From: Patescibacteria group bacterium
Lineage (GTDB): Bacteria; Patescibacteriota; Patescibacteriia; 2-01-FULL-39-33
NCBI GenBank assembly: GCA_041650895.1
Contig: JBAZKF010000001.1
Location: 145,685 to 209,684, forward strand
Direction of reading: 5' to 3'
DNA: 64,000 nucleotides
The notes under the pieces are model-generated. The model searched no databases, was not told where the DNA came from, and saw only the letters and a program-made list of their open reading frames with translations. A program made the translations under genes and the position numbers. Below, piece by piece: positions 1 through 64,000 of this stretch (positions within the stretch are counted from its first letter, which is position 1; each line of letters starts with the position of its first letter).

Positions 1-2108
1 CGCAGTTTGACTTTGCTCCCAATCTCCGGCGGCAAGCCTTCAGCTTCTGCCGGCTCAGTGATTCTCCGAGCGACCAAACAACAGATTTCCTCAAACTCGG
101 CTTCGGTCATCTCGCCGGAGTCAACCAGCGCCTTGAGCTCGTCAAAGCTCATATACTGGCGATCGGGCAACTCAAAACGAGCATCCTCCAAAGTCAAAAC
201 CAACGAACACGAAATACTGTTAGATTCCCAACGCCAATTGTAACGTTGGATCTTCGCGCAATGCGGAGCATGGCGCACGACTATCTGCGGGTCACTGATG
301 ATCGTCGCCATAGTCAGGAGCTTCAATATCTTTGGGAGGTCGAACCGTCCTTTCACGGTGAGGTCGACCGGTTCCCCGACCACTAATTGGCCGGACGACG
401 AACTCGAGATGACCGAACGGTTGCTCAACTGCCTCTGTTCAAACCCATACATGGGATAACTTTCTCGGCCAGTGCTGACTTTGGCGCTAAGACCATCAGA
501 AACCATGTGAAGCTTGTCCAACATGCCGCTAACCACCAGCTCGGCCATTAGGTCATCGTTAATGTCGGGAGATTTGTTCTGTCCCCTGTCATCAGCCGAC
601 AGATATTGCAGTTTGCGCTCTATCTCTTGAACGCGCCGATAATGCTTCAAAGACAGTCCATGGTCAGAGAACGTCTGTGGATCCTTCCGTAAACCGTCTG
701 CGAAACAGCAATAATGATATTGCGCAACCGCGTCAGAAATCCCGACGTAAGGCGGCAACTTTATCCAGCTATCCTTGACCCGCGACTGGATTCCGCCCAC
801 CTCCCTACAAGCAACAATACGACGCATGGCCGGCAACTGGCCGACTTTCTTTGCCAACACTAATGATTTTGCTGAGTTCACAGAAACCGGCCACCGGGAT
901 ATTAATTCACCCAGCGACGACGCCGTGCCATCAGCCATTACTGCTCCCAGAATTCGCAGAGTCCGATAAGACTCGGCCATAGCAGATCTGTTCGGCTGAT
1001 GGAAGAATTCCAACTCCATCACATTAATACCATGGCAGGCCAGGCGTAGGATGAGTTGATCCAGACGAACCCGCTCAATCTCCGCCTTGGGAAAATCTTC
1101 TTGGTCCTCCCAACCGCTATAACAATTGATATATACCCCTTCCGAGTCCCTACCGGCTCGTCCCCTGCGTTGATCGACTTGAGCCTTGGAAATACGGCGT
1201 AGATAAAGCCCCTCTACGCCATCCTTGGTTTCGATGCGCTTTTCCAATTGCGTATCAAGTACCCCGTTAATTCCGGGTACTGTGACCCCGGATTCAGCTA
1301 TATTAGTGGTTACGATAATTTTCGGTTTGCCGTAATCCACAAAAACCAAATCTTGTTCCTCCGGGGGCAAGTCCCCATGGAGGGGTAGAATTACCGCATC
1401 AGTATCAACGCCCATTTGGCGCAATCGATCAATACAATCATAAACTTCCCTTTTACCGGGCTGGAACAACTTGATAGTGCGGCCCTCCTTGACTAACAGT
1501 GCCGCTTCTTCTTCAATTGACCCTGTTGTCATGGGACGATCCACTACCGGAAACAACCTGCCTTCAACGCTCAATACGGGCGCATTGTCAAAATATTCCG
1601 ACAAGCGCTCAGCTTCAAGCGTTGCTGACATAATGACCAAACGAAAATTAGCTCCTTCCTTCAGGCGCTTTTTGGCCCAGGCCACCAAGGCCTCGGTCTC
1701 CACGCCCCACTCATGGACCTCGTCAATAATCAAGACTTCCGGTTGCCAGTCAAAGACGATCTCACGAATCGACTCCGCTCCATCAGTGCTATACAGCAAT
1801 CTGGTATCTGCGGAGCAATTCCGTTCAAATCCGGTACGGTAACCAATTTCCCCGCCTAACTTGCAACCATTCTGTCGCGCCACATAACACGCGACCGAAC
1901 GAGCAAGGAAACGCCGTGGCACAGTGCATACCACTTTGAATCCGGCCCGCCAAAACATTGGCGGTATTAAGGTGGTTTTACCGGAGCCGGTCTTCGCCGT
2001 AATAATAACCACCGGGTTATCCAAAACCAACTCAGTAATCTCTGCTTCACGAGCCGCGACCGGCAGGGTTGATGGATTAACTAAAGAGATCAATATCTTA
2101 TCCTCCAT
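1..2108 (-). CDS. ATP-dependent DEAH-box helicase, HrpA/HrpB-like (C-terminus lies beyond the left edge; not in the ORF track)
   Basis: Manual minus-strand translation from ATG at 2108 (TGA in frame just upstream). It gives MEDKILISLVNPSTLPVAAREAEITELVLDNPVVIITAKTGSGKTT (Walker A), IIDEVHEW (DEAH box), IMSATLEAERL (motif III), TNIAESGVTVPGI (motif V) and QRRGRAGR (motif VI). The frame is open to position 1. Confidence 0.8.
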   Translation of the reverse strand, partial: MEDKILISLVNPSTLPVAAREAEITELVLDNPVVIITAKTGSGKTTLIPPMFWRAGFKVVCTVPRRFLARSVACYVARQNGCKLGGEIGYRTGFERNCSADTRLLYSTDGAESIREIVFDWQPEVLIIDEVHEWGVETEALVAWAKKRLKEGANFRLVIMSATLEAERLSEYFDNAPVLSVEGRLFPVVDRPMTTGSIEEEAALLVKEGRTIKLFQPGKREVYDCIDRLRQMGVDTDAVILPLHGDLPPEEQDLVFVDYGKPKIIVTTNIAESGVTVPGINGVLDTQLEKRIETKDGVEGLYLRRISKAQVDQRRGRAGRDSEGVYINCYSGWEDQEDFPKAEIERVRLDQLILRLACHGINVMELEFFHQPNRSAMAESYRTLRILGAVMADGTASSLGELISRWPVSVNSAKSLVLAKKVGQLPAMRRIVACREVGGIQSRVKDSWIKLPPYVGISDAVAQYHYCCFADGLRKDPQTFSDHGLSLKHYRRVQEIERKLQYLSADDRGQNKSPDINDDLMAELVVSGMLDKLHMVSDGLSAKVSTGRESYPMYGFEQRQLSNRSVISSSSSGQLVVGEPVDLTVKGRFDLPKILKLLTMATIISDPQIVVRHAPHCAKIQRYNWRWESNSISCSLVLTLEDARFELPDRQYMSFDELKALVDSGEMTEAEFEEICCLVARRITEPAEAEGLPPEIGSKVKL

Positions 2109-2313
2109 TAATCATGAGAGAAATTTGAGTTCTCTCCGACAATGGAGAGAACGACCGTTGGGCCGTCAAATTTTATCTCCCTACTTTAAAGTATTCAATT
2201 TTTAGGTACGCCGCTAACTTTTAAGTTGAGCGGTTAACTCTGACTTTAACCGTCTATACATCCGATTAAAAACAGGCAAAAACCGTTCAAATTAGACATA
2301 AATTCAATATGTA

Positions 2314-2342
2314 ATTATATCACACATTAATTATTTTGTCAA
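2314..2342 (-). promoter_or_regulatory. sigma70-type promoter reading toward the helicase gene (minus strand: TTGACA, 17 bp, TGATATAAT extended -10)
   Basis: Reverse complement of 2314-2342 reads TTGACAAAATAATTAATGTGTGATATAAT, with -35 at 2337-2342 and -10 at 2314-2319. This is in the AT-rich divergent intergenic region between the helicase and murA. Confidence 0.5.
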
Positions 2343-2487
2343 GATAGTTATCCACAATATAAAACATGACTTCTGGTGTATGGTTTATAATATCTAAATT
2401 TAGATAAAAAAATATGATAATTTAGCCAATATATTTGCTTTAAATGCTCAATAATGTTATTATTAAACTAATAAATACTTATTTTAT

Positions 2488-3741
2488 ATGGAAAAATACA
2501 TCATCGAAGGCGGGCATAGATTGTCCGGCGAAATTAGCGTCCCCGGCGCCAAGAATCAAGTAGGCAAAATGCTGGCCGCCAGCATCCTCTCCTCCGAACC
2601 ATGCGAGCTGACTAATGTACCGGCGATTGAAGACGTAACGCACATGCTGGAGCTTTTGGAAGATATCGGCGCCAAAATTGAACGGAGCGAAGGCCGCCTA
2701 ATAATTGATCCGTCAGGCGTCAATAAATCAGAACCGTCGGCCGAGCTGGTCAAACGTCTCAGATCTTCGGTTATGCTGGCCGGGCCGCTTCTGGCGCGCT
2801 TCGGCAAAGTGACCATGGCGCATCCCGGAGGCTGCGTCATTGGCAAACGTCCGATTGATATGTTTCTTGCCGGCTTCAAAGCTTTAGGAGCCAAAATTGA
2901 AGAAAACGAAAACCACTACACCCTACACGCCAAAAAATTAATCGGTGCTAAAATCGTCATGCCTTGGATAGCTGTTACCGCCACTGAGTCACTGATGATG
3001 ACTGCAACTTTAGCTGAAGGCGTCACGCAAATCATTAACGCGGCCATGGAACCGGAAATCCCGGCTTTGGCTGATTACCTTAATTCCTGCGGCGCCAAAA
3101 TCACCGGCGCCGGCACGCCAGTTATCACAATTGAAGGTGTAAAAAAAATCAGCGGCGGCAAATGCCAACTAATCCCCGACCGCATTGAAGCGGGAACTTT
3201 CGTCATCATGGGACTTCTGACTGGCAGTGAAATTACAATCACTAATTGCGAGCCCAAGCACTTGGACGTGGTTCTAGCCACACTGGAAAAAGCCGGAGCC
3301 AAATTGGATGTGGGAGAAAATTACATCAAAACCAAACGCAGCAAAGTAAAAGCGGTGGAATTACGCACCCATGAGTATCCGGGTTTTCCTACCGACCTGC
3401 AAGCGCCTTTTACCGTGCTTATGACTCAAGGCGAAGGATTATCTTTGATCCATGAAGTAATTTATGAAGGCCGGCTGTTTTATACCGACAAGCTTAATGC
3501 CATGGGAGCTAACATTATTATGTGCGACCCTCATCGAGTAATTGTCTCCGGGCCGACAACTTTACACGGCAAAAAACTGGAATCGCCTGACCTGCGCGCC
3601 GGTATGGCCTTAGTCTTAGCCGGCCTTGCCGCCCAAGGGAAAACTACGATTGACAATATTTATCAAGTTGAACGAGGCTATCAGGATCCGATCGGCCGCC
3701 TGCGGGCATTAGGCGCCAAAATTGAAAAAATCAAGGAGTAA
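2488..3741 (+). CDS. murA: UDP-N-acetylglucosamine 1-carboxyvinyltransferase
   Basis: 417 aa. The N-terminus MEKYIIEGGHRLSGEISVPGAKNQ...NVPAIEDV...LELLEDIGAKI matches the MurA/EPSP-synthase fold N-terminus, and the length is typical. Confidence 0.93.
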   Translation: MEKYIIEGGHRLSGEISVPGAKNQVGKMLAASILSSEPCELTNVPAIEDVTHMLELLEDIGAKIERSEGRLIIDPSGVNKSEPSAELVKRLRSSVMLAGPLLARFGKVTMAHPGGCVIGKRPIDMFLAGFKALGAKIEENENHYTLHAKKLIGAKIVMPWIAVTATESLMMTATLAEGVTQIINAAMEPEIPALADYLNSCGAKITGAGTPVITIEGVKKISGGKCQLIPDRIEAGTFVIMGLLTGSEITITNCEPKHLDVVLATLEKAGAKLDVGENYIKTKRSKVKAVELRTHEYPGFPTDLQAPFTVLMTQGEGLSLIHEVIYEGRLFYTDKLNAMGANIIMCDPHRVIVSGPTTLHGKKLESPDLRAGMALVLAGLAAQGKTTIDNIYQVERGYQDPIGRLRALGAKIEKIKE

Positions 3742-3742
3742 T

Positions 3743-5071
3743 ATGACCTTATTATATCGTCGTATAACTTACATTTCCTTCATTATAATTTTCCTGATTA
3801 TTACGCCTCTTATCATCGCCTATACGGCCGGTTATCGTTATAATTTCAGCAAAGGCCGGGTGCAAAAAACCGGCATCCTGCGCATTACTTCTATTCCTCG
3901 TGGCGCCAACATCTACCTGAATAGCCAAATACAAAACACACAGACTCCGGCCAAAATCCAATATCTGATGCCGGGTGATTACGAGATTAAACTAACCAAA
4001 GAGGGATATTTTGATTGGCAAAAAAAACTGCCGATTACAGAAAATAATACCACCTTCGCTGAAAAAATAATCCTCTGGAAAAAACCAGCGGCAAAAAAAT
4101 TAAACGCCACCACCAGCGTCTCCTCTTGGCTTATTTCACCCGATAAAAACATTATCGCCTTCAGCCAGCTGGACGGATCTATTGGTATTATTGACGTCAA
4201 TTCCGGCTTATTCGGCGAGCTATCAGGCGGTTCACTGGAAATAATCACTAAAATTTCTGATTACGGCGAAGTTAAGTTAATCAGCTACTCCCCAACCGGC
4301 CGTTATCTGATCGCTGAAAGTGGTAAAAGCAACGCTAAAACCTATTTCCTCATCGACGCTTTTTTAAAAAAATACGATAAATTGCCGATAAAAAACTATT
4401 CTGCCATTAAATGGGACAGAAACTCCGACACGCTTTATGCCAACGATAAAACAAGTTTGTGGCAAATTAATGTTTCCAACTCAACAGCCAAACAATTATT
4501 AAAAAGCTTTACCGGCGATTTTTATTTTGATAATCAAAACTTTTACATCTTTAAAAATTCCATTTTAAGCCGAGGCACTCTGACTAATGCTAATATCAGC
4601 GATATAGCAGCTATCACCTGCGATGCTTGCCGAATTGAAACGATTAAAGGCAACCGCCTGTATCTTTTTAACCGGCTCAGCGGCGACTTGCGTATTATTG
4701 ATTTATCCGGCAAAACCAAATCCGCCAGCCTGAAAGCCAAGTCTTTTGATTTTCTAGCTAATAATTCAGCTTTGATTTATAATGATTTTGAACTATCAAT
4801 TTATAACAGCGCCAAAGATGAACCAGAACTTATCACCCGGCTGGGCCAGCCTATTTCCGCCGCCGCCTGGCACCCAACCGGACGCTATATTTTCTTTGTT
4901 ACTGAAGGACAATTAAAAGTCATTGAATTGGATAACCGCGAATTGCGCAATATCATTACTATAATTGACGCCCCTGCTGATTTCATCCAATTGGATCGTG
5001 CCGGCAATAATGTTTATTTCAGCGGGTTAATAGACAAACAGGAAGGCATTTACAAACTGGACATCCAATAA
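3743..5071 (+). CDS. membrane-anchored PEGA-domain protein with C-terminal beta-propeller-like region
   Basis: Start moved to ATG 3743, preceded by AGGAG; the track start at 3722 is a TTG inside the murA end. There is an N-terminal TM helix, then a PEGA-like segment (GILRITSIPRGANIYLNSQ...PGDYEIKLTKEGYFDW), then repeated beta-strand-rich segments. Confidence 0.6.
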   Translation: MTLLYRRITYISFIIIFLIITPLIIAYTAGYRYNFSKGRVQKTGILRITSIPRGANIYLNSQIQNTQTPAKIQYLMPGDYEIKLTKEGYFDWQKKLPITENNTTFAEKIILWKKPAAKKLNATTSVSSWLISPDKNIIAFSQLDGSIGIIDVNSGLFGELSGGSLEIITKISDYGEVKLISYSPTGRYLIAESGKSNAKTYFLIDAFLKKYDKLPIKNYSAIKWDRNSDTLYANDKTSLWQINVSNSTAKQLLKSFTGDFYFDNQNFYIFKNSILSRGTLTNANISDIAAITCDACRIETIKGNRLYLFNRLSGDLRIIDLSGKTKSASLKAKSFDFLANNSALIYNDFELSIYNSAKDEPELITRLGQPISAAAWHPTGRYIFFVTEGQLKVIELDNRELRNIITIIDAPADFIQLDRAGNNVYFSGLIDKQEGIYKLDIQ

Positions 5072-5101
5072 TCCCTAAAATCATAAGGCAAATTAATAAT
5101 A

Positions 5102-5135
5102 AACCGCCACTATTGACAAATGGCGGTTTTTGAGT
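5102..5135 (+). terminator. rho-independent terminator after the PEGA-domain gene
   Basis: AACCGCCA ctattgacaaa TGGCGGTT followed by TTTTTGAG. A 7-8 bp GC-rich stem with a T-tract. Confidence 0.6.
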
Positions 5136-5136
5136 T

Positions 5137-5158
5137 ATCATAGAACAATCATAGAACT
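5137..5158 (+). repeat. tandem 11-bp direct repeat (ATCATAGAACA / ATCATAGAACT)
   Basis: Two exact 10-bp copies with one-helical-turn spacing, between the terminator and the dCMP deaminase RBS (AAGGAG at 5204-5209). Confidence 0.4.
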
Positions 5159-5218
5159 TTAAAAACAATAAAAAATTGTCTCGGTCAGTGCCTCGACCAA
5201 ACAAGAAGGAGAACCCAG

Positions 5219-5806
5219 ATGGATTCATCGCCAGAATTAGTGGAAGAAATAAAAAGATTCAGAGTGGGATTTGCTTATCTAATGGATGTTATGTATTCAT
5301 GTGCGGCGAAGAGCAATGATCCGGACACGCATATCGGAGCAGTTATAGTTCGACCCGAGTTTAATAAAACTGTTTTAACGGCCGATTTGCGTAGAAGCAT
5401 AGTTTCCACCGGCTGTAATCATTTTCCTCGCAACATAAAAATTACTCCGGCAATGCTGGAGCGCCCGGAAAAACACCTTTGGACTGTTCATGCCGAAACT
5501 GATGCTATTTGTTGCGCCGCCCGTTACGGCGGATCTTTACAGGGTTGCCACCTTTTTACCAATGGCCTGCCCTGCTCCGAATGCGCCAAAGTGATTGTTG
5601 AGAGTGGCATCGCTTCAATTTATATTGACCGAGGCTGGGAATCATTCGGTGATCCCGGTTTCCAGAAGACCTGGGCGGAAAAATTTAGGGTCAGTAGAAT
5701 CATGCTTGATGCGGCCAATATTCCGGTTATTCCTATCCCTTACCTCCATAACATCTGCAGTGAAGTACGAAGAGTGCCACGCTTCAAGCGCGGCCAATGG
5801 TTTTAA
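5219..5806 (+). CDS. dCMP/CMP deaminase (cytidine/deoxycytidylate deaminase zinc-binding family)
   Basis: HAETDAI ... PCSECAKVI gives the H(A)E ... PCxxC zinc-binding signature. AAGGAG RBS 9 nt upstream of the ATG. Confidence 0.8.
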   Translation: MDSSPELVEEIKRFRVGFAYLMDVMYSCAAKSNDPDTHIGAVIVRPEFNKTVLTADLRRSIVSTGCNHFPRNIKITPAMLERPEKHLWTVHAETDAICCAARYGGSLQGCHLFTNGLPCSECAKVIVESGIASIYIDRGWESFGDPGFQKTWAEKFRVSRIMLDAANIPVIPIPYLHNICSEVRRVPRFKRGQWF

Positions 5807-5843
5807 AAGGATCAATGATCTTAAACCGATAAAGGAAAATACC

Positions 5844-6269
5844 ATGAGAAAATTACTCTTGATAGAATTTGACAAAGAAGCCAGATCGGCGCTAGGACGA
5901 ACACTTGGCGATGCCGGCTACATCGTACACGCCAGCGATATGTCGCGAGCTGAGCTGGGAACAGCCAGGGAAGCGTTACTCGGAGATAAGTTTGACGCCA
6001 TCGTTATTGAGCCGGAAATGCCCTTGGATGAATTGGCTAAGGGCCCGGAAGCGTTGAGCGGGATAAAACTCTTAGCAAAATGGCGAGAACAAGGTCTGAC
6101 CCTGCCACCGATAGTCGCCTTGACCTGGCGCAATTACAGTTATTTTTTTGGCGACGAGAAACTATACCAACACGGCATTGGTTGCGTGGTGGATAAGATT
6201 GGCGGTTCAGATTCATTGCTTAATGCGCTTGAATGCCTGTGGGAGAAAGAAGAAGAGGAATTTGATTGA
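5844..6269 (+). CDS. stand-alone CheY-like receiver domain protein, atypical (Glu at the phospho-acceptor position)
   Basis: Start placed at ATG 5844 after AAAGGAAAAT; the longer track ORF overlaps the deaminase in another frame. LLLIEFD (beta1 acidic pair), AIVIEPEMP (position of the conserved Asp occupied by Glu), IVALTW (conserved Thr), VVDK (conserved Lys). Acidic tail EKEEEEFD. No output domain. Confidence 0.65.
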   Translation: MRKLLLIEFDKEARSALGRTLGDAGYIVHASDMSRAELGTAREALLGDKFDAIVIEPEMPLDELAKGPEALSGIKLLAKWREQGLTLPPIVALTWRNYSYFFGDEKLYQHGIGCVVDKIGGSDSLLNALECLWEKEEEEFD

Positions 6270-6275
6270 ACAAAA

Positions 6276-6310
6276 CAACGCCCCCTATTAAGGGAGCGTT
6301 TTAATTTTGC
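6276..6310. terminator. bidirectional terminator between convergent genes
   Basis: AACGCCCCCT atta AGGGAGCGTT hairpin flanked by A-rich sequence on the 5' side and TTTTAATTTT on the 3' side. It lies between the receiver gene (+) and the HIT gene (-). Confidence 0.6.
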
Positions 6311-6312
6311 CT

Positions 6313-6720
6313 TTAAGTTATTTGCGTTTTAATTTTCTCCGCTAATTCCTGTTGCCGGCCTGGTTCATATTCTTTACCCGGCCAGAGCTTGAGGCCATCA
6401 CCCTCAGACCGGGGCACAATATGAAAATGCACATGGCCGACAACCTGACCTGATGCCCCGCCATTATTAAGCATCAAATTGAAAGCATTGGTTCCGGTGG
6501 CGGATAGAACCGCCGGCGCAATCTTCTGCGCCAAACCCAAAAGCTGGCAAGCGTCATCAGCCGGCAAATCCAGCAAAGTTTCATAATGGGCCTTAGGAAT
6601 GATCAAGGTGTGACCCGGGTTGACCGGCGCAATATCCAAAAAAGCCAAAAACTTATCATCCTCATAAACTTTGGCTGAGGGGATTTCTCCGGCAATGATT
6701 TTACAAAAGATACAGTCCAT
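6313..6720 (-). CDS. HIT-family (histidine triad) nucleotide hydrolase
   Basis: HVHFHIVPR histidine-triad motif; N-terminus MDCIFCKII; about 135 aa, typical of HinT. Confidence 0.9.
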   Translation of the reverse strand: MDCIFCKIIAGEIPSAKVYEDDKFLAFLDIAPVNPGHTLIIPKAHYETLLDLPADDACQLLGLAQKIAPAVLSATGTNAFNLMLNNGGASGQVVGHVHFHIVPRSEGDGLKLWPGKEYEPGRQQELAEKIKTQIT

Positions 6721-6757
6721 ATGGTTTGATTATAAATTAAAAATAACAAGTTAATGA

Positions 6758-8620
6758 TTATTTGCTGCAAATAATATTATTAGTTGTCTCCTGAAACTCC
6801 TTGGCAGAGACAGCTTCCAAAGACAAAATTATCGGCAAAGACTCTTTGATGCATGGCCTTTCGGGCAAGTCCTTTATTTCTTGCCAGACAACTTGCGCTT
6901 TCTGCCAATCGGCATCGGTTATCACCAAGTCCATGACCGGCCCGGAATAGTAGTTGGCCACAATCAACAAGGAAAGAATAACCACGGCTAATTCCGCCTG
7001 ATGGCGCCTTTTAATAGCCGAGATGATCAACTGGCAAAACAATAAAAGCAAAGGCAGAATGGCAAAAAGCGTCAAACGACGCGCCAAGGAGTGCTCGCCC
7101 GATAAAAATCCCCAGCTAATAAAGTAAGCGCCGAGAGTGATCAGAGAAAAATAAGAGACTAAGCGCCACGCCGCGTCATTGCGTTGCCAGGCGACAATCA
7201 AGGAAACCAAATAAACTAAGATAAAAATTGTAGCCACGGCTAAATCAAAGATTTTGGGCATCAAACCCCACTGCGGCCATAACTTCAAACCGGAATTAAA
7301 ATACCATAAATTGCCGGCGGTCCAGGCCTGATATAAACCGCCTAAATGAAAACTGACTTGCCGGCTGGAAACAAAATCCAGAGCTACCAATCCTATTATC
7401 GCCAACAAAGCCACGATTGCCGACCAATCGCGTTTTCTGGCAGTCAATGTTAATAAACCAAAAATTATCAGCAAAATAAAGGCCAACGAATAATTAAAAT
7501 AATTAAGTGCCGTAAAAGCCAAGGCCAATAAGGCCATTTTATTATTCGGGCGCCTCAAATAGGCCAGCCAAAGCATGACGCCGAAAGCAAAATTGAGCAA
7601 CCCCCAACTTGCCGGCAAACCCTGTCCGCCATAATACTGCCATAAATAAAAACCGGAACTTAAAACGGCTGCCAGCAGGGCAAACTGCCGATTAGGGTAT
7701 AATAACGAAGCAATAACAAAAATAATTAACGGCAAAAATAAAGACCAAAGAAACGGTAAAAGAAAACGATTGAGCTGAAACACATCAATTGAAGTTATCT
7801 TGGAAACAACAGCCTCCAGCGACCATTGGGCGCCATAAGACAACTTGGCCGGATCCGCTAAGGCTTGCGGAACTTTTATTCCACTAACAGCAACGTACCA
7901 GACATCACCGGCCAATAATGTCGGCTGATATTCCAAACCCGATAATAAGCGGTATTCCGATCCAAGATGACGGAAACGATCACCACCAAAACCATTCGGA
8001 TAAACCAATAAATAAGAATGGATTAATAAAGAAAAAATAATAACGGAAAATAATGCCACCGCCAAAGATATGCGACTCTGCGACAAATATAGGGCAGCCA
8101 AAGAGCAGACAAAAACGATTACTAAAAACAACGGACTGAGAGTTTGCCAGGGACTGACTAATCCACTGCTATTTATACCAGCAAAAACAAAATAACCGCC
8201 GATAACAGCCAAGACCAATAGGATAGCGGCATAACCGAAATAAGCGGGCAAAAACGGCTCGCTCGAGTAACTTCCGGCGCCGCAGGCAGGCAATTTAGCA
8301 TAATAAAAATACAAAACAACAATAAAGACTAAAGAGATGATGAAAGCGGCAATAATGAAAATGTTAGAAAAAGACAACCAAGCCGTGAAAATATTAGTTA
8401 CCAACGACAAAATAGCCAAACTAAAAAAAATCCCCAACGCCATGGCCAATTGCCTATTGACGGGCAGGATTCTCAAAAGGACTCTACCTGCGAAGTAAGT
8501 TGAGATAAATAACCAGACAAAGGATAAAATAAGATAGAGAATCATAAATAACAAATCATAAATATCAAATACCGAATAATTCTTTGGCATTTTTGGTTGT
8601 GGCTTCGGCCACTTCGCCAT
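6758..8620 (-). CDS. large polytopic membrane protein, unknown function (possibly a GT-C-like glycosyltransferase)
   Basis: 620 aa and overwhelmingly hydrophobic, with at least 12 predicted TM segments. AAAGGA RBS before the ATG at 8620. No recognisable catalytic motif. Confidence 0.5.
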   Translation of the reverse strand: MAKWPKPQPKMPKNYSVFDIYDLLFMILYLILSFVWLFISTYFAGRVLLRILPVNRQLAMALGIFFSLAILSLVTNIFTAWLSFSNIFIIAAFIISLVFIVVLYFYYAKLPACGAGSYSSEPFLPAYFGYAAILLVLAVIGGYFVFAGINSSGLVSPWQTLSPLFLVIVFVCSLAALYLSQSRISLAVALFSVIIFSLLIHSYLLVYPNGFGGDRFRHLGSEYRLLSGLEYQPTLLAGDVWYVAVSGIKVPQALADPAKLSYGAQWSLEAVVSKITSIDVFQLNRFLLPFLWSLFLPLIIFVIASLLYPNRQFALLAAVLSSGFYLWQYYGGQGLPASWGLLNFAFGVMLWLAYLRRPNNKMALLALAFTALNYFNYSLAFILLIIFGLLTLTARKRDWSAIVALLAIIGLVALDFVSSRQVSFHLGGLYQAWTAGNLWYFNSGLKLWPQWGLMPKIFDLAVATIFILVYLVSLIVAWQRNDAAWRLVSYFSLITLGAYFISWGFLSGEHSLARRLTLFAILPLLLLFCQLIISAIKRRHQAELAVVILSLLIVANYYSGPVMDLVITDADWQKAQVVWQEIKDLPERPCIKESLPIILSLEAVSAKEFQETTNNIICSK

Positions 8621-9440
8621 AAGTCAGATCCTTTAGTTGTGCAACTTTTTTAGCCACAAATTCCACGTATTGCGGAACATTCCTGGCTCCGCGGTGCGGC
8701 TCCGGAGACAGGAAGGGCGCATCGGTTTCAATCAAAATCCTATCAAGCGGCGTCTCCCGAACTATCTGTTGGAGTTCTTCGGATTTTTTCTTGAATGTTA
8801 TAATGCCGGTAAAACCCAAATATAAACCGAGTCGCAAAAATTGCTTGGCTTGTTCGGCATTACCGCCAAAGCAATGCACTACTCCTTTGACTTTCCTATC
8901 GGAGCCAATCTTGTCTTGTAAAATGCGCAAAATATCATCATAGGCATCAGTCGGGTTAGCAACAGAGCCTCGGCTGTGGATAACCAAGGGCAGATTAAGT
9001 TCTTCAGCCAAAGCGATAAAACCACGGAAGGCCTGCTCTTGTTTAATCTTCAATTGCGCGATCTCCGCAACAGAAAATTTACCGAAATAAAAATAATCCA
9101 ATCCGGTTTCGCCGACAGCCACGACTTTCTTGGATGATCGGGCTAACTGGCGGTATTTATTAGCATCAAAATCCTCTTGCGCGGTCTTAAAAGTCTGCGG
9201 TTTGCCTTCAATAATAATAGTTTCTTCCCCCGCTTCAATTAAATGAAGCGGGTGCAATCCGACTACGGCATAAACCCCGCGCGGAAATTTTTCCGCCAAA
9301 TTAATCGCCCGTTCGGAAGTGGAATATTGCGCGCCCACATTCAATAAGGCGTAATTAGACGATAAAAAATCAGCCGCCACTTTAGTGGCGTCATCTCTAA
9401 AGGAAATGAAGTTTAGATGGCAATGAGAGTCTACCAACAT
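8565..9440 (-). CDS. TatD-family metal-dependent hydrolase/DNase
   Basis: N-terminus MLVDSHCHLNF with HxH metal ligands, and the TIM-barrel TatD length (291 aa). Confidence 0.9.
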   Translation of the reverse strand: MLVDSHCHLNFISFRDDATKVAADFLSSNYALLNVGAQYSTSERAINLAEKFPRGVYAVVGLHPLHLIEAGEETIIIEGKPQTFKTAQEDFDANKYRQLARSSKKVVAVGETGLDYFYFGKFSVAEIAQLKIKQEQAFRGFIALAEELNLPLVIHSRGSVANPTDAYDDILRILQDKIGSDRKVKGVVHCFGGNAEQAKQFLRLGLYLGFTGIITFKKKSEELQQIVRETPLDRILIETDAPFLSPEPHRGARNVPQYVEFVAKKVAQLKDLTYGEVAEATTKNAKELFGI

Positions 9441-9443
9441 ACA

Positions 9444-9968
9444 TTAAAATATTGACTGTATTCTATTAAACGCCTCGGGCAAAAGCTTAGTCAGCCAAGT
9501 GGCCGACAAAACCAGCCAATAAGCTATCTGGGAATTGCCCAAAAAATTCTTAACTAAAGAAATATCTGGAGCAATTTTGGCTAAAACGAATATTATAATG
9601 CCGGAAGTCAAAACACCTTCCACTAACCCCAATAGCGCGCCGCCCAGCCGATTCAAAGAACCCAAAAAAGGAATAATGGAAATCAACTTAAAGCCACGAT
9701 CAACCAGATAAAATAATAAAACCGTCAAACGGTTTACTGCAATAAAAACAAATAAGAAGGCAACGATTCTAGCGGCGATAGCATGGCCCATCAGCACCGG
9801 CGTCAGCCAATCGGCTACCGGCATAAAATAATGGCCGGCCACCCAAGTGCCAAAGATCATGCCGACCAAAGCGCCAATCGTGCGTATCAGTCCCATAACA
9901 AAGCCCCACATCACGAAAATTAAAACAATAATAATCAAAATGACGTCGACAAGCGTAAAAACCATCAT
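9444..9968 (-). CDS. CvpA-family membrane protein
   Basis: 174 aa with four TM helices starting MMVFTLVDVILIIIVLIFVMWGFVMG, typical of CvpA. Confidence 0.7.
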   Translation of the reverse strand: MMVFTLVDVILIIIVLIFVMWGFVMGLIRTIGALVGMIFGTWVAGHYFMPVADWLTPVLMGHAIAARIVAFLFVFIAVNRLTVLLFYLVDRGFKLISIIPFLGSLNRLGGALLGLVEGVLTSGIIIFVLAKIAPDISLVKNFLGNSQIAYWLVLSATWLTKLLPEAFNRIQSIF

Positions 9969-9993
9969 ATAGATAGCTTATGATTAATATTTA

Positions 9994-11490
9994 CTATATC
10001 CTGGGGAATAAGCCAGTGATCTTCTCTACTTTACTCTGGGGCTCCAAAAGACCCCAAACAGTCAAGGTTTTATAATCTTGGCCAAAAAAGCCTGCTTGAC
10101 CCAAGGCGGTCATAATCCTTTCTCCACTTTCCGGCATAATCGGCCAAAGCAAGACACCGACATGACGCAATAACTCCAGTAAGTTATAGATTACTTCTTC
10201 TAATCTTTTAACATCGGTCTTAGCCAGTTCCCAAGGCTTATTTTTTTCCACATAAGCGTCACCCAAAGCGACTAAGCCCTTAACCGCTTCAATGCCGTTA
10301 TCAGGCAGGAAATCACTCATAGCTTGATTATATTGCCCGATGAGCTTTTCAGTTTCCGCTTTCAATTCGTTATCGCGATTCGGCACTAAACCAGCAAAAT
10401 ATTTTTCGGCCATGGCCGTAACGCGGGAAGAAAAATTACCGATACCATTGGCCAAATCTGAATTATACTGAATAACAAACTTATCCGCCTTGATATCTCC
10501 GTCCTGTCCGAACGGAAATTGCGACAGCAACAAATACCTGATAGCGTCAACGCCAAATCCTTTAGCTAATTCTAAGGGGTCAATAATATTACCCAAAGAT
10601 TTGCCCATCTTATGCCCGTCAACCGTAAAGAAACCATGGGCAAAAATAGTCATGGGGGGTTGGATTTCCGCGGCCAATAGCATGGCCGGCCAAAAAATAC
10701 AATGAAACTTAATAATGTCCTTGCCGATAACGTGTACATCAGCCGGCCAAAACTTATCCAGCTTAGCTTCGTCGCCGGAACCATAACCCAAAGCATTAAT
10801 ATAATTACTTAGAGCATCGGCCCAAACATAAGTAACTTGTGTCGGATCCCAAGGCAAAGGTATGCCCCATTTGAGATTTTGACGAGAAATGGAAAAATCA
10901 GACAACTCCTGTTTGAATAAGCCCAGCACTTCTTTCTTTTTGCTGGCAGGCAGGATCCTAATTTTATCCGTATCAATTAATCGCTCTACTTCCGGCAAAT
11001 ACTTCTTCAAATTGAAAAAGTAATTCTTTTCTTCAATAAGCTCCGGCTTGGTTTGGTGCACCGGACATAAACCGCCGACCAAATCCTTTTCTGTCACAAA
11101 AGCCTCACAACCCTTACAATAATAACCCTCATACTTGCCCTCGTAAATCGCTTCGGCCTCTTTTAACCTTAACAGCAGTTTAGTGACGCCATCCTTGTGG
11201 CGGTCGGAAGTAGTGCGAATAAAATCATCATTAGAAATATTAAGCGCGTCCCAAGCGAATTGCCATTTAGCCGCCATAGCGTCGCAGAATTCCTGCGGCG
11301 ATGCATTAGCGGCCGCAGCCGAATCTGACATTTTCTGGCCATGCTCATCCACACCGGTTAGATAGTAAACTTCATCGCCGAGTAAACGATGATAACGTGC
11401 CAGAACATCAGCAGCGATTGTCGGATAAGCCGAGCCGATATGCGGTTCGGCGTTAGAATAATAAATTGGGGTGGTTATGTAAAACTTCAT
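9994..11490 (-). CDS. metG: methionine--tRNA ligase (short form)
   Basis: HIGS-type motif (PIYYSNAEPHIGSAY) and KMGKS (KMSKS motif). 498 aa, so it lacks the C-terminal tRNA-binding extension. Confidence 0.93.
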   Translation of the reverse strand: MKFYITTPIYYSNAEPHIGSAYPTIAADVLARYHRLLGDEVYYLTGVDEHGQKMSDSAAAANASPQEFCDAMAAKWQFAWDALNISNDDFIRTTSDRHKDGVTKLLLRLKEAEAIYEGKYEGYYCKGCEAFVTEKDLVGGLCPVHQTKPELIEEKNYFFNLKKYLPEVERLIDTDKIRILPASKKKEVLGLFKQELSDFSISRQNLKWGIPLPWDPTQVTYVWADALSNYINALGYGSGDEAKLDKFWPADVHVIGKDIIKFHCIFWPAMLLAAEIQPPMTIFAHGFFTVDGHKMGKSLGNIIDPLELAKGFGVDAIRYLLLSQFPFGQDGDIKADKFVIQYNSDLANGIGNFSSRVTAMAEKYFAGLVPNRDNELKAETEKLIGQYNQAMSDFLPDNGIEAVKGLVALGDAYVEKNKPWELAKTDVKRLEEVIYNLLELLRHVGVLLWPIMPESGERIMTALGQAGFFGQDYKTLTVWGLLEPQSKVEKITGLFPRI

Positions 11491-11554
11491 AAATTAATAT
11501 TTATTTCTTCCATTTTTATAATTCGTAGTTCGTAATTATTGATTCATAATTGGC

Positions 11555-12241
11555 CTACTTTCCTTCCACTACCACAACAAACTCGCCTTTGGTAGTATCG
11601 GACTTTAATTGATCTAAAATTTGCTTGATATTGCCGCGATAAACGGTTTCAAATTTCTTCGTCAGTTCGCGACCCACAACGATTCGCCTGCCATTATCCG
11701 CCCCGGGGGGCATCATCTCGTTTAACTTTTCCAAAGATTTGATAATCCGATGAGTAGATTCATAAAACACTGTCGTCTCTCCACTGTCAATTATTCTTTT
11801 CAGTATTGTCTCCTTGCCTTTCTTATGAGGCAAAAAGCCCAAGAACAGAAAACGATCGGTCGGCAAGCCGGAAATAGACAAAAGGGCGACAATAGCTGAC
11901 GGACCGGGAATAGGGATAATCTCGCACTGACTGCCAAATCTTTTGACTGCCGCTTCCACCAACAAATTGCCCGGATCGGAAATTCCCGGAGTCCCTGCGT
12001 CAGTAATAACCGCCATCTCCCCCGTCTCGGCCAGCTTATCCAACAAAAAATCCACCTTGCCGGCTGAGCTATGCTGGTGATAGGAAACTGTTTTGGTTTT
12101 GATATCGTAAGCCGCTAAAAGCTTGCTGGAAACACGCGTGTCTTCGCAAGCAATCAAAGGCACGGACTTGAGTACCTCCAAAGCCCGGAGAGTTATATCT
12201 TTTAAATTTCCCAGCGGCGTCGCGACAATATAGAGTTTCAT
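11555..12241 (-). CDS. rsmI: 16S rRNA (cytidine1402-2'-O)-methyltransferase
   Basis: MKLYIVATPLGNLKDITLRALEVLKSVPLIACEDTR is the tetrapyrrole-methylase-fold RsmI N-terminus. Confidence 0.88.
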   Translation of the reverse strand: MKLYIVATPLGNLKDITLRALEVLKSVPLIACEDTRVSSKLLAAYDIKTKTVSYHQHSSAGKVDFLLDKLAETGEMAVITDAGTPGISDPGNLLVEAAVKRFGSQCEIIPIPGPSAIVALLSISGLPTDRFLFLGFLPHKKGKETILKRIIDSGETTVFYESTHRIIKSLEKLNEMMPPGADNGRRIVVGRELTKKFETVYRGNIKQILDQLKSDTTKGEFVVVVEGK

Positions 12242-12283
12242 AAAAAAACTATACCATTTTTAAGCAAAAAAAGCAACTTTAAT

Positions 12284-12321
12284 TATAAAACCCGCACGAC
12301 GATATGGCGTACGGGTTTTTA
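12284..12321 (-). terminator. putative rho-independent terminator downstream of the 12347..13270 gene
   Basis: CCCG(C/T)ACG stem with one mismatch, flanked by A- and T-tracts. Confidence 0.4.
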
Positions 12322-12346
12322 ACTTTTCAATAACTGTAATACCTGT

Positions 12347-13270
12347 TTATTTGGTGGTTGCCGTAGTCTGGGTTGTGGCCGAACCGGAAGCCTTAGTCGC
12401 ATCCGCTTTCACCTCTGTACCGGTCGTCAGATCCTTATAATCTCCCATCAGATCTAAATTAGTGAAGATATAAGTACCGTCATCAGCGACAATTCCCACA
12501 TCCGCCCAAGCCTGAGTGAACACCAGGTACTCGCTGACTTCTCCGCTGATTAATATTGTCGGCGCTTTGGTTATCTTGTACTTCTCAACCAAATCTTTGC
12601 CGGCAGGCGAAGAAATATCTACAGTTTTAGCTCGGTTAGTCGGCACGCCTAAGTTTTCCAAAGCCGTTGCATGAGTCTTGACATCATAACAAGTCTTGCA
12701 AGATTCATCAGTCAAATAAGTAACCAATATTTCTCCTTTGAGTTTATTTAAAGCCAAGTCATAATACGGCGCTAAAATTTTGGTCAAGACAAATTGATTA
12801 TCAACAGTATTACCCAAAGTGCTGGTGAAAAAAGCAGCTAAATCAGGATTTTTGCTAAAATCTGTTTCTACTACGACAGTCGGGACTTTGGTTACTTGTA
12901 ACTTCTTAGCTAACGCCTTGCCTTTACTCCAGGGCCACCAACCATCAACCTTGAGGGTTTCCACATCGGTGATTTTGATGCTTCTGCTTTTTAAAGCGTC
13001 AATAAATAAGCTAGTATCCCAGCATTTATTACCACAATGCGTAGAAGTTAAAACAATCACTTTGGCTTCAGCAATAGGATTAGCCGGTTGGGAATCGTCT
13101 TTCTTTCCGTCCCACACGCCGGATAGCCACAAGACCAACACCAAAATAACAATAATGACTAAAGCAATGGCCAAACCGATTATCAAACCGCGCTTGAAAT
13201 TGCTTTGCCCTTCGCGTTTAGCGCAAACATTCTTGCACCAGTCAGAAATTTTAGAAATAATTTTCTTCAT
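12347..13270 (-). CDS. membrane-anchored protein with two thioredoxin/glutaredoxin-like domains
   Basis: Start placed at MKKIISK, 30 nt after the lutB-like stop. One TM helix, then two segments with Cys pairs (HCGNKC and SCKTC) in thioredoxin-fold-like context, then a Thr/Ser-rich tail. Confidence 0.45.
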   Translation of the reverse strand: MKKIISKISDWCKNVCAKREGQSNFKRGLIIGLAIALVIIVILVLVLWLSGVWDGKKDDSQPANPIAEAKVIVLTSTHCGNKCWDTSLFIDALKSRSIKITDVETLKVDGWWPWSKGKALAKKLQVTKVPTVVVETDFSKNPDLAAFFTSTLGNTVDNQFVLTKILAPYYDLALNKLKGEILVTYLTDESCKTCYDVKTHATALENLGVPTNRAKTVDISSPAGKDLVEKYKITKAPTILISGEVSEYLVFTQAWADVGIVADDGTYIFTNLDLMGDYKDLTTGTEVKADATKASGSATTQTTATTK

Positions 13271-13302
13271 ATTTTTTAACGATAAATATATAATCTGATT
13301 AA

Positions 13303-14454
13303 TTAACAGCAAAATAGCTCATCTGGTGTAGCACCTTCTGGGACTTCGCCGAAAGGATTGCCGTAGTGCTTTAAGTTTTTAAGCATTTTGGCATTAACCT
13401 CGCTAATCTTGCCTTCGGCGGTAAATTTCTCGCGATAAACTCTGGTAATATTCTGCCAATCAATCTTGGCCGGACAGTTGACTGTGCAATTCTGGCACAG
13501 AGTGCAAGTAGAATTAGTTTTATTGTTTGAGACCTTGGGCATGGTCAAAGTCAGATTCCAAGCCGGGCAAAGGTTATAACAAGCTCCACAATGGATACAG
13601 TATAACATACTTTCCAACTCGGTGCCAACTTTTTTATAGGATTGCCCTTCAATCAGAATTACCGCCAAATCCTGAGCTCCTTGCACACCGGTAATTAACT
13701 CGTTTTCAATATCGGCTGTTTGCGACGGTCCGCCAATAAACGACACGTAAGACGTCCAACTCTGACCGGTCCCCCAAACCGCAGCCGCCTTGGCAATTTT
13801 AATCGCGTCGTCATACGAGGCCACGACTTTTTCCACGTTAGCCACAGCAATATGCAGCTTGGGCAAACGAGTGATCAGAGAAATATTGCCTTCGTTCTCA
13901 AGTAGCATGATTTGCCCGTCGGCGGTAACGGCGTTAACGCCGGTCAACCCCACTTCGGCGGATAAGATCTTCTCCCTGATAACAGTTTTCAATTTATTCA
14001 CTAATTCTTTAGGGTTAGCCGGCAAATCAATCCCTTTCTGTTTGAATCTCGCAACGATTTCTTCCACCCGTAAATCAATAGCCGGCAAAACCGGATGATC
14101 GCTGTCACCGCCGATTTGCGAGACAATATAAGCACCCAAATCGGTCTCTGTCAATTTATCGCCCAGGATTTCTTTTAAACTTAATTTATCCAAAGTGTTG
14201 GACTTGCTTTTGACTGCCTGGCTTGAGCCGACTAACTCTTTAATTAATGCGGTAGCGGCAATATTGTCCTTGACCACATAAACCTTAGCGCCGGCTTGCT
14301 CTAATTTGTTCTTGGCCTTTTCTACTAATTCTGCCAGCCTGGCTGCTGCATTTTTTTTCAAATCAAAAATCTGATCGCGCAGCTTCTCCTGATCTTCACG
14401 GCTTAAGGCGGTATCTCGCTTGCTAAGATAATTGTAAACAAAATCGCGATTCAT
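13303..14454 (-). CDS. LutB/LldF-like Fe-S protein (LUD domain plus 2x 4Fe-4S ferredoxin motifs)
   Basis: CIHCGACYNLCP and CTLCQNCTVNCP ferredoxin-type Cys clusters at the C-terminus. It sits downstream of the LutA-like gene. Confidence 0.7.
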   Translation of the reverse strand: MNRDFVYNYLSKRDTALSREDQEKLRDQIFDLKKNAAARLAELVEKAKNKLEQAGAKVYVVKDNIAATALIKELVGSSQAVKSKSNTLDKLSLKEILGDKLTETDLGAYIVSQIGGDSDHPVLPAIDLRVEEIVARFKQKGIDLPANPKELVNKLKTVIREKILSAEVGLTGVNAVTADGQIMLLENEGNISLITRLPKLHIAVANVEKVVASYDDAIKIAKAAAVWGTGQSWTSYVSFIGGPSQTADIENELITGVQGAQDLAVILIEGQSYKKVGTELESMLYCIHCGACYNLCPAWNLTLTMPKVSNNKTNSTCTLCQNCTVNCPAKIDWQNITRVYREKFTAEGKISEVNAKMLKNLKHYGNPFGEVPEGATPDELFCC

Positions 14455-14456
14455 AA

Positions 14457-15194
14457 TTATATTTTTCCTAATAGCACTTCGGAAAACTCTACGACTTTAA
14501 TTTTATCGCCCACGCCATTGCGCAAATTATAGGTACACATAGGGCAAGGCGTAACTAAATATTCGGCAGCTGTGTCCACGGCTTGACTCACTCGCTCGGT
14601 TGCGATCTTTTCCGCCAATTCCTTATGATTGGATTGCACTCCCCCGCCCGCTCCGCAACAAAAAGCATGTTCGCGGTTCAGTACCATCTCTTGCAAATCA
14701 ACGCCCAGAAGTTTAAGCAATTCCCGCGGTTCCTCATAAATCCGGCCATGCCGCCCCAAATGGCAGGGATCATGGTAAGTGGCTTTGATTTTTGCTGCCG
14801 GCAAATTCAGTTTCCCACTTTTCAATTTCTTCAGTAGATAAGTAGTCATGTGCTCAACCTCAATATCCCACAAGTCTGACAGAATTTTAGGATATTCATG
14901 GCTGAATACGCGATAGCAAGCCGGACAGCCCGTAATGATTTTTGTAATATTATACTGCTTGAACAATTGCAGATTTTTCTCGGCTAAAGATTCGGCCTCG
15001 GCCTTAAAACCGGCATTAATGGCCGGCGAACCGCAGCAAACCTCCTTATCCGGCAGAACAATGGGATCCTCTCCGCACATTTCCAATAGTTTTTTGTAAT
15101 TATCAAAAATATCCTTAGCCACGTATTTGGTCAGGCAGCCGGGATAATATAAGGTATTGCCGGAAGATTTTAAGACTTTATCTAAAAAAGACAT
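14457..15194 (-). CDS. LutA/GlcF-like (Fe-S) oxidoreductase with cysteine-rich CCG domains
   Basis: Two CCG-type motifs (PGCLTKY ... CCGSP and HDPCHLGRH ... CCGAGGG). ATG at 15194 (MSFLDK) preferred over the track's TTG at 15209. Confidence 0.75.
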   Translation of the reverse strand: MSFLDKVLKSSGNTLYYPGCLTKYVAKDIFDNYKKLLEMCGEDPIVLPDKEVCCGSPAINAGFKAEAESLAEKNLQLFKQYNITKIITGCPACYRVFSHEYPKILSDLWDIEVEHMTTYLLKKLKSGKLNLPAAKIKATYHDPCHLGRHGRIYEEPRELLKLLGVDLQEMVLNREHAFCCGAGGGVQSNHKELAEKIATERVSQAVDTAAEYLVTPCPMCTYNLRNGVGDKIKVVEFSEVLLGKI

Positions 15195-15219
15195 AATTTT
15201 AACTGGCAATTATGTAAAT

Positions 15220-15248
15220 ATCTTATCAAAAATATGTTAATTTGGCAA
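15220..15248 (-). promoter_or_regulatory. putative promoter for the lutA-lutB-like operon (TTGCCA, 17 bp, TAAGAT)
   Basis: Reverse complement reads TTGCCAAATTAACATATTTTTGATAAGAT, ending about 25 nt upstream of ATG 15194. Confidence 0.3.
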
Positions 15249-15304
15249 TTTGGCCCTGTAAATTATGAAGTTAAAACCATCCGGCTGGAATTAACAAATT
15301 ATCA

Positions 15305-15343
15305 TCAAAATAAAAGCCGCGCGACAACATACGTCATCGCACG
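15305..15343 (-). terminator. rho-independent terminator after the 15410..16100 gene
   Basis: Minus-strand CCGTGCGA (12-nt loop) TCGCGCGG is an 8-bp stem with one G-U, followed by CTTTTATTTTGA. Confidence 0.5.
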
Positions 15344-15409
15344 GAAAATTCAAGGGATTAAGGTTCAGGGATCCAGGGAGCCAAGGATCCAAGGTGTCAG
15401 ATTGTCTAC

Positions 15410-16100
15410 CTACCGGCAAGCAGGCTCGCGGACAACCGCAAAACACCAGTCGCTACTGAAGTTACCCCCGAGCTTATCCATATCCAAACAGCGCCCCAAA
15501 CCAATCATACGAAGACAAGCAAAACCACGGCCGAAGGTAAACTCCAAAATTGAGCCCAAAGCGGCAATGGGAAATAGCCGTTGGAGTCCGGGTTGAGCCG
15601 CGCCCAACGCCAGGAGTTCTTCAATCTGAACGAAACGATAACGATAACCCGCTCCCCGACGCAACAACAAATCATTAACTTCTTTCAATTTGTCGATAAC
15701 CTGTTCGCCATTGTCAAAATTCTGACCAAAACAAAGCAACTCAACTATAATTTTTCGTTTGCCTGGTAGTGATCCCTTAATAATGCGTAACTGCTTGATG
15801 TCCGAATCTTCCCTGTCATAATGGCCAGCATAAATCATCTGTTCAATATTCTGACTAAGATCCACAACCACCTCGTAGCTGTTGACTGTATAAAGCAATA
15901 TAGCTTGCTTTGCAACGGTCTTAGCGTCACACACTTTGGCCATAACCAATTCGGCGATTTGCCGTCGCAGGCCACTGTCCGTCTCAATGAGACGAATCGC
16001 CTCGTCATCACCACCCAAGGACAGAATTTCGTCCGTCAGAGACTTCCAAATTTGCCACATAGTACCCAAGGCGCCCAAAAACTCACTCTTCTTTTTCATG
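15410..16100 (-). CDS. hypothetical protein, apparently monocistronic
   Basis: Start set to ATG 16100 (MKKKSEFLG), preceded by GGGAGAAAGACC. No recognisable motif. It is flanked by its own strong promoter (16178-16206) and terminator (15305-15343). Confidence 0.5.
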
Positions 16101-16177
16101 GTCTTTCTCCCATGCTGCGGCTTACCTCCTACTAGAGAACTATTCTCCAGCCTAAGGCCTACCAATGTACTGCACAC

Positions 16178-16206
16178 ATTATCTCACAATATTAATATTT
16201 TGTCAA
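16178..16206 (-). promoter_or_regulatory. sigma70-type promoter (TTGACA, 17 bp, TGAGATAAT) driving the 15410..16100 gene
   Basis: Reverse complement reads TTGACAAAATATTAATATTGTGAGATAAT. It is a near-copy of the promoter module at 2314-2342, including the upstream TGGATAA(A/C)TATC. Confidence 0.5.
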
Positions 16207-16331
16207 GATATTTATCCACTTCACTGAGCAAATAATATTTTTATCTAATTTTGAACAAAAAAATACGTTAAATCTGGAGTTTGACGTATTTTTAACTGAC
16301 AGCGATAAAAATATAAAAACAACAACTAAAT

Positions 16332-17402
16332 TTAAAACAAAAAGATCAAACTCAGGCCCAATGCCACCAACACTAATCCCATAATGAGCCGTAGCCACTT
16401 GCGTTTAGACGTACGCCAGGATTCCAGCTGTTGGGGCGATACGCCCTTATAAACAATCGCCAGAATAATAAACAAGGGCGCCACAAAAACAACGTTATAA
16501 AACAGCAAATAAACCACCCCGCTCCAATAAGTGGTTTCTTGCGCCAGTAGCGCCAGAATGGCCAAGTAGAATCCGCCAGTGCAAGGCAACTCAAACAGGG
16601 CGACCAAAAATCCTAAAACAATTGCCGCCGGCAAGGAAGCGTGTTTGATATATTTTTCTAATAATGACCTCTTGCCTTCGGGAATAGCCAGAGTGATCCC
16701 CTGGCCGTACCAAAAAAAATCTTTGATATTAATAAGTCCGGCAATAATCGCCAGCCCCGCCGCCAGCCACAAAACATATTTACTAATAACGCTAAGCCAC
16801 TGAAGGGCTGCCAAAAGACCCAGCCCCGCCGCCAAATAAACGACATAAACAGTAATAACATAAGTAATACCGACCTTAAGCATCCGCTTCTTGGCGCCAA
16901 TGGCCAGAAGTGACAGCATCAAAAAGATCATAACCGAAAAGGCGCAGGGATTAATAGAATCAGCCAAGGCCGCCACAGTTACCGCCCAGACAGTCAGCTT
17001 GTGCGGACTATTGGTTGATACGGCAACGGTTTTAGACGAATCATCGCCAATCAAACCCAATTTAACTTTAAAAAAATCAATGATCGGCTGATCCCCGGAC
17101 AAGCACTGGCCCTCAAAATGCAAATAAGGCACGCCGATATCTTCGGGCGGCACGCTCTTTGCCACGCACAAATCATAAAACTCCTTGGCATTTTTGGGAT
17201 TTTGCGATACTTCCTTCTCTATGATGTTGTATTTTTTTAATATATCATATTGATCAAAAAACTCGTGGACCTTAAGGCAATGCGGGCAAGTGGCTGAATA
17301 ATAATAAATATTCTGATCATCACCGACCGGCGAATATTGAGCCAGCGTCAAGGCCGGCCAAAACATTGACAGCAAAACAATCAGATATATGATTTTTTTC
17401 AT
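16332..17402 (-). CDS. thioredoxin-like domain fused to CcdA/DsbD-type transmembrane thiol-disulfide transporter
   Basis: Signal peptide MKKIIYLIVLLSMFWPALTLA; SATCPHCLKV (CxxC). The C-terminal half is polytopic, with NPCAFSV and ELPCTGG conserved-Cys motifs of the CcdA/DsbD core. Start placed at ATG 17402. Confidence 0.7.
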   Translation of the reverse strand: MKKIIYLIVLLSMFWPALTLAQYSPVGDDQNIYYYSATCPHCLKVHEFFDQYDILKKYNIIEKEVSQNPKNAKEFYDLCVAKSVPPEDIGVPYLHFEGQCLSGDQPIIDFFKVKLGLIGDDSSKTVAVSTNSPHKLTVWAVTVAALADSINPCAFSVMIFLMLSLLAIGAKKRMLKVGITYVITVYVVYLAAGLGLLAALQWLSVISKYVLWLAAGLAIIAGLINIKDFFWYGQGITLAIPEGKRSLLEKYIKHASLPAAIVLGFLVALFELPCTGGFYLAILALLAQETTYWSGVVYLLFYNVVFVAPLFIILAIVYKGVSPQQLESWRTSKRKWLRLIMGLVLVALGLSLIFLF

Positions 17403-17433
17403 AGTTTTGTTTGGTGGTATTAGGGGAAAAAGG

Positions 17434-18183
17434 TTACTCAAACAGCACTTTCATAAAGTACATAAAAATCAAAGCCAGGATGAATAGAACATAAGATAGG
17501 ACGGCGCGGGTCAGATTTTTATCCTTATGCAATTCGGGAATCAAATCCGAGGAAGCGATATAAATAAAACCACCGGCAGCAAAAGGCAAAAGCAAGGCGG
17601 AAATCAATTCGCTTTGCCGGTAAAACATCCAGCCCAATAATATGCCGATAAAAGCCATGCAGGCGGAAAGTAGATTATAGAATAAAGCGCGTTTTTTGGT
17701 GAATCCGGAATACAACAGAACGGCAAAATCACCCAGCTCTTGAGGAATCTCATGAAGGATGATTGACAGGGTTACAGGTATGCCCAGAGCCGGACCGCCC
17801 AAAAAAGAAGCGAATATCACCATACCGTCAATCATGTTATGGAAACCGTCACCGATAAGATTGAGCCAACCCAAATGGCTGTGTGTTTCGCATTCTTCAT
17901 TATGGCAATGATGCCAACGCAGAAATCTTTCCAAAACGAAAAAAAGCGAAAAGCCGACTAGGACGGCAATAAAAACATCTAACGAAGGGATAGTTTCCAA
18001 AACTTCAGGCAACAGATGGAAAAAGGCGGCGCCGATCATTGATCCGGCCGCGAAAGATACAAAATAAATCAAAATCTTGTTCAACCGCTTTTCATTAAGA
18101 AACAGACTGAGCGCGCCGGAAAATGACAATAAACTGACAACGGCTACTGCCAAGATTGACCATAAAAGATTTGATACAACCAT
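17434..18183 (-). CDS. zupT: ZIP-family divalent metal (zinc) transporter
   Basis: HEIPQELGDFAVLL is the ZIP signature H-E-x-P-x-E-x-G-D. Eight TM helices, 249 aa. Confidence 0.8.
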   Translation of the reverse strand: MVVSNLLWSILAVAVVSLLSFSGALSLFLNEKRLNKILIYFVSFAAGSMIGAAFFHLLPEVLETIPSLDVFIAVLVGFSLFFVLERFLRWHHCHNEECETHSHLGWLNLIGDGFHNMIDGMVIFASFLGGPALGIPVTLSIILHEIPQELGDFAVLLYSGFTKKRALFYNLLSACMAFIGILLGWMFYRQSELISALLLPFAAGGFIYIASSDLIPELHKDKNLTRAVLSYVLFILALIFMYFMKVLFE

Positions 18184-18201
18184 AAGGATAAAATGATAAT
18201 G

Positions 18202-18275
18202 TGGACATTACAGGATTCGAACCTGTGACCTTTCGAATGTGAATCGAACGCTCTAACCAACTGAGCTAAATGTCC
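18202..18275 (-). tRNA. tRNA-Val (anticodon CAC)
   Basis: Reverse complement GGACATTTAGCTCAGTTGGTTAGAGCGTTCGATTCACATTCGAAAGGTCACAGGTTCGAATCCTGTAATGTCCA folds as a canonical cloverleaf. Anticodon loop TTCACAT, T-loop GGTTCGAAT, no encoded CCA. Confidence 0.8.
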
Positions 18276-18280
18276 ATTAT

Positions 18281-18351
18281 TGGACCTAGGCGGAATCGAA
18301 CCGCCGCCTCTACAATGCGAATGTAGCGTCGTACCACTAGACTATAGGCCC
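18281..18351 (-). tRNA. tRNA-Ala (anticodon CGC)
   Basis: Reverse complement GGGCCTATAGTC...CTACATTCGCATTGTAG...GGTTCGATTCCGCCTAGGTCCA. G3:U70 identity pair in the acceptor stem, anticodon loop TTCGCAT, T-loop TTCGATT. Confidence 0.75.
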
Positions 18352-18355
18352 TTAA

Positions 18356-18380
18356 AGGGGATGTTTTGGCAACATCCCCT
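18356..18380 (-). other. perfect 10-bp hairpin between the SIMPL stop and the tRNA-Ala 5' end (terminator/attenuator or processing structure)
   Basis: AGGGGATGTT ttggc AACATCCCCT, with the stem ending 5 nt upstream of the mature tRNA-Ala 5' end. Only a weak T-run follows on the minus strand. Confidence 0.4.
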
Positions 18381-18387
18381 GAAAAAT

Positions 18388-19164
18388 TTATTTTAATCTG
18401 TAATTTACATTCATTTCCACTACGATTTCGTAACTGCCGGTCGGAATCGTGGCACCGCCACTACTACTGCCGCCGCCCAGTCCGCCTTTATCGGCATAAT
18501 AAGAAGCGCCTTGTCCCGGACCTTGCACATAATTCTCCCACCAGCCAGTAATCTTTCCTAATTTAACTTCGGCCACAGAAGCCATTTTGATTGCTTTATT
18601 ATTGGCATCACCTAAAGCTTCCACTCTAGCCTGTTGTTTTAAATCATCCACATTGGAAACATCAAAAGAAATTCCCAAAACCTGATTGATGCCGGCCTTA
18701 CTGGCTTCGGCCAAAACCTTACTAACCTTATCCGGGCTGGCTTTGATATCCCTCACCTTAACGGTAATTTGTTGATTAGCGTTATAGCCAGATAAGCTAC
18801 TGGTGTTGTTAATATAATCGTACTGCGGATACAAAGAATAATTCTGTGTAACAATATCTTCCGGCGCTATGCCCAAAGCTTTGATGACCGCAACGATCTT
18901 GGTGATTTTATCATTCAATTGGTTTAGAGCTTCATCCGGCTTAGCTACCTTGTCAATCTGGACGCCCAAAGTGACGATAGCGATATCCGGCTGGTAAGTC
19001 ACCTTACCTTGACCGGTAACGGAAACCGAGTTCTGCGGATAATTGACGATACGATCACGCACGATAGAAACAACGGCCACGGAGGCTAGCGCCAGGATTA
19101 AAATGATGTAAACAGCGATCTTGCCGCCGCCCATTCTCTTAATCGGCTGTGTAATTTGATCCAT
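18388..19164 (-). CDS. SIMPL-domain (DUF541) protein, membrane-anchored
   Basis: N-terminal TM helix and typical SIMPL architecture (QGKVTYQPDIAIVTLGV ... ITVKVRD). Gly/Ser-rich C-terminal region. Confidence 0.7.
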   Translation of the reverse strand: MDQITQPIKRMGGGKIAVYIILILALASVAVVSIVRDRIVNYPQNSVSVTGQGKVTYQPDIAIVTLGVQIDKVAKPDEALNQLNDKITKIVAVIKALGIAPEDIVTQNYSLYPQYDYINNTSSLSGYNANQQITVKVRDIKASPDKVSKVLAEASKAGINQVLGISFDVSNVDDLKQQARVEALGDANNKAIKMASVAEVKLGKITGWWENYVQGPGQGASYYADKGGLGGGSSSGGATIPTGSYEIVVEMNVNYRLK

Positions 19165-19257
19165 AATTTTTACCCTTCTTTATCACTGTATTATGTTTAA
19201 ATACGGTGAATTTTGTGTTTTTAATTATAATGTAAAATTAAGAAAAAATCAAGCCCC

Positions 19258-20310
19258 CTACCAAAAAACAACTAACCGGACTAACAAGAAATAAGCTTCC
19301 AAAAGCGGATTTGCCACCCAAGACAATAACTTATTCTCTACTTCCTGATTGGTAATCGGACCGACAAACAAACTAAGGATCTCCCGATCAGAAACTCGCC
19401 GTAAATCCTGGATTTTCCGACGCTCGCTCATAATATAACCGAAGTTTTTTATCAGCCACAACCAACCTTTGAACTTTTCCTTAGACCACTCGTTCTTGAT
19501 AGAAAAAGCCGTAATGCCCACTTCCATTATCAGTAACATGGGTGCTAACAAAACTATGGTCGCCAAACGGTAGTTCTTCAGTAAGACAATCCAACGATTG
19601 CGATCCATGTAATAAAACTTGTATCTGGCCTTGGAATAACTGTATTTATGATAAACCACGGAAAGCGGGTCAATAACCACACGATAACCCGATAGCCGTA
19701 AACGCCAACCCAAATCCACATCCTCGTGATACATGAATAATTTTTCATCAAACAAGCCGATTTCCTGAAGCGCCGACAATTTTAACAGTACGGCCGCACC
19801 CGAGGCGTAAGGCAAATCAAACAAAGCCGTATAAGCATGGCTATCCGGCTCGCGGTAATGATCGCAAAAGGCGAAGCCTAAGAATTGGAGGGAATTACCC
19901 AAGCTATTAATCAGGTTCTTCTCCGGATAAAGCAATAGTTTTGATTGCACAGCGGCGATTTTCTCATCGCCGGAAACAGCATTAACCAAGCGCGACAGCC
20001 AATACGGCTCCACAATCGTATCATCATTAAGCAAAACCAGATAATCCGCCTGGTCTTTAGCCCAGGAATAAATCTGGTTATTAGCCGCGGCAAAACCCGC
20101 GTTTCTATCATTGGCGATAACCGTTACTTGCGGCCAAACTTCGGCCAGATATTCTTTGGTTGAATCATGACTGCTGTTATCCACTACCACTACCTGAACC
20201 AACTCGCGCGGATAATTCTGCCGGTTGACGCTATCAAGACAATCAGCGATCTTATGGCGTGAGTTATAGGTAACAATGCCAATGACAACTTTTTTATGAG
20301 GATGAATCAT
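19258..20310 (-). CDS. glycosyltransferase family 2 (rhamnosyl/GalNAc-transferase-like)
   Basis: VVIGIVTYNSRHKIADCLDSV...VVVDNSSHD and DDT (DxD-type). GT-A fold N-terminus; C-terminal hydrophobic segment. Confidence 0.85.
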   Translation of the reverse strand: MIHPHKKVVIGIVTYNSRHKIADCLDSVNRQNYPRELVQVVVVDNSSHDSTKEYLAEVWPQVTVIANDRNAGFAAANNQIYSWAKDQADYLVLLNDDTIVEPYWLSRLVNAVSGDEKIAAVQSKLLLYPEKNLINSLGNSLQFLGFAFCDHYREPDSHAYTALFDLPYASGAAVLLKLSALQEIGLFDEKLFMYHEDVDLGWRLRLSGYRVVIDPLSVVYHKYSYSKARYKFYYMDRNRWIVLLKNYRLATIVLLAPMLLIMEVGITAFSIKNEWSKEKFKGWLWLIKNFGYIMSERRKIQDLRRVSDREILSLFVGPITNQEVENKLLSWVANPLLEAYFLLVRLVVFW

Positions 20311-20629
20311 CTTTTTCCTTTAAGGCTTCGGCCCGAACGACTTTGGTCAGGTCTTTTTCCAATCTCTCAATGCGCCAAAACAAACGAGATAAAATATAAA
20401 ACAAAAAAACCAAAGCCAAATAAACCACCAAGTCAGAACCGCGGCCCACGCCCACGCGATTGGCGATGTCCACTGTCAACTGAGGCCAAATAACAGCCAG
20501 CCCGGCCAAAAACCACAATAACAACCAGCCGATAAATTGCTTGCCTGGCAATTCTTTGGCACGATACTTGGCTGCCAAACGCAGGACAATAACAGCAATA
20601 ATGATTAAAAGAATAATTTGTATAAGCAT
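20294..20629 (-). CDS. DUF2304-family small membrane protein (GT2 partner)
   Basis: 111 aa with three TM helices. Its position immediately downstream of a short polyprenyl-phosphate GT2 is the conserved DUF2304 context. Confidence 0.6.
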   Translation of the reverse strand: MLIQIILLIIIAVIVLRLAAKYRAKELPGKQFIGWLLLWFLAGLAVIWPQLTVDIANRVGVGRGSDLVVYLALVFLFYILSRLFWRIERLEKDLTKVVRAEALKEKDDSSS

Positions 20630-20704
20630 ATTTTGTCTGATGATAATGATTAATTGTTAATTGATAGATAATCAAGGCTACCGGCAAAAACCAACTATTG
20701 ATGA

Positions 20705-21367
20705 CTACTTAATCAGCAAATCCCATAAAATACCAAACGCATTCCAAATGCTTTGGCCTTTCTTGATGGAATAATCGGTATAATGAATTGTTACCGGCAC
20801 TTCACAATATTTGAGTTTGAGACGCTTAATCTCATGCAACACCTCACTGGCATAGGCCTGCCGATCCTGTCCTAAATCCAGAAGTTTTAAAGCTGTTCCG
20901 GCCCAGGCCTGAAAGCCGTTATGCGTATCGGTCAGTTTTAAACCGGTAGTCCAGCAGGTAAAATATAAAGCCAGCTTTTTAGTGATTCTTTTCATTAACG
21001 GCATATTCAAGGCGCGACCCAGATTCCTGGAGCCCAACACCGCGTCATAACCTTCAGCCAATTTAGCGGCCAATAATTTAATCTCTTGCGACTCCATCTG
21101 CCCGTCCGCGTCAAAAAAAACAGCCGCGTCAACGTGGCGGCGAAGAGCATACTCAATTCCGGTTTTAAGCGCCGCTCCCTGGCCACGATTAATTTTGTGC
21201 CGTAAGACATCGGCGCCGGCCGAAGCGGCTAGTTCAGCCGTCGCGTCGCTTGAGCCATCGTCAATAATTACAATCAGAGATTCAGGCTGAGCGGCCTTGA
21301 CTGCCAAAACAACAGAACTGATTTTTTCCGCTTCATTGTAAGCCGGAATAATTATCGCCAATTTCAT
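20705..21367 (-). CDS. glycosyltransferase family 2, polyprenyl-phosphate sugar synthase-like (DPM1/GtrB-type)
   Basis: MKLAIIIPAYNEAEKI...IIDDGSSDAT...FFDADGQ is the classic DPM1-like GT2 core. Confidence 0.85.
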   Translation of the reverse strand: MKLAIIIPAYNEAEKISSVVLAVKAAQPESLIVIIDDGSSDATAELAASAGADVLRHKINRGQGAALKTGIEYALRRHVDAAVFFDADGQMESQEIKLLAAKLAEGYDAVLGSRNLGRALNMPLMKRITKKLALYFTCWTTGLKLTDTHNGFQAWAGTALKLLDLGQDRQAYASEVLHEIKRLKLKYCEVPVTIHYTDYSIKKGQSIWNAFGILWDLLIK

Positions 21368-21370
21368 AAG

Positions 21371-22411
21371 CTAAACCATCTTGACGGAACCAAGGGTTGT
21401 TTCCGGACGCCTTATTCCCTTTTGCGCGCTTAAATAATCAATGGTTTTCTGCAAGCCTTCATCCATCAGAATTATCGGGAACCAGCCCAACTTTTCTTTG
21501 ACCAAAGAGATATTGGCTAAAGGCTGAACCTCAAAATGAGCCGGGCGATTTTTAAATTCAATAATTGACTTGGAGTTAGTCAGGGTGATTATTTTTTTAG
21601 CGATTTCATTGATGCTCATTTTCCATTCCGACGCCATATTGACCGGGCCGCTCTCCCCGCTTTCCATTAACTTCATTAAACCGCGGATTAAATCTGTAAT
21701 ATAAAAATAAGAAGCAAATTCGCTTTCGCGGCCGTAGATGGTAATGGTTGTCCCGCTGTAAGCGGCAGAAATCATTTCTGGAATCATTCGACCGTCAGTT
21801 AAGCTTAGACGCGGACCGTAACAATTGAAAATCCTGGCGATTTTGGTATTAAGCTTATGAGCTAAGCGGTAATTATTAACCAAGGCTTCGCCAAAACGCT
21901 TAGCCTCGGCATAGCAGGCGCGGGGGCCAAATTGATCAACCGGGCCGACATAATCTTCTTTGATCGGCATAGGGCCAGTACCGGCACCGTAGACCGCAGG
22001 CGCCGAAGCGAATAAAATTGAAGCTTCGTATTTAACCGCTAAATCCAAAGCATAACGTAAACCAACCGAGTTTACCAACAGTGTCTCCACCGGATGAGCC
22101 ATATAAGCTTTGGGTGATGTCGGGGAAGCCAAAAAATAAATTTCTTGCACTCCCTGAAAAGCGACTTTGAACTCGGCTAATTCCGGACGACTCTCCAATT
22201 CAATAGGATTTATAATATCATGATTAATAAACTTGAAATCAGGATTGGCCAGCAAGTGGGCGATATTGGACTGATCGCCGGTAAGAAAATTATCAAGACA
22301 GATAACCTTAGCGGTTTTGACCAGCTCATCGCAAAGGTTAGAACCGACGAATCCGGCTCCTCCAATGACTAAAATATTCTTTTTATCAAATATCGCCTTT
22401 TTGACGGGCAT
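21371..22411 (-). CDS. NAD-dependent epimerase/dehydratase (UDP-glucuronate decarboxylase / UDP-sugar 4,6-dehydratase-like SDR)
   Basis: ILVIGGAGFVGSNLCDEL Rossmann GxxGxxG, extended-SDR length (346 aa), and a YxxxK catalytic motif later in the sequence. Confidence 0.78.
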   Translation of the reverse strand: MPVKKAIFDKKNILVIGGAGFVGSNLCDELVKTAKVICLDNFLTGDQSNIAHLLANPDFKFINHDIINPIELESRPELAEFKVAFQGVQEIYFLASPTSPKAYMAHPVETLLVNSVGLRYALDLAVKYEASILFASAPAVYGAGTGPMPIKEDYVGPVDQFGPRACYAEAKRFGEALVNNYRLAHKLNTKIARIFNCYGPRLSLTDGRMIPEMISAAYSGTTITIYGRESEFASYFYITDLIRGLMKLMESGESGPVNMASEWKMSINEIAKKIITLTNSKSIIEFKNRPAHFEVQPLANISLVKEKLGWFPIILMDEGLQKTIDYLSAQKGIRRPETTLGSVKMV

Positions 22412-22494
22412 ACAGTTAAAAGTTACAAATTACTAATTACTTAATTAATTCAATCAAATACGTTACTGCCTTAATCTAATATTCACTCCCTTAT

Positions 22495-22503
22495 ATTATA
22501 CCA
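22495..22503 (-). promoter_or_regulatory. extended -10 element (TGGTATAAT) just downstream of the GtrA stop, reading into the SDR-GT2-DUF2304-GT2 cassette
   Basis: The minus strand reads TTTTGTGGTATAATATAAGGGAG. There is no good -35. Confidence 0.35.
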
Positions 22504-22524
22504 CAAAATAATAACCCCAGACAA

Positions 22525-22944
22525 CTATCTCTTGAAAGTCCAGAAACGATTTAAACTGAAATTAAAAATAGCGACAATAAACGAAGAGACGGCTTTGGCC
22601 AACAAGTCTGGAATATGCACCAATTCGATCAATAAGCTCAAAAGGCATAAATTCAATGACAAACTTATAATATTGGCAACAAAAAATTTAGCATACTGCC
22701 ATTTCAAACCAGCGCTATGATGACGGAAGGTCCACTTGCGATTCAACTCAAAACTCCAGGTTACAGCCACAGCAAAAGAAATAATGGAAGCGACAAGATA
22801 GTGCAGACCGAATAGGCGGGTCATCAGCCAATAGACGCCCAAATCAACCAAAAAATTAGATGTGCCAACCAGGCAGAATTTGATAAACTGCCGGAACAGT
22901 GACTGTTTGAATAACGGCAACTGATAAATCCTTTCTTTTATCAT
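22525..22944 (-). CDS. GtrA-family membrane protein (polyprenyl-phosphate sugar translocation-associated)
   Basis: FRQFIKFCLVGTSNFLVDLGVYWLMTRLF ... NRKWTFR matches the GtrA family consensus; four TM helices. Start uncertain (22944 or 22992). Confidence 0.72.
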   Translation of the reverse strand: MIKERIYQLPLFKQSLFRQFIKFCLVGTSNFLVDLGVYWLMTRLFGLHYLVASIISFAVAVTWSFELNRKWTFRHHSAGLKWQYAKFFVANIISLSLNLCLLSLLIELVHIPDLLAKAVSSFIVAIFNFSLNRFWTFKR

Positions 22945-23010
22945 TTTTAACATAAAAGTCAGAACCATTAACTTTATTCCATTATAACACAAATCAAATT
23001 AAGTCAAAAC

Positions 23011-23039
23011 TTGTTTTTTCTCCTTAAATATGGTATAAA
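23011..23039 (+). promoter_or_regulatory. candidate promoter for the plus-strand glycan operon (TTGTTT, 17 bp, TGGTATAAA)
   Basis: Sequence-level match only. The predicted transcription start would lie very close to the annotated start codon, so either the CDS start is a later Met or the mRNA is near-leaderless. Confidence 0.3.
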
Positions 23040-23050
23040 TAGTTCTGTAA

Positions 23051-24400
23051 TTGATTAATATTATGACCAGTTTTATTATAAAAACCAAAAAATTACTTCT
23101 AATTTTAGGCGATATCGGCTGTCTTTATCTGGCGCTCTACCTGACTCTTTGGCTCCGTTACGGCTCGAGTTTCGACGCCAATTCCTGGCAAATCCACTAT
23201 CGCGCCTTGACTTTTATTTTTATTTTGTGGCTATTGGTTTTTTACATCAGTGATTTTTATGATCTAAAAACCAGCTATAATAACTTTTCCTTATTTTCCA
23301 TCTTATCCAAGGCCACAATAATCAACGGCATTATTGCGGTTTTAGCTTTTTATTTTCTAACTCCGTTTTTCCCCGCCATCAAACCGCAGAAAGTCTTGAT
23401 TATTGATTTGGTTATTACCTTCGCTATACTTTTTGCCTGGCGCAAAATTTTTTACGGCTTGATTAAATCGCCACAGATCGCCAACCATCTTTTGGTCATC
23501 GGACAAAAAAACCTAGCCGAAGAATTAATGAGAGAGCTGGCGCGCCGGCCCCAGTTAGGTTATAGAGCGACGCACCTCAACCAAGTTCCGGAAAATCTAA
23601 AAAAATACTGCCTGGACAGCAACATTGACATCGTTATTGCCGATAATAGCCTGCACACTGACGCCGTTACGGCAAAAAAAATCTTTGATTGTTTGTCTTT
23701 GGGCATTGATGTGCATCAACTGACTGACTTCTATGAAATCATTACGCAAAAAGTGCCGGTGGAATCGATTGAACTAGGATGGTTTCTGGAAAATCTAACT
23801 GAGAATTCCAAAAAATCATACGAGATACTCAAGCGTCTGATAGACATACTCCTATCCGGCATCGGCTTAATCGTAACAGCACCTTTCGTACCCCTTATCG
23901 CTCTCATCATTAAATTAGAAAGCCCCGGACCGATTCTCTTCCGACAGATTAGGGTGGGCAAAAACGGCAAAGAGTTTTTAGCCATTAAATTCCGCTCAAT
24001 GATTGAAAATGCAGAAAAAAACGGCGCTCAATGGGCGACAAAGAATGATTCCCGCGTTACCCGTTTCGGACGCCTAATGCGTAAAACCAGATTAGATGAA
24101 ATTCCCCAGTTGCTTAATATCCTCCGTGGCGAAATGTCCCTAATCGGTCCCAGACCGGAACGGCCGGAATTCATCCAGTCTCTCTCGCAGGAAATCCCCT
24201 TCTATAGCGAACGACTCTTAGTTAAGCCGGGTTTAGCCGGCTGGGCACAACTGCTGGGTCCAGCCTATGGCGGTTCCAAAGAAGAAACATTAGAAAAACT
24301 CAAATATGACCTATACTACGTCAAAAACCGCTCTCTGCTTCTTGATTTAAGTATTATTTTAAAGACAATTAGAGTTGTCTTAGGCGGTAGAGGCCAATAA
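23051..24400 (+). CDS. polyprenyl-phosphate hexose-1-phosphate transferase (bacterial sugar transferase, WbaP/CpsE/EpsB-like initiating enzyme)
   Basis: C-terminal domain PGPILFRQIRVGKNGKEFLAIKFRSM ... DEIPQLLNILRGEMSLIGPRPERPEF is the Bac_transf signature. N-terminal four TM helices. Confidence 0.88.
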   Translation: MINIMTSFIIKTKKLLLILGDIGCLYLALYLTLWLRYGSSFDANSWQIHYRALTFIFILWLLVFYISDFYDLKTSYNNFSLFSILSKATIINGIIAVLAFYFLTPFFPAIKPQKVLIIDLVITFAILFAWRKIFYGLIKSPQIANHLLVIGQKNLAEELMRELARRPQLGYRATHLNQVPENLKKYCLDSNIDIVIADNSLHTDAVTAKKIFDCLSLGIDVHQLTDFYEIITQKVPVESIELGWFLENLTENSKKSYEILKRLIDILLSGIGLIVTAPFVPLIALIIKLESPGPILFRQIRVGKNGKEFLAIKFRSMIENAEKNGAQWATKNDSRVTRFGRLMRKTRLDEIPQLLNILRGEMSLIGPRPERPEFIQSLSQEIPFYSERLLVKPGLAGWAQLLGPAYGGSKEETLEKLKYDLYYVKNRSLLLDLSIILKTIRVVLGGRGQ

Positions 24401-24413
24401 AACATTTTACTTT

Positions 24414-25292
24414 ATGAATACATTCCCGGCTTTATCAATAATCATCCCTAATTTCAATGATGGCGAAGCCCTTCCCAAAGTCATTGATTCTTTAGTTAAA
24501 GAATTAACCGAAAACCAGATAACCCACGAGATTATCATTGTTAATGACGGCTCGACCGATCAAAGTGGAGAGTTATTAAGATCAGACAATAGAGTGCGGC
24601 TGCTTAATCATCCCTATAACAAGGGCTACGGCGCCAGCTTGAAAACCGGAGCTAAAAATGCTCGCCACGAATGGCTGGCATTCTTTGACGCTGATGGACA
24701 GCATCAAGCCGAGGATATCAAAAAAATGCTTGCTTATACGGAGAACTTTGACTTGATTTCCGGTGAACGAACCGGTTACCAAGGACCCTGGATTCGCCAA
24801 CCCGGGAAAAAATTGATCCACTTATTGGCTATATATTTGTTAGACAAAAAGATAACTGACTTCAACTGCGGTTTAAGAATCATCAAAAAGAAAGATTTTT
24901 TAAGATTTGTCCATATTTTACCTAATGGTTTTTCCTGTTCAACTACAACATTATTCGCTTTTTTAAGGGAAGGATTGAATGTCAAATTCGTGCCAATTCA
25001 AATAAATAAGAGGGAAAGTGGACAAAGCATGGTCAAACCGAAGGAGTTCATAACTTACTTATTCTTAATCTTGCGGCTAATCATGCTTTTTTCACCCTTA
25101 AGGATATTTCTGCCTATCGGCCTATTATTATTTTTATTAGGCGGAAGTTTATTGGCATTTGACGTTATTAATCAGGGCCGGATTAGCGCCAGTACGGTAT
25201 TAGTCTCATTATCTTCAATATTAATATTTTTCTTCGGCCTGATAGCCGACCAGATTTCCGCCCTCCGAAGAGAGATTAATAACCGTCAATAA
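24414..25292 (+). CDS. glycosyltransferase family 2 with C-terminal TM anchor (DPM1/GtrB-like)
   Basis: LSIIIPNFNDGEALPKVI...IIIVNDGSTDQS...FFDADGQH, then two C-terminal TM helices. Confidence 0.85.
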   Translation: MNTFPALSIIIPNFNDGEALPKVIDSLVKELTENQITHEIIIVNDGSTDQSGELLRSDNRVRLLNHPYNKGYGASLKTGAKNARHEWLAFFDADGQHQAEDIKKMLAYTENFDLISGERTGYQGPWIRQPGKKLIHLLAIYLLDKKITDFNCGLRIIKKKDFLRFVHILPNGFSCSTTTLFAFLREGLNVKFVPIQINKRESGQSMVKPKEFITYLFLILRLIMLFSPLRIFLPIGLLLFLLGGSLLAFDVINQGRISASTVLVSLSSILIFFFGLIADQISALRREINNRQ

Positions 25293-25306
25293 AACATCAC
25301 GCATTT

Positions 25307-26011
25307 ATGCCAACCGGAGATCTGCAAGAAAAATTCTGGAGCCAAGACAAATCAGCGCGTCGCTCTCCAGAACATCCCATTGTGAACTATATTTTCAAAG
25401 ATAAAGCGAAAAAAGTAAAAAATATATTGCCGAACGATATTGGCAGTATTCTTGATTGTGGCTGTGGCAACGGCTTTTTCCAAAAAGCCCTATCCGATAT
25501 CTTTCAGATAGAATGTGTGGGGATAGATTATTCAAAAGAAATGATTGATAACAACCCCAATCCGCAAAAAATGGTTGCTTCAGTTACGGCCATACCTTTT
25601 CCGGACAACTCCTTTGATTTAGTAACCTGCAGTGCGTTGCTTCACCATATGAACAAGCAAGAAAGGATTGAAGCCGTAAAAGAAATGTCCAGAGTGGCAA
25701 AAAAATATATTTTCTTATGCGAACCGAACGGAAAAAATCCGGCGGTAGCGGTCTTCTCTCTCCTAAATCGAGAAGAGTTGGGTGGCCTTGATTTTTCCTT
25801 GGGTTACTTAAAAGGATTAGGTAGGGCAGCCGGATTACAGCCGACAAAAGCCTTTATTGACGCCATGGTTCCACCCAATAAAACACCGTTATGGGCTTTC
25901 CCTGTCATACGGTATCTGGACCAAACAAAACTCAATTCGCTTCTAGGATTAGACGCGAATGTGTTATTTGAAAAAATATACTTAAACGATCCGCATAATG
26001 AACGACAATAA
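25307..26011 (+). CDS. class I SAM-dependent methyltransferase
   Basis: ILDCGCGNGFF (motif I) and FDLVTCSALLHH (motif II/post I). Confidence 0.8.
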   Translation: MPTGDLQEKFWSQDKSARRSPEHPIVNYIFKDKAKKVKNILPNDIGSILDCGCGNGFFQKALSDIFQIECVGIDYSKEMIDNNPNPQKMVASVTAIPFPDNSFDLVTCSALLHHMNKQERIEAVKEMSRVAKKYIFLCEPNGKNPAVAVFSLLNREELGGLDFSLGYLKGLGRAAGLQPTKAFIDAMVPPNKTPLWAFPVIRYLDQTKLNSLLGLDANVLFEKIYLNDPHNERQ

Positions 26012-26837
26012 GCCCAAAATTATTCTTTCCTTTGATTTGGAATATTGGCATTCAAGCAAATTTTTGGAAAAATATTTAGCCGGAAAACAGGCTGACACTC
26101 CGCTACTGAACATAACTCTCTTGGAAAAAATTCTATCTCGGCTTAGCGACTATCCGAATGCCAGTGCCACTTTTTTTGTTCTGGCTGATTTAATGGATCG
26201 CTTCCCCGACTTACTGAAAAAAATCAAAGCTAGCGGCCAAGAAATCGCATTGCATGGTCTTAATCACACACCGATAGATCGCTTAAGCCCCGATGAATTC
26301 CAAAGGGATATAACCAAATCAACGGAAATCTTCCAACGTGTAATTAATGAAGCGCCAAAGGGATTCAGGGCGCCTAATTTTTCAATAAACAAAAGCAACA
26401 AATGGGCCTGGGAAACACTGGGGAAAAACGACTTTGTTTATGATTCAAGTTATTTCCCGTTCTCCTCTGATCCGACAGGGTTAACGCCGATCCAACCCTA
26501 CAAATTAATGACTGAAGCCGCACTCTTAGAATATCCCATTTCAACTTTCCGCTGGCTCGGGATCAATTGGCCAATATCGGGCGGTCTTTATTTCCGCCTG
26601 TTGCCTTATCCGATTTTCTCTTACTTGTTAAAGAAAAAAATCTCAAAAAACCAATTAGTGGTGCTTTATTTCCACTTAATGGATTTGGATGAATCAATAC
26701 CAAACATAAAAATCCCTCACTGGCGCAAAACTTTAAAATATTTCGGCGTCAAAAAAAGTTGGAATAAATTCAACCGACTGCTGAATGATTTTTCCGTTGA
26801 GAGCATTGAACAACATAGGATTAACCATGGCCATTAA
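25998..26837 (+). CDS. polysaccharide deacetylase-family protein (CE4-related, PEP-CTERM-locus subtype-like)
   Basis: KIILSFDLEYWH ... TFFVLADL ... IALHGLNHT resembles the DUF3473/CE4 deacetylase family found in EPS loci. Confidence 0.65.
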   Translation: MNDNKPKIILSFDLEYWHSSKFLEKYLAGKQADTPLLNITLLEKILSRLSDYPNASATFFVLADLMDRFPDLLKKIKASGQEIALHGLNHTPIDRLSPDEFQRDITKSTEIFQRVINEAPKGFRAPNFSINKSNKWAWETLGKNDFVYDSSYFPFSSDPTGLTPIQPYKLMTEAALLEYPISTFRWLGINWPISGGLYFRLLPYPIFSYLLKKKISKNQLVVLYFHLMDLDESIPNIKIPHWRKTLKYFGVKKSWNKFNRLLNDFSVESIEQHRINHGH

Positions 26838-27828
26838 AGAGCTGACAAAAGACCAAGAACAAGCTTGGGAAAATTTCTTAAACAATTGCGAAGAATCTAA
26901 CTTCTCCCATAGTCTTAGAATGCGAAAAATTATCCGCGACAATTATGGATTCGCTGATAATTACCTGGTTAGCACCAACGACCGAGGATTAATCGTCGGG
27001 ATTCTGCCGCTTTTTAAGATCAACAAGAAAAAGTCAGTCTCATTGCCCTTCACTGACTCAGCCGGCTTTATCGGCAATGAATCAGCCTTATCGGAATTTG
27101 CTGATTACCTGATGAGACAAACTGCTAAGGATAGCAAGGAATATGAATTACGCCAAGCTGAGGCGAGAAACTTTAGCCAGGCATCGCTAAGCACCGACAA
27201 TATATCTTCGATGATTGATTTAAAAGAAGATTCAGACAACTTATGGAAGAGAATTGATAAAAAAGCCAGAAACCAGGTGCGCAAAGCCGAAAAATACAAT
27301 CCGGAATATTTAAGACAAAAAGAATTATTAGCCGATTTTTACCTGCTCTATCTCAAATCAATGAAACGGCACGGCACGCCAGCCCATAAAGTGACTTTCT
27401 TTGCCAACATAATGGAACAATTTGACGGCATCATCTGCGCCGTTAAATACAATAATCAGACAGTCGCCGCCGCTTTGACTTTTATCCATAAGAATATATT
27501 GCATATTCCTTGGGCGGCCTCTGACAGAAAGTTTAAATCATTAAATTTTAATGACTACCTCTACTGGCGGATGATTTCTGAATCATGCGACAGGGGGCTT
27601 GACGGAGTAGATCTCGGCAGATCGCAAGTTGATTCCCCTGTAGCCAAATTCAAAAATCAATGGGATTGCCGCGATACCGTTCTGCAATACTATTTAATAT
27701 CATCAAAAAGAAAAAATAATAAAGCACCACAAAAATCCGGGTTACGTTATTTAGCAAAGATTTACCGTTTATTGCCATTAAATATCACTGCCCTAATCGG
27801 TCCCCGACTAAGGAAATACCTGCCCTAA
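26827..27828 (+). CDS. FemAB-like / GNAT-fold acyl(aminoacyl)transferase (EPS-locus associated)
   Basis: Start at ATG 26827 (MAIKELTKDQ) with AGGA upstream. The architecture resembles the FemAB-related proteins that accompany deacetylases in PEP-CTERM EPS loci. Weak, fold-level call. Confidence 0.5.
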   Translation: MAIKELTKDQEQAWENFLNNCEESNFSHSLRMRKIIRDNYGFADNYLVSTNDRGLIVGILPLFKINKKKSVSLPFTDSAGFIGNESALSEFADYLMRQTAKDSKEYELRQAEARNFSQASLSTDNISSMIDLKEDSDNLWKRIDKKARNQVRKAEKYNPEYLRQKELLADFYLLYLKSMKRHGTPAHKVTFFANIMEQFDGIICAVKYNNQTVAAALTFIHKNILHIPWAASDRKFKSLNFNDYLYWRMISESCDRGLDGVDLGRSQVDSPVAKFKNQWDCRDTVLQYYLISSKRKNNKAPQKSGLRYLAKIYRLLPLNITALIGPRLRKYLP

Positions 27829-27832
27829 AACT

Positions 27833-29251
27833 ATGACAAAAAAAATACTGCTAATTAACCCTGCCCAGTTTCAACCGATCGCCGCCAATCAGCCAGAAAT
27901 CTACGACAAAGAAATAGATTACCTGCCGTCATTGGGAATTTTATATTTGGCTTCCTATTTGAAAAAATTCGGTAATCATGAAATCAAAATTGCGGATTGC
28001 GGCGTAGAAAATATCAGTTACGACGGAATTGGCGATATCGCCAAAGATTTTAAACCGGATATAGTCGGTATAACCGCTTTAACTTTCGTCCTATTAGACG
28101 TCATAGCCATTATTAAAGCGATCAAAACGTCATTTCCCGGGACTTTAATCGTTCTAGGCGGTCCTCATCCGAATTTATACCCCAATGAAACCATTAACCT
28201 GCCCGGAGTGGATTTCATTGTCCTGGGCGAAGGCGAAAAACCGTTTAAGGAGTTGATTGATAATATTGATGATCGCGAAAAATTAAAAACAACACCTGGA
28301 TTGATCTTTAAACTTAATGGAGAAATAATCAACACCGGCCATTGCGAATTAATCAGCAATTTGGACGAATTGCCTTTTCCAGCTCGACAACTGACAAAAT
28401 ATGACAAGTATTTTTCTATCATCGCGCAAAAATCTCCGGTTACCACTATGTTCACTTCTCGCGGCTGTCCTTACCGCTGCCTGTTTTGCGATCGGCCGTA
28501 TTTAGGGAAAATTTTCCGCGCTCGCAGCGCCAAAAACGTCGTTGATGAAATGGCAGAGATTAAAAAAATGGGGATTGAAGAAATCTTCATCTATGACGAC
28601 ACCTTCACCATTAATCGCCAGAGAACTATCGACATTTGCCACGAAGTAATTAACAGAAAATTAGAAATCAATTGGGATATCCGCGCTCGCGTCAATACGG
28701 TTGATGAAGAGGTGCTTCACTGGCTAAAAATAGCCGGCTGCCGGAGAATCCATTTCGGCGTTGAAGCGGGAACTCAAAAGATACTTGATATACTCAAAAA
28801 AGATATCACGCTGGAGATGGTGGAAAAAGTAATCGGCTGGACAAAAAAAGAGGGCATTGAAACCCTCGCCTACTTCATGATCGGCAATCCTTCGGAAACC
28901 TTGGCCGACATTGAACAAACAATAGCATTCGCCAAAAAGATTGATCCGGATTATATTAATGTTTCTATTACCACTCCTTTCCCGGGCACCCAGTTATACG
29001 ATCAGGCTCTGGAAACAGGCATCATCAAAAGCGATGTCTGGAGGGAATTCGCGGCCAACCCTTCAACGCAATTCATTCCGCCGTTATGGACGGAGAATTT
29101 CTCCCGCGACGAGCTGATCGGCTTAATGCGTCAATTCTACGGTTCTTTCTACCGACGCCCCAAATATATCATCAAAAAACTTCTGGCCGTCAAATCCTGG
29201 GGCGAGTTAGTCAGAAAAGCCAAGGCCGGCTGGCAAGTATTAAAATTCTAA
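27833..29251 (+). CDS. cobalamin-binding (class B) radical SAM enzyme, paralog 1
   Basis: N-terminal Rossmann-like B12-binding region (KILLINPAQ...GILYLASYLKK...DIVGITA), DELPFPARQL, then TSRGCPYRCLFCD (CxxxCxxC) and the radical SAM TIM core. Confidence 0.9.
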   Translation: MTKKILLINPAQFQPIAANQPEIYDKEIDYLPSLGILYLASYLKKFGNHEIKIADCGVENISYDGIGDIAKDFKPDIVGITALTFVLLDVIAIIKAIKTSFPGTLIVLGGPHPNLYPNETINLPGVDFIVLGEGEKPFKELIDNIDDREKLKTTPGLIFKLNGEIINTGHCELISNLDELPFPARQLTKYDKYFSIIAQKSPVTTMFTSRGCPYRCLFCDRPYLGKIFRARSAKNVVDEMAEIKKMGIEEIFIYDDTFTINRQRTIDICHEVINRKLEINWDIRARVNTVDEEVLHWLKIAGCRRIHFGVEAGTQKILDILKKDITLEMVEKVIGWTKKEGIETLAYFMIGNPSETLADIEQTIAFAKKIDPDYINVSITTPFPGTQLYDQALETGIIKSDVWREFAANPSTQFIPPLWTENFSRDELIGLMRQFYGSFYRRPKYIIKKLLAVKSWGELVRKAKAGWQVLKF

Positions 29252-29254
29252 AAC

Positions 29255-30682
29255 CTATTTAAGGACGTTTTTAAAAATGTTAAGTCCCAGCAGAATATCT
29301 TTCAAGTCTGCCAGGGACTTGATTTTTTTTAGCCGATAAATAATATATTTCGGACGTAAATAAAACTTAATAAAGGCTTTGCGTTTTAATTTCAGCAGGG
29401 TATCACTGCTTAAATCGGGCAAATCCATCGGCGGTATATGATTGGAGACTGAACAAAAATCACTCCAATCAAAATCTTTCCTGATGTATCCGCGAGCCTT
29501 TGCTTCTTCATACATGGGAGTTCCCGGATAAGGAATGGCAACAAAAAAGGCTGCTGTGTCCAGATCCAAGCTACAAGCAAAATCAATCGTCTGATTAACC
29601 GTCCAAGGATCTTCGTCAATATAACCAATAATGAATGCTCCGGAAACCAAGATGTCGTTTTTACGGCATAAGTCAACGGCTATTCTAGCTTGTTCCAGTG
29701 TGGCGCCCTTGCACATCTTATCTAAAATTCTCTGCGAGCCCGATTCAAAACCAAAACCGATCCTTTTACAGCCGGCCCGTCTCATTAACTTGAGCATTTC
29801 ATTATTTACCGAATCAACTCTGGCCATAACCACCCAAGAGATATCCAGCTTCCGCCGGATAATCTCTTCACAAAATTCCTTCACTCTATCTTTATTAGCC
29901 GTAAAGAGTTCGTCATGGAAATTAAAAGAAGTAGCCTGGTAATTTTTCATGCATTCTTCAATCTCGGCCAAAACATTACTCACACTCCTAGTACGATAGC
30001 GCCTTTTCCAAACTGATTCCGCCATGCAAAAACCGCAACGATAAGGACAGCCGCGGCCGGATATGATATTAATCGCCTGCCCCGAGTCCGTCGTTCTGGT
30101 CGGCGGCAAGTAATACTTTTCAACCGGCAATAAATCACGAGCCGGGAACGGTATGGTATCAAGATTATCAATCAGCGGGCGGGGTTCTGTTATTAATATT
30201 TCAGCATTATCGCGATAAGCGATGCCTTTAATCACCCCGAAATCGACTTGCTCGGATATTAAGGCGCGGATTAATTCCAAAAAAGTGACTTCCCCTTCGC
30301 CCAAGACGCAAAAATCTATTGCCGGCATACCCCGCATTGTTTCTTCGGCGGCAATTGTCGGATGTGGCCCGCCGACAATGATTTTTATTGCGGGATTAAT
30401 GACTTTTATCCGCCGCGTAATTTCTTTGAGTTGTTTATAGACAGGCGTGGGGAAAGTCAAAGCGATAAATTGCGGCATGATTTCCTTAATCTTTTCATCT
30501 ATCTGATCATAGGACATTTCCAATGCCTCACCGTCAAGAATTGTTATTTCTACTTCCTGTTCATATTGGCGCAAATAAGCCGCCAGATAAGCCAAATTAA
30601 GCGGAGCGGTTTTCCCACCCTGCCCTTCGATACCGTCATAATTAGTGAAAGGCGGATTAATCAATAAAAGTTTATACTTCAT
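29255..30682 (-). CDS. cobalamin-binding radical SAM enzyme, paralog 2
   Basis: MKYKLLLINPP..., DTIPFPARDLLP, SGRGCPYRCGFC. Confidence 0.9.
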   Translation of the reverse strand: MKYKLLLINPPFTNYDGIEGQGGKTAPLNLAYLAAYLRQYEQEVEITILDGEALEMSYDQIDEKIKEIMPQFIALTFPTPVYKQLKEITRRIKVINPAIKIIVGGPHPTIAAEETMRGMPAIDFCVLGEGEVTFLELIRALISEQVDFGVIKGIAYRDNAEILITEPRPLIDNLDTIPFPARDLLPVEKYYLPPTRTTDSGQAINIISGRGCPYRCGFCMAESVWKRRYRTRSVSNVLAEIEECMKNYQATSFNFHDELFTANKDRVKEFCEEIIRRKLDISWVVMARVDSVNNEMLKLMRRAGCKRIGFGFESGSQRILDKMCKGATLEQARIAVDLCRKNDILVSGAFIIGYIDEDPWTVNQTIDFACSLDLDTAAFFVAIPYPGTPMYEEAKARGYIRKDFDWSDFCSVSNHIPPMDLPDLSSDTLLKLKRKAFIKFYLRPKYIIYRLKKIKSLADLKDILLGLNIFKNVLK

Positions 30683-31653
30683 AAGTCGGTCTTTTTAAAA
30701 AAATTCTTTACGGGTAAAAAAATAGCAATTAAAATTAATAAATAAGCGAGACTAAACAAATGTACTATGAAACCAGAAATAATAGACGCTTCCTTATTTA
30801 AGCCTAATAGTCCGAAGCTGATAGCCCAACCTGTTTCATAAGTTCCGAAGTCCCACAATCCCTGGATAGGCAAAAAACTTATTAATTGACTAAAAATCAA
30901 ACCCAGAGTTACTTTAAGCCAGTTAAAATCTATATTTAGGGCACGGAAAAAAACTACGATCATTAAAGAAGCGGACGCCAGCCACAAGAACGAAATCAAC
31001 AAATTAGTCAAGTAAACGGGCCAGGAACGAATTGTTTTGACGCTTGTTGCAACCTCTTCCAACTTAGTAGCCAGCTTAGCGCCAAATTGAAATTTAGTCA
31101 ATCTTGCCCAATGCATTAAAATAACAACCGCTTTAACCAGCCAATCAAGGTAGAATAATATGGCAATCGTGGCTAACCCAAGCATAAAACAGCTTAGATA
31201 GATTCTATTAGGCGGAATGTAGCCGGGGTTAAGCAAAATAAAACCGATCAGAAAAGAAAAAGCCACTGCCAAAAGATCAAAAAATCTGGCTACCAACAGG
31301 ACACTAAGCCCTTCTGCTATGGCTACATTCTCACGTTTTTTTATGAAATAAACAAAACTTAACTCACCGCTTCTAAACGGCATTAAATTACAAAAAAAAG
31401 TATAACCCAAAGTAATTTTCAAGGAACTCAAAAAACTTATTTTCTTAGAAAGAATCAAGACTTGCCAGCGCCAAGCCCGCAAACAAACGCCGATAAAATA
31501 AAAAATAAACGCGATTAAAGCGTAAGTCCATGATATATTTGAAATAATATCCCTGGCTTGAGTGAAATCAATCTGAGTTAAAAGCAAACACAATAAAATT
31601 ATGGTTACGGCCAAGGAGATTGTTTTTTTGCGCTTGGTTATCTTTTTCAACAT
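30679..31653 (-). CDS. UPF0104 / LPG-synthase-TM-like flippase-like membrane protein
   Basis: 324 aa with eight TM helices. The N-terminus MLKKITKRKKTISLAVTIILLCLLL...LRAWRWQVLL is characteristic of this family, which is commonly paired with polyprenyl-phosphate GT2s. Confidence 0.6.
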   Translation of the reverse strand: MLKKITKRKKTISLAVTIILLCLLLTQIDFTQARDIISNISWTYALIAFIFYFIGVCLRAWRWQVLILSKKISFLSSLKITLGYTFFCNLMPFRSGELSFVYFIKKRENVAIAEGLSVLLVARFFDLLAVAFSFLIGFILLNPGYIPPNRIYLSCFMLGLATIAILFYLDWLVKAVVILMHWARLTKFQFGAKLATKLEEVATSVKTIRSWPVYLTNLLISFLWLASASLMIVVFFRALNIDFNWLKVTLGLIFSQLISFLPIQGLWDFGTYETGWAISFGLLGLNKEASIISGFIVHLFSLAYLLILIAIFLPVKNFFKKTDL

Positions 31654-33488
31654 TATTTTATCAAGTTAAGAAACCACATCTTGCCGGGACTGGTTTCAGC
31701 TTCTATTATTCCCGCCTGAGGCCAATCGACAATGTTTATCGCTTGGCTACTGGAGGAAATCTGCCCCGCTAATTCAGCATCATAACCAATTATATATTTT
31801 ACATTATAAACGTCAAAAGCCGACTGAAGTTTTTGCTCCTGCAATAAATGGTTGATAGTATTCGGAGAAAAATAGACAGTTGATACTCCGGTTAAATAAT
31901 TCAACAGAGGATGCAATGACCTATTGCCTACGGCCACCGCCTCTTCCGGTTTGATGGCGACACCCCAAGAACTGATTTGCTCAGCTGAATAAGCAATTTT
32001 CAAATTTATATTATTATCATATCCCCGGCCCCAATAGACATGATTAGCCTGGACTAAGCCATAAATGATTAAAAGAATAATCACCCCGCCGGCCAGCCGA
32101 CTAAATCTCTTTGCAACATAATAATCGCTGATCATCTTAGCTAAGCTCATCAAGCCCAGACTGATAAAAAGAGCAATCACCCAACCCCAATCCATTAAAT
32201 GATTGCGTGAGGCCAGAACGACGTAACTGGAAATAAAAATAGAAAACACCAGCCAACTGACAAAAAGATTGGTTAGATTCTTGTCTCGACGACTCAAGTC
32301 TTTAATACCCAATAACATTAAAATAAAAAACAGTGATCCGCCAATATACTCCAAGGCGAGAAATCGAGAAAGATGCGCCAGCAGATTATTGGATCCGACA
32401 AGAGCCCGCTCCGCCAAATTGATGGGGCGTATGCCGATATTGGCCCCCACCTTAATCAAGTCAATGCTCTTCAATAATCCTCGACCAGCTATGTCGGAAT
32501 TAAATTTGTCTAAAACCGTTTTCTGATCAAAATAAAAAGTATAGGGATCGGGGAAAAGATGGCCGTAAAAATTAAACTCAGACCAATTATTGGTTTGCGT
32601 CTCGCTGGCAAAAAACACCCTGAAATAATCATTATTACCGCTAAAACCGAATATCGCCGGCAACCAGAAAAAAGCTAATATTACAAAAAAAGGAACAAAC
32701 ACCAAACTGATGTTTCCAAGACTGCTTTTGACGGCATTGTTCCTTAAACCGGTTAAGACGGTTTTAAAACGTAACCAAATCAATCGGAAAAAAGACAAAT
32801 CCGTACGGGAATCGATAATAAGGGGTTGCTCTGAGGACTGAAAAATCAACCAAAAAAATAAAACTGGCGGAAATAAGAACATCACTTCCCGCGACAGGCA
32901 AGCTAGCGACAAAAAGACTCCGGACAAAGGCAGAAAAAAATATCTGCCCTTGACTTTACGGCCGATAAAAAACAAAACGCAAAAAACTGAAAAATACAGC
33001 ATCGCGAATTCGTAGGTGCCGATAGTTTGAACCATCTGGGAATTAAACGGCAATAAGATATAAACCAAAGAAAATATTGCGGCTATTTCCCAATCAAACA
33101 AATAAAACACGACGGCCGCAAATAAAACCAAAGCCAATGCCTGAATAATTACGGCAATGACTATTAAAGTGTTGAAATCTGGCAAGCCGATCAACTGAAA
33201 TAATGCAGCATAAGACCAGGTAGTAAACTTATTGCCCTGGGTACTGAGCTGAGCCCGCTGGCTGACTAAAGACGGCGCCAAAACGACATTGCGGCTGTCC
33301 TCCATGCCGTAAACCCCCGTTTGGACAAGATTCCTGGCCAAAATAAAATTCTCCGCTTCGGCCGGTTGGGCAGTACTGCCCTTAAAAAAAACCGGAAAAT
33401 ACCAAAAACCGGCTGCAACAAAAAAAACTACGGGCAATAAAACAAAAAGAATCGAGCTCTTAAACCTAAAATTTGGCTGTTGCGACAT
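31653..33488 (-). CDS. large polytopic membrane protein, unknown function (candidate GT-C-like glycosyltransferase or polymerase)
   Basis: 611 aa with more than 12 TM helices and a C-terminal soluble region of about 150 aa. No recognisable motif. Confidence 0.5.
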   Translation of the reverse strand: MSQQPNFRFKSSILFVLLPVVFFVAAGFWYFPVFFKGSTAQPAEAENFILARNLVQTGVYGMEDSRNVVLAPSLVSQRAQLSTQGNKFTTWSYAALFQLIGLPDFNTLIVIAVIIQALALVLFAAVVFYLFDWEIAAIFSLVYILLPFNSQMVQTIGTYEFAMLYFSVFCVLFFIGRKVKGRYFFLPLSGVFLSLACLSREVMFLFPPVLFFWLIFQSSEQPLIIDSRTDLSFFRLIWLRFKTVLTGLRNNAVKSSLGNISLVFVPFFVILAFFWLPAIFGFSGNNDYFRVFFASETQTNNWSEFNFYGHLFPDPYTFYFDQKTVLDKFNSDIAGRGLLKSIDLIKVGANIGIRPINLAERALVGSNNLLAHLSRFLALEYIGGSLFFILMLLGIKDLSRRDKNLTNLFVSWLVFSIFISSYVVLASRNHLMDWGWVIALFISLGLMSLAKMISDYYVAKRFSRLAGGVIILLIIYGLVQANHVYWGRGYDNNINLKIAYSAEQISSWGVAIKPEEAVAVGNRSLHPLLNYLTGVSTVYFSPNTINHLLQEQKLQSAFDVYNVKYIIGYDAELAGQISSSSQAINIVDWPQAGIIEAETSPGKMWFLNLIK

Positions 33489-33497
33489 AATTTAGAG

Positions 33498-34586
33498 TTA
33501 CTTTAAATGAAAATTCCCAAAAACCGCCCTAAACAAATGCCAAGGGCTCATCATAATATTAGGAAGTTGATAACAATAATGAGTACACCAACATTTCTTA
33601 TTCTTAATATCTAACCGTTGCTGTTTCGCAAGGGATGACTGCCAGGCCTTTCTAAAATCATAATCATAATCCCGCAGATTACCTATCTTGGGCAACATTT
33701 CGCAATTATACATATTACCCCAAGCGTCAATAACGGGGAAAAATAAAGCTGAGCGGCAAGGTAGGATTTGTTTTTTTTGCTTCATTATTTTTAATGCTAT
33801 CTTATGGTAATAAGCATAAAACAGCTTATTGGCCAAATCATTGGCCAATGTCTTACTCTTGAATAAAACACGGCTAAGCAATTCCTCATATTGCCCCAAA
33901 TCTACGGGTGCGATTTTTTGCGGGTCAAACGAACCGCGGATTACTTCAATCGTATGATATGTGATGCCGGGATGCTGATCAACAAAATCAATCACCGCGG
34001 CGATATTATCTTGGTTTACATTAGAAATAGTGGTATTAACACTGACCTGCAACAACTCATTAGTCTTAGCGATAGCCGTCAATTTCTCATACGTATCCAA
34101 AAAAAGCTTAAAGTTTCCAGCTATTCCTCTTACCCGATCATGCACCTCTCCGATTCCGTCCAGAGATAGGACTACTTTTAGTTTTATTGGCACGCGAACC
34201 AGTATCCTTTCGACTTGATCCGCTATCTTATCCGGCAAAAGACAATTAGTCGGTATGGCAATTTTTCTAGTGGCGCTGCAACGGTAAAAAATCTCGCAAA
34301 TTTCCGGCAAATCCGGCCGCAAAAACGGTTCACCTCCACCCAAAGTAACGCTTCTTATGTCGCCAATGGTTTGGGTAAATTTTTCTATTTCCGCTAAAGA
34401 AAGCTCCTTAGTTTCCGTGTTTATCACTTGCCAGTTAAAACACATTAGACAACGGGAGTTGCACTTGTTGGTTACTTGAAAAATTAATCCGTAAAGCGGC
34501 CATTCCCTTTTTGATAAAGAATAGAAATAGAACTTGCTTACAGGAAAATATTGTTTAATTATTTTTAATCGTTTAATAAAATCCAT
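33498..34586 (-). CDS. radical SAM protein with C-terminal SPASM/twitch-like Cys cluster
   Basis: VTNKCNSRCLMCFNW (CxxxCxxC) near the N-terminus, GGGEPFL glycine-rich SAM motif, and a C-terminal CWCTHYC cluster. Confidence 0.8.
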   Translation of the reverse strand: MDFIKRLKIIKQYFPVSKFYFYSLSKREWPLYGLIFQVTNKCNSRCLMCFNWQVINTETKELSLAEIEKFTQTIGDIRSVTLGGGEPFLRPDLPEICEIFYRCSATRKIAIPTNCLLPDKIADQVERILVRVPIKLKVVLSLDGIGEVHDRVRGIAGNFKLFLDTYEKLTAIAKTNELLQVSVNTTISNVNQDNIAAVIDFVDQHPGITYHTIEVIRGSFDPQKIAPVDLGQYEELLSRVLFKSKTLANDLANKLFYAYYHKIALKIMKQKKQILPCRSALFFPVIDAWGNMYNCEMLPKIGNLRDYDYDFRKAWQSSLAKQQRLDIKNKKCWCTHYCYQLPNIMMSPWHLFRAVFGNFHLK

Positions 34587-34589
34587 AAA

Positions 34590-35546
34590 TTAATCTAGAT
34601 TAAATAACTGCTCTAATTGGTTATTGCTGATCTTTTTTAATCGGCTATTCCTCATTCTGGCATGAAAAATATCAAATGAATTAATAATTATGGAGACAAG
34701 GCTTTTCATAAAGGGCTGGAGATCGGCGGGTTGTCTAAGGCAATGGGCGATATTAAAACGGATATTAAGAGGCAATGATCTGATCAAAAGCAATGCCGGA
34801 TAATTCCTTAGCATAATCAATAGCCGATTACGCATCCACAGGTAGACCGTCCGCTTATTGCCTATTGTCTTATTTACGGTCACGCTCAAACCATGATAGC
34901 TAACGCTGTTTGGCTGATAAACAACTTGATATCCGGCAATATTAACCCTCAACGACAAATCAGTATCTTCATAACCATGATAATATTTTTCGCAGAAACC
35001 ACCGATTTTCTCCAAAACACTGCGCCTGATAATCATGGAAGCGCTACAGGCATAAAGAACCTGCCGACGCTGATTATATTTTGGATCGCTTGATTCTGCG
35101 CCAATACCAATATCATAGCCTTTACCGCGAAACAATATACTACCGCCGGCAGCAGCGATTTTTTCCGGCATACCAGCGAAAAGAATCTTACCTACAGCCT
35201 GGCCGACATTACCATTTGAATCCATTAATCGCACCATCTCAGCCAACCAGGTTTTAGAAAGAACGGCGTCATTATCCATAGTCACTACATATTCAGCTCG
35301 GCCGGAATCAATCCCTTTATTACGCGCCGCCGCCGGACCCAGGTTAGCCTTATTCTCAATAACGGTAATTCCAGGATAGTGCCGTCGAAAATAATCCACT
35401 GAGTCATCCGGAGAATGGTCATCAACCAAAATAATATTATAGTCAATATACGTTGAATCCAACAAAGAGTCAAGGCATTTCGCGGTCAATTCCTTGTTCT
35501 TGTAATTACAAACCACAATATCAATTTTGGGATTAATTTGATTCAT
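34590..35546 (-). CDS. glycosyltransferase family 2
   Basis: IDIVVCNYKNKELTAKCLDSL ... ILVDDHSPDDS ... TMDNDA. Confidence 0.85.
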   Translation of the reverse strand: MNQINPKIDIVVCNYKNKELTAKCLDSLLDSTYIDYNIILVDDHSPDDSVDYFRRHYPGITVIENKANLGPAAARNKGIDSGRAEYVVTMDNDAVLSKTWLAEMVRLMDSNGNVGQAVGKILFAGMPEKIAAAGGSILFRGKGYDIGIGAESSDPKYNQRRQVLYACSASMIIRRSVLEKIGGFCEKYYHGYEDTDLSLRVNIAGYQVVYQPNSVSYHGLSVTVNKTIGNKRTVYLWMRNRLLIMLRNYPALLLIRSLPLNIRFNIAHCLRQPADLQPFMKSLVSIIINSFDIFHARMRNSRLKKISNNQLEQLFNLD

Positions 35547-35550
35547 AAAA

Positions 35551-36975
35551 TTACGACGGTTTCCTGTGACCTTTAAATAATTTAGGAATCGCCCTTAGCA
35601 ATTTTCGCCATAAAACTTGCGGAGCGTATAACAGTAAAAAATACGCCATCTTCAATCTGAATATAGTCGGACTTTTCGGTATCTTAAAAACAGCAGAGTA
35701 TGATTCAGTGGATAAATTAGCTATTTTCCAAGCCTTCAACCGATCCTTAGCGCTAAAATCAGCGGTTTCAAAAATCGGAATAATCTTATCCCCTGTTTTG
35801 GAAAAATGGCGGCCGAGCGCAAAATCATTCAATAATTTACCATTGTTTTTAACCCAGTCCCATAACTCCGTATGAGGATAGGGAATCAAAAAATTCCACT
35901 TAATGCCGCCGTTTAATTTTAATTGATCAAAAAACTTCACTGTTTCCCTGGTATGTCTAAGATTATCACCGGGTAGGCCGACAATAAAAAATCCCGTAAC
36001 TTTGATGCCGCTTCCCATTAATATTTTAGTGGCCCTGACAATATCTTCTAGTTTCTCACCTTTTTTTATCCGATCAAACACTTCAGGCACGCCGCTTTCT
36101 ATGCCTAAGGAGACATGACGGCAACCAGACTCATACATAGCAACGGAAAGTTCTTGGGTAATCCTGTCGGCCCTGACGCCATTGGGGCAGCCCCAGACAA
36201 GCTCCAATTTTTGGCCGGCTAATGACCGGCAAAATTGCAAAGCCCGGTTGATATCCATAGTGAAATTATCATCAACCAGTTCAAAGCTATTTATCAGGTA
36301 TTTCTCCTTGGCCAGAACTAATTCTTTAATAATATTTTCTACACTTCGGGATCTCCAATTGCGCCCACTGACAAATTTAACCGAACAATAAACGCAGTTG
36401 TAAGGACAGCCGCGGCTGGTTAGAAGCGGATAAGGTCGATCTTTAAAATATTCCCGAGGATCCAATTCTGAAAAATGATCATAATCGGGAAAACTTAATT
36501 TATCCAAATCAGTAACAAAAGAATAATGATTAACCCGGCATTCGCCACCGACTCGGTAAACCAACCCGGGAACTTCGTTGATTTGCTTTTTGCCGGATAG
36601 AAAATCAAAAAAAAGCGGCAAGGACTGTTCGGCCTCAAACTGCAAGCCATAATCAATATCGGGATTCGTCTGCAAATATTCCACCCCCAATAAACTGACA
36701 TGGGGTCCGCCGACGATAATTAAACTGTCAATCTTGCCTTTTAATTCGGCAATAAAATCGCCAATTACCGCTACGTTAGTAGACTTTACGGAGAAACCCA
36801 AAACTCTGGGATTAATTGCAATAATAAAATCTTTCAAATGATCAGGCGACCAAGCCAAAAAGTTCAAATCAATAATGTTAAAAGAGAGGCGCCCGGCAAG
36901 CGAACCGCCTAAATAGGCCAAGCCATTATTGATGTATTTATTTGTCCCCCTAACTTCAATAAGCAACAAATCCAT
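35551..36975 (-). CDS. cobalamin-binding radical SAM enzyme, paralog 3
   Basis: DKLSFPDYDHF then TSRGCPYNCVYCS; B12-binding-like N-terminal region. Confidence 0.85.
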   Translation of the reverse strand: MDLLLIEVRGTNKYINNGLAYLGGSLAGRLSFNIIDLNFLAWSPDHLKDFIIAINPRVLGFSVKSTNVAVIGDFIAELKGKIDSLIIVGGPHVSLLGVEYLQTNPDIDYGLQFEAEQSLPLFFDFLSGKKQINEVPGLVYRVGGECRVNHYSFVTDLDKLSFPDYDHFSELDPREYFKDRPYPLLTSRGCPYNCVYCSVKFVSGRNWRSRSVENIIKELVLAKEKYLINSFELVDDNFTMDINRALQFCRSLAGQKLELVWGCPNGVRADRITQELSVAMYESGCRHVSLGIESGVPEVFDRIKKGEKLEDIVRATKILMGSGIKVTGFFIVGLPGDNLRHTRETVKFFDQLKLNGGIKWNFLIPYPHTELWDWVKNNGKLLNDFALGRHFSKTGDKIIPIFETADFSAKDRLKAWKIANLSTESYSAVFKIPKSPTIFRLKMAYFLLLYAPQVLWRKLLRAIPKLFKGHRKPS

Positions 36976-36983
36976 AATAATAA

Positions 36984-38213
36984 TTATTTATCTATAAACT
37001 TATTATACCAGTCAAGAGTTTCAGCCACCTGTTTATCAAGAGAAAATTCCTTTACCACTCTTTGTCTGCCGGCTTGACCAAATTTTTTTGCCAAATCCGG
37101 ATGCTTTAACAGATCAATAATCTTGCCTGCCAGCTCCTCAGTCTTCAATGGGTTGACTATATAACCGGTCTCACCGTCAACTACGATTTCCGAAGTCCCG
37201 CCGAAGCATGTTCCCACGACCGGCTTGCCAGCTGACATGGCTTCAATATTAAACAAATTAAACGGATCAAAATAAATTGATGGCGTAACACAAACTTCCG
37301 CTGAAAAAAAAGCCAAGCCCATTTCCGAACGACTCAGCCAGCCCGTAAATAAAACCTTGTCCGTGAGCTTGGCGGCATTGCTTTTATCCATTAAGTACTC
37401 TGCGTAGCCGGTCATTTCCCCGACTATCATTAGTACCGCATTGTCAACCTCCTTTACCACCTGAATCATGGCTTCAATAATGGCGCTGCCGCCCTTGGCT
37501 TCGCTCAAACGTCCGCCGAACATAATTACTCTTTTGCCGATTAATTTGAATTTTTCCTTAAACGCTTCAATTGCCGAATCGTCCTTCTGCCAATAATCGC
37601 CGGCAATGGCGTTATGAATAGTGGCGGTGTTGGTAATGCCATTCAAAGCCAAGACATCTTTTTGTATATTAGTGATACAAAAAATCTTGTCTATATATTT
37701 GAGATAATGCCTAATCAGAACATTGCGCAAGGGGTTATATCTTTTTTTGGCGTTCCTTAAATTATCCCAGAGAGTGACTTTATAATTACAAGCGCCATTT
37801 TTTAAATTAAGTTTACCGTAATTAAAAAGCATCATATCGTGCGCCGTCAAAAAAACCGCTCGAGAATACCGACTACCGAGAAAAAACGTGTGGTAAGATA
37901 TGTGGCCGTGGACATTATGAAAATGACAAACATCGGGCTTAATCCGACTAATTATCTTTTTAAACTCAAAAATGGTTTGGGGATTGAACAAGCTAAGATA
38001 ACTAATCCAGCGATCCGGATAATGGGCGTAAATCCGATGAACTTCTATACCATCGTAAACCCCCACACCGGCCTGCTGCTTATCCTGAACGCTAGCGATA
38101 ACAAAAACACTATGGCCTAATTTTATTAAACCCTGAGCTAAATTATAAACCACTATGGACGGACCGGTATGCGTTATGGGAGGAAAATCATCAGAAACGA
38201 ATAGTATTTTCAT
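36984..38213 (-). CDS. glycosyltransferase family 4 (GT-B)
   Basis: MKILFVSDDFPP...; C-terminal FNIEAMSAGKPVVGT...GETGYIV (EX7E region). Confidence 0.85.
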   Translation of the reverse strand: MKILFVSDDFPPITHTGPSIVVYNLAQGLIKLGHSVFVIASVQDKQQAGVGVYDGIEVHRIYAHYPDRWISYLSLFNPQTIFEFKKIISRIKPDVCHFHNVHGHISYHTFFLGSRYSRAVFLTAHDMMLFNYGKLNLKNGACNYKVTLWDNLRNAKKRYNPLRNVLIRHYLKYIDKIFCITNIQKDVLALNGITNTATIHNAIAGDYWQKDDSAIEAFKEKFKLIGKRVIMFGGRLSEAKGGSAIIEAMIQVVKEVDNAVLMIVGEMTGYAEYLMDKSNAAKLTDKVLFTGWLSRSEMGLAFFSAEVCVTPSIYFDPFNLFNIEAMSAGKPVVGTCFGGTSEIVVDGETGYIVNPLKTEELAGKIIDLLKHPDLAKKFGQAGRQRVVKEFSLDKQVAETLDWYNKFIDK

Positions 38214-38216
38214 AGT

Positions 38217-39551
38217 TTAGTTTAGTTTAGAAAAGTATCCTCTCAAATAAGAAAAATGGGCTACTAAACTGAAAAATGACCAATAAACTATCAATGAGAT
38301 AATGGCATTCAACGGGGAAGTCAACTTCAAAACAAAAAATATCAGAATAAACCCAGAAACAAGATTGACGAGGTTTATAGCAATAGCATAGATATTTTTA
38401 TTGATTGTCCGATAAACTGACCCCAAACCAATCGTAAAACCGGAAAAAATAATGCTTAATGACAGCGGATAAACCAGCTTAATGCTTAAATTAAATTCCG
38501 GGCCATAAACAATTCTAATAAGGTAAGGAGCGACAGCCAAAGACGCTAAGACAATGAAAAAAAATATAAACCCGGCAAAAAGCGACGATTTATAAAAATT
38601 GGCTTTTAGATCTTTAATCCCGGCAACCTTGGCTTTAGGCAACTGCACCTGCAATAAACGACTGATCGGGGTCAGAAAAACATTAGACAAAGCCAAATAA
38701 GCCAAGGCTATTTTCAGGTTAGCCACCTCCGCCGATGAAGCCAAGTAACCAAGGATTAATAAAGGCAGAATATTAAACAAACTAGCGATATTTTTATCCA
38801 CAGCCATGACAAAACCGAAATTAAAGTATTTCTTAATTTTGACCTGATAAAAATTAGATAGAATCTCACCAAACGCTGGTACTAATTCATTGCGACGAGA
38901 AAAATTACGATAGACTAAAATAGAAAAAACCATGGATCCGATAATCGTTAATAAATAACCCCAAACGATTCCGGCTAAGCCAAAACCCATAAAAACAAAA
39001 ATCACCGGTAAAAACACGGCAAAAAATTTATTAATATTCTCTGCAATAGTCAGATATTTTATCTTTCGCATGACTTGAAGCAGGTTCACTAATAAACCAA
39101 AAAATATTTGGAAGATGTAGCCGACGATTATTAATCTGGCTAATTCGCCGATCAAGCGGTTATGATAAAACCACTGGGCTAAGGCGGGAGCTAAAATAAT
39201 AGCGGCCAAGCCGAAAGTAAAGGAGATGATTAAGTTCAATTTAAAAAAATAGGTGATGATATCCTTGATATCCTGACGGCTTCTTCTGGCGTAAGCCTCA
39301 GCCAAAAGCGTCAAAGTAGCATAACCGGTGCCCCAATCCATAAATAACCCGGCAAAGCTGGCTAAAGCAAAAATCAAGGCGTAATCACCGTACGTGCCGA
39401 CGCCCAAAACCCTGGCATAAATAACAGAGGCGATCAGCGACAGACCCAAATCCCAAAAGGAGCCCCATTGCAAAACCAATAGGTCACGAAAAAATTTCAG
39501 CTTCCATAAATATTGCCAACCGGAGATGATTTTTTCTTTAATTACTTTCAT
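38217..39551 (-). CDS. oligosaccharide flippase, Wzx/MOP-superfamily (polysaccharide biosynthesis protein)
   Basis: 444 aa with 12-14 TM helices. The loop pattern and composition match Wzx-like PST transporters. Confidence 0.7.
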   Translation of the reverse strand: MKVIKEKIISGWQYLWKLKFFRDLLVLQWGSFWDLGLSLIASVIYARVLGVGTYGDYALIFALASFAGLFMDWGTGYATLTLLAEAYARRSRQDIKDIITYFFKLNLIISFTFGLAAIILAPALAQWFYHNRLIGELARLIIVGYIFQIFFGLLVNLLQVMRKIKYLTIAENINKFFAVFLPVIFVFMGFGLAGIVWGYLLTIIGSMVFSILVYRNFSRRNELVPAFGEILSNFYQVKIKKYFNFGFVMAVDKNIASLFNILPLLILGYLASSAEVANLKIALAYLALSNVFLTPISRLLQVQLPKAKVAGIKDLKANFYKSSLFAGFIFFFIVLASLAVAPYLIRIVYGPEFNLSIKLVYPLSLSIIFSGFTIGLGSVYRTINKNIYAIAINLVNLVSGFILIFFVLKLTSPLNAIISLIVYWSFFSLVAHFSYLRGYFSKLN

Positions 39552-39561
39552 TGTTTTAATA

Positions 39562-41058
39562 TTAGAAATTAATCATCTTTTTAATGCAAATCAAAGCTTT
39601 GACTAAGGGTTTAGGAATTTTATTTTTCTTAACGAAAAATAGATGCAAAATAGAAACACCTAAACGCACAATAGGATTCCTGCGATTTTTTATCAAGAAT
39701 TCAATCTGGATCTTCTTAAGTCGGGGAATAAGATAAATAACCTTATTCAAATAGCCTTTATTCAACAAGTGGAACTGTTTCTTTAAGTATGCTTGCCCAT
39801 CGGTCAGATGACCGTCAGCGATGGCTCGACGGTATAATTCCGTGCCAGGATAAAAAGTCAAGGAGAAAAGCGATAAATGAAATGGCTTTCTAATTCGATT
39901 AAGAATGTCAATGGTTAAAAGCAAATCATCCTCGGTCTCGTAAGGATTATCCAAAATTACATCAATAATGACATTTAATCTCCCCCGATATTTATCCAAA
40001 AGCGACATGGCCGTTAAAAATTGGCTGGATTTGGCATGCCTCAGATAGATATCCTGATTTACTCGATCGCTACCGCTCTGCAGACCCATTTGGATCATAT
40101 CTAATCCAGCATCAACTAACAGTTCTAATTTAGCGGCATCAATAGTGGTGGGACTAGCCAAACAGAAAAACGGCAAATCAATCTCTGCCTTATAGCGCCG
40201 ATTAAATTCCCTGATCCAATCCAAATCATTGACAGCAAAGCTGTCATCCATGATTTTAAATGATCGAATAAAAGGGAATTTATTTTTTATCATTTTCATT
40301 TCCGTGACCAATTGATCAACGGAACGTTTTCTCAAAAAAATACCGCTATAGATGTTACGAAAAACAGAATTGCAGCAGTAGGCGCAGGCATGGGGGCAAC
40401 CGCGCGAAGATAATAAACGATGGTCGCCCCGCGCCGCCGGATAATACTGCCGAAAAACACTTTCCGTCATAGGCAGTAATTCGCCCTGATGAATAATGTA
40501 ATGGTCGAAAAAATCATAGTCTGGAAAAGGCAATTCATCAATCGCGCTGATTAGAATTGATTTTCCGCCACTAATAATTTGACTGCCATTCTTATGCCAT
40601 AAGCCGGGAATATTAACGTTCTTATAATTAAGCCAATTATCATTCTCTGTTAATTGCAAAAGGGCCGACTCGCCCTCTCCAACGCAAACCAAGTCGGCGT
40701 AAACCAAACAATTTTCCGGATCAATGGTGGGATGAATTCCGCCCCAAATTACCGGCACGCTTGGAAAATTATCTTTGATTGACTTAGTGATATTTTTTGC
40801 GCGGAAGAAATGGTTGGACATCAAACTCAAACCAATTAAATCTGGTTTATATTTATTGATCAACTCTGCAATCTGTTTTAATTCCTGTTCATTCTCCAAC
40901 TCGCCATAAGGTTTGGCCAAAAATAAAATCGCCACATCCCGGCCGAATTTTTTTAAATAAGAAGAAAGATACCTGACGCCTAAAGCGCTGATATCGGTCG
41001 GAGCCTTTTTGAATTCCTCCACATCCTGCTGATTGAGTGAAATTAACAGAATCTTCAT
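39562..41058 (-). CDS. cobalamin-binding radical SAM enzyme, paralog 4
   Basis: DELPFPDYDFF then SSRGCPHACAYCCNSV. Confidence 0.85.
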   Translation of the reverse strand: MKILLISLNQQDVEEFKKAPTDISALGVRYLSSYLKKFGRDVAILFLAKPYGELENEQELKQIAELINKYKPDLIGLSLMSNHFFRAKNITKSIKDNFPSVPVIWGGIHPTIDPENCLVYADLVCVGEGESALLQLTENDNWLNYKNVNIPGLWHKNGSQIISGGKSILISAIDELPFPDYDFFDHYIIHQGELLPMTESVFRQYYPAARGDHRLLSSRGCPHACAYCCNSVFRNIYSGIFLRKRSVDQLVTEMKMIKNKFPFIRSFKIMDDSFAVNDLDWIREFNRRYKAEIDLPFFCLASPTTIDAAKLELLVDAGLDMIQMGLQSGSDRVNQDIYLRHAKSSQFLTAMSLLDKYRGRLNVIIDVILDNPYETEDDLLLTIDILNRIRKPFHLSLFSLTFYPGTELYRRAIADGHLTDGQAYLKKQFHLLNKGYLNKVIYLIPRLKKIQIEFLIKNRRNPIVRLGVSILHLFFVKKNKIPKPLVKALICIKKMINF

Positions 41059-41096
41059 GAATATTTAAAAATTATAAAACCGATTTAATGTGTTTA

Positions 41097-41125
41097 ATTA
41101 TAACAGAAAATACACAATTAATCAA
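41097..41125 (-). promoter_or_regulatory. internal promoter within the minus-strand super-operon (TTGATT, 17 bp, TGTTATAAT extended -10)
   Basis: Reverse complement reads TTGATTAATTGTGTATTTTCTGTTATAAT. The -35 overlaps the GT9 stop codon (41122-41124). It would drive paralog 4 and the genes downstream. Confidence 0.45.
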
Positions 41126-42258
41126 TGGCCTATTAATTCTCGGCAAGCAACTAAAACCTGTTCTGGCTTTATAGCCGAGAAGCAAATTTCCACCTCAGCA
41201 ATATCAATGTCACCGTTATACAACATCTTGCATTGTGGCCGGCAAACCCGACGATCAGTGACTAAACGATAATTATTTTCCGGCCGCTGGTTGTTATCGT
41301 CGCAAGGGCCCAGGATATCAACTACGGGGACTGACAGAGCATCGGCGATATATAATAAACCAGTGTCAACGCCAATAAACAAACGGCATTTCTTCAGGTA
41401 GTATGGCAAGATATTCAGATTTTTACCCAAAATCAAATAACTTTCTCCGCCCGCTTCTTGCCTAATTTGCTCTAAGTATTCCTCTTCATCCTTGAGGCCA
41501 AAAATAAAAAAAATCGGTTGATACTCGGCATTTATCTTCTGTATTAATTCAATCCAATAATCTTTAGGCCAGACTTTATAGTCTTTGCCGGATGAAATAA
41601 CGGCACCGAAAATCATTTTATCGTCTAAGGAATTGATATGAAAAAAATCCTCTACTTCCGGGCAAGTCGCGAAGAAAAACAGCTGATTGCTTTTATTCTC
41701 AACGCTGAAACCAGCTTCCCGCAATAATTCAAAATAAAACTCCTTAATTGAGCGGTCAAATTTGTAATCTTTAGTTTTGTAATACGGATAAAGCAGACGT
41801 AATGATCTGCCGTCTAATCGCGTGGCAACCGAATAAGATTTGGCAGCATTTAAAGATAAACCTAAAATGCCGCCCTCAAAATTATTCACTAAATTAAAAT
41901 AAGCTGTAAGCTCAAATCGGCTTAAATATAGCCACTGCTTAAGCAGCCATTTCAGGCTACCTGCCTCCCGCTCATGGACAAAGCCAATTCTCTCATCAAT
42001 AAAGGGATTGCCTTGCCAAATATCCAAAAATTTATTCCTCGCAAAAACAATCAGTTTCGTTCCCTGGTTAGCTTTTTTTAAGGCCTCTAAAACCGGCGTT
42101 AAACAAACCATATCGCCCAATTTGCCCGTATAAAAAACCACTATCGCCCGACCGATTTTTCTCCCCCGATAAAACCGTCCCAATAAGCGTAGCAATAAAG
42201 CCAGAGGCAATAAAAATATTTTTCTGATTGAGTCAAATGAATAAACCCTCATAATCAA
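41122..42258 (-). CDS. glycosyltransferase family 9 (heptosyltransferase-like)
   Basis: IVVFYTGKLGDMVCLTPVLEALKKA matches the GT9 N-terminal consensus (GxLGDxxxxTP); 378 aa. Confidence 0.78.
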   Translation of the reverse strand: MIMRVYSFDSIRKIFLLPLALLLRLLGRFYRGRKIGRAIVVFYTGKLGDMVCLTPVLEALKKANQGTKLIVFARNKFLDIWQGNPFIDERIGFVHEREAGSLKWLLKQWLYLSRFELTAYFNLVNNFEGGILGLSLNAAKSYSVATRLDGRSLRLLYPYYKTKDYKFDRSIKEFYFELLREAGFSVENKSNQLFFFATCPEVEDFFHINSLDDKMIFGAVISSGKDYKVWPKDYWIELIQKINAEYQPIFFIFGLKDEEEYLEQIRQEAGGESYLILGKNLNILPYYLKKCRLFIGVDTGLLYIADALSVPVVDILGPCDDNNQRPENNYRLVTDRRVCRPQCKMLYNGDIDIAEVEICFSAIKPEQVLVACRELIGH

Positions 42259-43670
42259 GAAGTTTTAGTGGTAAACCATTTTATTATATTTTTCCTATTT
42301 TTCCATAGCTTACGCGTTGAGAAAAACGGGTGCGACAAATAATATTCTATTTTGGCTCGCCGGGCGAACTGAAAAATCTTTTCATAGCTTAAATCCGGCT
42401 GCTCAAAAATCGGCACATTAGCGCAGGACACTAATGGAGGATACGATCGTTTTTCTTCATAAAATTCCGCCCAGGAAAAATCATTTGGCAGGGTGCCGAT
42501 TTTTTTGGCCTCCAGCTCAATCGCAGTATGAGGATAAATCATCGTTAGGGTTTGAGTTGTCTCATCAACGCCCAGTTTGTTCTCCAAGTACCGACTCAAA
42601 AAAACAGTCTTCTTGATATCCGCGTAAGTTTCTCCCGGCAAACCATGCATGAAAAATACTTTTAATTTTATCCCCGCCCCCTTGATTATTTTTATAGCCT
42701 CAATCACCTGGCTGACGGTAATGGCCTTCCTGATATTCTTTAAAATTTCATCACTGCCTGACTCCGCCGCCATGGCAATATGCTCGCAACCGGCTCGCTT
42801 CATCCAATCAACCAACTCGGCATCAATATTATTGGCTCGAGCCTCGCACCACCAACTGACCTTTAATTCTCTGGCGATTATCTCCTGGCAAATTTCAATG
42901 ACACGCTGTTTATTCATCGTAAAACAATCATCAAAAAATCCAACGCCATCAAGTTTGTAAGTATTTAGCAGGAACTGTATTTCATCCACGACATTTTTAG
43001 CGCTCCGATAGCGGATGTTATGGCCCCACTGCTCCGCTGTGGAACAATAAACGCAATTATACGGACAGCCGCGACTACTGATAACACTGGTACAAATCTT
43101 CGTTGATAATGGTATAGTCTGGCGATATTCATTAATCGGAAGCAAGTCTCTGGCTGGCAACGGCAAACTGTCTAAATCGGCAATTGCTTGACGGTTGGCA
43201 TTATGGATTATCTCCCCCTGATTATTGCGATAAGATAAACCATTAACGCCAGATAGATCTTCCTTATTCGCAATAGCTTTAATTAATTCTAAAAAGGTCA
43301 ACTCCCCCTCTCCCCTGACAATCATATCAATTGACTTAATATGCTTTAGAGTATCACCGGCGGTCAGTGTTGGATGAGGTCCGCCGGCCACAATCGGCAC
43401 TGCCGGCAGATTGTTTTTAATCAGTTCGGCCAACTCAAAAGCATAAAAACGATTTTGCGTGCCAAACGACAACCCGACAATATCAGCGCCTTGTTCTTCT
43501 AGGATTTCAATAATCTTTTTGTTGTCGTACCTGTTGATAACACTATCAATAATATAAACATCATTAAAACCGTTTTCCCGCAAAACCGCAACTAACCACG
43601 CCAAACCGAGTGGCGGCATGGTTTCTTTTGTTTGATAAAGGGAGGGAGGAAAAATTAAAGCTATTTTCAT
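42255..43670 (-). CDS. cobalamin-binding radical SAM enzyme, paralog 5
   Basis: MKIALIFPP..., DSLPLPARDLLP, SSRGCPYNCVYCS. Confidence 0.9.
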   Translation of the reverse strand: MKIALIFPPSLYQTKETMPPLGLAWLVAVLRENGFNDVYIIDSVINRYDNKKIIEILEEQGADIVGLSFGTQNRFYAFELAELIKNNLPAVPIVAGGPHPTLTAGDTLKHIKSIDMIVRGEGELTFLELIKAIANKEDLSGVNGLSYRNNQGEIIHNANRQAIADLDSLPLPARDLLPINEYRQTIPLSTKICTSVISSRGCPYNCVYCSTAEQWGHNIRYRSAKNVVDEIQFLLNTYKLDGVGFFDDCFTMNKQRVIEICQEIIARELKVSWWCEARANNIDAELVDWMKRAGCEHIAMAAESGSDEILKNIRKAITVSQVIEAIKIIKGAGIKLKVFFMHGLPGETYADIKKTVFLSRYLENKLGVDETTQTLTMIYPHTAIELEAKKIGTLPNDFSWAEFYEEKRSYPPLVSCANVPIFEQPDLSYEKIFQFARRAKIEYYLSHPFFSTRKLWKNRKNIIKWFTTKTS

Positions 43671-43671
43671 A

Positions 43672-45021
43672 TTATTTTTTAAAAATCACTTCCTGCCAAA
43701 AAACCGGTTTATACCAATATCCTCGGCCGTATTTAAGGCGATTCTTATAATCCCTTAAGAACAATAAACTCCAAAAAGGCTTCAATTCGGTATTAATCAA
43801 TCCCGCATATTTTTCAATATTATTCCAATGCAACCTTTTACCGGGGAATTTATTTTTTATCCGCTCGAATAAAACGGTTCCAGGATAAGGGATAACGGGC
43901 AAAAATTGTTTAACTTGCAAATTATTTTCGACAATAAAATCTATAGTTTCTTTAATGGTCTGCCGATTTTCTCCCGGTGCGTTCAATAAAACACAATACC
44001 CTCCGGCTACGCCGTTCTCTTTTAAGATATCAATCGCCGATCGTAAATCTGCCGAAGTTATTTTTTTATTAATTTCAATTAAAACCCTGTCACTGGCGGA
44101 CTCCATGCCTAAATTTACATTAATACATCCGGCTCGCTTGACTAAAGGCATAATCCCCCTACTCTTAATGATATCAGTCGCCCGGGCATTGGCGCCCCAA
44201 GAAAACCTGAGGCCTCGATCAATGATAGCTGAACAAATCCTCTCTACCCTGTCGCCATCAATAAAAAATTCCCAGTCCTGAAAAAAAACTGATTTAATTT
44301 GAAAATTATTTATCAAGTACTCAATCTCTTCTATTACTTTTTCAACACTCCTAACAATATAACGTCCGGGCATCATGGCCTTAAGGCAGAAAACACAATT
44401 GTAAGGGCAGCCGCGCGAAGTCATTATGACAGAAAAAGGCTTCTCATAATCATTGCTGGAATATTTATCCATCGGCAACAGATCATAGGCCGGCAAAGGC
44501 AAAACATCCAGATCAATGATTCTCTCACTTGGATTATTCACGATTTTGCCGCCTTGACGATAAGACAAGCCGGAAACTTTCGAAAATGCCTGCTCTGCGG
44601 CCAGGGTAACAATCAAATCAGACGCGGATAATTCTGGCTCACCCCTGATAATAAAATCAACTTGGCAATTATCAAACACCCATTCTGGCATAGTGGTGCC
44701 GTGACTGCCGATCAATATTTTGTACTTAACCTTTACCCGGTCTATAATCTTAAAAATGTTTTCAATATGGGAATTAGGGCACTCCCAGCGGTCAATCGGC
44801 GTAGAGGTAATAATGAAGGCCTCGGGACCGAAATCATTGACTGCCTGGTAAATGGATTCTAACGGCAAATTCAAAACATTGGCATCCAATAATTTGATAT
44901 CGTGGCCGGCCTGCCTTAAAATAGAGGCGATAATAGCCATCGACAACGGCTGCCTGGCCCTGACATTCATAATTGACTTCTTCTCCTGGTTAAAATTAGG
45001 AATTAATAAAAATATTTTCAT
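43672..45021 (-). CDS. cobalamin-binding radical SAM enzyme, paralog 6
   Basis: Start moved to ATG 45021 (MKIFLLIPNF), which removes the 173-nt overlap with the upstream gene. DVLPLPAYDLLP, TSRGCPYNCVFC. Confidence 0.85.
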   Translation of the reverse strand: MKIFLLIPNFNQEKKSIMNVRARQPLSMAIIASILRQAGHDIKLLDANVLNLPLESIYQAVNDFGPEAFIITSTPIDRWECPNSHIENIFKIIDRVKVKYKILIGSHGTTMPEWVFDNCQVDFIIRGEPELSASDLIVTLAAEQAFSKVSGLSYRQGGKIVNNPSERIIDLDVLPLPAYDLLPMDKYSSNDYEKPFSVIMTSRGCPYNCVFCLKAMMPGRYIVRSVEKVIEEIEYLINNFQIKSVFFQDWEFFIDGDRVERICSAIIDRGLRFSWGANARATDIIKSRGIMPLVKRAGCINVNLGMESASDRVLIEINKKITSADLRSAIDILKENGVAGGYCVLLNAPGENRQTIKETIDFIVENNLQVKQFLPVIPYPGTVLFERIKNKFPGKRLHWNNIEKYAGLINTELKPFWSLLFLRDYKNRLKYGRGYWYKPVFWQEVIFKK

Positions 45022-45034
45022 TTTATCGATTAAG

Positions 45035-47599
45035 TTAATCATTGATATAAACCGCTTTGCAACATCTGGAACAAATCGGTAACGAATGCTTGAATAAATA
45101 TTGACGGAATTTTTGGTAATCATTGGACAGCCAAATCTCATCAGGAGTCTTATCCAATAAGCTCCCGAAAGATTTTTCAATGATATCGCACCAAACAACT
45201 TCGCCACGCTGATTAATGCGCAACTCGGGCTGCAATAATTTCAAACAAAAAGGCCGGGACGGTTTCTGACCCAAATACTGCGGTAAGTTATGATAATAAT
45301 TCAACGGAGAGAAATTAACAAAACAGCCAGTCTTAAGTCCGTACAATCTGATTTTAGCCAATTTTTTCTTCAACTCTACGGCGTCAGTATCAGGAGGAAA
45401 AATAGGATCCCTAATCTGCGTATTAAGGCGGTAATCGCGGCCCTCTTCCCAGCCAAACTCCCGATTAAAAATACTCTTGGCTTGAGCTACGTCGGCAGAT
45501 GAATAAACTTGCTCAAATAAGACATTAATTGTTGTAATGCCTAATTTTTTAGTGGTATCAATCAATTCAAAAAATTTATCTACATTATCATTAATTAACA
45601 AGGTGGCGAAAATGGTAATAGGAACTTTAGGCATTTTGGCCTGCAAAAGCTTAATGGCCCGCTCCAACCGATCAAAAGTACCCGGTACGCCCCTAATAGC
45701 GTCATGTAACTCCTTGGGACCGTCCAGCGAGGTTAGAATATCAGTCAGATGCTTATAACCCGCTAATTGATCAATATTACGCTCATTAATAAGCGTACAG
45801 TTAGTTTGAAGGATTACCCGTTTACCGAGAGAATCCCAAAAAGCAATAAGCTGCAAAATATCTTGGCGGGCGAATGGTTCGCCGCCGACTAATTTTATTT
45901 CTTCCACCTGGCTGGACATTTTTTTAAACACCTCAAGAATCTGTTCAGCTGACAATTCCTGCTGGCGTAAATTCCTATTCTCTCCTTGATAACACATCTT
46001 ACAACGCAAATTGCATCTGATGGTCGGTTCATAGCCGACTTCATAAACTAGCGGGGACTCGGTTTGAAAAGGCAGAGCCGGCGCTTGAATAAATTTTTTA
46101 ACCCTGATAATCGCCAACCTATTCCGCCGCCAATCATAAAATATTTTTGCCAGCGGAGAGATTATTGGCACGGCTTTTACCGCTTTTTTAAGCTGATGCT
46201 TATTATTTTTCAAATAAGTTAAGAATAATCCGCAATCATAAACTAAAGGCGAAAAGAAAAAGACATAAACCGGCAGGCGATAACGCGCCAAGACAAAGGG
46301 CGAGACCATCAAAGCGGTATACAGAATTATCATCACTGCAAAAATGAAAAATAGCAGTTTATCCCGATCTTTAAAATAAGAATAAATTAAGGCGATAGCC
46401 AAGGCCAGAGAACTAATACCCCATAAAGCAACACCGGCCAAATAAGTTAATAGTTTAAGATTAATCTGTTTGATGAAGTCAAAAATTCCCTGCCAGTTGC
46501 CATTCAAGATAAATCCGGTGATATCCGGTTTAGAAAACTCCCCAGTGCAAGCCGACCACATCTCGAAGTATCCGGGCTGAAAAAAGAAAGGTATTGTCCT
46601 AATCAGATGAACCTTAAGATAGCCGCCCAGATTGCCTAATATATAAGCCTTGGCCGTTTGACTGTAATAATCCAGCTCGCGATTGAATTCAGATAAGCTG
46701 ACTGACAGGCAATCGCCTTGATTGCCGATATTTTTCCCCAGAGCGCTATCGGCTTGCCGGACAATAAGATTATAAGCATCAGCGTAAGGAATTTGTCTCT
46801 GATAAGAGATCAGCGCTGGCAGATTATAAAAATAAATATTAGTATCAAATAGATTGACCAAAGCCGGCCGATTATAAACAACCTTATTCCTAATAATGAT
46901 CGGCGAAATCACCGCAAAAAATACAATCATGAAAGCAACACAACTTAACAAAATCTTGCGCCAACTCAACTTCGCCAATCCGCCGGTCGGTACGAGTTTC
47001 CGAACCAAATAAACTAAAACAAGACCGGCTGGAAATATTAAAAGCAAGGGGGAAGTATTTTGCCTAGCTAATGTTGAAATGCCGAGCCAAAAAGCGCTCA
47101 GCAACAAATCCCTGCTCTTAGCGCTGGAGAAAAATTTCAAAAAATAATATGTGCCGCCTAAAAATAACGGGATGGCCAAATTCTCGCTGACCAACAAAAA
47201 ATTATGCCAAGCCCAATAAGGTTCAATGGCAATCAAAAAAGTAACCAACAAAGAAATCTTCTCGTTAAAAAACAAGCGAACCAGCTTATAGCCGATGATT
47301 AAGGTCACGAAAGCCAAAACTACTTGCGCCAAATAAATCGTCCATTCCCCTCCCAACCAATGCAATAAGACCGAAGTCGTCAAGTAATACAATGGCGGAT
47401 GCCAATCACAGTAATCGTGAAAAATACCCAATAAAACAGAAACAGCCGGCTGAGCCTGGTTATAAAAATTCTGCCAACCGCCTTTATTTAAGCTGGCCTG
47501 CCAAAAAGTGATAAAAATTGAAATACGCACCGCCAGAAAAGCGGCGACAATGACCAGCCATGACCGATATTTAAAAACGATATTTCTTATATTTGACAT
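45035..47599 (-). CDS. fusion protein: N-terminal polytopic membrane domain (about 480 aa, GT-C-like) plus C-terminal radical SAM/SPASM domain (about 350 aa)
   Basis: The first roughly 480 aa are hydrophobic with 11-13 TM helices. Then come EPTIRCNLRCKMCYQG (CxxxCxxC), VGGEPFARQD, and a C-terminal LPICSRCCKA cluster. The C-terminal domain is similar to the stand-alone 33498..34586 protein. Confidence 0.75.
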   Translation of the reverse strand: MSNIRNIVFKYRSWLVIVAAFLAVRISIFITFWQASLNKGGWQNFYNQAQPAVSVLLGIFHDYCDWHPPLYYLTTSVLLHWLGGEWTIYLAQVVLAFVTLIIGYKLVRLFFNEKISLLVTFLIAIEPYWAWHNFLLVSENLAIPLFLGGTYYFLKFFSSAKSRDLLLSAFWLGISTLARQNTSPLLLIFPAGLVLVYLVRKLVPTGGLAKLSWRKILLSCVAFMIVFFAVISPIIIRNKVVYNRPALVNLFDTNIYFYNLPALISYQRQIPYADAYNLIVRQADSALGKNIGNQGDCLSVSLSEFNRELDYYSQTAKAYILGNLGGYLKVHLIRTIPFFFQPGYFEMWSACTGEFSKPDITGFILNGNWQGIFDFIKQINLKLLTYLAGVALWGISSLALAIALIYSYFKDRDKLLFFIFAVMIILYTALMVSPFVLARYRLPVYVFFFSPLVYDCGLFLTYLKNNKHQLKKAVKAVPIISPLAKIFYDWRRNRLAIIRVKKFIQAPALPFQTESPLVYEVGYEPTIRCNLRCKMCYQGENRNLRQQELSAEQILEVFKKMSSQVEEIKLVGGEPFARQDILQLIAFWDSLGKRVILQTNCTLINERNIDQLAGYKHLTDILTSLDGPKELHDAIRGVPGTFDRLERAIKLLQAKMPKVPITIFATLLINDNVDKFFELIDTTKKLGITTINVLFEQVYSSADVAQAKSIFNREFGWEEGRDYRLNTQIRDPIFPPDTDAVELKKKLAKIRLYGLKTGCFVNFSPLNYYHNLPQYLGQKPSRPFCLKLLQPELRINQRGEVVWCDIIEKSFGSLLDKTPDEIWLSNDYQKFRQYLFKHSLPICSRCCKAVYIND

Positions 47600-47610
47600 A
47601 GTATTTTCTG

Positions 47611-49050
47611 TTATTGCTGCTTTTTACCGCTAAGGATCCACTCGCACAGTGCTAGAAATCCTAAAAAATAAATTTTAACGTGTTTCGGGCTTCTTAGACG
47701 TTTCACATAATTAAGGATAATCCGCGGACGAAAATAAAATTTACGGAAAAACAAGCGATTAGAAGCTATAAGTTCCTCCCGCGTCAAGCCGAACGGCACG
47801 AAAACCGGCTCCCATTCGTTCATTTTTTTCCAATCCTTATCAAAAGTCCCATACTGGGAATAATTGCCGCTGATTTCCGAACCGGGCAATGGCGTCATTA
47901 GAGTGCAATGGAATTCGTCAATTTTAAGTGACAGCGCAAAATCGATCGTTTCTTTGATCGTCTCGCGGGTTTCCCCGGGATGGCCCATGATAAAAAACGC
48001 GCCCACATCAATTCCTGCCCCCTTAGTCCAGTTGATAGCGCTTCTAATCTGCTCCTTAGTGGTGTTTTTCTTAATTAATTTTAAAATGTTTTCATTGCCT
48101 GATTCCACGCCATACCAAACCTGCCAACAGCCCGCCTCCTTCATTACTTTAAACATTTCCGGCTCAACCATATCAACGCGGGCTAAGGCTGTCCAGACCA
48201 AATCCAATTTTTTTTCTTTCAGCAGTTCGCAAAATTTGTAAAGACGCGGCTTAAAAACCGTAAAATTATCATCGCGAAACTGAATCTCCCTGATGCCGTA
48301 TTTATAATAAAGCAACAAGACCAGCTCCATCATATATTCCGCAGAATGAGCCGACAGGACGTTGCCATAAACGCTTCTAGTGCAGAATGTGCACTGACCA
48401 GGACAACCTCTTGAAGTAACTAAAGTTGAAGCGGGAAATTTTTTAACCGTATGAACCGGCGGAGAATATTTGACTAAATCGGGCAATAAATCAAAAGCCG
48501 GTTGAGGTAAGGCGTCAAGATCAATAATTCTGGCACGCGGCGCTGTAATAATAAATTCATCCGACACATCAGATTTAAAAATCAATCCATTAACCTGTCT
48601 TAACTGATCCTTGCTCAAGCCGTTTTGAGATAATATCGATAATAACTCAACCAAGGTCCTCTCACCCTCGCCGATAATCCCCAAATCGAATTTGGGATAA
48701 AGCTTCAGGGTTTCTTCCGGCGCCGTGCTCAAATGATGGCCGCCGATCAAAGTGATTATGCCAGGTTTGATCTTTTTAATTTCCCGAGCAACCGCCGCCG
48801 CGTTATCAATAGAGATAGTAACTGCCGTAAAACCAACAATGGCGGGATCGGCTGCCAAGACTCGTTCTGTAGTTGCAACGGTGCCCAAATCCATAATTTC
48901 CGCATCAATAATACTAACCTCATGACCCGCCGCCCTGACGGCAGCCGCCAAATATACCAGTCCCAAAGGAATAGACTCTCCCCCGCTTTTGCTTTTTATC
49001 CCATATCTTTCTTCTAAAGTTAATGGGGGTTGGACTAAAATTATTCTCAT
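47611..49050 (-). CDS. cobalamin-binding radical SAM enzyme, paralog 7
   Basis: MRIILVQPP..., DALPQPAFDLLP, TSRGCPGQCTFCTRSV. Confidence 0.9.
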   Translation of the reverse strand: MRIILVQPPLTLEERYGIKSKSGGESIPLGLVYLAAAVRAAGHEVSIIDAEIMDLGTVATTERVLAADPAIVGFTAVTISIDNAAAVAREIKKIKPGIITLIGGHHLSTAPEETLKLYPKFDLGIIGEGERTLVELLSILSQNGLSKDQLRQVNGLIFKSDVSDEFIITAPRARIIDLDALPQPAFDLLPDLVKYSPPVHTVKKFPASTLVTSRGCPGQCTFCTRSVYGNVLSAHSAEYMMELVLLLYYKYGIREIQFRDDNFTVFKPRLYKFCELLKEKKLDLVWTALARVDMVEPEMFKVMKEAGCWQVWYGVESGNENILKLIKKNTTKEQIRSAINWTKGAGIDVGAFFIMGHPGETRETIKETIDFALSLKIDEFHCTLMTPLPGSEISGNYSQYGTFDKDWKKMNEWEPVFVPFGLTREELIASNRLFFRKFYFRPRIILNYVKRLRSPKHVKIYFLGFLALCEWILSGKKQQ

Positions 49051-49068
49051 AATAGAAAATACTAAAAA

Positions 49069-49764
49069 TTAAAAACGATATTTAATCAGGGTCCAAATAG
49101 CAATTAAACCGTCGCGAAGTTTTATCTTTTTACCTTCTTCTTGCGAGCGGGGAATATAGGAAATCGGCACTTCATGAATCTTAACGCCCTGCCGAGAAAT
49201 CTTGGCTGTTATTTCCGGACAGAATTCAAAACCCTTGGCTTCAATATTTATCTTATCCAAAACTTGTTTGCTGACCATTTTATAGCAAGTCGCCTCATCT
49301 GTTATGGCAGTGCCGTAAAGAAAATTAGTCAACCAAGTCAGATAGACTCCACCCAAATAATAAAACCAGCCGGCCTTAGGACTTTTCTTTCTGGTCAATC
49401 CTAAACGCCTAGAACCATAAACCGCTTGAGCGCCGCATTCTTCTGCTTCATTTATCAATCTTTTCAGATCATTGGGATTATATTCTAAATCAGCATCCTG
49501 AACGACAGCATAATCGCCGGTTGACACTTTGTAACCGGCAGCTACGGCCGCGCCCTTGCCTTGATTTTCAGGCAGATGGATAATGATATATTTATCCTGA
49601 TAGCGATCAAGCACTTCTCGGGAATTATCGGTGGAACCGTCATTGACTATAATAATTTCTTTGTTAACGCCTAAATCAGCTTCCGACAATTTTTGTAAAA
49701 TAGCCCCGATGGTTTTTGCTTCGTTGTAGGCCGGAATAACAATGGAAAGTTTATTGATTTTCAT
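49069..49764 (-). CDS. glycosyltransferase family 2, soluble DPM1-like (paralog of 57163..57858)
   Basis: LSIVIPAYNEAKTI ... IIVNDGSTDNS ... QDADLEYNP. Confidence 0.85.
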   Translation of the reverse strand: MKINKLSIVIPAYNEAKTIGAILQKLSEADLGVNKEIIIVNDGSTDNSREVLDRYQDKYIIIHLPENQGKGAAVAAGYKVSTGDYAVVQDADLEYNPNDLKRLINEAEECGAQAVYGSRRLGLTRKKSPKAGWFYYLGGVYLTWLTNFLYGTAITDEATCYKMVSKQVLDKINIEAKGFEFCPEITAKISRQGVKIHEVPISYIPRSQEEGKKIKLRDGLIAIWTLIKYRF

Positions 49765-49768
49765 AATA

Positions 49769-50425
49769 TTATTTCTTTTTGCAAACTAAATAATAACCGC
49801 TAGTTAAAATGCCATTTTCCGGCCGGGAATGCCTGATATCGCCGAACTCACTCTTTATCGGCGAAGGCAGCCAAACCAATAATTTAACTAATAAAAATAA
49901 CGGGATTTTCATTAAGCGACCGCCGAATAAATTGGCTTGAAAACCTATTCTTTGTAATAAAGCGGCCAAAGTATCCTTAGTTGACAACTCATTGCGCAAT
50001 TCGATTATTTCCCAGCCGTCACTAAATAAAAACCTTAGGCCATACTTGGTAAAACGATAGTAATCATTGGGAATATCATGAAGAGGAAAAATAAACCTGG
50101 TAGTCAAAAGCAACACTCCGCCTGATTTCAGGACTCTTTTCATCTCGGCGACGGCTAAGTGAGGCGAATGCAAATGCTCCAGCAATTCAGTACATAAAAT
50201 CAGATCGAATTTATCATCGGTAAAAGGCAACTGATGAGCGTCGCCCACCACATCAACATTAATCCCCGGCCGATGGTCAAAACCGATGCGGTTGGGAAAT
50301 AAACTTTTGTAAGAACCGTCACCACAACCCAAATCAAGCACCAATTTTTCCGTTGACTGGTACTGGGCGATGAAAGCATCGATTTTTTTTCTGGTTATTT
50401 TGGCAGTTAGAAATTCTTTAATCAT
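49769..50425 (-). CDS. class I SAM-dependent methyltransferase
   Basis: VLDLGCGDGSY and LILCTELLEHL. Confidence 0.8.
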   Translation of the reverse strand: MIKEFLTAKITRKKIDAFIAQYQSTEKLVLDLGCGDGSYKSLFPNRIGFDHRPGINVDVVGDAHQLPFTDDKFDLILCTELLEHLHSPHLAVAEMKRVLKSGGVLLLTTRFIFPLHDIPNDYYRFTKYGLRFLFSDGWEIIELRNELSTKDTLAALLQRIGFQANLFGGRLMKIPLFLLVKLLVWLPSPIKSEFGDIRHSRPENGILTSGYYLVCKKK

Positions 50426-50434
50426 TTTTGCCGT

Positions 50435-51553
50435 TTATGAATTAATGAAAGAGACGATTTTTTCAGCGCGCTTCTTCCAAGTATATTTTTCCGCATCGCT
50501 CCGGGCGCAACGAGAGATATTCTCGGCTAATTGCCGTTGCGTCAAAGCCCGGTTAATGCCCGCCGCTAAAAGATCAGAATTATCCGGCTCAACTAAAATA
50601 GCATTATTATCATTTAAAATTTCCCTCAAAGAAGGCAAATTAGAAGCGACTATAGGTACGCCACTGGCTAAATATTCAAAAAGTTTAAGCGGTGAAGTAT
50701 AAAATTGCGATATTTTTTCCTGCCCGGAATTAGGCAAAACCAAAACATCAGCGGCCTTCAGATAGAACGGGATTTGCTTATGCGGCTGATGGCCGAGAAT
50801 TAAGACATTAGCGCTATTGACATTTTTTTTCTTAAAAGCTTCAACATCTTCCTTAGTACCGCCGATAAAAACAACCAGGGATTCATTAGACAGATACCGG
50901 GCGGCTTCAGCCAAAACCTGCGCTCCTTTCCAACCATAAAGATGGCCGGTGTAAACAATCAATTTTTTATCCAACGGCAAATTAATTTTTTTCCTGGACT
51001 CCGTGGCGGTAATATTCAGATCAAACTCAGCCAAATCAACGCCATCGGGAGCAATTAATATTTTATCAGCAGCGATTCCGTTGCTGGCCAGAGCGGATTT
51101 AATAAAATCAGTCAGAACAACAATCCGTTGAAAACACCGCCAAAAAAGACGATGATACGATTTGATTGTTGCAGGCAAGGAGTGAAGTTCCAAAAAAGAC
51201 GATTTAAAAAATAAGCCGAACTGTTCTTCGCGTGTATATATAATATCATACTCCCTGAAAGACACGTAGATTCTGCTGGCTAACAAAAAAGTTGCAGTCG
51301 CCAGCCAAAAAGCCAGATTACCAATTGTTTTATCCAAAAAAATCAAATCTAAACAGGGTAATTCGGTAATCTTAAAATTAGCCGGTAAACCGTAATAGTT
51401 GAAGGGATCGGCTTTAAGATTATTAGAACGCCGCGGTACCACCAATTCAACTTGATGACCCAAAACAGAGAAAGTCTCGCACATTTTCATGATTTGCCAG
51501 CCATGAGCCTTCTCGGTCGGTATTCTGATGTTTGCCAAATAAATTATTTTCAT
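50435..51553 (-). CDS. glycosyltransferase family 4
   Basis: Start at MKIIYLANI directly after the upstream stop. C-terminal FEYLASGVPIVASN. Confidence 0.8.
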   Translation of the reverse strand: MKIIYLANIRIPTEKAHGWQIMKMCETFSVLGHQVELVVPRRSNNLKADPFNYYGLPANFKITELPCLDLIFLDKTIGNLAFWLATATFLLASRIYVSFREYDIIYTREEQFGLFFKSSFLELHSLPATIKSYHRLFWRCFQRIVVLTDFIKSALASNGIAADKILIAPDGVDLAEFDLNITATESRKKINLPLDKKLIVYTGHLYGWKGAQVLAEAARYLSNESLVVFIGGTKEDVEAFKKKNVNSANVLILGHQPHKQIPFYLKAADVLVLPNSGQEKISQFYTSPLKLFEYLASGVPIVASNLPSLREILNDNNAILVEPDNSDLLAAGINRALTQRQLAENISRCARSDAEKYTWKKRAEKIVSFINS

Positions 51554-53709
51554 TTTTTTGTTTTTACTAAATAACACATTTGATGGCCGAACATATTAGG
51601 CCAAATATCTTTAAGACGAAAACCATTAGACGATTTAAATCTAACAACATCTAGACCCAAATCATTCAGCCAAATCAAAAAATCCTTATGGCTCCAAAAC
51701 CGCAGGTGTTCTGACGGATGTGTCATCCATTGGGTAAAAAATCTTCCTCCAAACATTAAGCCGAAACGATAACGGTAAAAAGCGGAATTAGGAACTGAAA
51801 TTGCCAAATAGTCGGCATTATCTTTTATTTTAGAGATTAAATCCTCGGGATATTTGATGTGTTCCAAAACCTCTGAAATCACAATGTAATCATATCGGTC
51901 GTCCAAATTAAAATCAGCGCTCTCGATATCGGCTTTTACTCCGTCAATGCCGGCTTGCTTTAAGTTATTGATTACTAATCCGGAAATATCCAAACCACTG
52001 ACCCGGCAACCCTTCTTTTCTTTTAATTCATAAGGCAGACGCGAACTGCCACAGCCAAGATCCAGAATTTTAGCTCCGGGCTTAATCCAATCCATAAAAA
52101 TCACTTCCCTTTCCATTAATTTGCTACGCATCTTGAAGCCGCGCTCTGACCAATACTGATCATAATCAAGTTGTTTGGTGATATTTTTGAAATCAGGGCG
52201 ACGCGTACCCTCAAAGAAGAACGATTTCGAGACGCGAGCTATGATTTTGTCAAAATAATACTTAAGCGCGCGCTTGACTTTGAATAATATAAAATCTAAA
52301 CGCTCTTTTTTGTTACCCAACTTAAGCCAGATTTTTGCCAGCTTCAAAAAGTGGGTTAAGCCTCTCTTTTTTACGCCCTCAAATATCTCCTGACGCCAAC
52401 TCTCAAATAATTTTCCCAACTCCTGGGAATCACTGACGCCAGAACGATTGAATTTGTCCTGGCTTTGGAAAAAAGAGAAATTACAATAATCGGAGGTATT
52501 GATACGACCCTTAAAAAAATCATTAAAAAGCTTCGTCCCTGGCAGGGCGGTAAAGATACTGAAAGAATAATGATCAGCTTTGATTTTCTTGGCGAATTCA
52601 AAGGTTTGCCGCATTTCTTCTTTAGTTTCGCCGGGCAGGCCGATCATAAAGCCGGCTTCGCGACGGATGCCGTGTTTCCGGCAAAGTTCCAGGGCTTTTT
52701 CCACATCGGATAATTTTATCCTTTTATTAATGATTTCATCTAAAACGCGCTGATTACCCGATTCAACGCCAAAATCAAGCTGTAAACAGCCACTTTCGGC
52801 CATTAACTTGATGATTTCTTCATTAACCAAATCCACTCGCGATTGAGCCCCCCAATACAGACCGGCTTCCTTCATAATCTGGCAAACCTTCCTAACATGA
52901 TCGTAATTAGCCGTTAAGGTATCATCAGCAAACCAAATTCCTTCAACGCCATATTTATCCCTTAAAAGATAGATTTCTTTTTTGATGTTTTCCAAACTGC
53001 GATAACGCACCTGACGCCCAAAAACCTGATTGCAGGCGCAAAAAGTGCAGCTGTAGGGACAGCCCCGGGAAGCCATAACCATCACCGCTTTCATAGGGAT
53101 GCCTCGGATAATATCGTCCCAGATCTTAGTATAGTAGGTCATATTCACCTTATCATAAGCCGGCAAGCTTAAATCAGTCAGATCCATATACTCCCGCCGT
53201 TCATTGATGACAACTTCATTATTCTGATCCGGCCAGGCGATGCCCTTCACCTTCCTTAGATCGGGCGACTCCTGCTGTAATTCCTTAATTAATTCAAAAG
53301 TAGTTTGTTCGCCTTCGCCGATAATGGCGGCATCAAAGCCGGAATTAACTACGCCAATCGGATCGGCTGTAGCTTGAGGCCCGCCGATAATCGAAAAAAC
53401 TTTGAGTTCTTTTTTAATCCTCTGATTCATTTCCACAGCTTCGGCAATTTCCATGGTCGTGGCAGTAAAACCGATTACTTGCGGCTTAAACTCTAAAACA
53501 GCCTTAATGATCTCCTCCTTGGCTCTTTCACGATTATCGTATTGATAGCCTCTGTCCGCGAATATTTTCCCGTCGATAATCAAATTATCAAAACCATGAT
53601 CCCGCAAATATCCGGAAATATACATCAAACCCAAAGAATAACGATGCTCCTTGAGCCGTTTAGGGGGAAGAATAAAAATCAAATCTTTATCTTGGCTAAT
53701 TTTTATCAT
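51550..53709 (-). CDS. fusion: cobalamin-binding radical SAM (paralog 8) plus C-terminal class I SAM-dependent methyltransferase domain
   Basis: TDLSLPAYD and ASRGCPYSCTFCACNQ in the N-terminal 470 aa. The C-terminal 200 aa carry ILDLGCGSSRLPY ... YDYIVISEVLEHI (MT motifs I and II). Confidence 0.85.
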   Translation of the reverse strand: MIKISQDKDLIFILPPKRLKEHRYSLGLMYISGYLRDHGFDNLIIDGKIFADRGYQYDNRERAKEEIIKAVLEFKPQVIGFTATTMEIAEAVEMNQRIKKELKVFSIIGGPQATADPIGVVNSGFDAAIIGEGEQTTFELIKELQQESPDLRKVKGIAWPDQNNEVVINERREYMDLTDLSLPAYDKVNMTYYTKIWDDIIRGIPMKAVMVMASRGCPYSCTFCACNQVFGRQVRYRSLENIKKEIYLLRDKYGVEGIWFADDTLTANYDHVRKVCQIMKEAGLYWGAQSRVDLVNEEIIKLMAESGCLQLDFGVESGNQRVLDEIINKRIKLSDVEKALELCRKHGIRREAGFMIGLPGETKEEMRQTFEFAKKIKADHYSFSIFTALPGTKLFNDFFKGRINTSDYCNFSFFQSQDKFNRSGVSDSQELGKLFESWRQEIFEGVKKRGLTHFLKLAKIWLKLGNKKERLDFILFKVKRALKYYFDKIIARVSKSFFFEGTRRPDFKNITKQLDYDQYWSERGFKMRSKLMEREVIFMDWIKPGAKILDLGCGSSRLPYELKEKKGCRVSGLDISGLVINNLKQAGIDGVKADIESADFNLDDRYDYIVISEVLEHIKYPEDLISKIKDNADYLAISVPNSAFYRYRFGLMFGGRFFTQWMTHPSEHLRFWSHKDFLIWLNDLGLDVVRFKSSNGFRLKDIWPNMFGHQMCYLVKTKK

Positions 53710-54775
53710 ATTTGTTTTTGGGGCCTAATAACTCTTCAATAAGACCGCCATCTAACAATTGTTTGACTAAAATTTCCGGCCGGCATAATCGGCAATAAAT
53801 CTCATAACCATTATCGGCGATTTTTTCATAATTTATTCTACCCTCTTTCAGCGCTAAGATTTTAGACGCCAAATCCTGGGCATCGGCCAAACGGCAAAAA
53901 ACCGCATCTTGGCCGTCCGTAAGCAATTCCCTGATAGCCGAAGAATCACCGGTCAAAACCGGCCGCTTGGCCGCTAAGCCCTCATAAACCTTATTAGGGA
54001 TAACTCTTTTAGCTTTATCAGTATGGCCGAATATACCTAGGCAAACATCAGCCTCCGCCAAATAGCCCCTTAAATTATCAATGGACACGGGCTCTATAAA
54101 ATTAACATTACTGACTTTAAGCCGGCTCGCCAAGTCAATTATTTCCCGGTAAGTCTGACCGTGGCCGATAATATTAAATTTGATATTTTCCCCCTCTAGA
54201 ATTTTCGTCGCTTCAATAATATACTCTATGCCCTGTAAAGGAATAAAACTGCCATGAAAATGAACCAAAAAATAATCTTTTTTCTTAGGAGTAATAGGAA
54301 AAATAACCTTATCATCACAACCGACTAAAACCCGATAAAACTTTTTTCTCTCCAACTTTAATTCTTTTACAAAATAGTCAATCTGGGCATTGGTATCCAA
54401 TAAAATTTTATCCGCCAAACGGCAGGATAACCAATCCAATAACCAGTAATACCTTCCTTTAAGGCTTTGCGCTTTAACGATTTTCCTATCTTCAACCATG
54501 GAATCAAAAAAAGAGTAAAAAGCGTCAAAAACAATCGGTTTAACGGTTAAAAGCCTGGCCAAAATCATGGCCTGAAACCCCGGAAAACCAACGATCATAA
54601 TATCATATTTCTTACGGATTGACCAGTGTTTTTTAATTAAATCCCAATACTTCAACGGCCCTTTGACGCTTGTTCGGCATTCAATCACATCAACGCCGTT
54701 TAACTTAAAACCGCCAAGCAAAATCCTATTGCGGCTATAATCAGGATCATAAATTCCGAAATAACAAATAATCAT
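53696..54775 (-). CDS. GT-B fold glycosyltransferase (GT4-like)
   Basis: C-terminal half NFIEPVS ... VIPNKVYEGLAAKRPVL with GT-B nucleotide-sugar-binding character. The N-terminus is divergent. Confidence 0.6.
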   Translation of the reverse strand: MIICYFGIYDPDYSRNRILLGGFKLNGVDVIECRTSVKGPLKYWDLIKKHWSIRKKYDIMIVGFPGFQAMILARLLTVKPIVFDAFYSFFDSMVEDRKIVKAQSLKGRYYWLLDWLSCRLADKILLDTNAQIDYFVKELKLERKKFYRVLVGCDDKVIFPITPKKKDYFLVHFHGSFIPLQGIEYIIEATKILEGENIKFNIIGHGQTYREIIDLASRLKVSNVNFIEPVSIDNLRGYLAEADVCLGIFGHTDKAKRVIPNKVYEGLAAKRPVLTGDSSAIRELLTDGQDAVFCRLADAQDLASKILALKEGRINYEKIADNGYEIYCRLCRPEILVKQLLDGGLIEELLGPKNKYDKN

Positions 54776-54779
54776 AATA

Positions 54780-55514
54780 TTATAGTTTGCCGAATTTAAT
54801 CATGGCTCTGAATTGAACCGGGCTGACGGCAGAATCGACGGCATTGCGTTTGAGCAACCATCGGTCGCTCTTAGGTCTGACAACGCCCTTAGCCACAGTC
54901 AAAGCCGCCTTAAAGCCGCTAGCTTTCAGTAACCCAATGATTTGCTGGTTATAGCGACCATAGGGATAGGCAAAATAAGACACCGGTTTGCAATATTCCC
55001 GTTCAATGAAGGCTTTGGACTCGATAATTTCCTGCCTAGCCTCAGTCAAACTGATTTTAGTCAGCTTGGCATGGCTGACGGTGTGGGGTTCAAAATCAAT
55101 CAAACCGGAAGCGGCCATCTCCGAAACCTGATCCTTGTCCAACAATGGCAGATCAATAGACGGCAAACCGGTCGCTAAAAAAATCGTAGCGGGAAAATTA
55201 TATTTTTTCAATAAAGGAAAAGCTATGGAATAATTGTCTGTATAACCGTCATCAAAAGTAATGGCGACTGTCCGAGGTGGAATTTTACCTGCCGTAAGAT
55301 AGTCCAATAATGCAGACAAAGAAACAATATTATATCGCTGTTGTTTCAGATAAGCCAACTGAGCTGAAAAATCCTGGGACTCAACGGTGAAAAATCTGCC
55401 ATTATCGCCTACGGAATGATACATCAAAATAACTGCGCGATTAGGCAGGGCGGGGAGAAAGGCCAGTAAGCTAGATAAAATATTTTTTAAAAAAAACTTA
55501 ATTCTCTTCGCCAT
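54780..55514 (-). CDS. polysaccharide deacetylase (CE4, NodB-homology)
   Basis: VILMYHSVGD ... AITFDDGYTDNY ... EPHTVSHAKL give the conserved Asp-Asp and His motifs. Confidence 0.8.
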   Translation of the reverse strand: MAKRIKFFLKNILSSLLAFLPALPNRAVILMYHSVGDNGRFFTVESQDFSAQLAYLKQQRYNIVSLSALLDYLTAGKIPPRTVAITFDDGYTDNYSIAFPLLKKYNFPATIFLATGLPSIDLPLLDKDQVSEMAASGLIDFEPHTVSHAKLTKISLTEARQEIIESKAFIEREYCKPVSYFAYPYGRYNQQIIGLLKASGFKAALTVAKGVVRPKSDRWLLKRNAVDSAVSPVQFRAMIKFGKL

Positions 55515-56589
55515 AGGCTTTTTTGATATTAACGACTAAATTTTTAATACTATAAGAAGCTACGACAATGCGACGCAACTCAACAGCCATAACCTGCTTC
55601 TCGGATGAATCCAATTCAGACAATTTCTTTATTTTGACCGCCAATTCCCGACTGTCAGCTTTTTCCAATAATAACAAATCTTGGTAGTCGCCCAGGATCA
55701 CGGAAAAAGTTTGATTATAAACTACGGCCGGCACGCCACAGGCCAACGATTCCAAAACCACTTTGTCCAATCCCCCGGTGGGGCACAAGTTAATGCTTAA
55801 ATCGGCTTGCTGATAATAATAAGGCAGGTCCTTATTGGGGATATTGCCTATCCAATCAATATAATCTTCCAGTCGGCGTTTTTTTATTTCCTCTTTCAAT
55901 AAGGCAGCGTATCTCAAACCATCAAGATTCGGCGGTGAGCCGATAAAAGACAAGGTGATATTTTTTATTCCTAATTCATGCACCAAAATATCAACAGCTT
56001 TAATCAATAATAATTGATTTTTTATTTCGCTGATCCGGCCGACGCTGACGATTTGTAATTTATCCTGTCGAGCCGTCGCCCAATCTTTAAGACAGAATTT
56101 ATCAATATCAATGCCATGGCCGACGATTTTCACTTTGGCACTAGCAAGCCGGAAACTTTCGGGCGAGGCGGTAAAAATAATATCAGCCAACAATTCAGCT
56201 AATCTTAATTTAAAATTAACCGCTTTATGCGCATACCAGAGGCCGATAATTTTGCCCTGCAAACGCCAGATCAAACCAGCCAGAATGACATAAACAACAT
56301 TCATGTGAACAAAAACAGCATCATAATCATGGCGAACCAACCATAAATATTTATAAAAACGCCACAAGTAACGCCAACGCGACGGCCTGTCTTCCTTGCC
56401 CAAAGATAAAACCCTGACATTGGCAGGCAAATCATACTTACCTTTATATAGGCAGATAACAGTCACTTGAGAAAAATTATTGGCAAACTCTTTAAGCCAA
56501 TCATGAAAAAATCCCAACAGACCGTCGGCGTCATCCACTTTCTGAGTCAAGATTAATAATTTCAATTTTTTATTTTTTGGCAATGGCAT
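55498..56589 (-). CDS. glycosyltransferase family 4
   Basis: KVVLESLACGVPAVVYN near the C-terminus; about 363 aa. Confidence 0.75.
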   Translation of the reverse strand: MPLPKNKKLKLLILTQKVDDADGLLGFFHDWLKEFANNFSQVTVICLYKGKYDLPANVRVLSLGKEDRPSRWRYLWRFYKYLWLVRHDYDAVFVHMNVVYVILAGLIWRLQGKIIGLWYAHKAVNFKLRLAELLADIIFTASPESFRLASAKVKIVGHGIDIDKFCLKDWATARQDKLQIVSVGRISEIKNQLLLIKAVDILVHELGIKNITLSFIGSPPNLDGLRYAALLKEEIKKRRLEDYIDWIGNIPNKDLPYYYQQADLSINLCPTGGLDKVVLESLACGVPAVVYNQTFSVILGDYQDLLLLEKADSRELAVKIKKLSELDSSEKQVMAVELRRIVVASYSIKNLVVNIKKAYGEEN

Positions 56590-57172
56590 ATAAATTCAAA
56601 CCTAATTCGAAGCTGCCGCCGGTGATTTTATCGGCCGCAAAGCCGGTGGCGGAAAACTGTTTAAATAATTCCTGTCGACTATAGAACTGCTGATGCTCAC
56701 CGATCTCATCCGGTGAAACTATTTTAAACGCGGCCAATAACGACAGCAGACCCTTAGTTTTTCCCCAGGGAGTCGTCACTATAAGCAACCCGCCGGGAAC
56801 AAGCGCTCGATAAGATTGAGCCAGAATATTTAAAGCCGCGGTTTCATCCAAATGTTCCAAAACTGCCAGCATGGTTACAACATTAAAACAACTGGGACTG
56901 ACCGGCAAATTATCGCCGGTTTTGAATTCGTATTTTTTTAAGCTAACTCCGTCGATCATTCCTTCGCTGACCGATTTATCCAATCCGACTTTGGCCGAAA
57001 ACTTAACCTGCGCCAAAAAATAAGGATAAGAACCGCAGCCGATATCAAGAATAGCTCCCGACCTTAAATCAGCAGGAATCAACCTGTCAACTTTATTAGC
57101 CCGACGCCGGGCCAAGTATTTCTCTAAGACGCCATACCCCCTGGTAGGAGCGGCGGAACCGGTTATTTCCAT
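56570..57172 (-). CDS. class I SAM-dependent methyltransferase
   Basis: ILDIGCGSYPY and VVTMLAVLEHL. Confidence 0.8.
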   Translation of the reverse strand: MEITGSAAPTRGYGVLEKYLARRRANKVDRLIPADLRSGAILDIGCGSYPYFLAQVKFSAKVGLDKSVSEGMIDGVSLKKYEFKTGDNLPVSPSCFNVVTMLAVLEHLDETAALNILAQSYRALVPGGLLIVTTPWGKTKGLLSLLAAFKIVSPDEIGEHQQFYSRQELFKQFSATGFAADKITGGSFELGLNLYAIAKK

Positions 57173-57858
57173 AAGTTAAACTTAATAATATACCAAATCG
57201 CCGCCAAACCATCTTTCCAGCTTATTTTCTTGCCCTCTTCATAAGTGCGGCCGGCATAAGAAATACCGACTTCATAAATCCGGAATTTACCCCTGGCTAT
57301 CAGGGCGGTAATCTCCGGTTCAACGCCGAATCGATTGGCAGTCAGGCGAGTTTTCAGATAATCAATAACCGGACGATTGAACGCCTTATAGCAAGTCTCC
57401 ATATCTGTTAAGGTCAAATTACTCATAATATTGGAAAAAATAGTCAAAAAAGTATTACCCAGATAATGCCAAAAAAAGAAAACACGGTGAGGTTTGCTGG
57501 TAATGAAACGAGAACCATAAACAACATCAGCCTTGCCGTCAATTATCGGCCCCAATATTTCCTGGTACTCTTGCGGATTGTATTCTAAGTCAGCGTCTTG
57601 AATAATCAATAGATCGCCGGTTGCCACATTAAGGCCACGTTTGATGGCCGAGCCTTTGCCCTCGTTCTTATCCTTTAGAATTACGACGCATTTATCCCGC
57701 GGGCTTGAAATAATATCTCTAGTGCCGTCGGTGGAACCATCATCAATAATAATAATTTCCTTCTCTACGCCGGCAAGCGGCGCTGCCTCCACCTGGCGCA
57801 GTAGTTCCAAGATAGTTTTATGTTCATTATAGACTGGTATGATAACTGACAATTTCAT
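57163..57858 (-). CDS. glycosyltransferase family 2, soluble DPM1-like (paralog of 49069..49764)
   Basis: LSVIIPVYNEHKTI ... IIIDDGSTDGT ... QDADLEYNP. Roughly 45% identical by eye to 49069..49764. Confidence 0.85.
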   Translation of the reverse strand: MKLSVIIPVYNEHKTILELLRQVEAAPLAGVEKEIIIIDDGSTDGTRDIISSPRDKCVVILKDKNEGKGSAIKRGLNVATGDLLIIQDADLEYNPQEYQEILGPIIDGKADVVYGSRFITSKPHRVFFFWHYLGNTFLTIFSNIMSNLTLTDMETCYKAFNRPVIDYLKTRLTANRFGVEPEITALIARGKFRIYEVGISYAGRTYEEGKKISWKDGLAAIWYIIKFNLWK

Positions 57859-57873
57859 AAAAATAATTAATAT

Positions 57874-59346
57874 TTAATCGCGTTTAGTATTGATGTCCGG
57901 AGATTTAGGCAAGAAAAAAGAGACTAAAGCCATAAAACCATCAAACAAAATTTTTATATCGTCTAATGATCTAATGCTAAAAATCTTCTTAAGGATGAAT
58001 TTCGGACGAAAATAAAAACTGCGATACATGATTTTATATAAATTCTTTATTTCTTCCGCTGAAAGATTCTCCAATCTCATAACCGGCTTAGCCAAATTAA
58101 AATCATCCCAATTTTCGCTCAACAACAAATCACGTTCCTTGGCCCAATTAAACATGGCCGTGCCGGGAAACGGCGTAGTAATATTGACGATCAGCAAATC
58201 GGGATTTATTTTCTTAACAAAACGGATGTTCTTTTCAATCACTTGGCGACTGTCGCCGGGATTGCCGACCATGAAAGCCAGACGGCATTCTATCCCCGCC
58301 TGCTTAGTCCATTTGACGGCATTGATCACTTGCGGCAAATTGATTTTTTTATTGATATTCTTCAATACGGCCTCATCAACATTTTCCACCCCATACATGA
58401 TCTGATGACAACCGGCGTCTGACATTTTCCGCAACATGGCCTCGTCAACATAATCAACTCGGGCAAAACACGTCCAAGACAAATCCATTTTATTTTTTAT
58501 CAGCAGATCGCACAAGTCAATGACGTTCTGACGAAAAACAGTAAAAGTATCATCATAAAACATGATCTGCCTGATACCGTAATTATCGGCCAAGTATTTT
58601 ATCTCGGCAAAAATCCCGGTGGCCGACTTAAAGATCATCTGATCACCCAAGGTTTTATTGCAGAAAGTGCAACGCCCCGGACAACCTCGGCTAGTCATTA
58701 AACTCATGGCCGGCAACTTCTTATACGAGCCCTTAGCCGGCCGATATTTATCAATCGGCAATAAATCATAAGCCGGCAAAGGCAGATCATCCAAATTGGC
58801 AATCCGCCGACGCGGCGCGTTACGGATTATTTGTTTTTCGCCATTCAATTCTTTCTTATAAACCACGCCGTCAATCTCTTCAATCTTCTTGCCGGATAAT
58901 ATTTCTCCCAAAGTAATCTCCCCTTCGCCGATAACCACCGCATCAACAAATGGTTGATTAATAACCTCATCAGTAACAAAGGTTGCATGAACGCCACCGA
59001 AAATAATCAAAGCATTAGGATAATATAATCGGCAAATTTCCGCCGCCTGATAAGCCTTTTTAATTTGTCCGGTGGTGGCAGTAAAGCCGATCACTCTAAT
59101 ATCCCTGTGATGATCAACAAAATTTTCCTTTAGATAATCGCCGAAGGCCTGGACCGAGGGGCAGGAAACTTCACAATCAATTATCTCTACACTTTGATCC
59201 TGTTGACGGACATAGCCGGCAATGGAAGCCAGCCCCAAAGGAGGGAAATTTGAGTTAATCTCACGCCAAATATTATTCTCATCGCCATAATAATCAGGCG
59301 GAGCGATCAACAAACAATCCAAATTTTTTTGATTATCTTGCGACAT
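57874..59346 (-). CDS. cobalamin-binding radical SAM enzyme, paralog 9
   Basis: DDLPLPAYDLLP, TSRGCPGRCTFCNKTL. Confidence 0.9.
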   Translation of the reverse strand: MSQDNQKNLDCLLIAPPDYYGDENNIWREINSNFPPLGLASIAGYVRQQDQSVEIIDCEVSCPSVQAFGDYLKENFVDHHRDIRVIGFTATTGQIKKAYQAAEICRLYYPNALIIFGGVHATFVTDEVINQPFVDAVVIGEGEITLGEILSGKKIEEIDGVVYKKELNGEKQIIRNAPRRRIANLDDLPLPAYDLLPIDKYRPAKGSYKKLPAMSLMTSRGCPGRCTFCNKTLGDQMIFKSATGIFAEIKYLADNYGIRQIMFYDDTFTVFRQNVIDLCDLLIKNKMDLSWTCFARVDYVDEAMLRKMSDAGCHQIMYGVENVDEAVLKNINKKINLPQVINAVKWTKQAGIECRLAFMVGNPGDSRQVIEKNIRFVKKINPDLLIVNITTPFPGTAMFNWAKERDLLLSENWDDFNLAKPVMRLENLSAEEIKNLYKIMYRSFYFRPKFILKKIFSIRSLDDIKILFDGFMALVSFFLPKSPDINTKRD

Positions 59347-59351
59347 AGCTT

Positions 59352-61559
59352 TTAAAGGAATCGACTAAAAAACGCTCTGAATCCGTCACTGGTCAACAAC
59401 CATAAATAGTCAACCAAAACAATAACGATAACGACCGCAACCCGACTCGGCCAGCGGTAAAAATATTTTCTTAACCCGTTAACGGCCAACAAGGTTAATA
59501 GCAAAGCCAGGACAAAATACAAACGAGATGACACACCGGTCCAAAGCAAAAACATAAACGACGGCAGAATCAGGCACTTAACCAGGAACCTCTGATCGGC
59601 GGTAAACTCCCGCCATTTAATCAATCCTAACGGCACCAAAAGCCAAGCAGCCAGATAAACGCCGACGATACTCTTAACAACAAAAAACGGCTGATATTCG
59701 GAACCGCTGGGAGCGCTAATGCCCAGTTTATACCAATCCAAATATGAATAATGATAAATGAAATAAACCACGATTTGCCAAGCGATTAAGGGCAAGCCGA
59801 CCGCTAAGGTTGATAAAAATAATTTTTTGAGTTTTTCGGCTCGAGGCAGTTGCGGATGGAAACATATCACCAGATACAGGAAAGCCATACCCAAACTGCT
59901 ATATTCTTTCCATAACATGCCAACAACAACCATCAACGAAGTTAAAAATAAATTAAAGTTGTTAGGCCGTTTATAAAATCTAATGACGCCGATAGCGGCC
60001 AAAACCCAGAATAATTGGGCGCCCGACTCGGTAAACAAATCCAAGCCATACTTAAGTAACGGATAGGAAGAAATATAAATCAACGCTCCCAGAAGCGCCA
60101 TTCCTCTATTTTTAAAAAACAAATAAAATAAAACGTAAACGGCTAAAGCCAAAAAAACATAAAATATAATCGCCTCTATCTCAAAAGCTAACGATAGATT
60201 GCCACCGGTTAAAAACGACAGTCCGGCAATACCCATAGGCCCCAACGGTTTTAAAATTCTGGAAGGAAAACTCTCCGCCATTTGTCCCATAAACAGCTTA
60301 GCCGTTTCCATATACTGATAAGCATCGCCGTTAATGCTAAAACCGACAAAATTGAGCCGAATAAACACGTTCAACGCTACCGCGGTTAAGATTAAAAGAA
60401 TCGGCCAAAAATGATTATTGGTCGACTTGGTCGGCCGGCACTTTTTGTCTATGGCTGTTTGCCAGCTTTTCAGATAAAGCGCCAAATTTTCCTCTCGGCC
60501 GGGCAAAATGTTAATCGCCGATTCGGCCGACTGGCTGAGTTGCCGGCGCAAGCCAATATTCTGAATAATCTTTTTCATGGCGTCAGCTAATTTTTCTTCG
60601 TCGCCAACGGGCGTGATTAATGCGCTGACTCCGTCTTTCAACACCTCACCGGCGCAACCGACATCAGTCATCACTACCGCCAAACCGCAACTGGCGGCTT
60701 CTATTATCACCATCCCCCAACCCTCATAATCAGAACTCAAAACATAACTATCGGCTGAGTTGTAATAATCATAAATATTGTCAGTCCAACCGATCAAAAA
60801 GATTTTATCCTCCAAGCCGGATTCTTTTATTTGTTGGGCGAGTTTGTCTTTTTCCGGACCGCGACCGACTATAAGCAAAACCGCCTCCGGCAATTGCCGG
60901 GCAACCGTGGCGAAAGCTCTGATCAGCAACGGCAGATTTTTCTGTTTTACCAATCGAGCCATAGTCAAAAAAACAGTTTTGCCGACTAAGCGGCCGAAAA
61001 TCTCCGGCTTAGTTTCGCTGAATTGCTTCTCGGGCTTAACATAGACAGGAACAACAACAATTTTATCTTCGGCTATATGCAAATCATTAACCAAAGTATC
61101 CTTTATCCGCTCACTGACTGCGCGCACGCTGTCGGCTCGCTTAATCAGCCAGCGCCCCAGATAATAACGGCAAAAGTTAATAGGATTTTCATTGCGCCAA
61201 TAAGTCGCGCTAAAAAAATCGCCATGTTCCTGAATATTCAAAGCGCTCTTGAATTTCCTAGCCAGCAATAATCCCATCAGCGACAATTCAAAAGGATCTT
61301 GAACCGTTATGACATCATAATTATTCTGGCGGAACAGTTTTTTCGCTAACCGATACATATTGAATAGTGCCGCTAATCGGTTGCCGCCACCCGTGCCGTA
61401 AGCCGTTACTTTTTCTGATAATTTAATTTCTTGCGCTGGCGTAGCGGGCACGATAATATCATAAGCGTCCGTCATAACGCCATACTCAATCAAACGCCGA
61501 GTTACGGGTGATGAGGAAACGAATACGCCTTTATCGGTGCCTAAGTTTAATACTTTCAT
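59352..61559 (-). CDS. fusion: N-terminal GT4 glycosyltransferase (about 370 aa) plus C-terminal polytopic membrane domain (about 360 aa)
   Basis: DYEGWGMVIIEAASCGLAVVMTDVG (GT4 EX7E region) at about aa 280-305. From about aa 375 onward there are 10-11 TM helices (WPILLILTAVALNVF ...). Confidence 0.75.
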   Translation of the reverse strand: MKVLNLGTDKGVFVSSSPVTRRLIEYGVMTDAYDIIVPATPAQEIKLSEKVTAYGTGGGNRLAALFNMYRLAKKLFRQNNYDVITVQDPFELSLMGLLLARKFKSALNIQEHGDFFSATYWRNENPINFCRYYLGRWLIKRADSVRAVSERIKDTLVNDLHIAEDKIVVVPVYVKPEKQFSETKPEIFGRLVGKTVFLTMARLVKQKNLPLLIRAFATVARQLPEAVLLIVGRGPEKDKLAQQIKESGLEDKIFLIGWTDNIYDYYNSADSYVLSSDYEGWGMVIIEAASCGLAVVMTDVGCAGEVLKDGVSALITPVGDEEKLADAMKKIIQNIGLRRQLSQSAESAINILPGREENLALYLKSWQTAIDKKCRPTKSTNNHFWPILLILTAVALNVFIRLNFVGFSINGDAYQYMETAKLFMGQMAESFPSRILKPLGPMGIAGLSFLTGGNLSLAFEIEAIIFYVFLALAVYVLFYLFFKNRGMALLGALIYISSYPLLKYGLDLFTESGAQLFWVLAAIGVIRFYKRPNNFNLFLTSLMVVVGMLWKEYSSLGMAFLYLVICFHPQLPRAEKLKKLFLSTLAVGLPLIAWQIVVYFIYHYSYLDWYKLGISAPSGSEYQPFFVVKSIVGVYLAAWLLVPLGLIKWREFTADQRFLVKCLILPSFMFLLWTGVSSRLYFVLALLLTLLAVNGLRKYFYRWPSRVAVVIVIVLVDYLWLLTSDGFRAFFSRFL

Positions 61560-61567
61560 CTCAATAA

Positions 61568-63013
61568 TTATTTAGTAATAAATTTCTTGGCCAATTTAAA
61601 TTCCACCGGCCAGAAAAAAAATTTCAATTTCCAACGCAGTTTACATAAACAAATAAAACAGAATTTGAGTAATTTATTGGAAGAGACAGTTGAATTCATC
61701 GCGCTCTTGAATGACAAGGCGCCGAATCTGACATAGGCCTCCATTGATTCCACAAAGTCCTTGTCCTTAACCCAAGGAAAATTCTCTACTGACATGTAGC
61801 TCAACTCGTTCTCTGAAACCTTTTTCCATTCCTCAAGCGACTGCGGTTCCCGCCAGCCGGCCTTGACGCATTCCTCATATAACTCTGATCCGGGGTAGGG
61901 GCGAAACGCTTGAGGGCCCAAAATCTGGACCTCGTCGCTTAAGGCGATTAAGCGATCAATCAACCTCAGGGTTTCCTGCATATCACTCCGCGACTCGCCA
62001 GGCAAACCAATCATGAATGAATACTGAGGTATGATGCCATGCTTGAGGCAGGCCTTAGCGGAAGCGACTATGTCATCGGCGGTAACGTCTTTTTTGATCA
62101 TTTTTAAGATACGGCTACTGCCGGATTCGGCGCCGAAAGACAACAAATAACAGCCGGACTGCTTTAACTTGGCTAAAAGTTCATCATCCACCATCCCCGG
62201 CTTAAGGTAATCGGCGCGAATAGTGGTTTCCCAAGGCAAAACCAGATCTTCCCTAATCATGCCGTCAATGATCGCCTTAGCGCGGCTGATATCCACAAAA
62301 AAGTTCTCGTCCCAAAAACGCAATTTCTTGCCCTGGAAATACTCCTTGGCCTTAATTATCCGTAAATCCTCAAGCACCTGCTCGGTCGTCCGAGCGCGCC
62401 AATGATTTTTCAAAATCGCATTAATGCAAAAAGTACAACGATGCGGACAACCGCGCGAAGTTAGAGAAGGAATCAAATATAGATGCTCTCTGATTTCCTG
62501 AGGCACTAAATCCCAATTAAATAACGGCATGGCTTGGGGTTGATGCAGGGGTTGCGGCTGATTGACAATAACTCTCCCGTCAGCGCAATAAGCGAGGCCT
62601 TTGATTTCTGCCAGGGATCGGCCTCGCGCCAACTGCAACATGGTTTCTTCGCCTTCGCCGATAACTACTATATCAATCAGCGGATTTTTGGCTGTCTGCT
62701 CAATAAAAAAAGTCGGATGCGATCCGCCCCAAACAATTTGGGCGGCGGGATTGATTCTTCTGGCCAACTCGGAGATTTTCAAGGCATTGGAGATCTGCAT
62801 GGTCATAACTGAAACACCGATCAAATCAAAATCCTTAATCGCTTGCTCCAATAAGCTCAAATAATCCTTCTGCCTGACGCCGTCTATCATCTTGACCTCC
62901 ACTCCTTGACTATCTAAGTAGGTGGCAATACTCAACAAACCGACAGAAATAGAGCTGTCGTAATTATCTTTAACTATATTAAATTCGGGATTGATCAGTA
63001 AAACTTTTTTCAT
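61568..63013 (-). CDS. cobalamin-binding radical SAM enzyme, paralog 10 (most divergent)
   Basis: MKKVLLINPEF, QAMPLFNWDLVP, TSRGCPHRCTFCINAI. Confidence 0.85.
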   Translation of the reverse strand: MKKVLLINPEFNIVKDNYDSSISVGLLSIATYLDSQGVEVKMIDGVRQKDYLSLLEQAIKDFDLIGVSVMTMQISNALKISELARRINPAAQIVWGGSHPTFFIEQTAKNPLIDIVVIGEGEETMLQLARGRSLAEIKGLAYCADGRVIVNQPQPLHQPQAMPLFNWDLVPQEIREHLYLIPSLTSRGCPHRCTFCINAILKNHWRARTTEQVLEDLRIIKAKEYFQGKKLRFWDENFFVDISRAKAIIDGMIREDLVLPWETTIRADYLKPGMVDDELLAKLKQSGCYLLSFGAESGSSRILKMIKKDVTADDIVASAKACLKHGIIPQYSFMIGLPGESRSDMQETLRLIDRLIALSDEVQILGPQAFRPYPGSELYEECVKAGWREPQSLEEWKKVSENELSYMSVENFPWVKDKDFVESMEAYVRFGALSFKSAMNSTVSSNKLLKFCFICLCKLRWKLKFFFWPVEFKLAKKFITK

Positions 63014-64000
63014 TGCATTTTTTTCAATAAATCAACGGTTTGATCCACTGTCTGCCGCCAAGAAAAATCTTTCAGCTTGACTGTTGCCGCTTCGGTCAGC
63101 TTTTGAGCCAAAGGACGGTCAGTCAATAGTCGGAAAATCGCTTCAATTAATTGTTTTTGATTATTGTAGTTTACCAGCAAGCCGTTCTGGCCGTCTGTAA
63201 TAACCTCGGGATTGCCGCCGACGTCAGTGGCGATTACCGGCGCCCCGGCTTTTATGGCTTCCAATAATGTATGGGACAGGCCTTCATAATTGGTGTTTAA
63301 AACAAAAACATCGGCGTGACTGAAATATTCCAAAACTTTTTCATGCGGTACGCGATCAAGAAACTTTATTTGCTCGGCCAGTTTCAAAGACTGAGCCAGG
63401 TTCTGCAGATTCTCTAACTCCGGACCATCGCCCAAAACGATCAAATAGGCCCGACCCAAACGCTTGATGATTTCCGGCATCGCCCGGATTAATTGATCCA
63501 CGCCCTTCCATTTGGTTAACCGGCAAGCCGTCATAATTATGGAACCGTCGTTAGGCAGATTAATGGGGGCTGATTTATTAACGCTAACCTCATCGCCAAA
63601 ATCAATCGCATTATATATGACATTTATTTTGGCTAAGTCAACGCCGATCAGCTTGGCCAAATCGCCCATAAAATTGCTGACGGCAATAATCGCATCGGCT
63701 TCCAATAATATCCGGCGGCGACGCGCTTTCATTCTTTCAATTTGTTGATTATAAATATTCTTTTCAAAGTCGGTGATGTAATCGGTTGTCCAGCCGTTAG
63801 CGGTGGCTGTTTCCCAGGCGGCATCGCCGGCAAACCTGACTAAATATTTTTTCTTGGTTATTTTTTTTATCAAATTGGCAAACCAGCCGACACTGTAGAT
63901 ATCGGTTACATAAATCAGGTCGGCGTTAAAAGACAGGAAAAGCATAGCCAAAAAATAATGCAACCGACTGAAAACTTTATTTTTTGCCACTCGATAAACG
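63010..64000 (-). CDS. glycosyltransferase family 4 (N-terminus probably beyond the right edge)
   Basis: YEGLSHTLLEAIKAGAPVIATDVGGNPE in the C-terminal domain. The visible N-terminal portion looks mid-domain, so the true start is likely past position 64000. Confidence 0.7.
   Translation of the reverse strand, partial: VYRVAKNKVFSRLHYFLAMLFLSFNADLIYVTDIYSVGWFANLIKKITKKKYLVRFAGDAAWETATANGWTTDYITDFEKNIYNQQIERMKARRRRILLEADAIIAVSNFMGDLAKLIGVDLAKINVIYNAIDFGDEVSVNKSAPINLPNDGSIIMTACRLTKWKGVDQLIRAMPEIIKRLGRAYLIVLGDGPELENLQNLAQSLKLAEQIKFLDRVPHEKVLEYFSHADVFVLNTNYEGLSHTLLEAIKAGAPVIATDVGGNPEVITDGQNGLLVNYNNQKQLIEAIFRLLTDRPLAQKLTEAATVKLKDFSWRQTVDQTVDLLKKMQ

Follow-up and report, generated by a model that had tools for sequence, protein, structure and literature searches.

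The window analysed here, a stretch of 64,000 nucleotides from the genome of an uncultivated Patescibacteria group bacterium, carries on its minus strand (59352..61559) a gene in which a complete GT4 glycosyltransferase is fused to a compact membrane domain with the fold of the GT-C glycosyltransferases. The ORF starts with ATG, is free of internal stop codons and encodes a protein of 735 aa. We consider it probable (roughly 60%) that this protein is a bifunctional glycosyltransferase whose active sites lie on opposite faces of the membrane and perform successive steps on one lipid-linked glycan; we infer the substrates, the order of the steps and the action of both domains on the same molecule. 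The fusion of these two well-known enzyme types is apparently undescribed, and implies no new chemistry, since both halves belong to well-understood superfamilies. To our knowledge, the cell-surface glycans of Patescibacteria are essentially uncharacterised, and a protein having a Leloir and a non-Leloir site on opposite faces of the membrane would offer a direct way to probe the coupling of cytoplasmic and extracytoplasmic glycan assembly.

An intact GT4::GT-C fusion gene

The GT4 (GT-B) domain comprises residues 1-372 (60444..61559, minus strand) and is defined by its Pfam matches and by an EX7E motif (E279..E287). Glyco_transf_4 (PF13439) matches residues 49-174 with 52.0 bits (gathering cut-off 28.5), and Glycos_transf_1 (PF00534) matches residues 184-346 with 138.9 bits (E 1.6e-40, gathering cut-off 26.4). 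All 14 GT4 orthologues compared, five fused and nine stand-alone, share E279-x7-E287, R202 and K207, and the segments HGDFFS (112-117) and RLVKQKN (202-208) are kept in fused and stand-alone orthologues alike. Among solved structures, BshA, TarM and PimA come closest, and no NCBIfam equivalog reaches its curated cut-off for this half. Residues 1-372 are a complete GT4 glycosyltransferase. A match to PF20706 ('GT4-conflict') had raised the reading of a defence system, which was rejected because the match scores 37 bits, is overlapped by far stronger generic GT4 matches and lies in the context of a glycan cluster.

The linker between both domains (residues 373-380; 60420..60443, minus strand) lies within the basic stretch DKKCRPTKSTNN and is the sole lower-confidence stretch between the GT4 and GT-C domains in the full-length AlphaFold2 model. 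Stand-alone GT4 orthologues stop exactly where this linker starts. A preliminary description of the gene had reported a GT4 enzyme fused to a polytopic membrane domain and had pointed to a frameshift at the junction, near position 60450, as the observation that would speak against it. No frameshift was found, the junction being located at 60420-60443 in an intact ORF, and the fusion is real: it is encoded by one uninterrupted ORF and recurs across independent assemblies. Its product is identical to P0001, recorded as 'MAG: glycosyltransferase [Patescibacteria group bacterium]' and located on a contig of 957,791 bp, and the same architecture was found in independent assemblies at 88, 82, 50 and 44% identity, as well as in a GTDB Buchananbacteria genome. 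The search for the same fusion in other genomes, which the preliminary description had proposed, yielded five close relatives, in addition to a 1,354-aa protein of the composition GT2+GT4+GT4+GT-C (P0108). An assembly or frameshift artefact is ruled out by the intact ORF and the five independent assemblies.

The statement that GT4 enzymes are normally separate from integral-membrane enzymes also agrees with the relatives of both halves: of 12 GTDB loci carrying a relative of the GT4 half, 11 have it as a gene of its own, and most of the best 150 representatives of the membrane-domain family are stand-alone as well. The GT4::GT-C fusion is rare, yet reproducible across independent assemblies.

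Fold and conserved residues of the membrane half

Residues 381-735 (59355..60419, minus strand) form a compact GT-C-fold membrane domain, as judged from hydrophobicity, AlphaFold2 modelling and structural matches. In the Kyte-Doolittle profile, the hydrophobic segments are confined to residues 385-725, except for a buried core strand of the GT4 domain (280-302). AlphaFold2 reached a pLDDT of 92.7 for the membrane domain alone (pTM 0.91) and of 93.6 for the full-length protein, and placed in the membrane domain 11 TM helices, one of them broken, and two juxtamembrane helices in the first outside loop. The earlier estimate of 10-11 TM helices over about 360 aa proved accurate, the AlphaFold2 models giving 11. 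With ~355 aa and no soluble extracytoplasmic domain in the AlphaFold2 model, the GT-C half would be near a minimal enzyme, consisting of the membrane core, and is therefore attractive for structural and mechanistic study.

In a structural search, the model of the membrane domain superposes on solved GT-C enzymes, with a sequence identity of 10-17% to its ALG and PimE matches. The matches include ALG12, ALG9, ALG3, PimE and ArnT, with the OST-type enzymes AglB, PglB and STT3 among the best, and also comprise the catalytically inactive GT-C folds PIGU/GAB1. Of the Wzy, WaaL and GT-C folds that had been suggested for comparison, GT-C alone fits the membrane half. Its identification as a Wzy polymerase or WaaL ligase was rejected, as Pfam gave no Wzy_C (PF04932) match and the structural search returned neither a Wzy nor a WaaL chain; separate Wzy_C genes are present in related loci.

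The C-terminal half on its own has no Pfam match even at E<=10, PMT_2 (PF13231, gathering cut-off 26.1 bits) included. A sequence-profile search of the PDB at E<=10 was performed with a 12-sequence alignment (A1), composed of four fusion C-terminal halves (the window protein, P0003, P0004 and P0005) and eight stand-alone or GtrA-fused homologues, and returned no match, so that the GT-C fold had to come from predicted structure. Six of the 12 A1 sequences match PMT_2 (best E 1.5e-9), and many members of the GT-C family carry a precomputed PF13231 or bear the name 'GT39 family'. The GT-C half of the window protein therefore appears, on the basis of sequence, to be a divergent sister group of PMT_2 rather than a clear member. 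Unlike the PMT_2 and CAZy GT39-GT83-like enzymes (ArnT, PMT), it remains below the Pfam thresholds, comprises 11 helices, lacks a periplasmic or luminal domain and displays its own set of motifs (SDAYxY, RILKPLxP, YPxLKYGLDLxTETGA, LWKEYS and VSSRLYF). The neighbouring membrane-rSAM fusion that had been reported in the same window (45035..47599) was borne out, and represents a second GT-C (PMT_2) fusion. Its hhalign comparison with the GT-C family profile was not significant (probability 0.6%, E 0.099), which indicates that the two GT-C domains of the cluster are not close paralogues, and an HMM search of all window ORFs detected no second copy of the GT-C family of the fusion.

The window protein keeps all 13 residues that are invariant in the family, D412, R434, K437, K551, E552 and R679 among them, and no invariant A1 column is altered in any of the four fusion sequences. 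D412 (codon at 60324..60326, minus strand), which is invariant in 52 of 52 family members, opens the first outside juxtamembrane helix (411-423), the second helix of this loop spanning residues 439-451. It is a candidate catalytic base, and may be equivalent to the EL1 Asp of solved GT-C enzymes. The invariant polar residues are all located on predicted outside loops or helix ends. The predicted inside loops contain 14 K+R in 59 residues versus 7 in 104 residues outside, a bias that fits the N-in topology imposed by the cytoplasmic GT4 domain, for which no signal peptide was found. The predicted arrangement, with the N-terminus in the cytoplasm and the active-site loops outside, is thus one in which the positive-inside rule holds.

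Gene context and proposed function

Besides the fusion, the cluster encodes numerous GT4 and GT2 enzymes, an initiator of the WbaP/PglC type and a Wzx flippase. All genes described below are on the minus strand. Directly upstream of the fusion lies a B12-binding radical SAM enzyme of 481 aa (61568..63013), whose position is kept in loci L001, L002, L006 and L007, preceded by a second GT4 gene (GT4_up, 63010..64000), which runs off the end of the window. In L006-L017, the GT4 half has an orthologue of GT4_up in front of it as a conserved partner, and this orthologue is often fused to GtrA or has GtrA before it. Downstream, a B12-binding radical SAM enzyme of 490 aa (57874..59346; position kept in L001, L002 and L006) separates the fusion from a small GT2 of 231 aa without TM helices (57163..57858), which thus sits two genes downstream of the fusion. 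The best matches of this GT2 are polyprenyl/dolichyl-phosphate glycosyltransferases: it is closest to DPMS, ArnC and GtrB among solved structures and to AglJ, ArnC, PgfS and PpgS among NCBIfam models, the latter all below their curated cut-offs. It is proposed to make the lipid-phosphate-sugar that the GT-C domain would use as donor. A class I SAM methyltransferase of 200 aa (56570..57172) follows; as it is found after the GT2 in L001, L004, L005 and L006, it belongs to a conserved GT-C/GT2/MTase module. The only GtrA-family small membrane protein of the window (22525..22992; PF04138, E 1.3e-32) is encoded ~36 kb from the fusion, where it adjoins an epimerase and a PpgS-like GT2. It is a candidate flippase or membrane partner, and may be linked to the fusion.

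Comparison of the relatives points to different conserved partners for the two halves. The GT4 half is usually encoded by its own gene and paired with GT4_up, with GtrA directly upstream of this pair in L008, L012 and L013 and fused to the upstream GT4 in L009, L010 and L014. The GT-C family is found next to or fused with a small GT2 in all contexts examined: it lies beside the GT2 in the window and in L001-L006, is fused to it (GT2::GT-C) in at least six representatives, and is joined to both other components (GT2::GtrA::GT-C) in P0169, while GT2, GtrA and GT-C are adjacent or fused in L003, L004 and P0169. Locus L007 possesses the GT4 orthologue and the GT2 and has no GT-C nearby, and L004 and L005 possess the GT-C and have no window-type GT4. 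These different partners, together with the split state being the norm, indicate that both activities need not share one molecule. The consistent association of the GT-C family with a DPMS/ArnC-like GT2, the 200-aa methyltransferase and GtrA is characteristic of the gene sets for polyprenyl-phosphate-sugar three-component glycosylation, and the adjacency or fusion to the GT2 and GtrA gives indirect support for a lipid-phosphate-linked sugar as the GT-C donor. Read as a Rosetta stone, the window gene, the GT2+GT4+GT4+GT-C protein and the GT2::GtrA::GT-C protein link the GT4 clade, the DPMS-like GT2, GtrA and GT-C in one Patescibacteria pathway.

In the proposed mechanism, the cytoplasmic GT4 domain would be tethered to the inner leaflet through the basic linker of ~8 residues and, acting directly after the upstream GT4, would add a sugar from a nucleotide sugar, presumably with retention of configuration, to a membrane-bound and probably polyprenyl-(di)phosphate-linked glycan. 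After export, the GT-C domain would move a single sugar from a polyprenyl-phosphate-sugar onto this glycan or onto the final acceptor, using an outward-facing site predicted to be built from the invariant residues D412, R434, K437, Y504, E511, K551, E552 and R679. The donor would be made by the DPMS/ArnC-like GT2 (57163..57858); the co-conserved methyltransferase and B12-radical-SAM enzymes may modify it, and a GtrA-type protein may flip or assist it. A physical coupling at the membrane, as put forward in the preliminary description, is partly supported, by the repeated fusions, namely P0108, which contains GT2, GT4_up-like, GT4half-like and GT-C domains colinear with the gene order of the window, and P0014, P0017 and P0018, in which the same GT4 clade is joined to other PMT_2 domains. 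The rarity of the fusion, the prevalence of the split state and the lack of an adjacent GT-C in L007, which has the GT4 orthologue, speak against such coupling as a requirement; the wording that assembly plus tailoring are coupled is an interpretation of that description.

Alternative explanations and comparison with known systems

It is possible, although unlikely, that the GT4 pair builds the donor of the GT-C domain, in the form of a short lipid-linked oligosaccharide on polyprenyl phosphate that is flipped by a GtrA-type protein and transferred en bloc by the GT-C half acting as an OST or ligase. The tight association of the GT4 pair with GtrA, the OST-type enzymes among the best structural matches and the presence of GT2, two GT4 domains and GT-C in the single chain of P0108 are consistent with such a role. 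The GT-C family, however, occurs mostly with a small DPMS/ArnC-like GT2 and no GT4 (L004, L005 and the GT2::GT-C fusions), a pattern typical of monosaccharide donors, and the GT-C half has no soluble extracytoplasmic domain such as OSTs use for acceptor recognition.

The retention of all 13 invariant residues in the window protein and of the invariant A1 columns in the four fusions, together with the GT-C partners (GT2 and methyltransferase) still encoded just downstream, makes it quite improbable that the GT-C half is mainly a membrane anchor or scaffold for the GT4 domain, replacing the GtrA anchor of its relatives, with outward catalysis being incidental or unrelated. Such an anchor would agree with the use of another membrane element (GtrA, separate or fused) by the GT4 module of relatives, with the different partners of the two halves and with the existence of inactive GT-C folds such as PIGU/GAB1. 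A further reading, in which the GT-C half O-glycosylates a secreted or surface protein in the manner of the PMT enzymes, the GT4 domain performs an unrelated cytoplasmic step and the fusion serves co-regulation only, also seems rather improbable: the MIR luminal domain of the PMT type is absent, the cluster, with its initiator, its Wzx flippase and its numerous GT4 and GT2 enzymes, is of the polysaccharide type, and fold similarity is blind to the acceptor, ALG12, AglB and ArnT scoring nearly as high.

We attach only a slim chance to a single-polypeptide trans-bilayer unit, in which the GT4 domain completes, at the inner leaflet, a lipid-linked intermediate that the GT-C domain receives and possibly translocates to its outward site. 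If true, one protein would mechanistically couple synthesis in the cytoplasm, flipping and glycosylation on the outer side, and the recurrent, apparently independent fusions P0014, P0017, P0018 and P0108 would mark a general, unrecognised coupling. A Wzy-type polymerase or WaaL-type ligase, or an artefactual fusion, is a negligible option, for which only the a priori expectation for a 10-12-helix protein in a glycan cluster speaks and which the Pfam, fold, intact-ORF and assembly evidence already refutes.

The bifunctional glycosyltransferase that we favour would follow the logic of two established pathways. In the eukaryotic dolichol pathway, ALG2/ALG11 (GT4) are followed by ALG3/9/12 (GT-C) using Dol-P-Man from DPM1 (GT2), and in mycobacterial PIM/LM synthesis, PimA/PimB' (GT4) are followed by PimE (GT-C) using polyprenyl-P-Man from Ppm1. 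By analogy, GT4 enzymes using nucleotide sugars on the cytoplasmic face would precede a GT-C using a polyprenyl-P-sugar on the other face, with a DPMS-like GT2 supplying the donor; these pathways keep the GT4 and GT-C enzymes on distinct proteins, whereas here a single polypeptide carries both. Ppm1 of M. tuberculosis (Rv2051c), in which a membrane Lnt-like domain is fused to a cytoplasmic GT2 polyprenyl-P-mannose synthase, the two being separate genes in related species, likewise joins a cytoplasmic glycosyltransferase to a polytopic membrane enzyme with an outward site (predicted in the case of the window protein) and is a precedent for catalysis on both faces, although its chemistry, GT2 plus acyltransferase versus GT4 plus GT-C, differs.

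A literature search for a GT4/GT-B::GT-C fusion or a study of Patescibacteria GT-C enzymes, including two reviews (PMC8035078, PMC11127046), found no precedent, although one may exist. The three-component glycosylation systems GtrA/GtrB/GtrC, CsbB/GtcA/YfhO, GacI/GacJ/GacK/GacL, ArnC/ArnE-F/ArnT and PpgS/Rv3779 (PMC8035078, PMC11127046) resemble the window in having a small GT2 akin to polyprenyl-phosphate glycosyltransferases, a GtrA (36 kb off in the window) and a GT-C with an outward-facing site (predicted here). In contrast to the window protein, their GT-C is not described as fused to a cytoplasmic GT4 Leloir enzyme. The window further differs from these systems by its unusually small GT-C (~355 aa, no soluble domain), by a GT2 devoid of TM helices, and by the B12-radical-SAM and methyltransferase genes that are interleaved with the module.

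A two-domain glycosyltransferase in one reading frame

The gene at 59352..61559 (minus strand) is a single unbroken ORF of 735 amino acids with an ATG start. Its Pfam matches are Glyco_transf_4 (residues 49-174) and Glycos_transf_1 (residues 184-346), each of which clears its curated cut-off by a wide margin; the C-terminal half (approximately residues 370-735), scanned alone at E≤10, matched no Pfam family. Strongly hydrophobic 19-mers on the Kyte-Doolittle scale are confined to residues 385-725, with the exception of a buried core strand of the GT4 domain (280-302). These results bear out the coordinates, domain sizes and helix count of the preliminary description, which had reported a GT4 enzyme joined to a domain of about 360 residues with 10-11 TM helices. 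In the full-length model (pLDDT 93.6), a linker of about 8 residues inside the basic stretch DKKCRPTKSTNN connects the last GT4 helix (355-372) to TM1 (381-405).

An identical database entry, 'MAG: glycosyltransferase [Patescibacteria group bacterium]', is located on a 957,791-bp contig, and database records label the fusion protein merely 'glycosyltransferase'. Full-length relatives are present in other assemblies (88, 82, 50 and 44% identity), a GTDB Candidatus Buchananbacteria genome carries the fusion at 82% identity, and stand-alone orthologues of the GT4 half terminate at ...LYxxSW(Q/E)xA, the very point where the fusion enters the basic linker and then the first TM helix. Together these observations rule out an artefactual fusion.

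A relative of the GT4 half occurs in 12 GTDB loci, and in 11 of them a gene of its own encodes it (about 375 aa); in most of these (L008-L010, L012-L014, L016 and L017) that gene is directly preceded by an orthologue of the GT4 gene found upstream of the fusion (63010-64000, minus strand). GtrA precedes this orthologue in L008, L012 and L013, and is fused to it in L009 (7290-8897), L010 (7137-8765) and L014 (6957-8627), so that these other Patescibacteria have a GtrA::GT4 protein (536-557 aa) encoded immediately upstream of the separate GT4-half orthologue. Such fusions of GtrA to a Leloir GT4 suggest that GtrA can be a membrane anchor or a lipid-carrier-binding module, and not a flippase alone. 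Since the GT4 half usually stands alone, and one locus (L007, 56% identity) has the order rSAM / GT4 / GT2 with no GT-C gene nearby, the fused gene unites two separable modules. L010 (CAYWNT010000002.1) and L013 (CAYTAV010000006.1), titled 'uncultured Gammaproteobacteria bacterium', carry the GtrA / GT4 / GT4 module as in the Patescibacteria loci (43-48% identity); mis-binning, mislabelling or horizontal transfer could account for this. The upstream GT4 gene extends past the window end, its frame being open through the last codons, so that its 326-aa GTG-start ORF is an N-terminally truncated view; the orthologue called in L001 has 383 aa.

The membrane half as a compact GT-C fold

The C-terminal half, and after it a 12-sequence profile, retrieved a family made up largely of stand-alone proteins 335-392 aa long; its named records are all patescibacterial (Paceibacteria, Kaiserbacteria and others). 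When 1.84 billion representatives were searched exhaustively with a profile, 1,246 matched at E≤1e-3, 167 of them at E≤1e-30. Many members have a PF13231 (PMT_2) match or bear the name 'glycosyltransferase family 39 protein', and 6 of the 12 aligned sequences match PMT_2 directly (best E 1.5e-9); this is an uncharacterised GT-C subfamily at the edge of PMT_2. One member, P0163 (765 aa), has its GT-C domain at the N-terminus and, after it, some 430 aa that match nothing in Pfam.

An alignment of 52 sequences yielded an AlphaFold2 model of the membrane half with very high confidence (pLDDT 92.7, pTM 0.91), which displays 11 long helices and a pair of short ones in the first loop. Foldseek returned the same set of structural matches as the other structure search, and Wzy or WaaL structures were absent from both lists. 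As modelled, the membrane half is thus a compact GT-C-fold glycosyltransferase lacking a soluble extracytoplasmic domain.

A proposed pair of successive steps in one chain

We propose, with a probability of about 60%, that the fusion protein is bifunctional, its cytoplasmic GT4 and outward-facing GT-C halves performing successive steps on a lipid-linked glycan. The GT4 half, tethered to the inner leaflet, would act directly after the upstream GT4 and add a sugar from a nucleotide-sugar; after export, the GT-C half would transfer a sugar from a polyprenyl-phosphate-sugar, a donor that the neighbouring GT2 would make and that the co-conserved methyltransferase and B12-radical-SAM enzymes may tailor. 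A Wzx-type flippase is encoded in the cluster (38217..39551), and a WbaP/PglC-type initiating phosphoglycosyltransferase (Bac_transf) at 23051..24400 (plus strand). The proposed logic parallels the eukaryotic order, in which ALG2/ALG11 are followed by ALG3/9/12 with DPM1, and the mycobacterial order, in which PimA/PimB' are followed by PimE with Ppm1; unlike either, the fusion would put two of the steps in one chain.

A small GT2 comes after the GT-C gene in every context examined (the window and L001-L006). The order is fusion / B12-rSAM / GT2 (231 aa) / methyltransferase (200 aa) in the window and in L001/L006 (82%), fusion / B12-rSAM / GT2 (231 aa) in L002 (50%), where the following gene is cut by the contig end, GT-C / GT2 / methyltransferase in L005, GtrA::GT-C / GT2 / methyltransferase in L004, and GT-C / GT2::GtrA in L003. 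The top family representatives include six GT2::GT-C fusions and P0169 (714 aa), a GT2::GtrA::GT-C protein holding the whole parts list of a three-component system in a single chain, and the window itself contains a true GtrA gene (22525..22992; PF04138, E 1.3e-32). The best solved matches of the window GT2 are polyprenyl/dolichyl-phosphate glycosyltransferases (DPMS 5.8e-18, ArnC about 1e-17, GtrB 6e-10), and among NCBIfam models it comes closest to AglJ, ArnC, PgfS and PpgS, without reaching the cut-off of any of them; the functional assignments of the GT2, methyltransferase and radical SAM enzymes all lie below curated equivalog cut-offs. Judged by gene content, the GT-C / GT2 / GtrA association carries the signature of the three-component systems, reviewed in PMC8035078 and PMC11127046, that glycosylate by way of polyprenyl-phosphate-sugars. 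That the GT4 enzymes build the GT-C donor is unlikely.

Thirteen residues are invariant across 52 members of the GT-C family (D412, R434, K437, P438, L439, Y499, P500, Y504, G505, K551, E552, W639 and R679), and in the model all the polar ones lie at outer loops or helix ends. With loops set by the model helices, K+R number 14 in 59 residues on the predicted inside and 7 in 104 on the predicted outside, four of these seven being invariant. D412 opens the first juxtamembrane helix of the model, the position at which ArnT, PglB, PMT and ALG6 carry their catalytic Asp, and we infer by analogy that it is the equivalent residue. In the GT4 half, 5 fused and 9 stand-alone orthologues share, without variation, the EX7E motif (E279..E287) and a basic motif (R202, K207). 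With these residues retained, both halves look catalytically competent, with predicted sites on opposite membrane faces; a GT-C half serving chiefly as a membrane anchor appears quite improbable.

The fusion is rare. The top 150 GT-C representatives account for all its cases, which are five close relatives, represented by P0002 and P0005 as clusters at 50% identity, and P0108; among GTDB species it occurs in one. P0108 (1,354 aa) joins GT2, a domain like the upstream GT4, a domain like the GT4 half, and GT-C, colinear with the window gene order. In P0014, P0017 and P0018 the GT4 clade of the fusion is joined to other, canonical PMT_2 domains, which gave no phmmer match to the window's GT-C family, suggesting independent fusion events. 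The link between the GT4 and GT-C modules is therefore not accidental. The GT-C half could also be a PMT-like protein O-glycosyltransferase to which the GT4 step is unrelated, a reading to which we give little credence. A membrane half of Wzy/WaaL type, or an artefactual fusion, is refuted by the structural matches and by the relatives in other assemblies.

No GT4::GT-C fusion is described in the two reviews or was found by full-text literature search. Both domains are members of known superfamilies, and this is not a new kind of system. The fusion is real and informative: it can serve as a Rosetta stone for how Patescibacteria assemble their glycans, and its GT-C half as a minimal GT-C model.

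The surrounding glycan cluster

Ten B12-binding radical SAM genes lie in one glycan-biosynthesis cluster (27833-63013): 27833-29251 (plus strand), 29255-30682, 35551-36975, 39562-41058, 42255-43670, 43672-45207, 47611-49050, 51550-53709, 57874-59346 and 61568-63013. Interspersed among them and two further radical SAM genes (33498-34586 and 45035-47599) are genes for GT4, GT2, GT9, methyltransferase, deacetylase and Wzx proteins. So many B12-rSAM enzymes are unusual in a glycan cluster, and they suggest that sugars or lipid carriers are heavily C-methylated or otherwise tailored by radical chemistry. The 719-aa product of the gene at 51550-53709 (minus strand) joins a B12-binding radical SAM enzyme to a MetW-like class I SAM methyltransferase and is kept at the same position in L001.

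The membrane-rSAM fusion of the preliminary description corresponds to 45035-47599 (minus strand), and its domains are indeed present: PF13231 matches residues 67-218 of this 854-aa protein, in its N-terminal PMT_2 GT-C domain, and radical SAM and SPASM domains follow in the same chain. By hhalign it gave no significant match to the window's GT-C family, and the two are not close paralogues. The three-gene pattern of GT-C fusion, B12-radical SAM and 231-aa DPMS/ArnC-like GT2 occurs twice on the minus strand (45035-49764 and 57163-61559), which hints that the B12-rSAM enzyme works on the polyprenyl-phosphate-sugar donor.

A 611-aa ORF in the cluster (31653-33488, minus strand), with no Pfam or NCBIfam match, adjoins an LPG_synthase_TM-family gene (30679-31653). 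Divergent from the WbaP/PglC-type initiator, a minus-strand sub-module within 20705-24400 comprises a PpgS-like GT2 (220 aa; E 1.3e-48 to NF058614, below cut-off), an NAD-dependent epimerase/dehydratase and GtrA. The GC content is 0.516 at window positions 1-2000, compared with about 0.40-0.45 elsewhere in the window.
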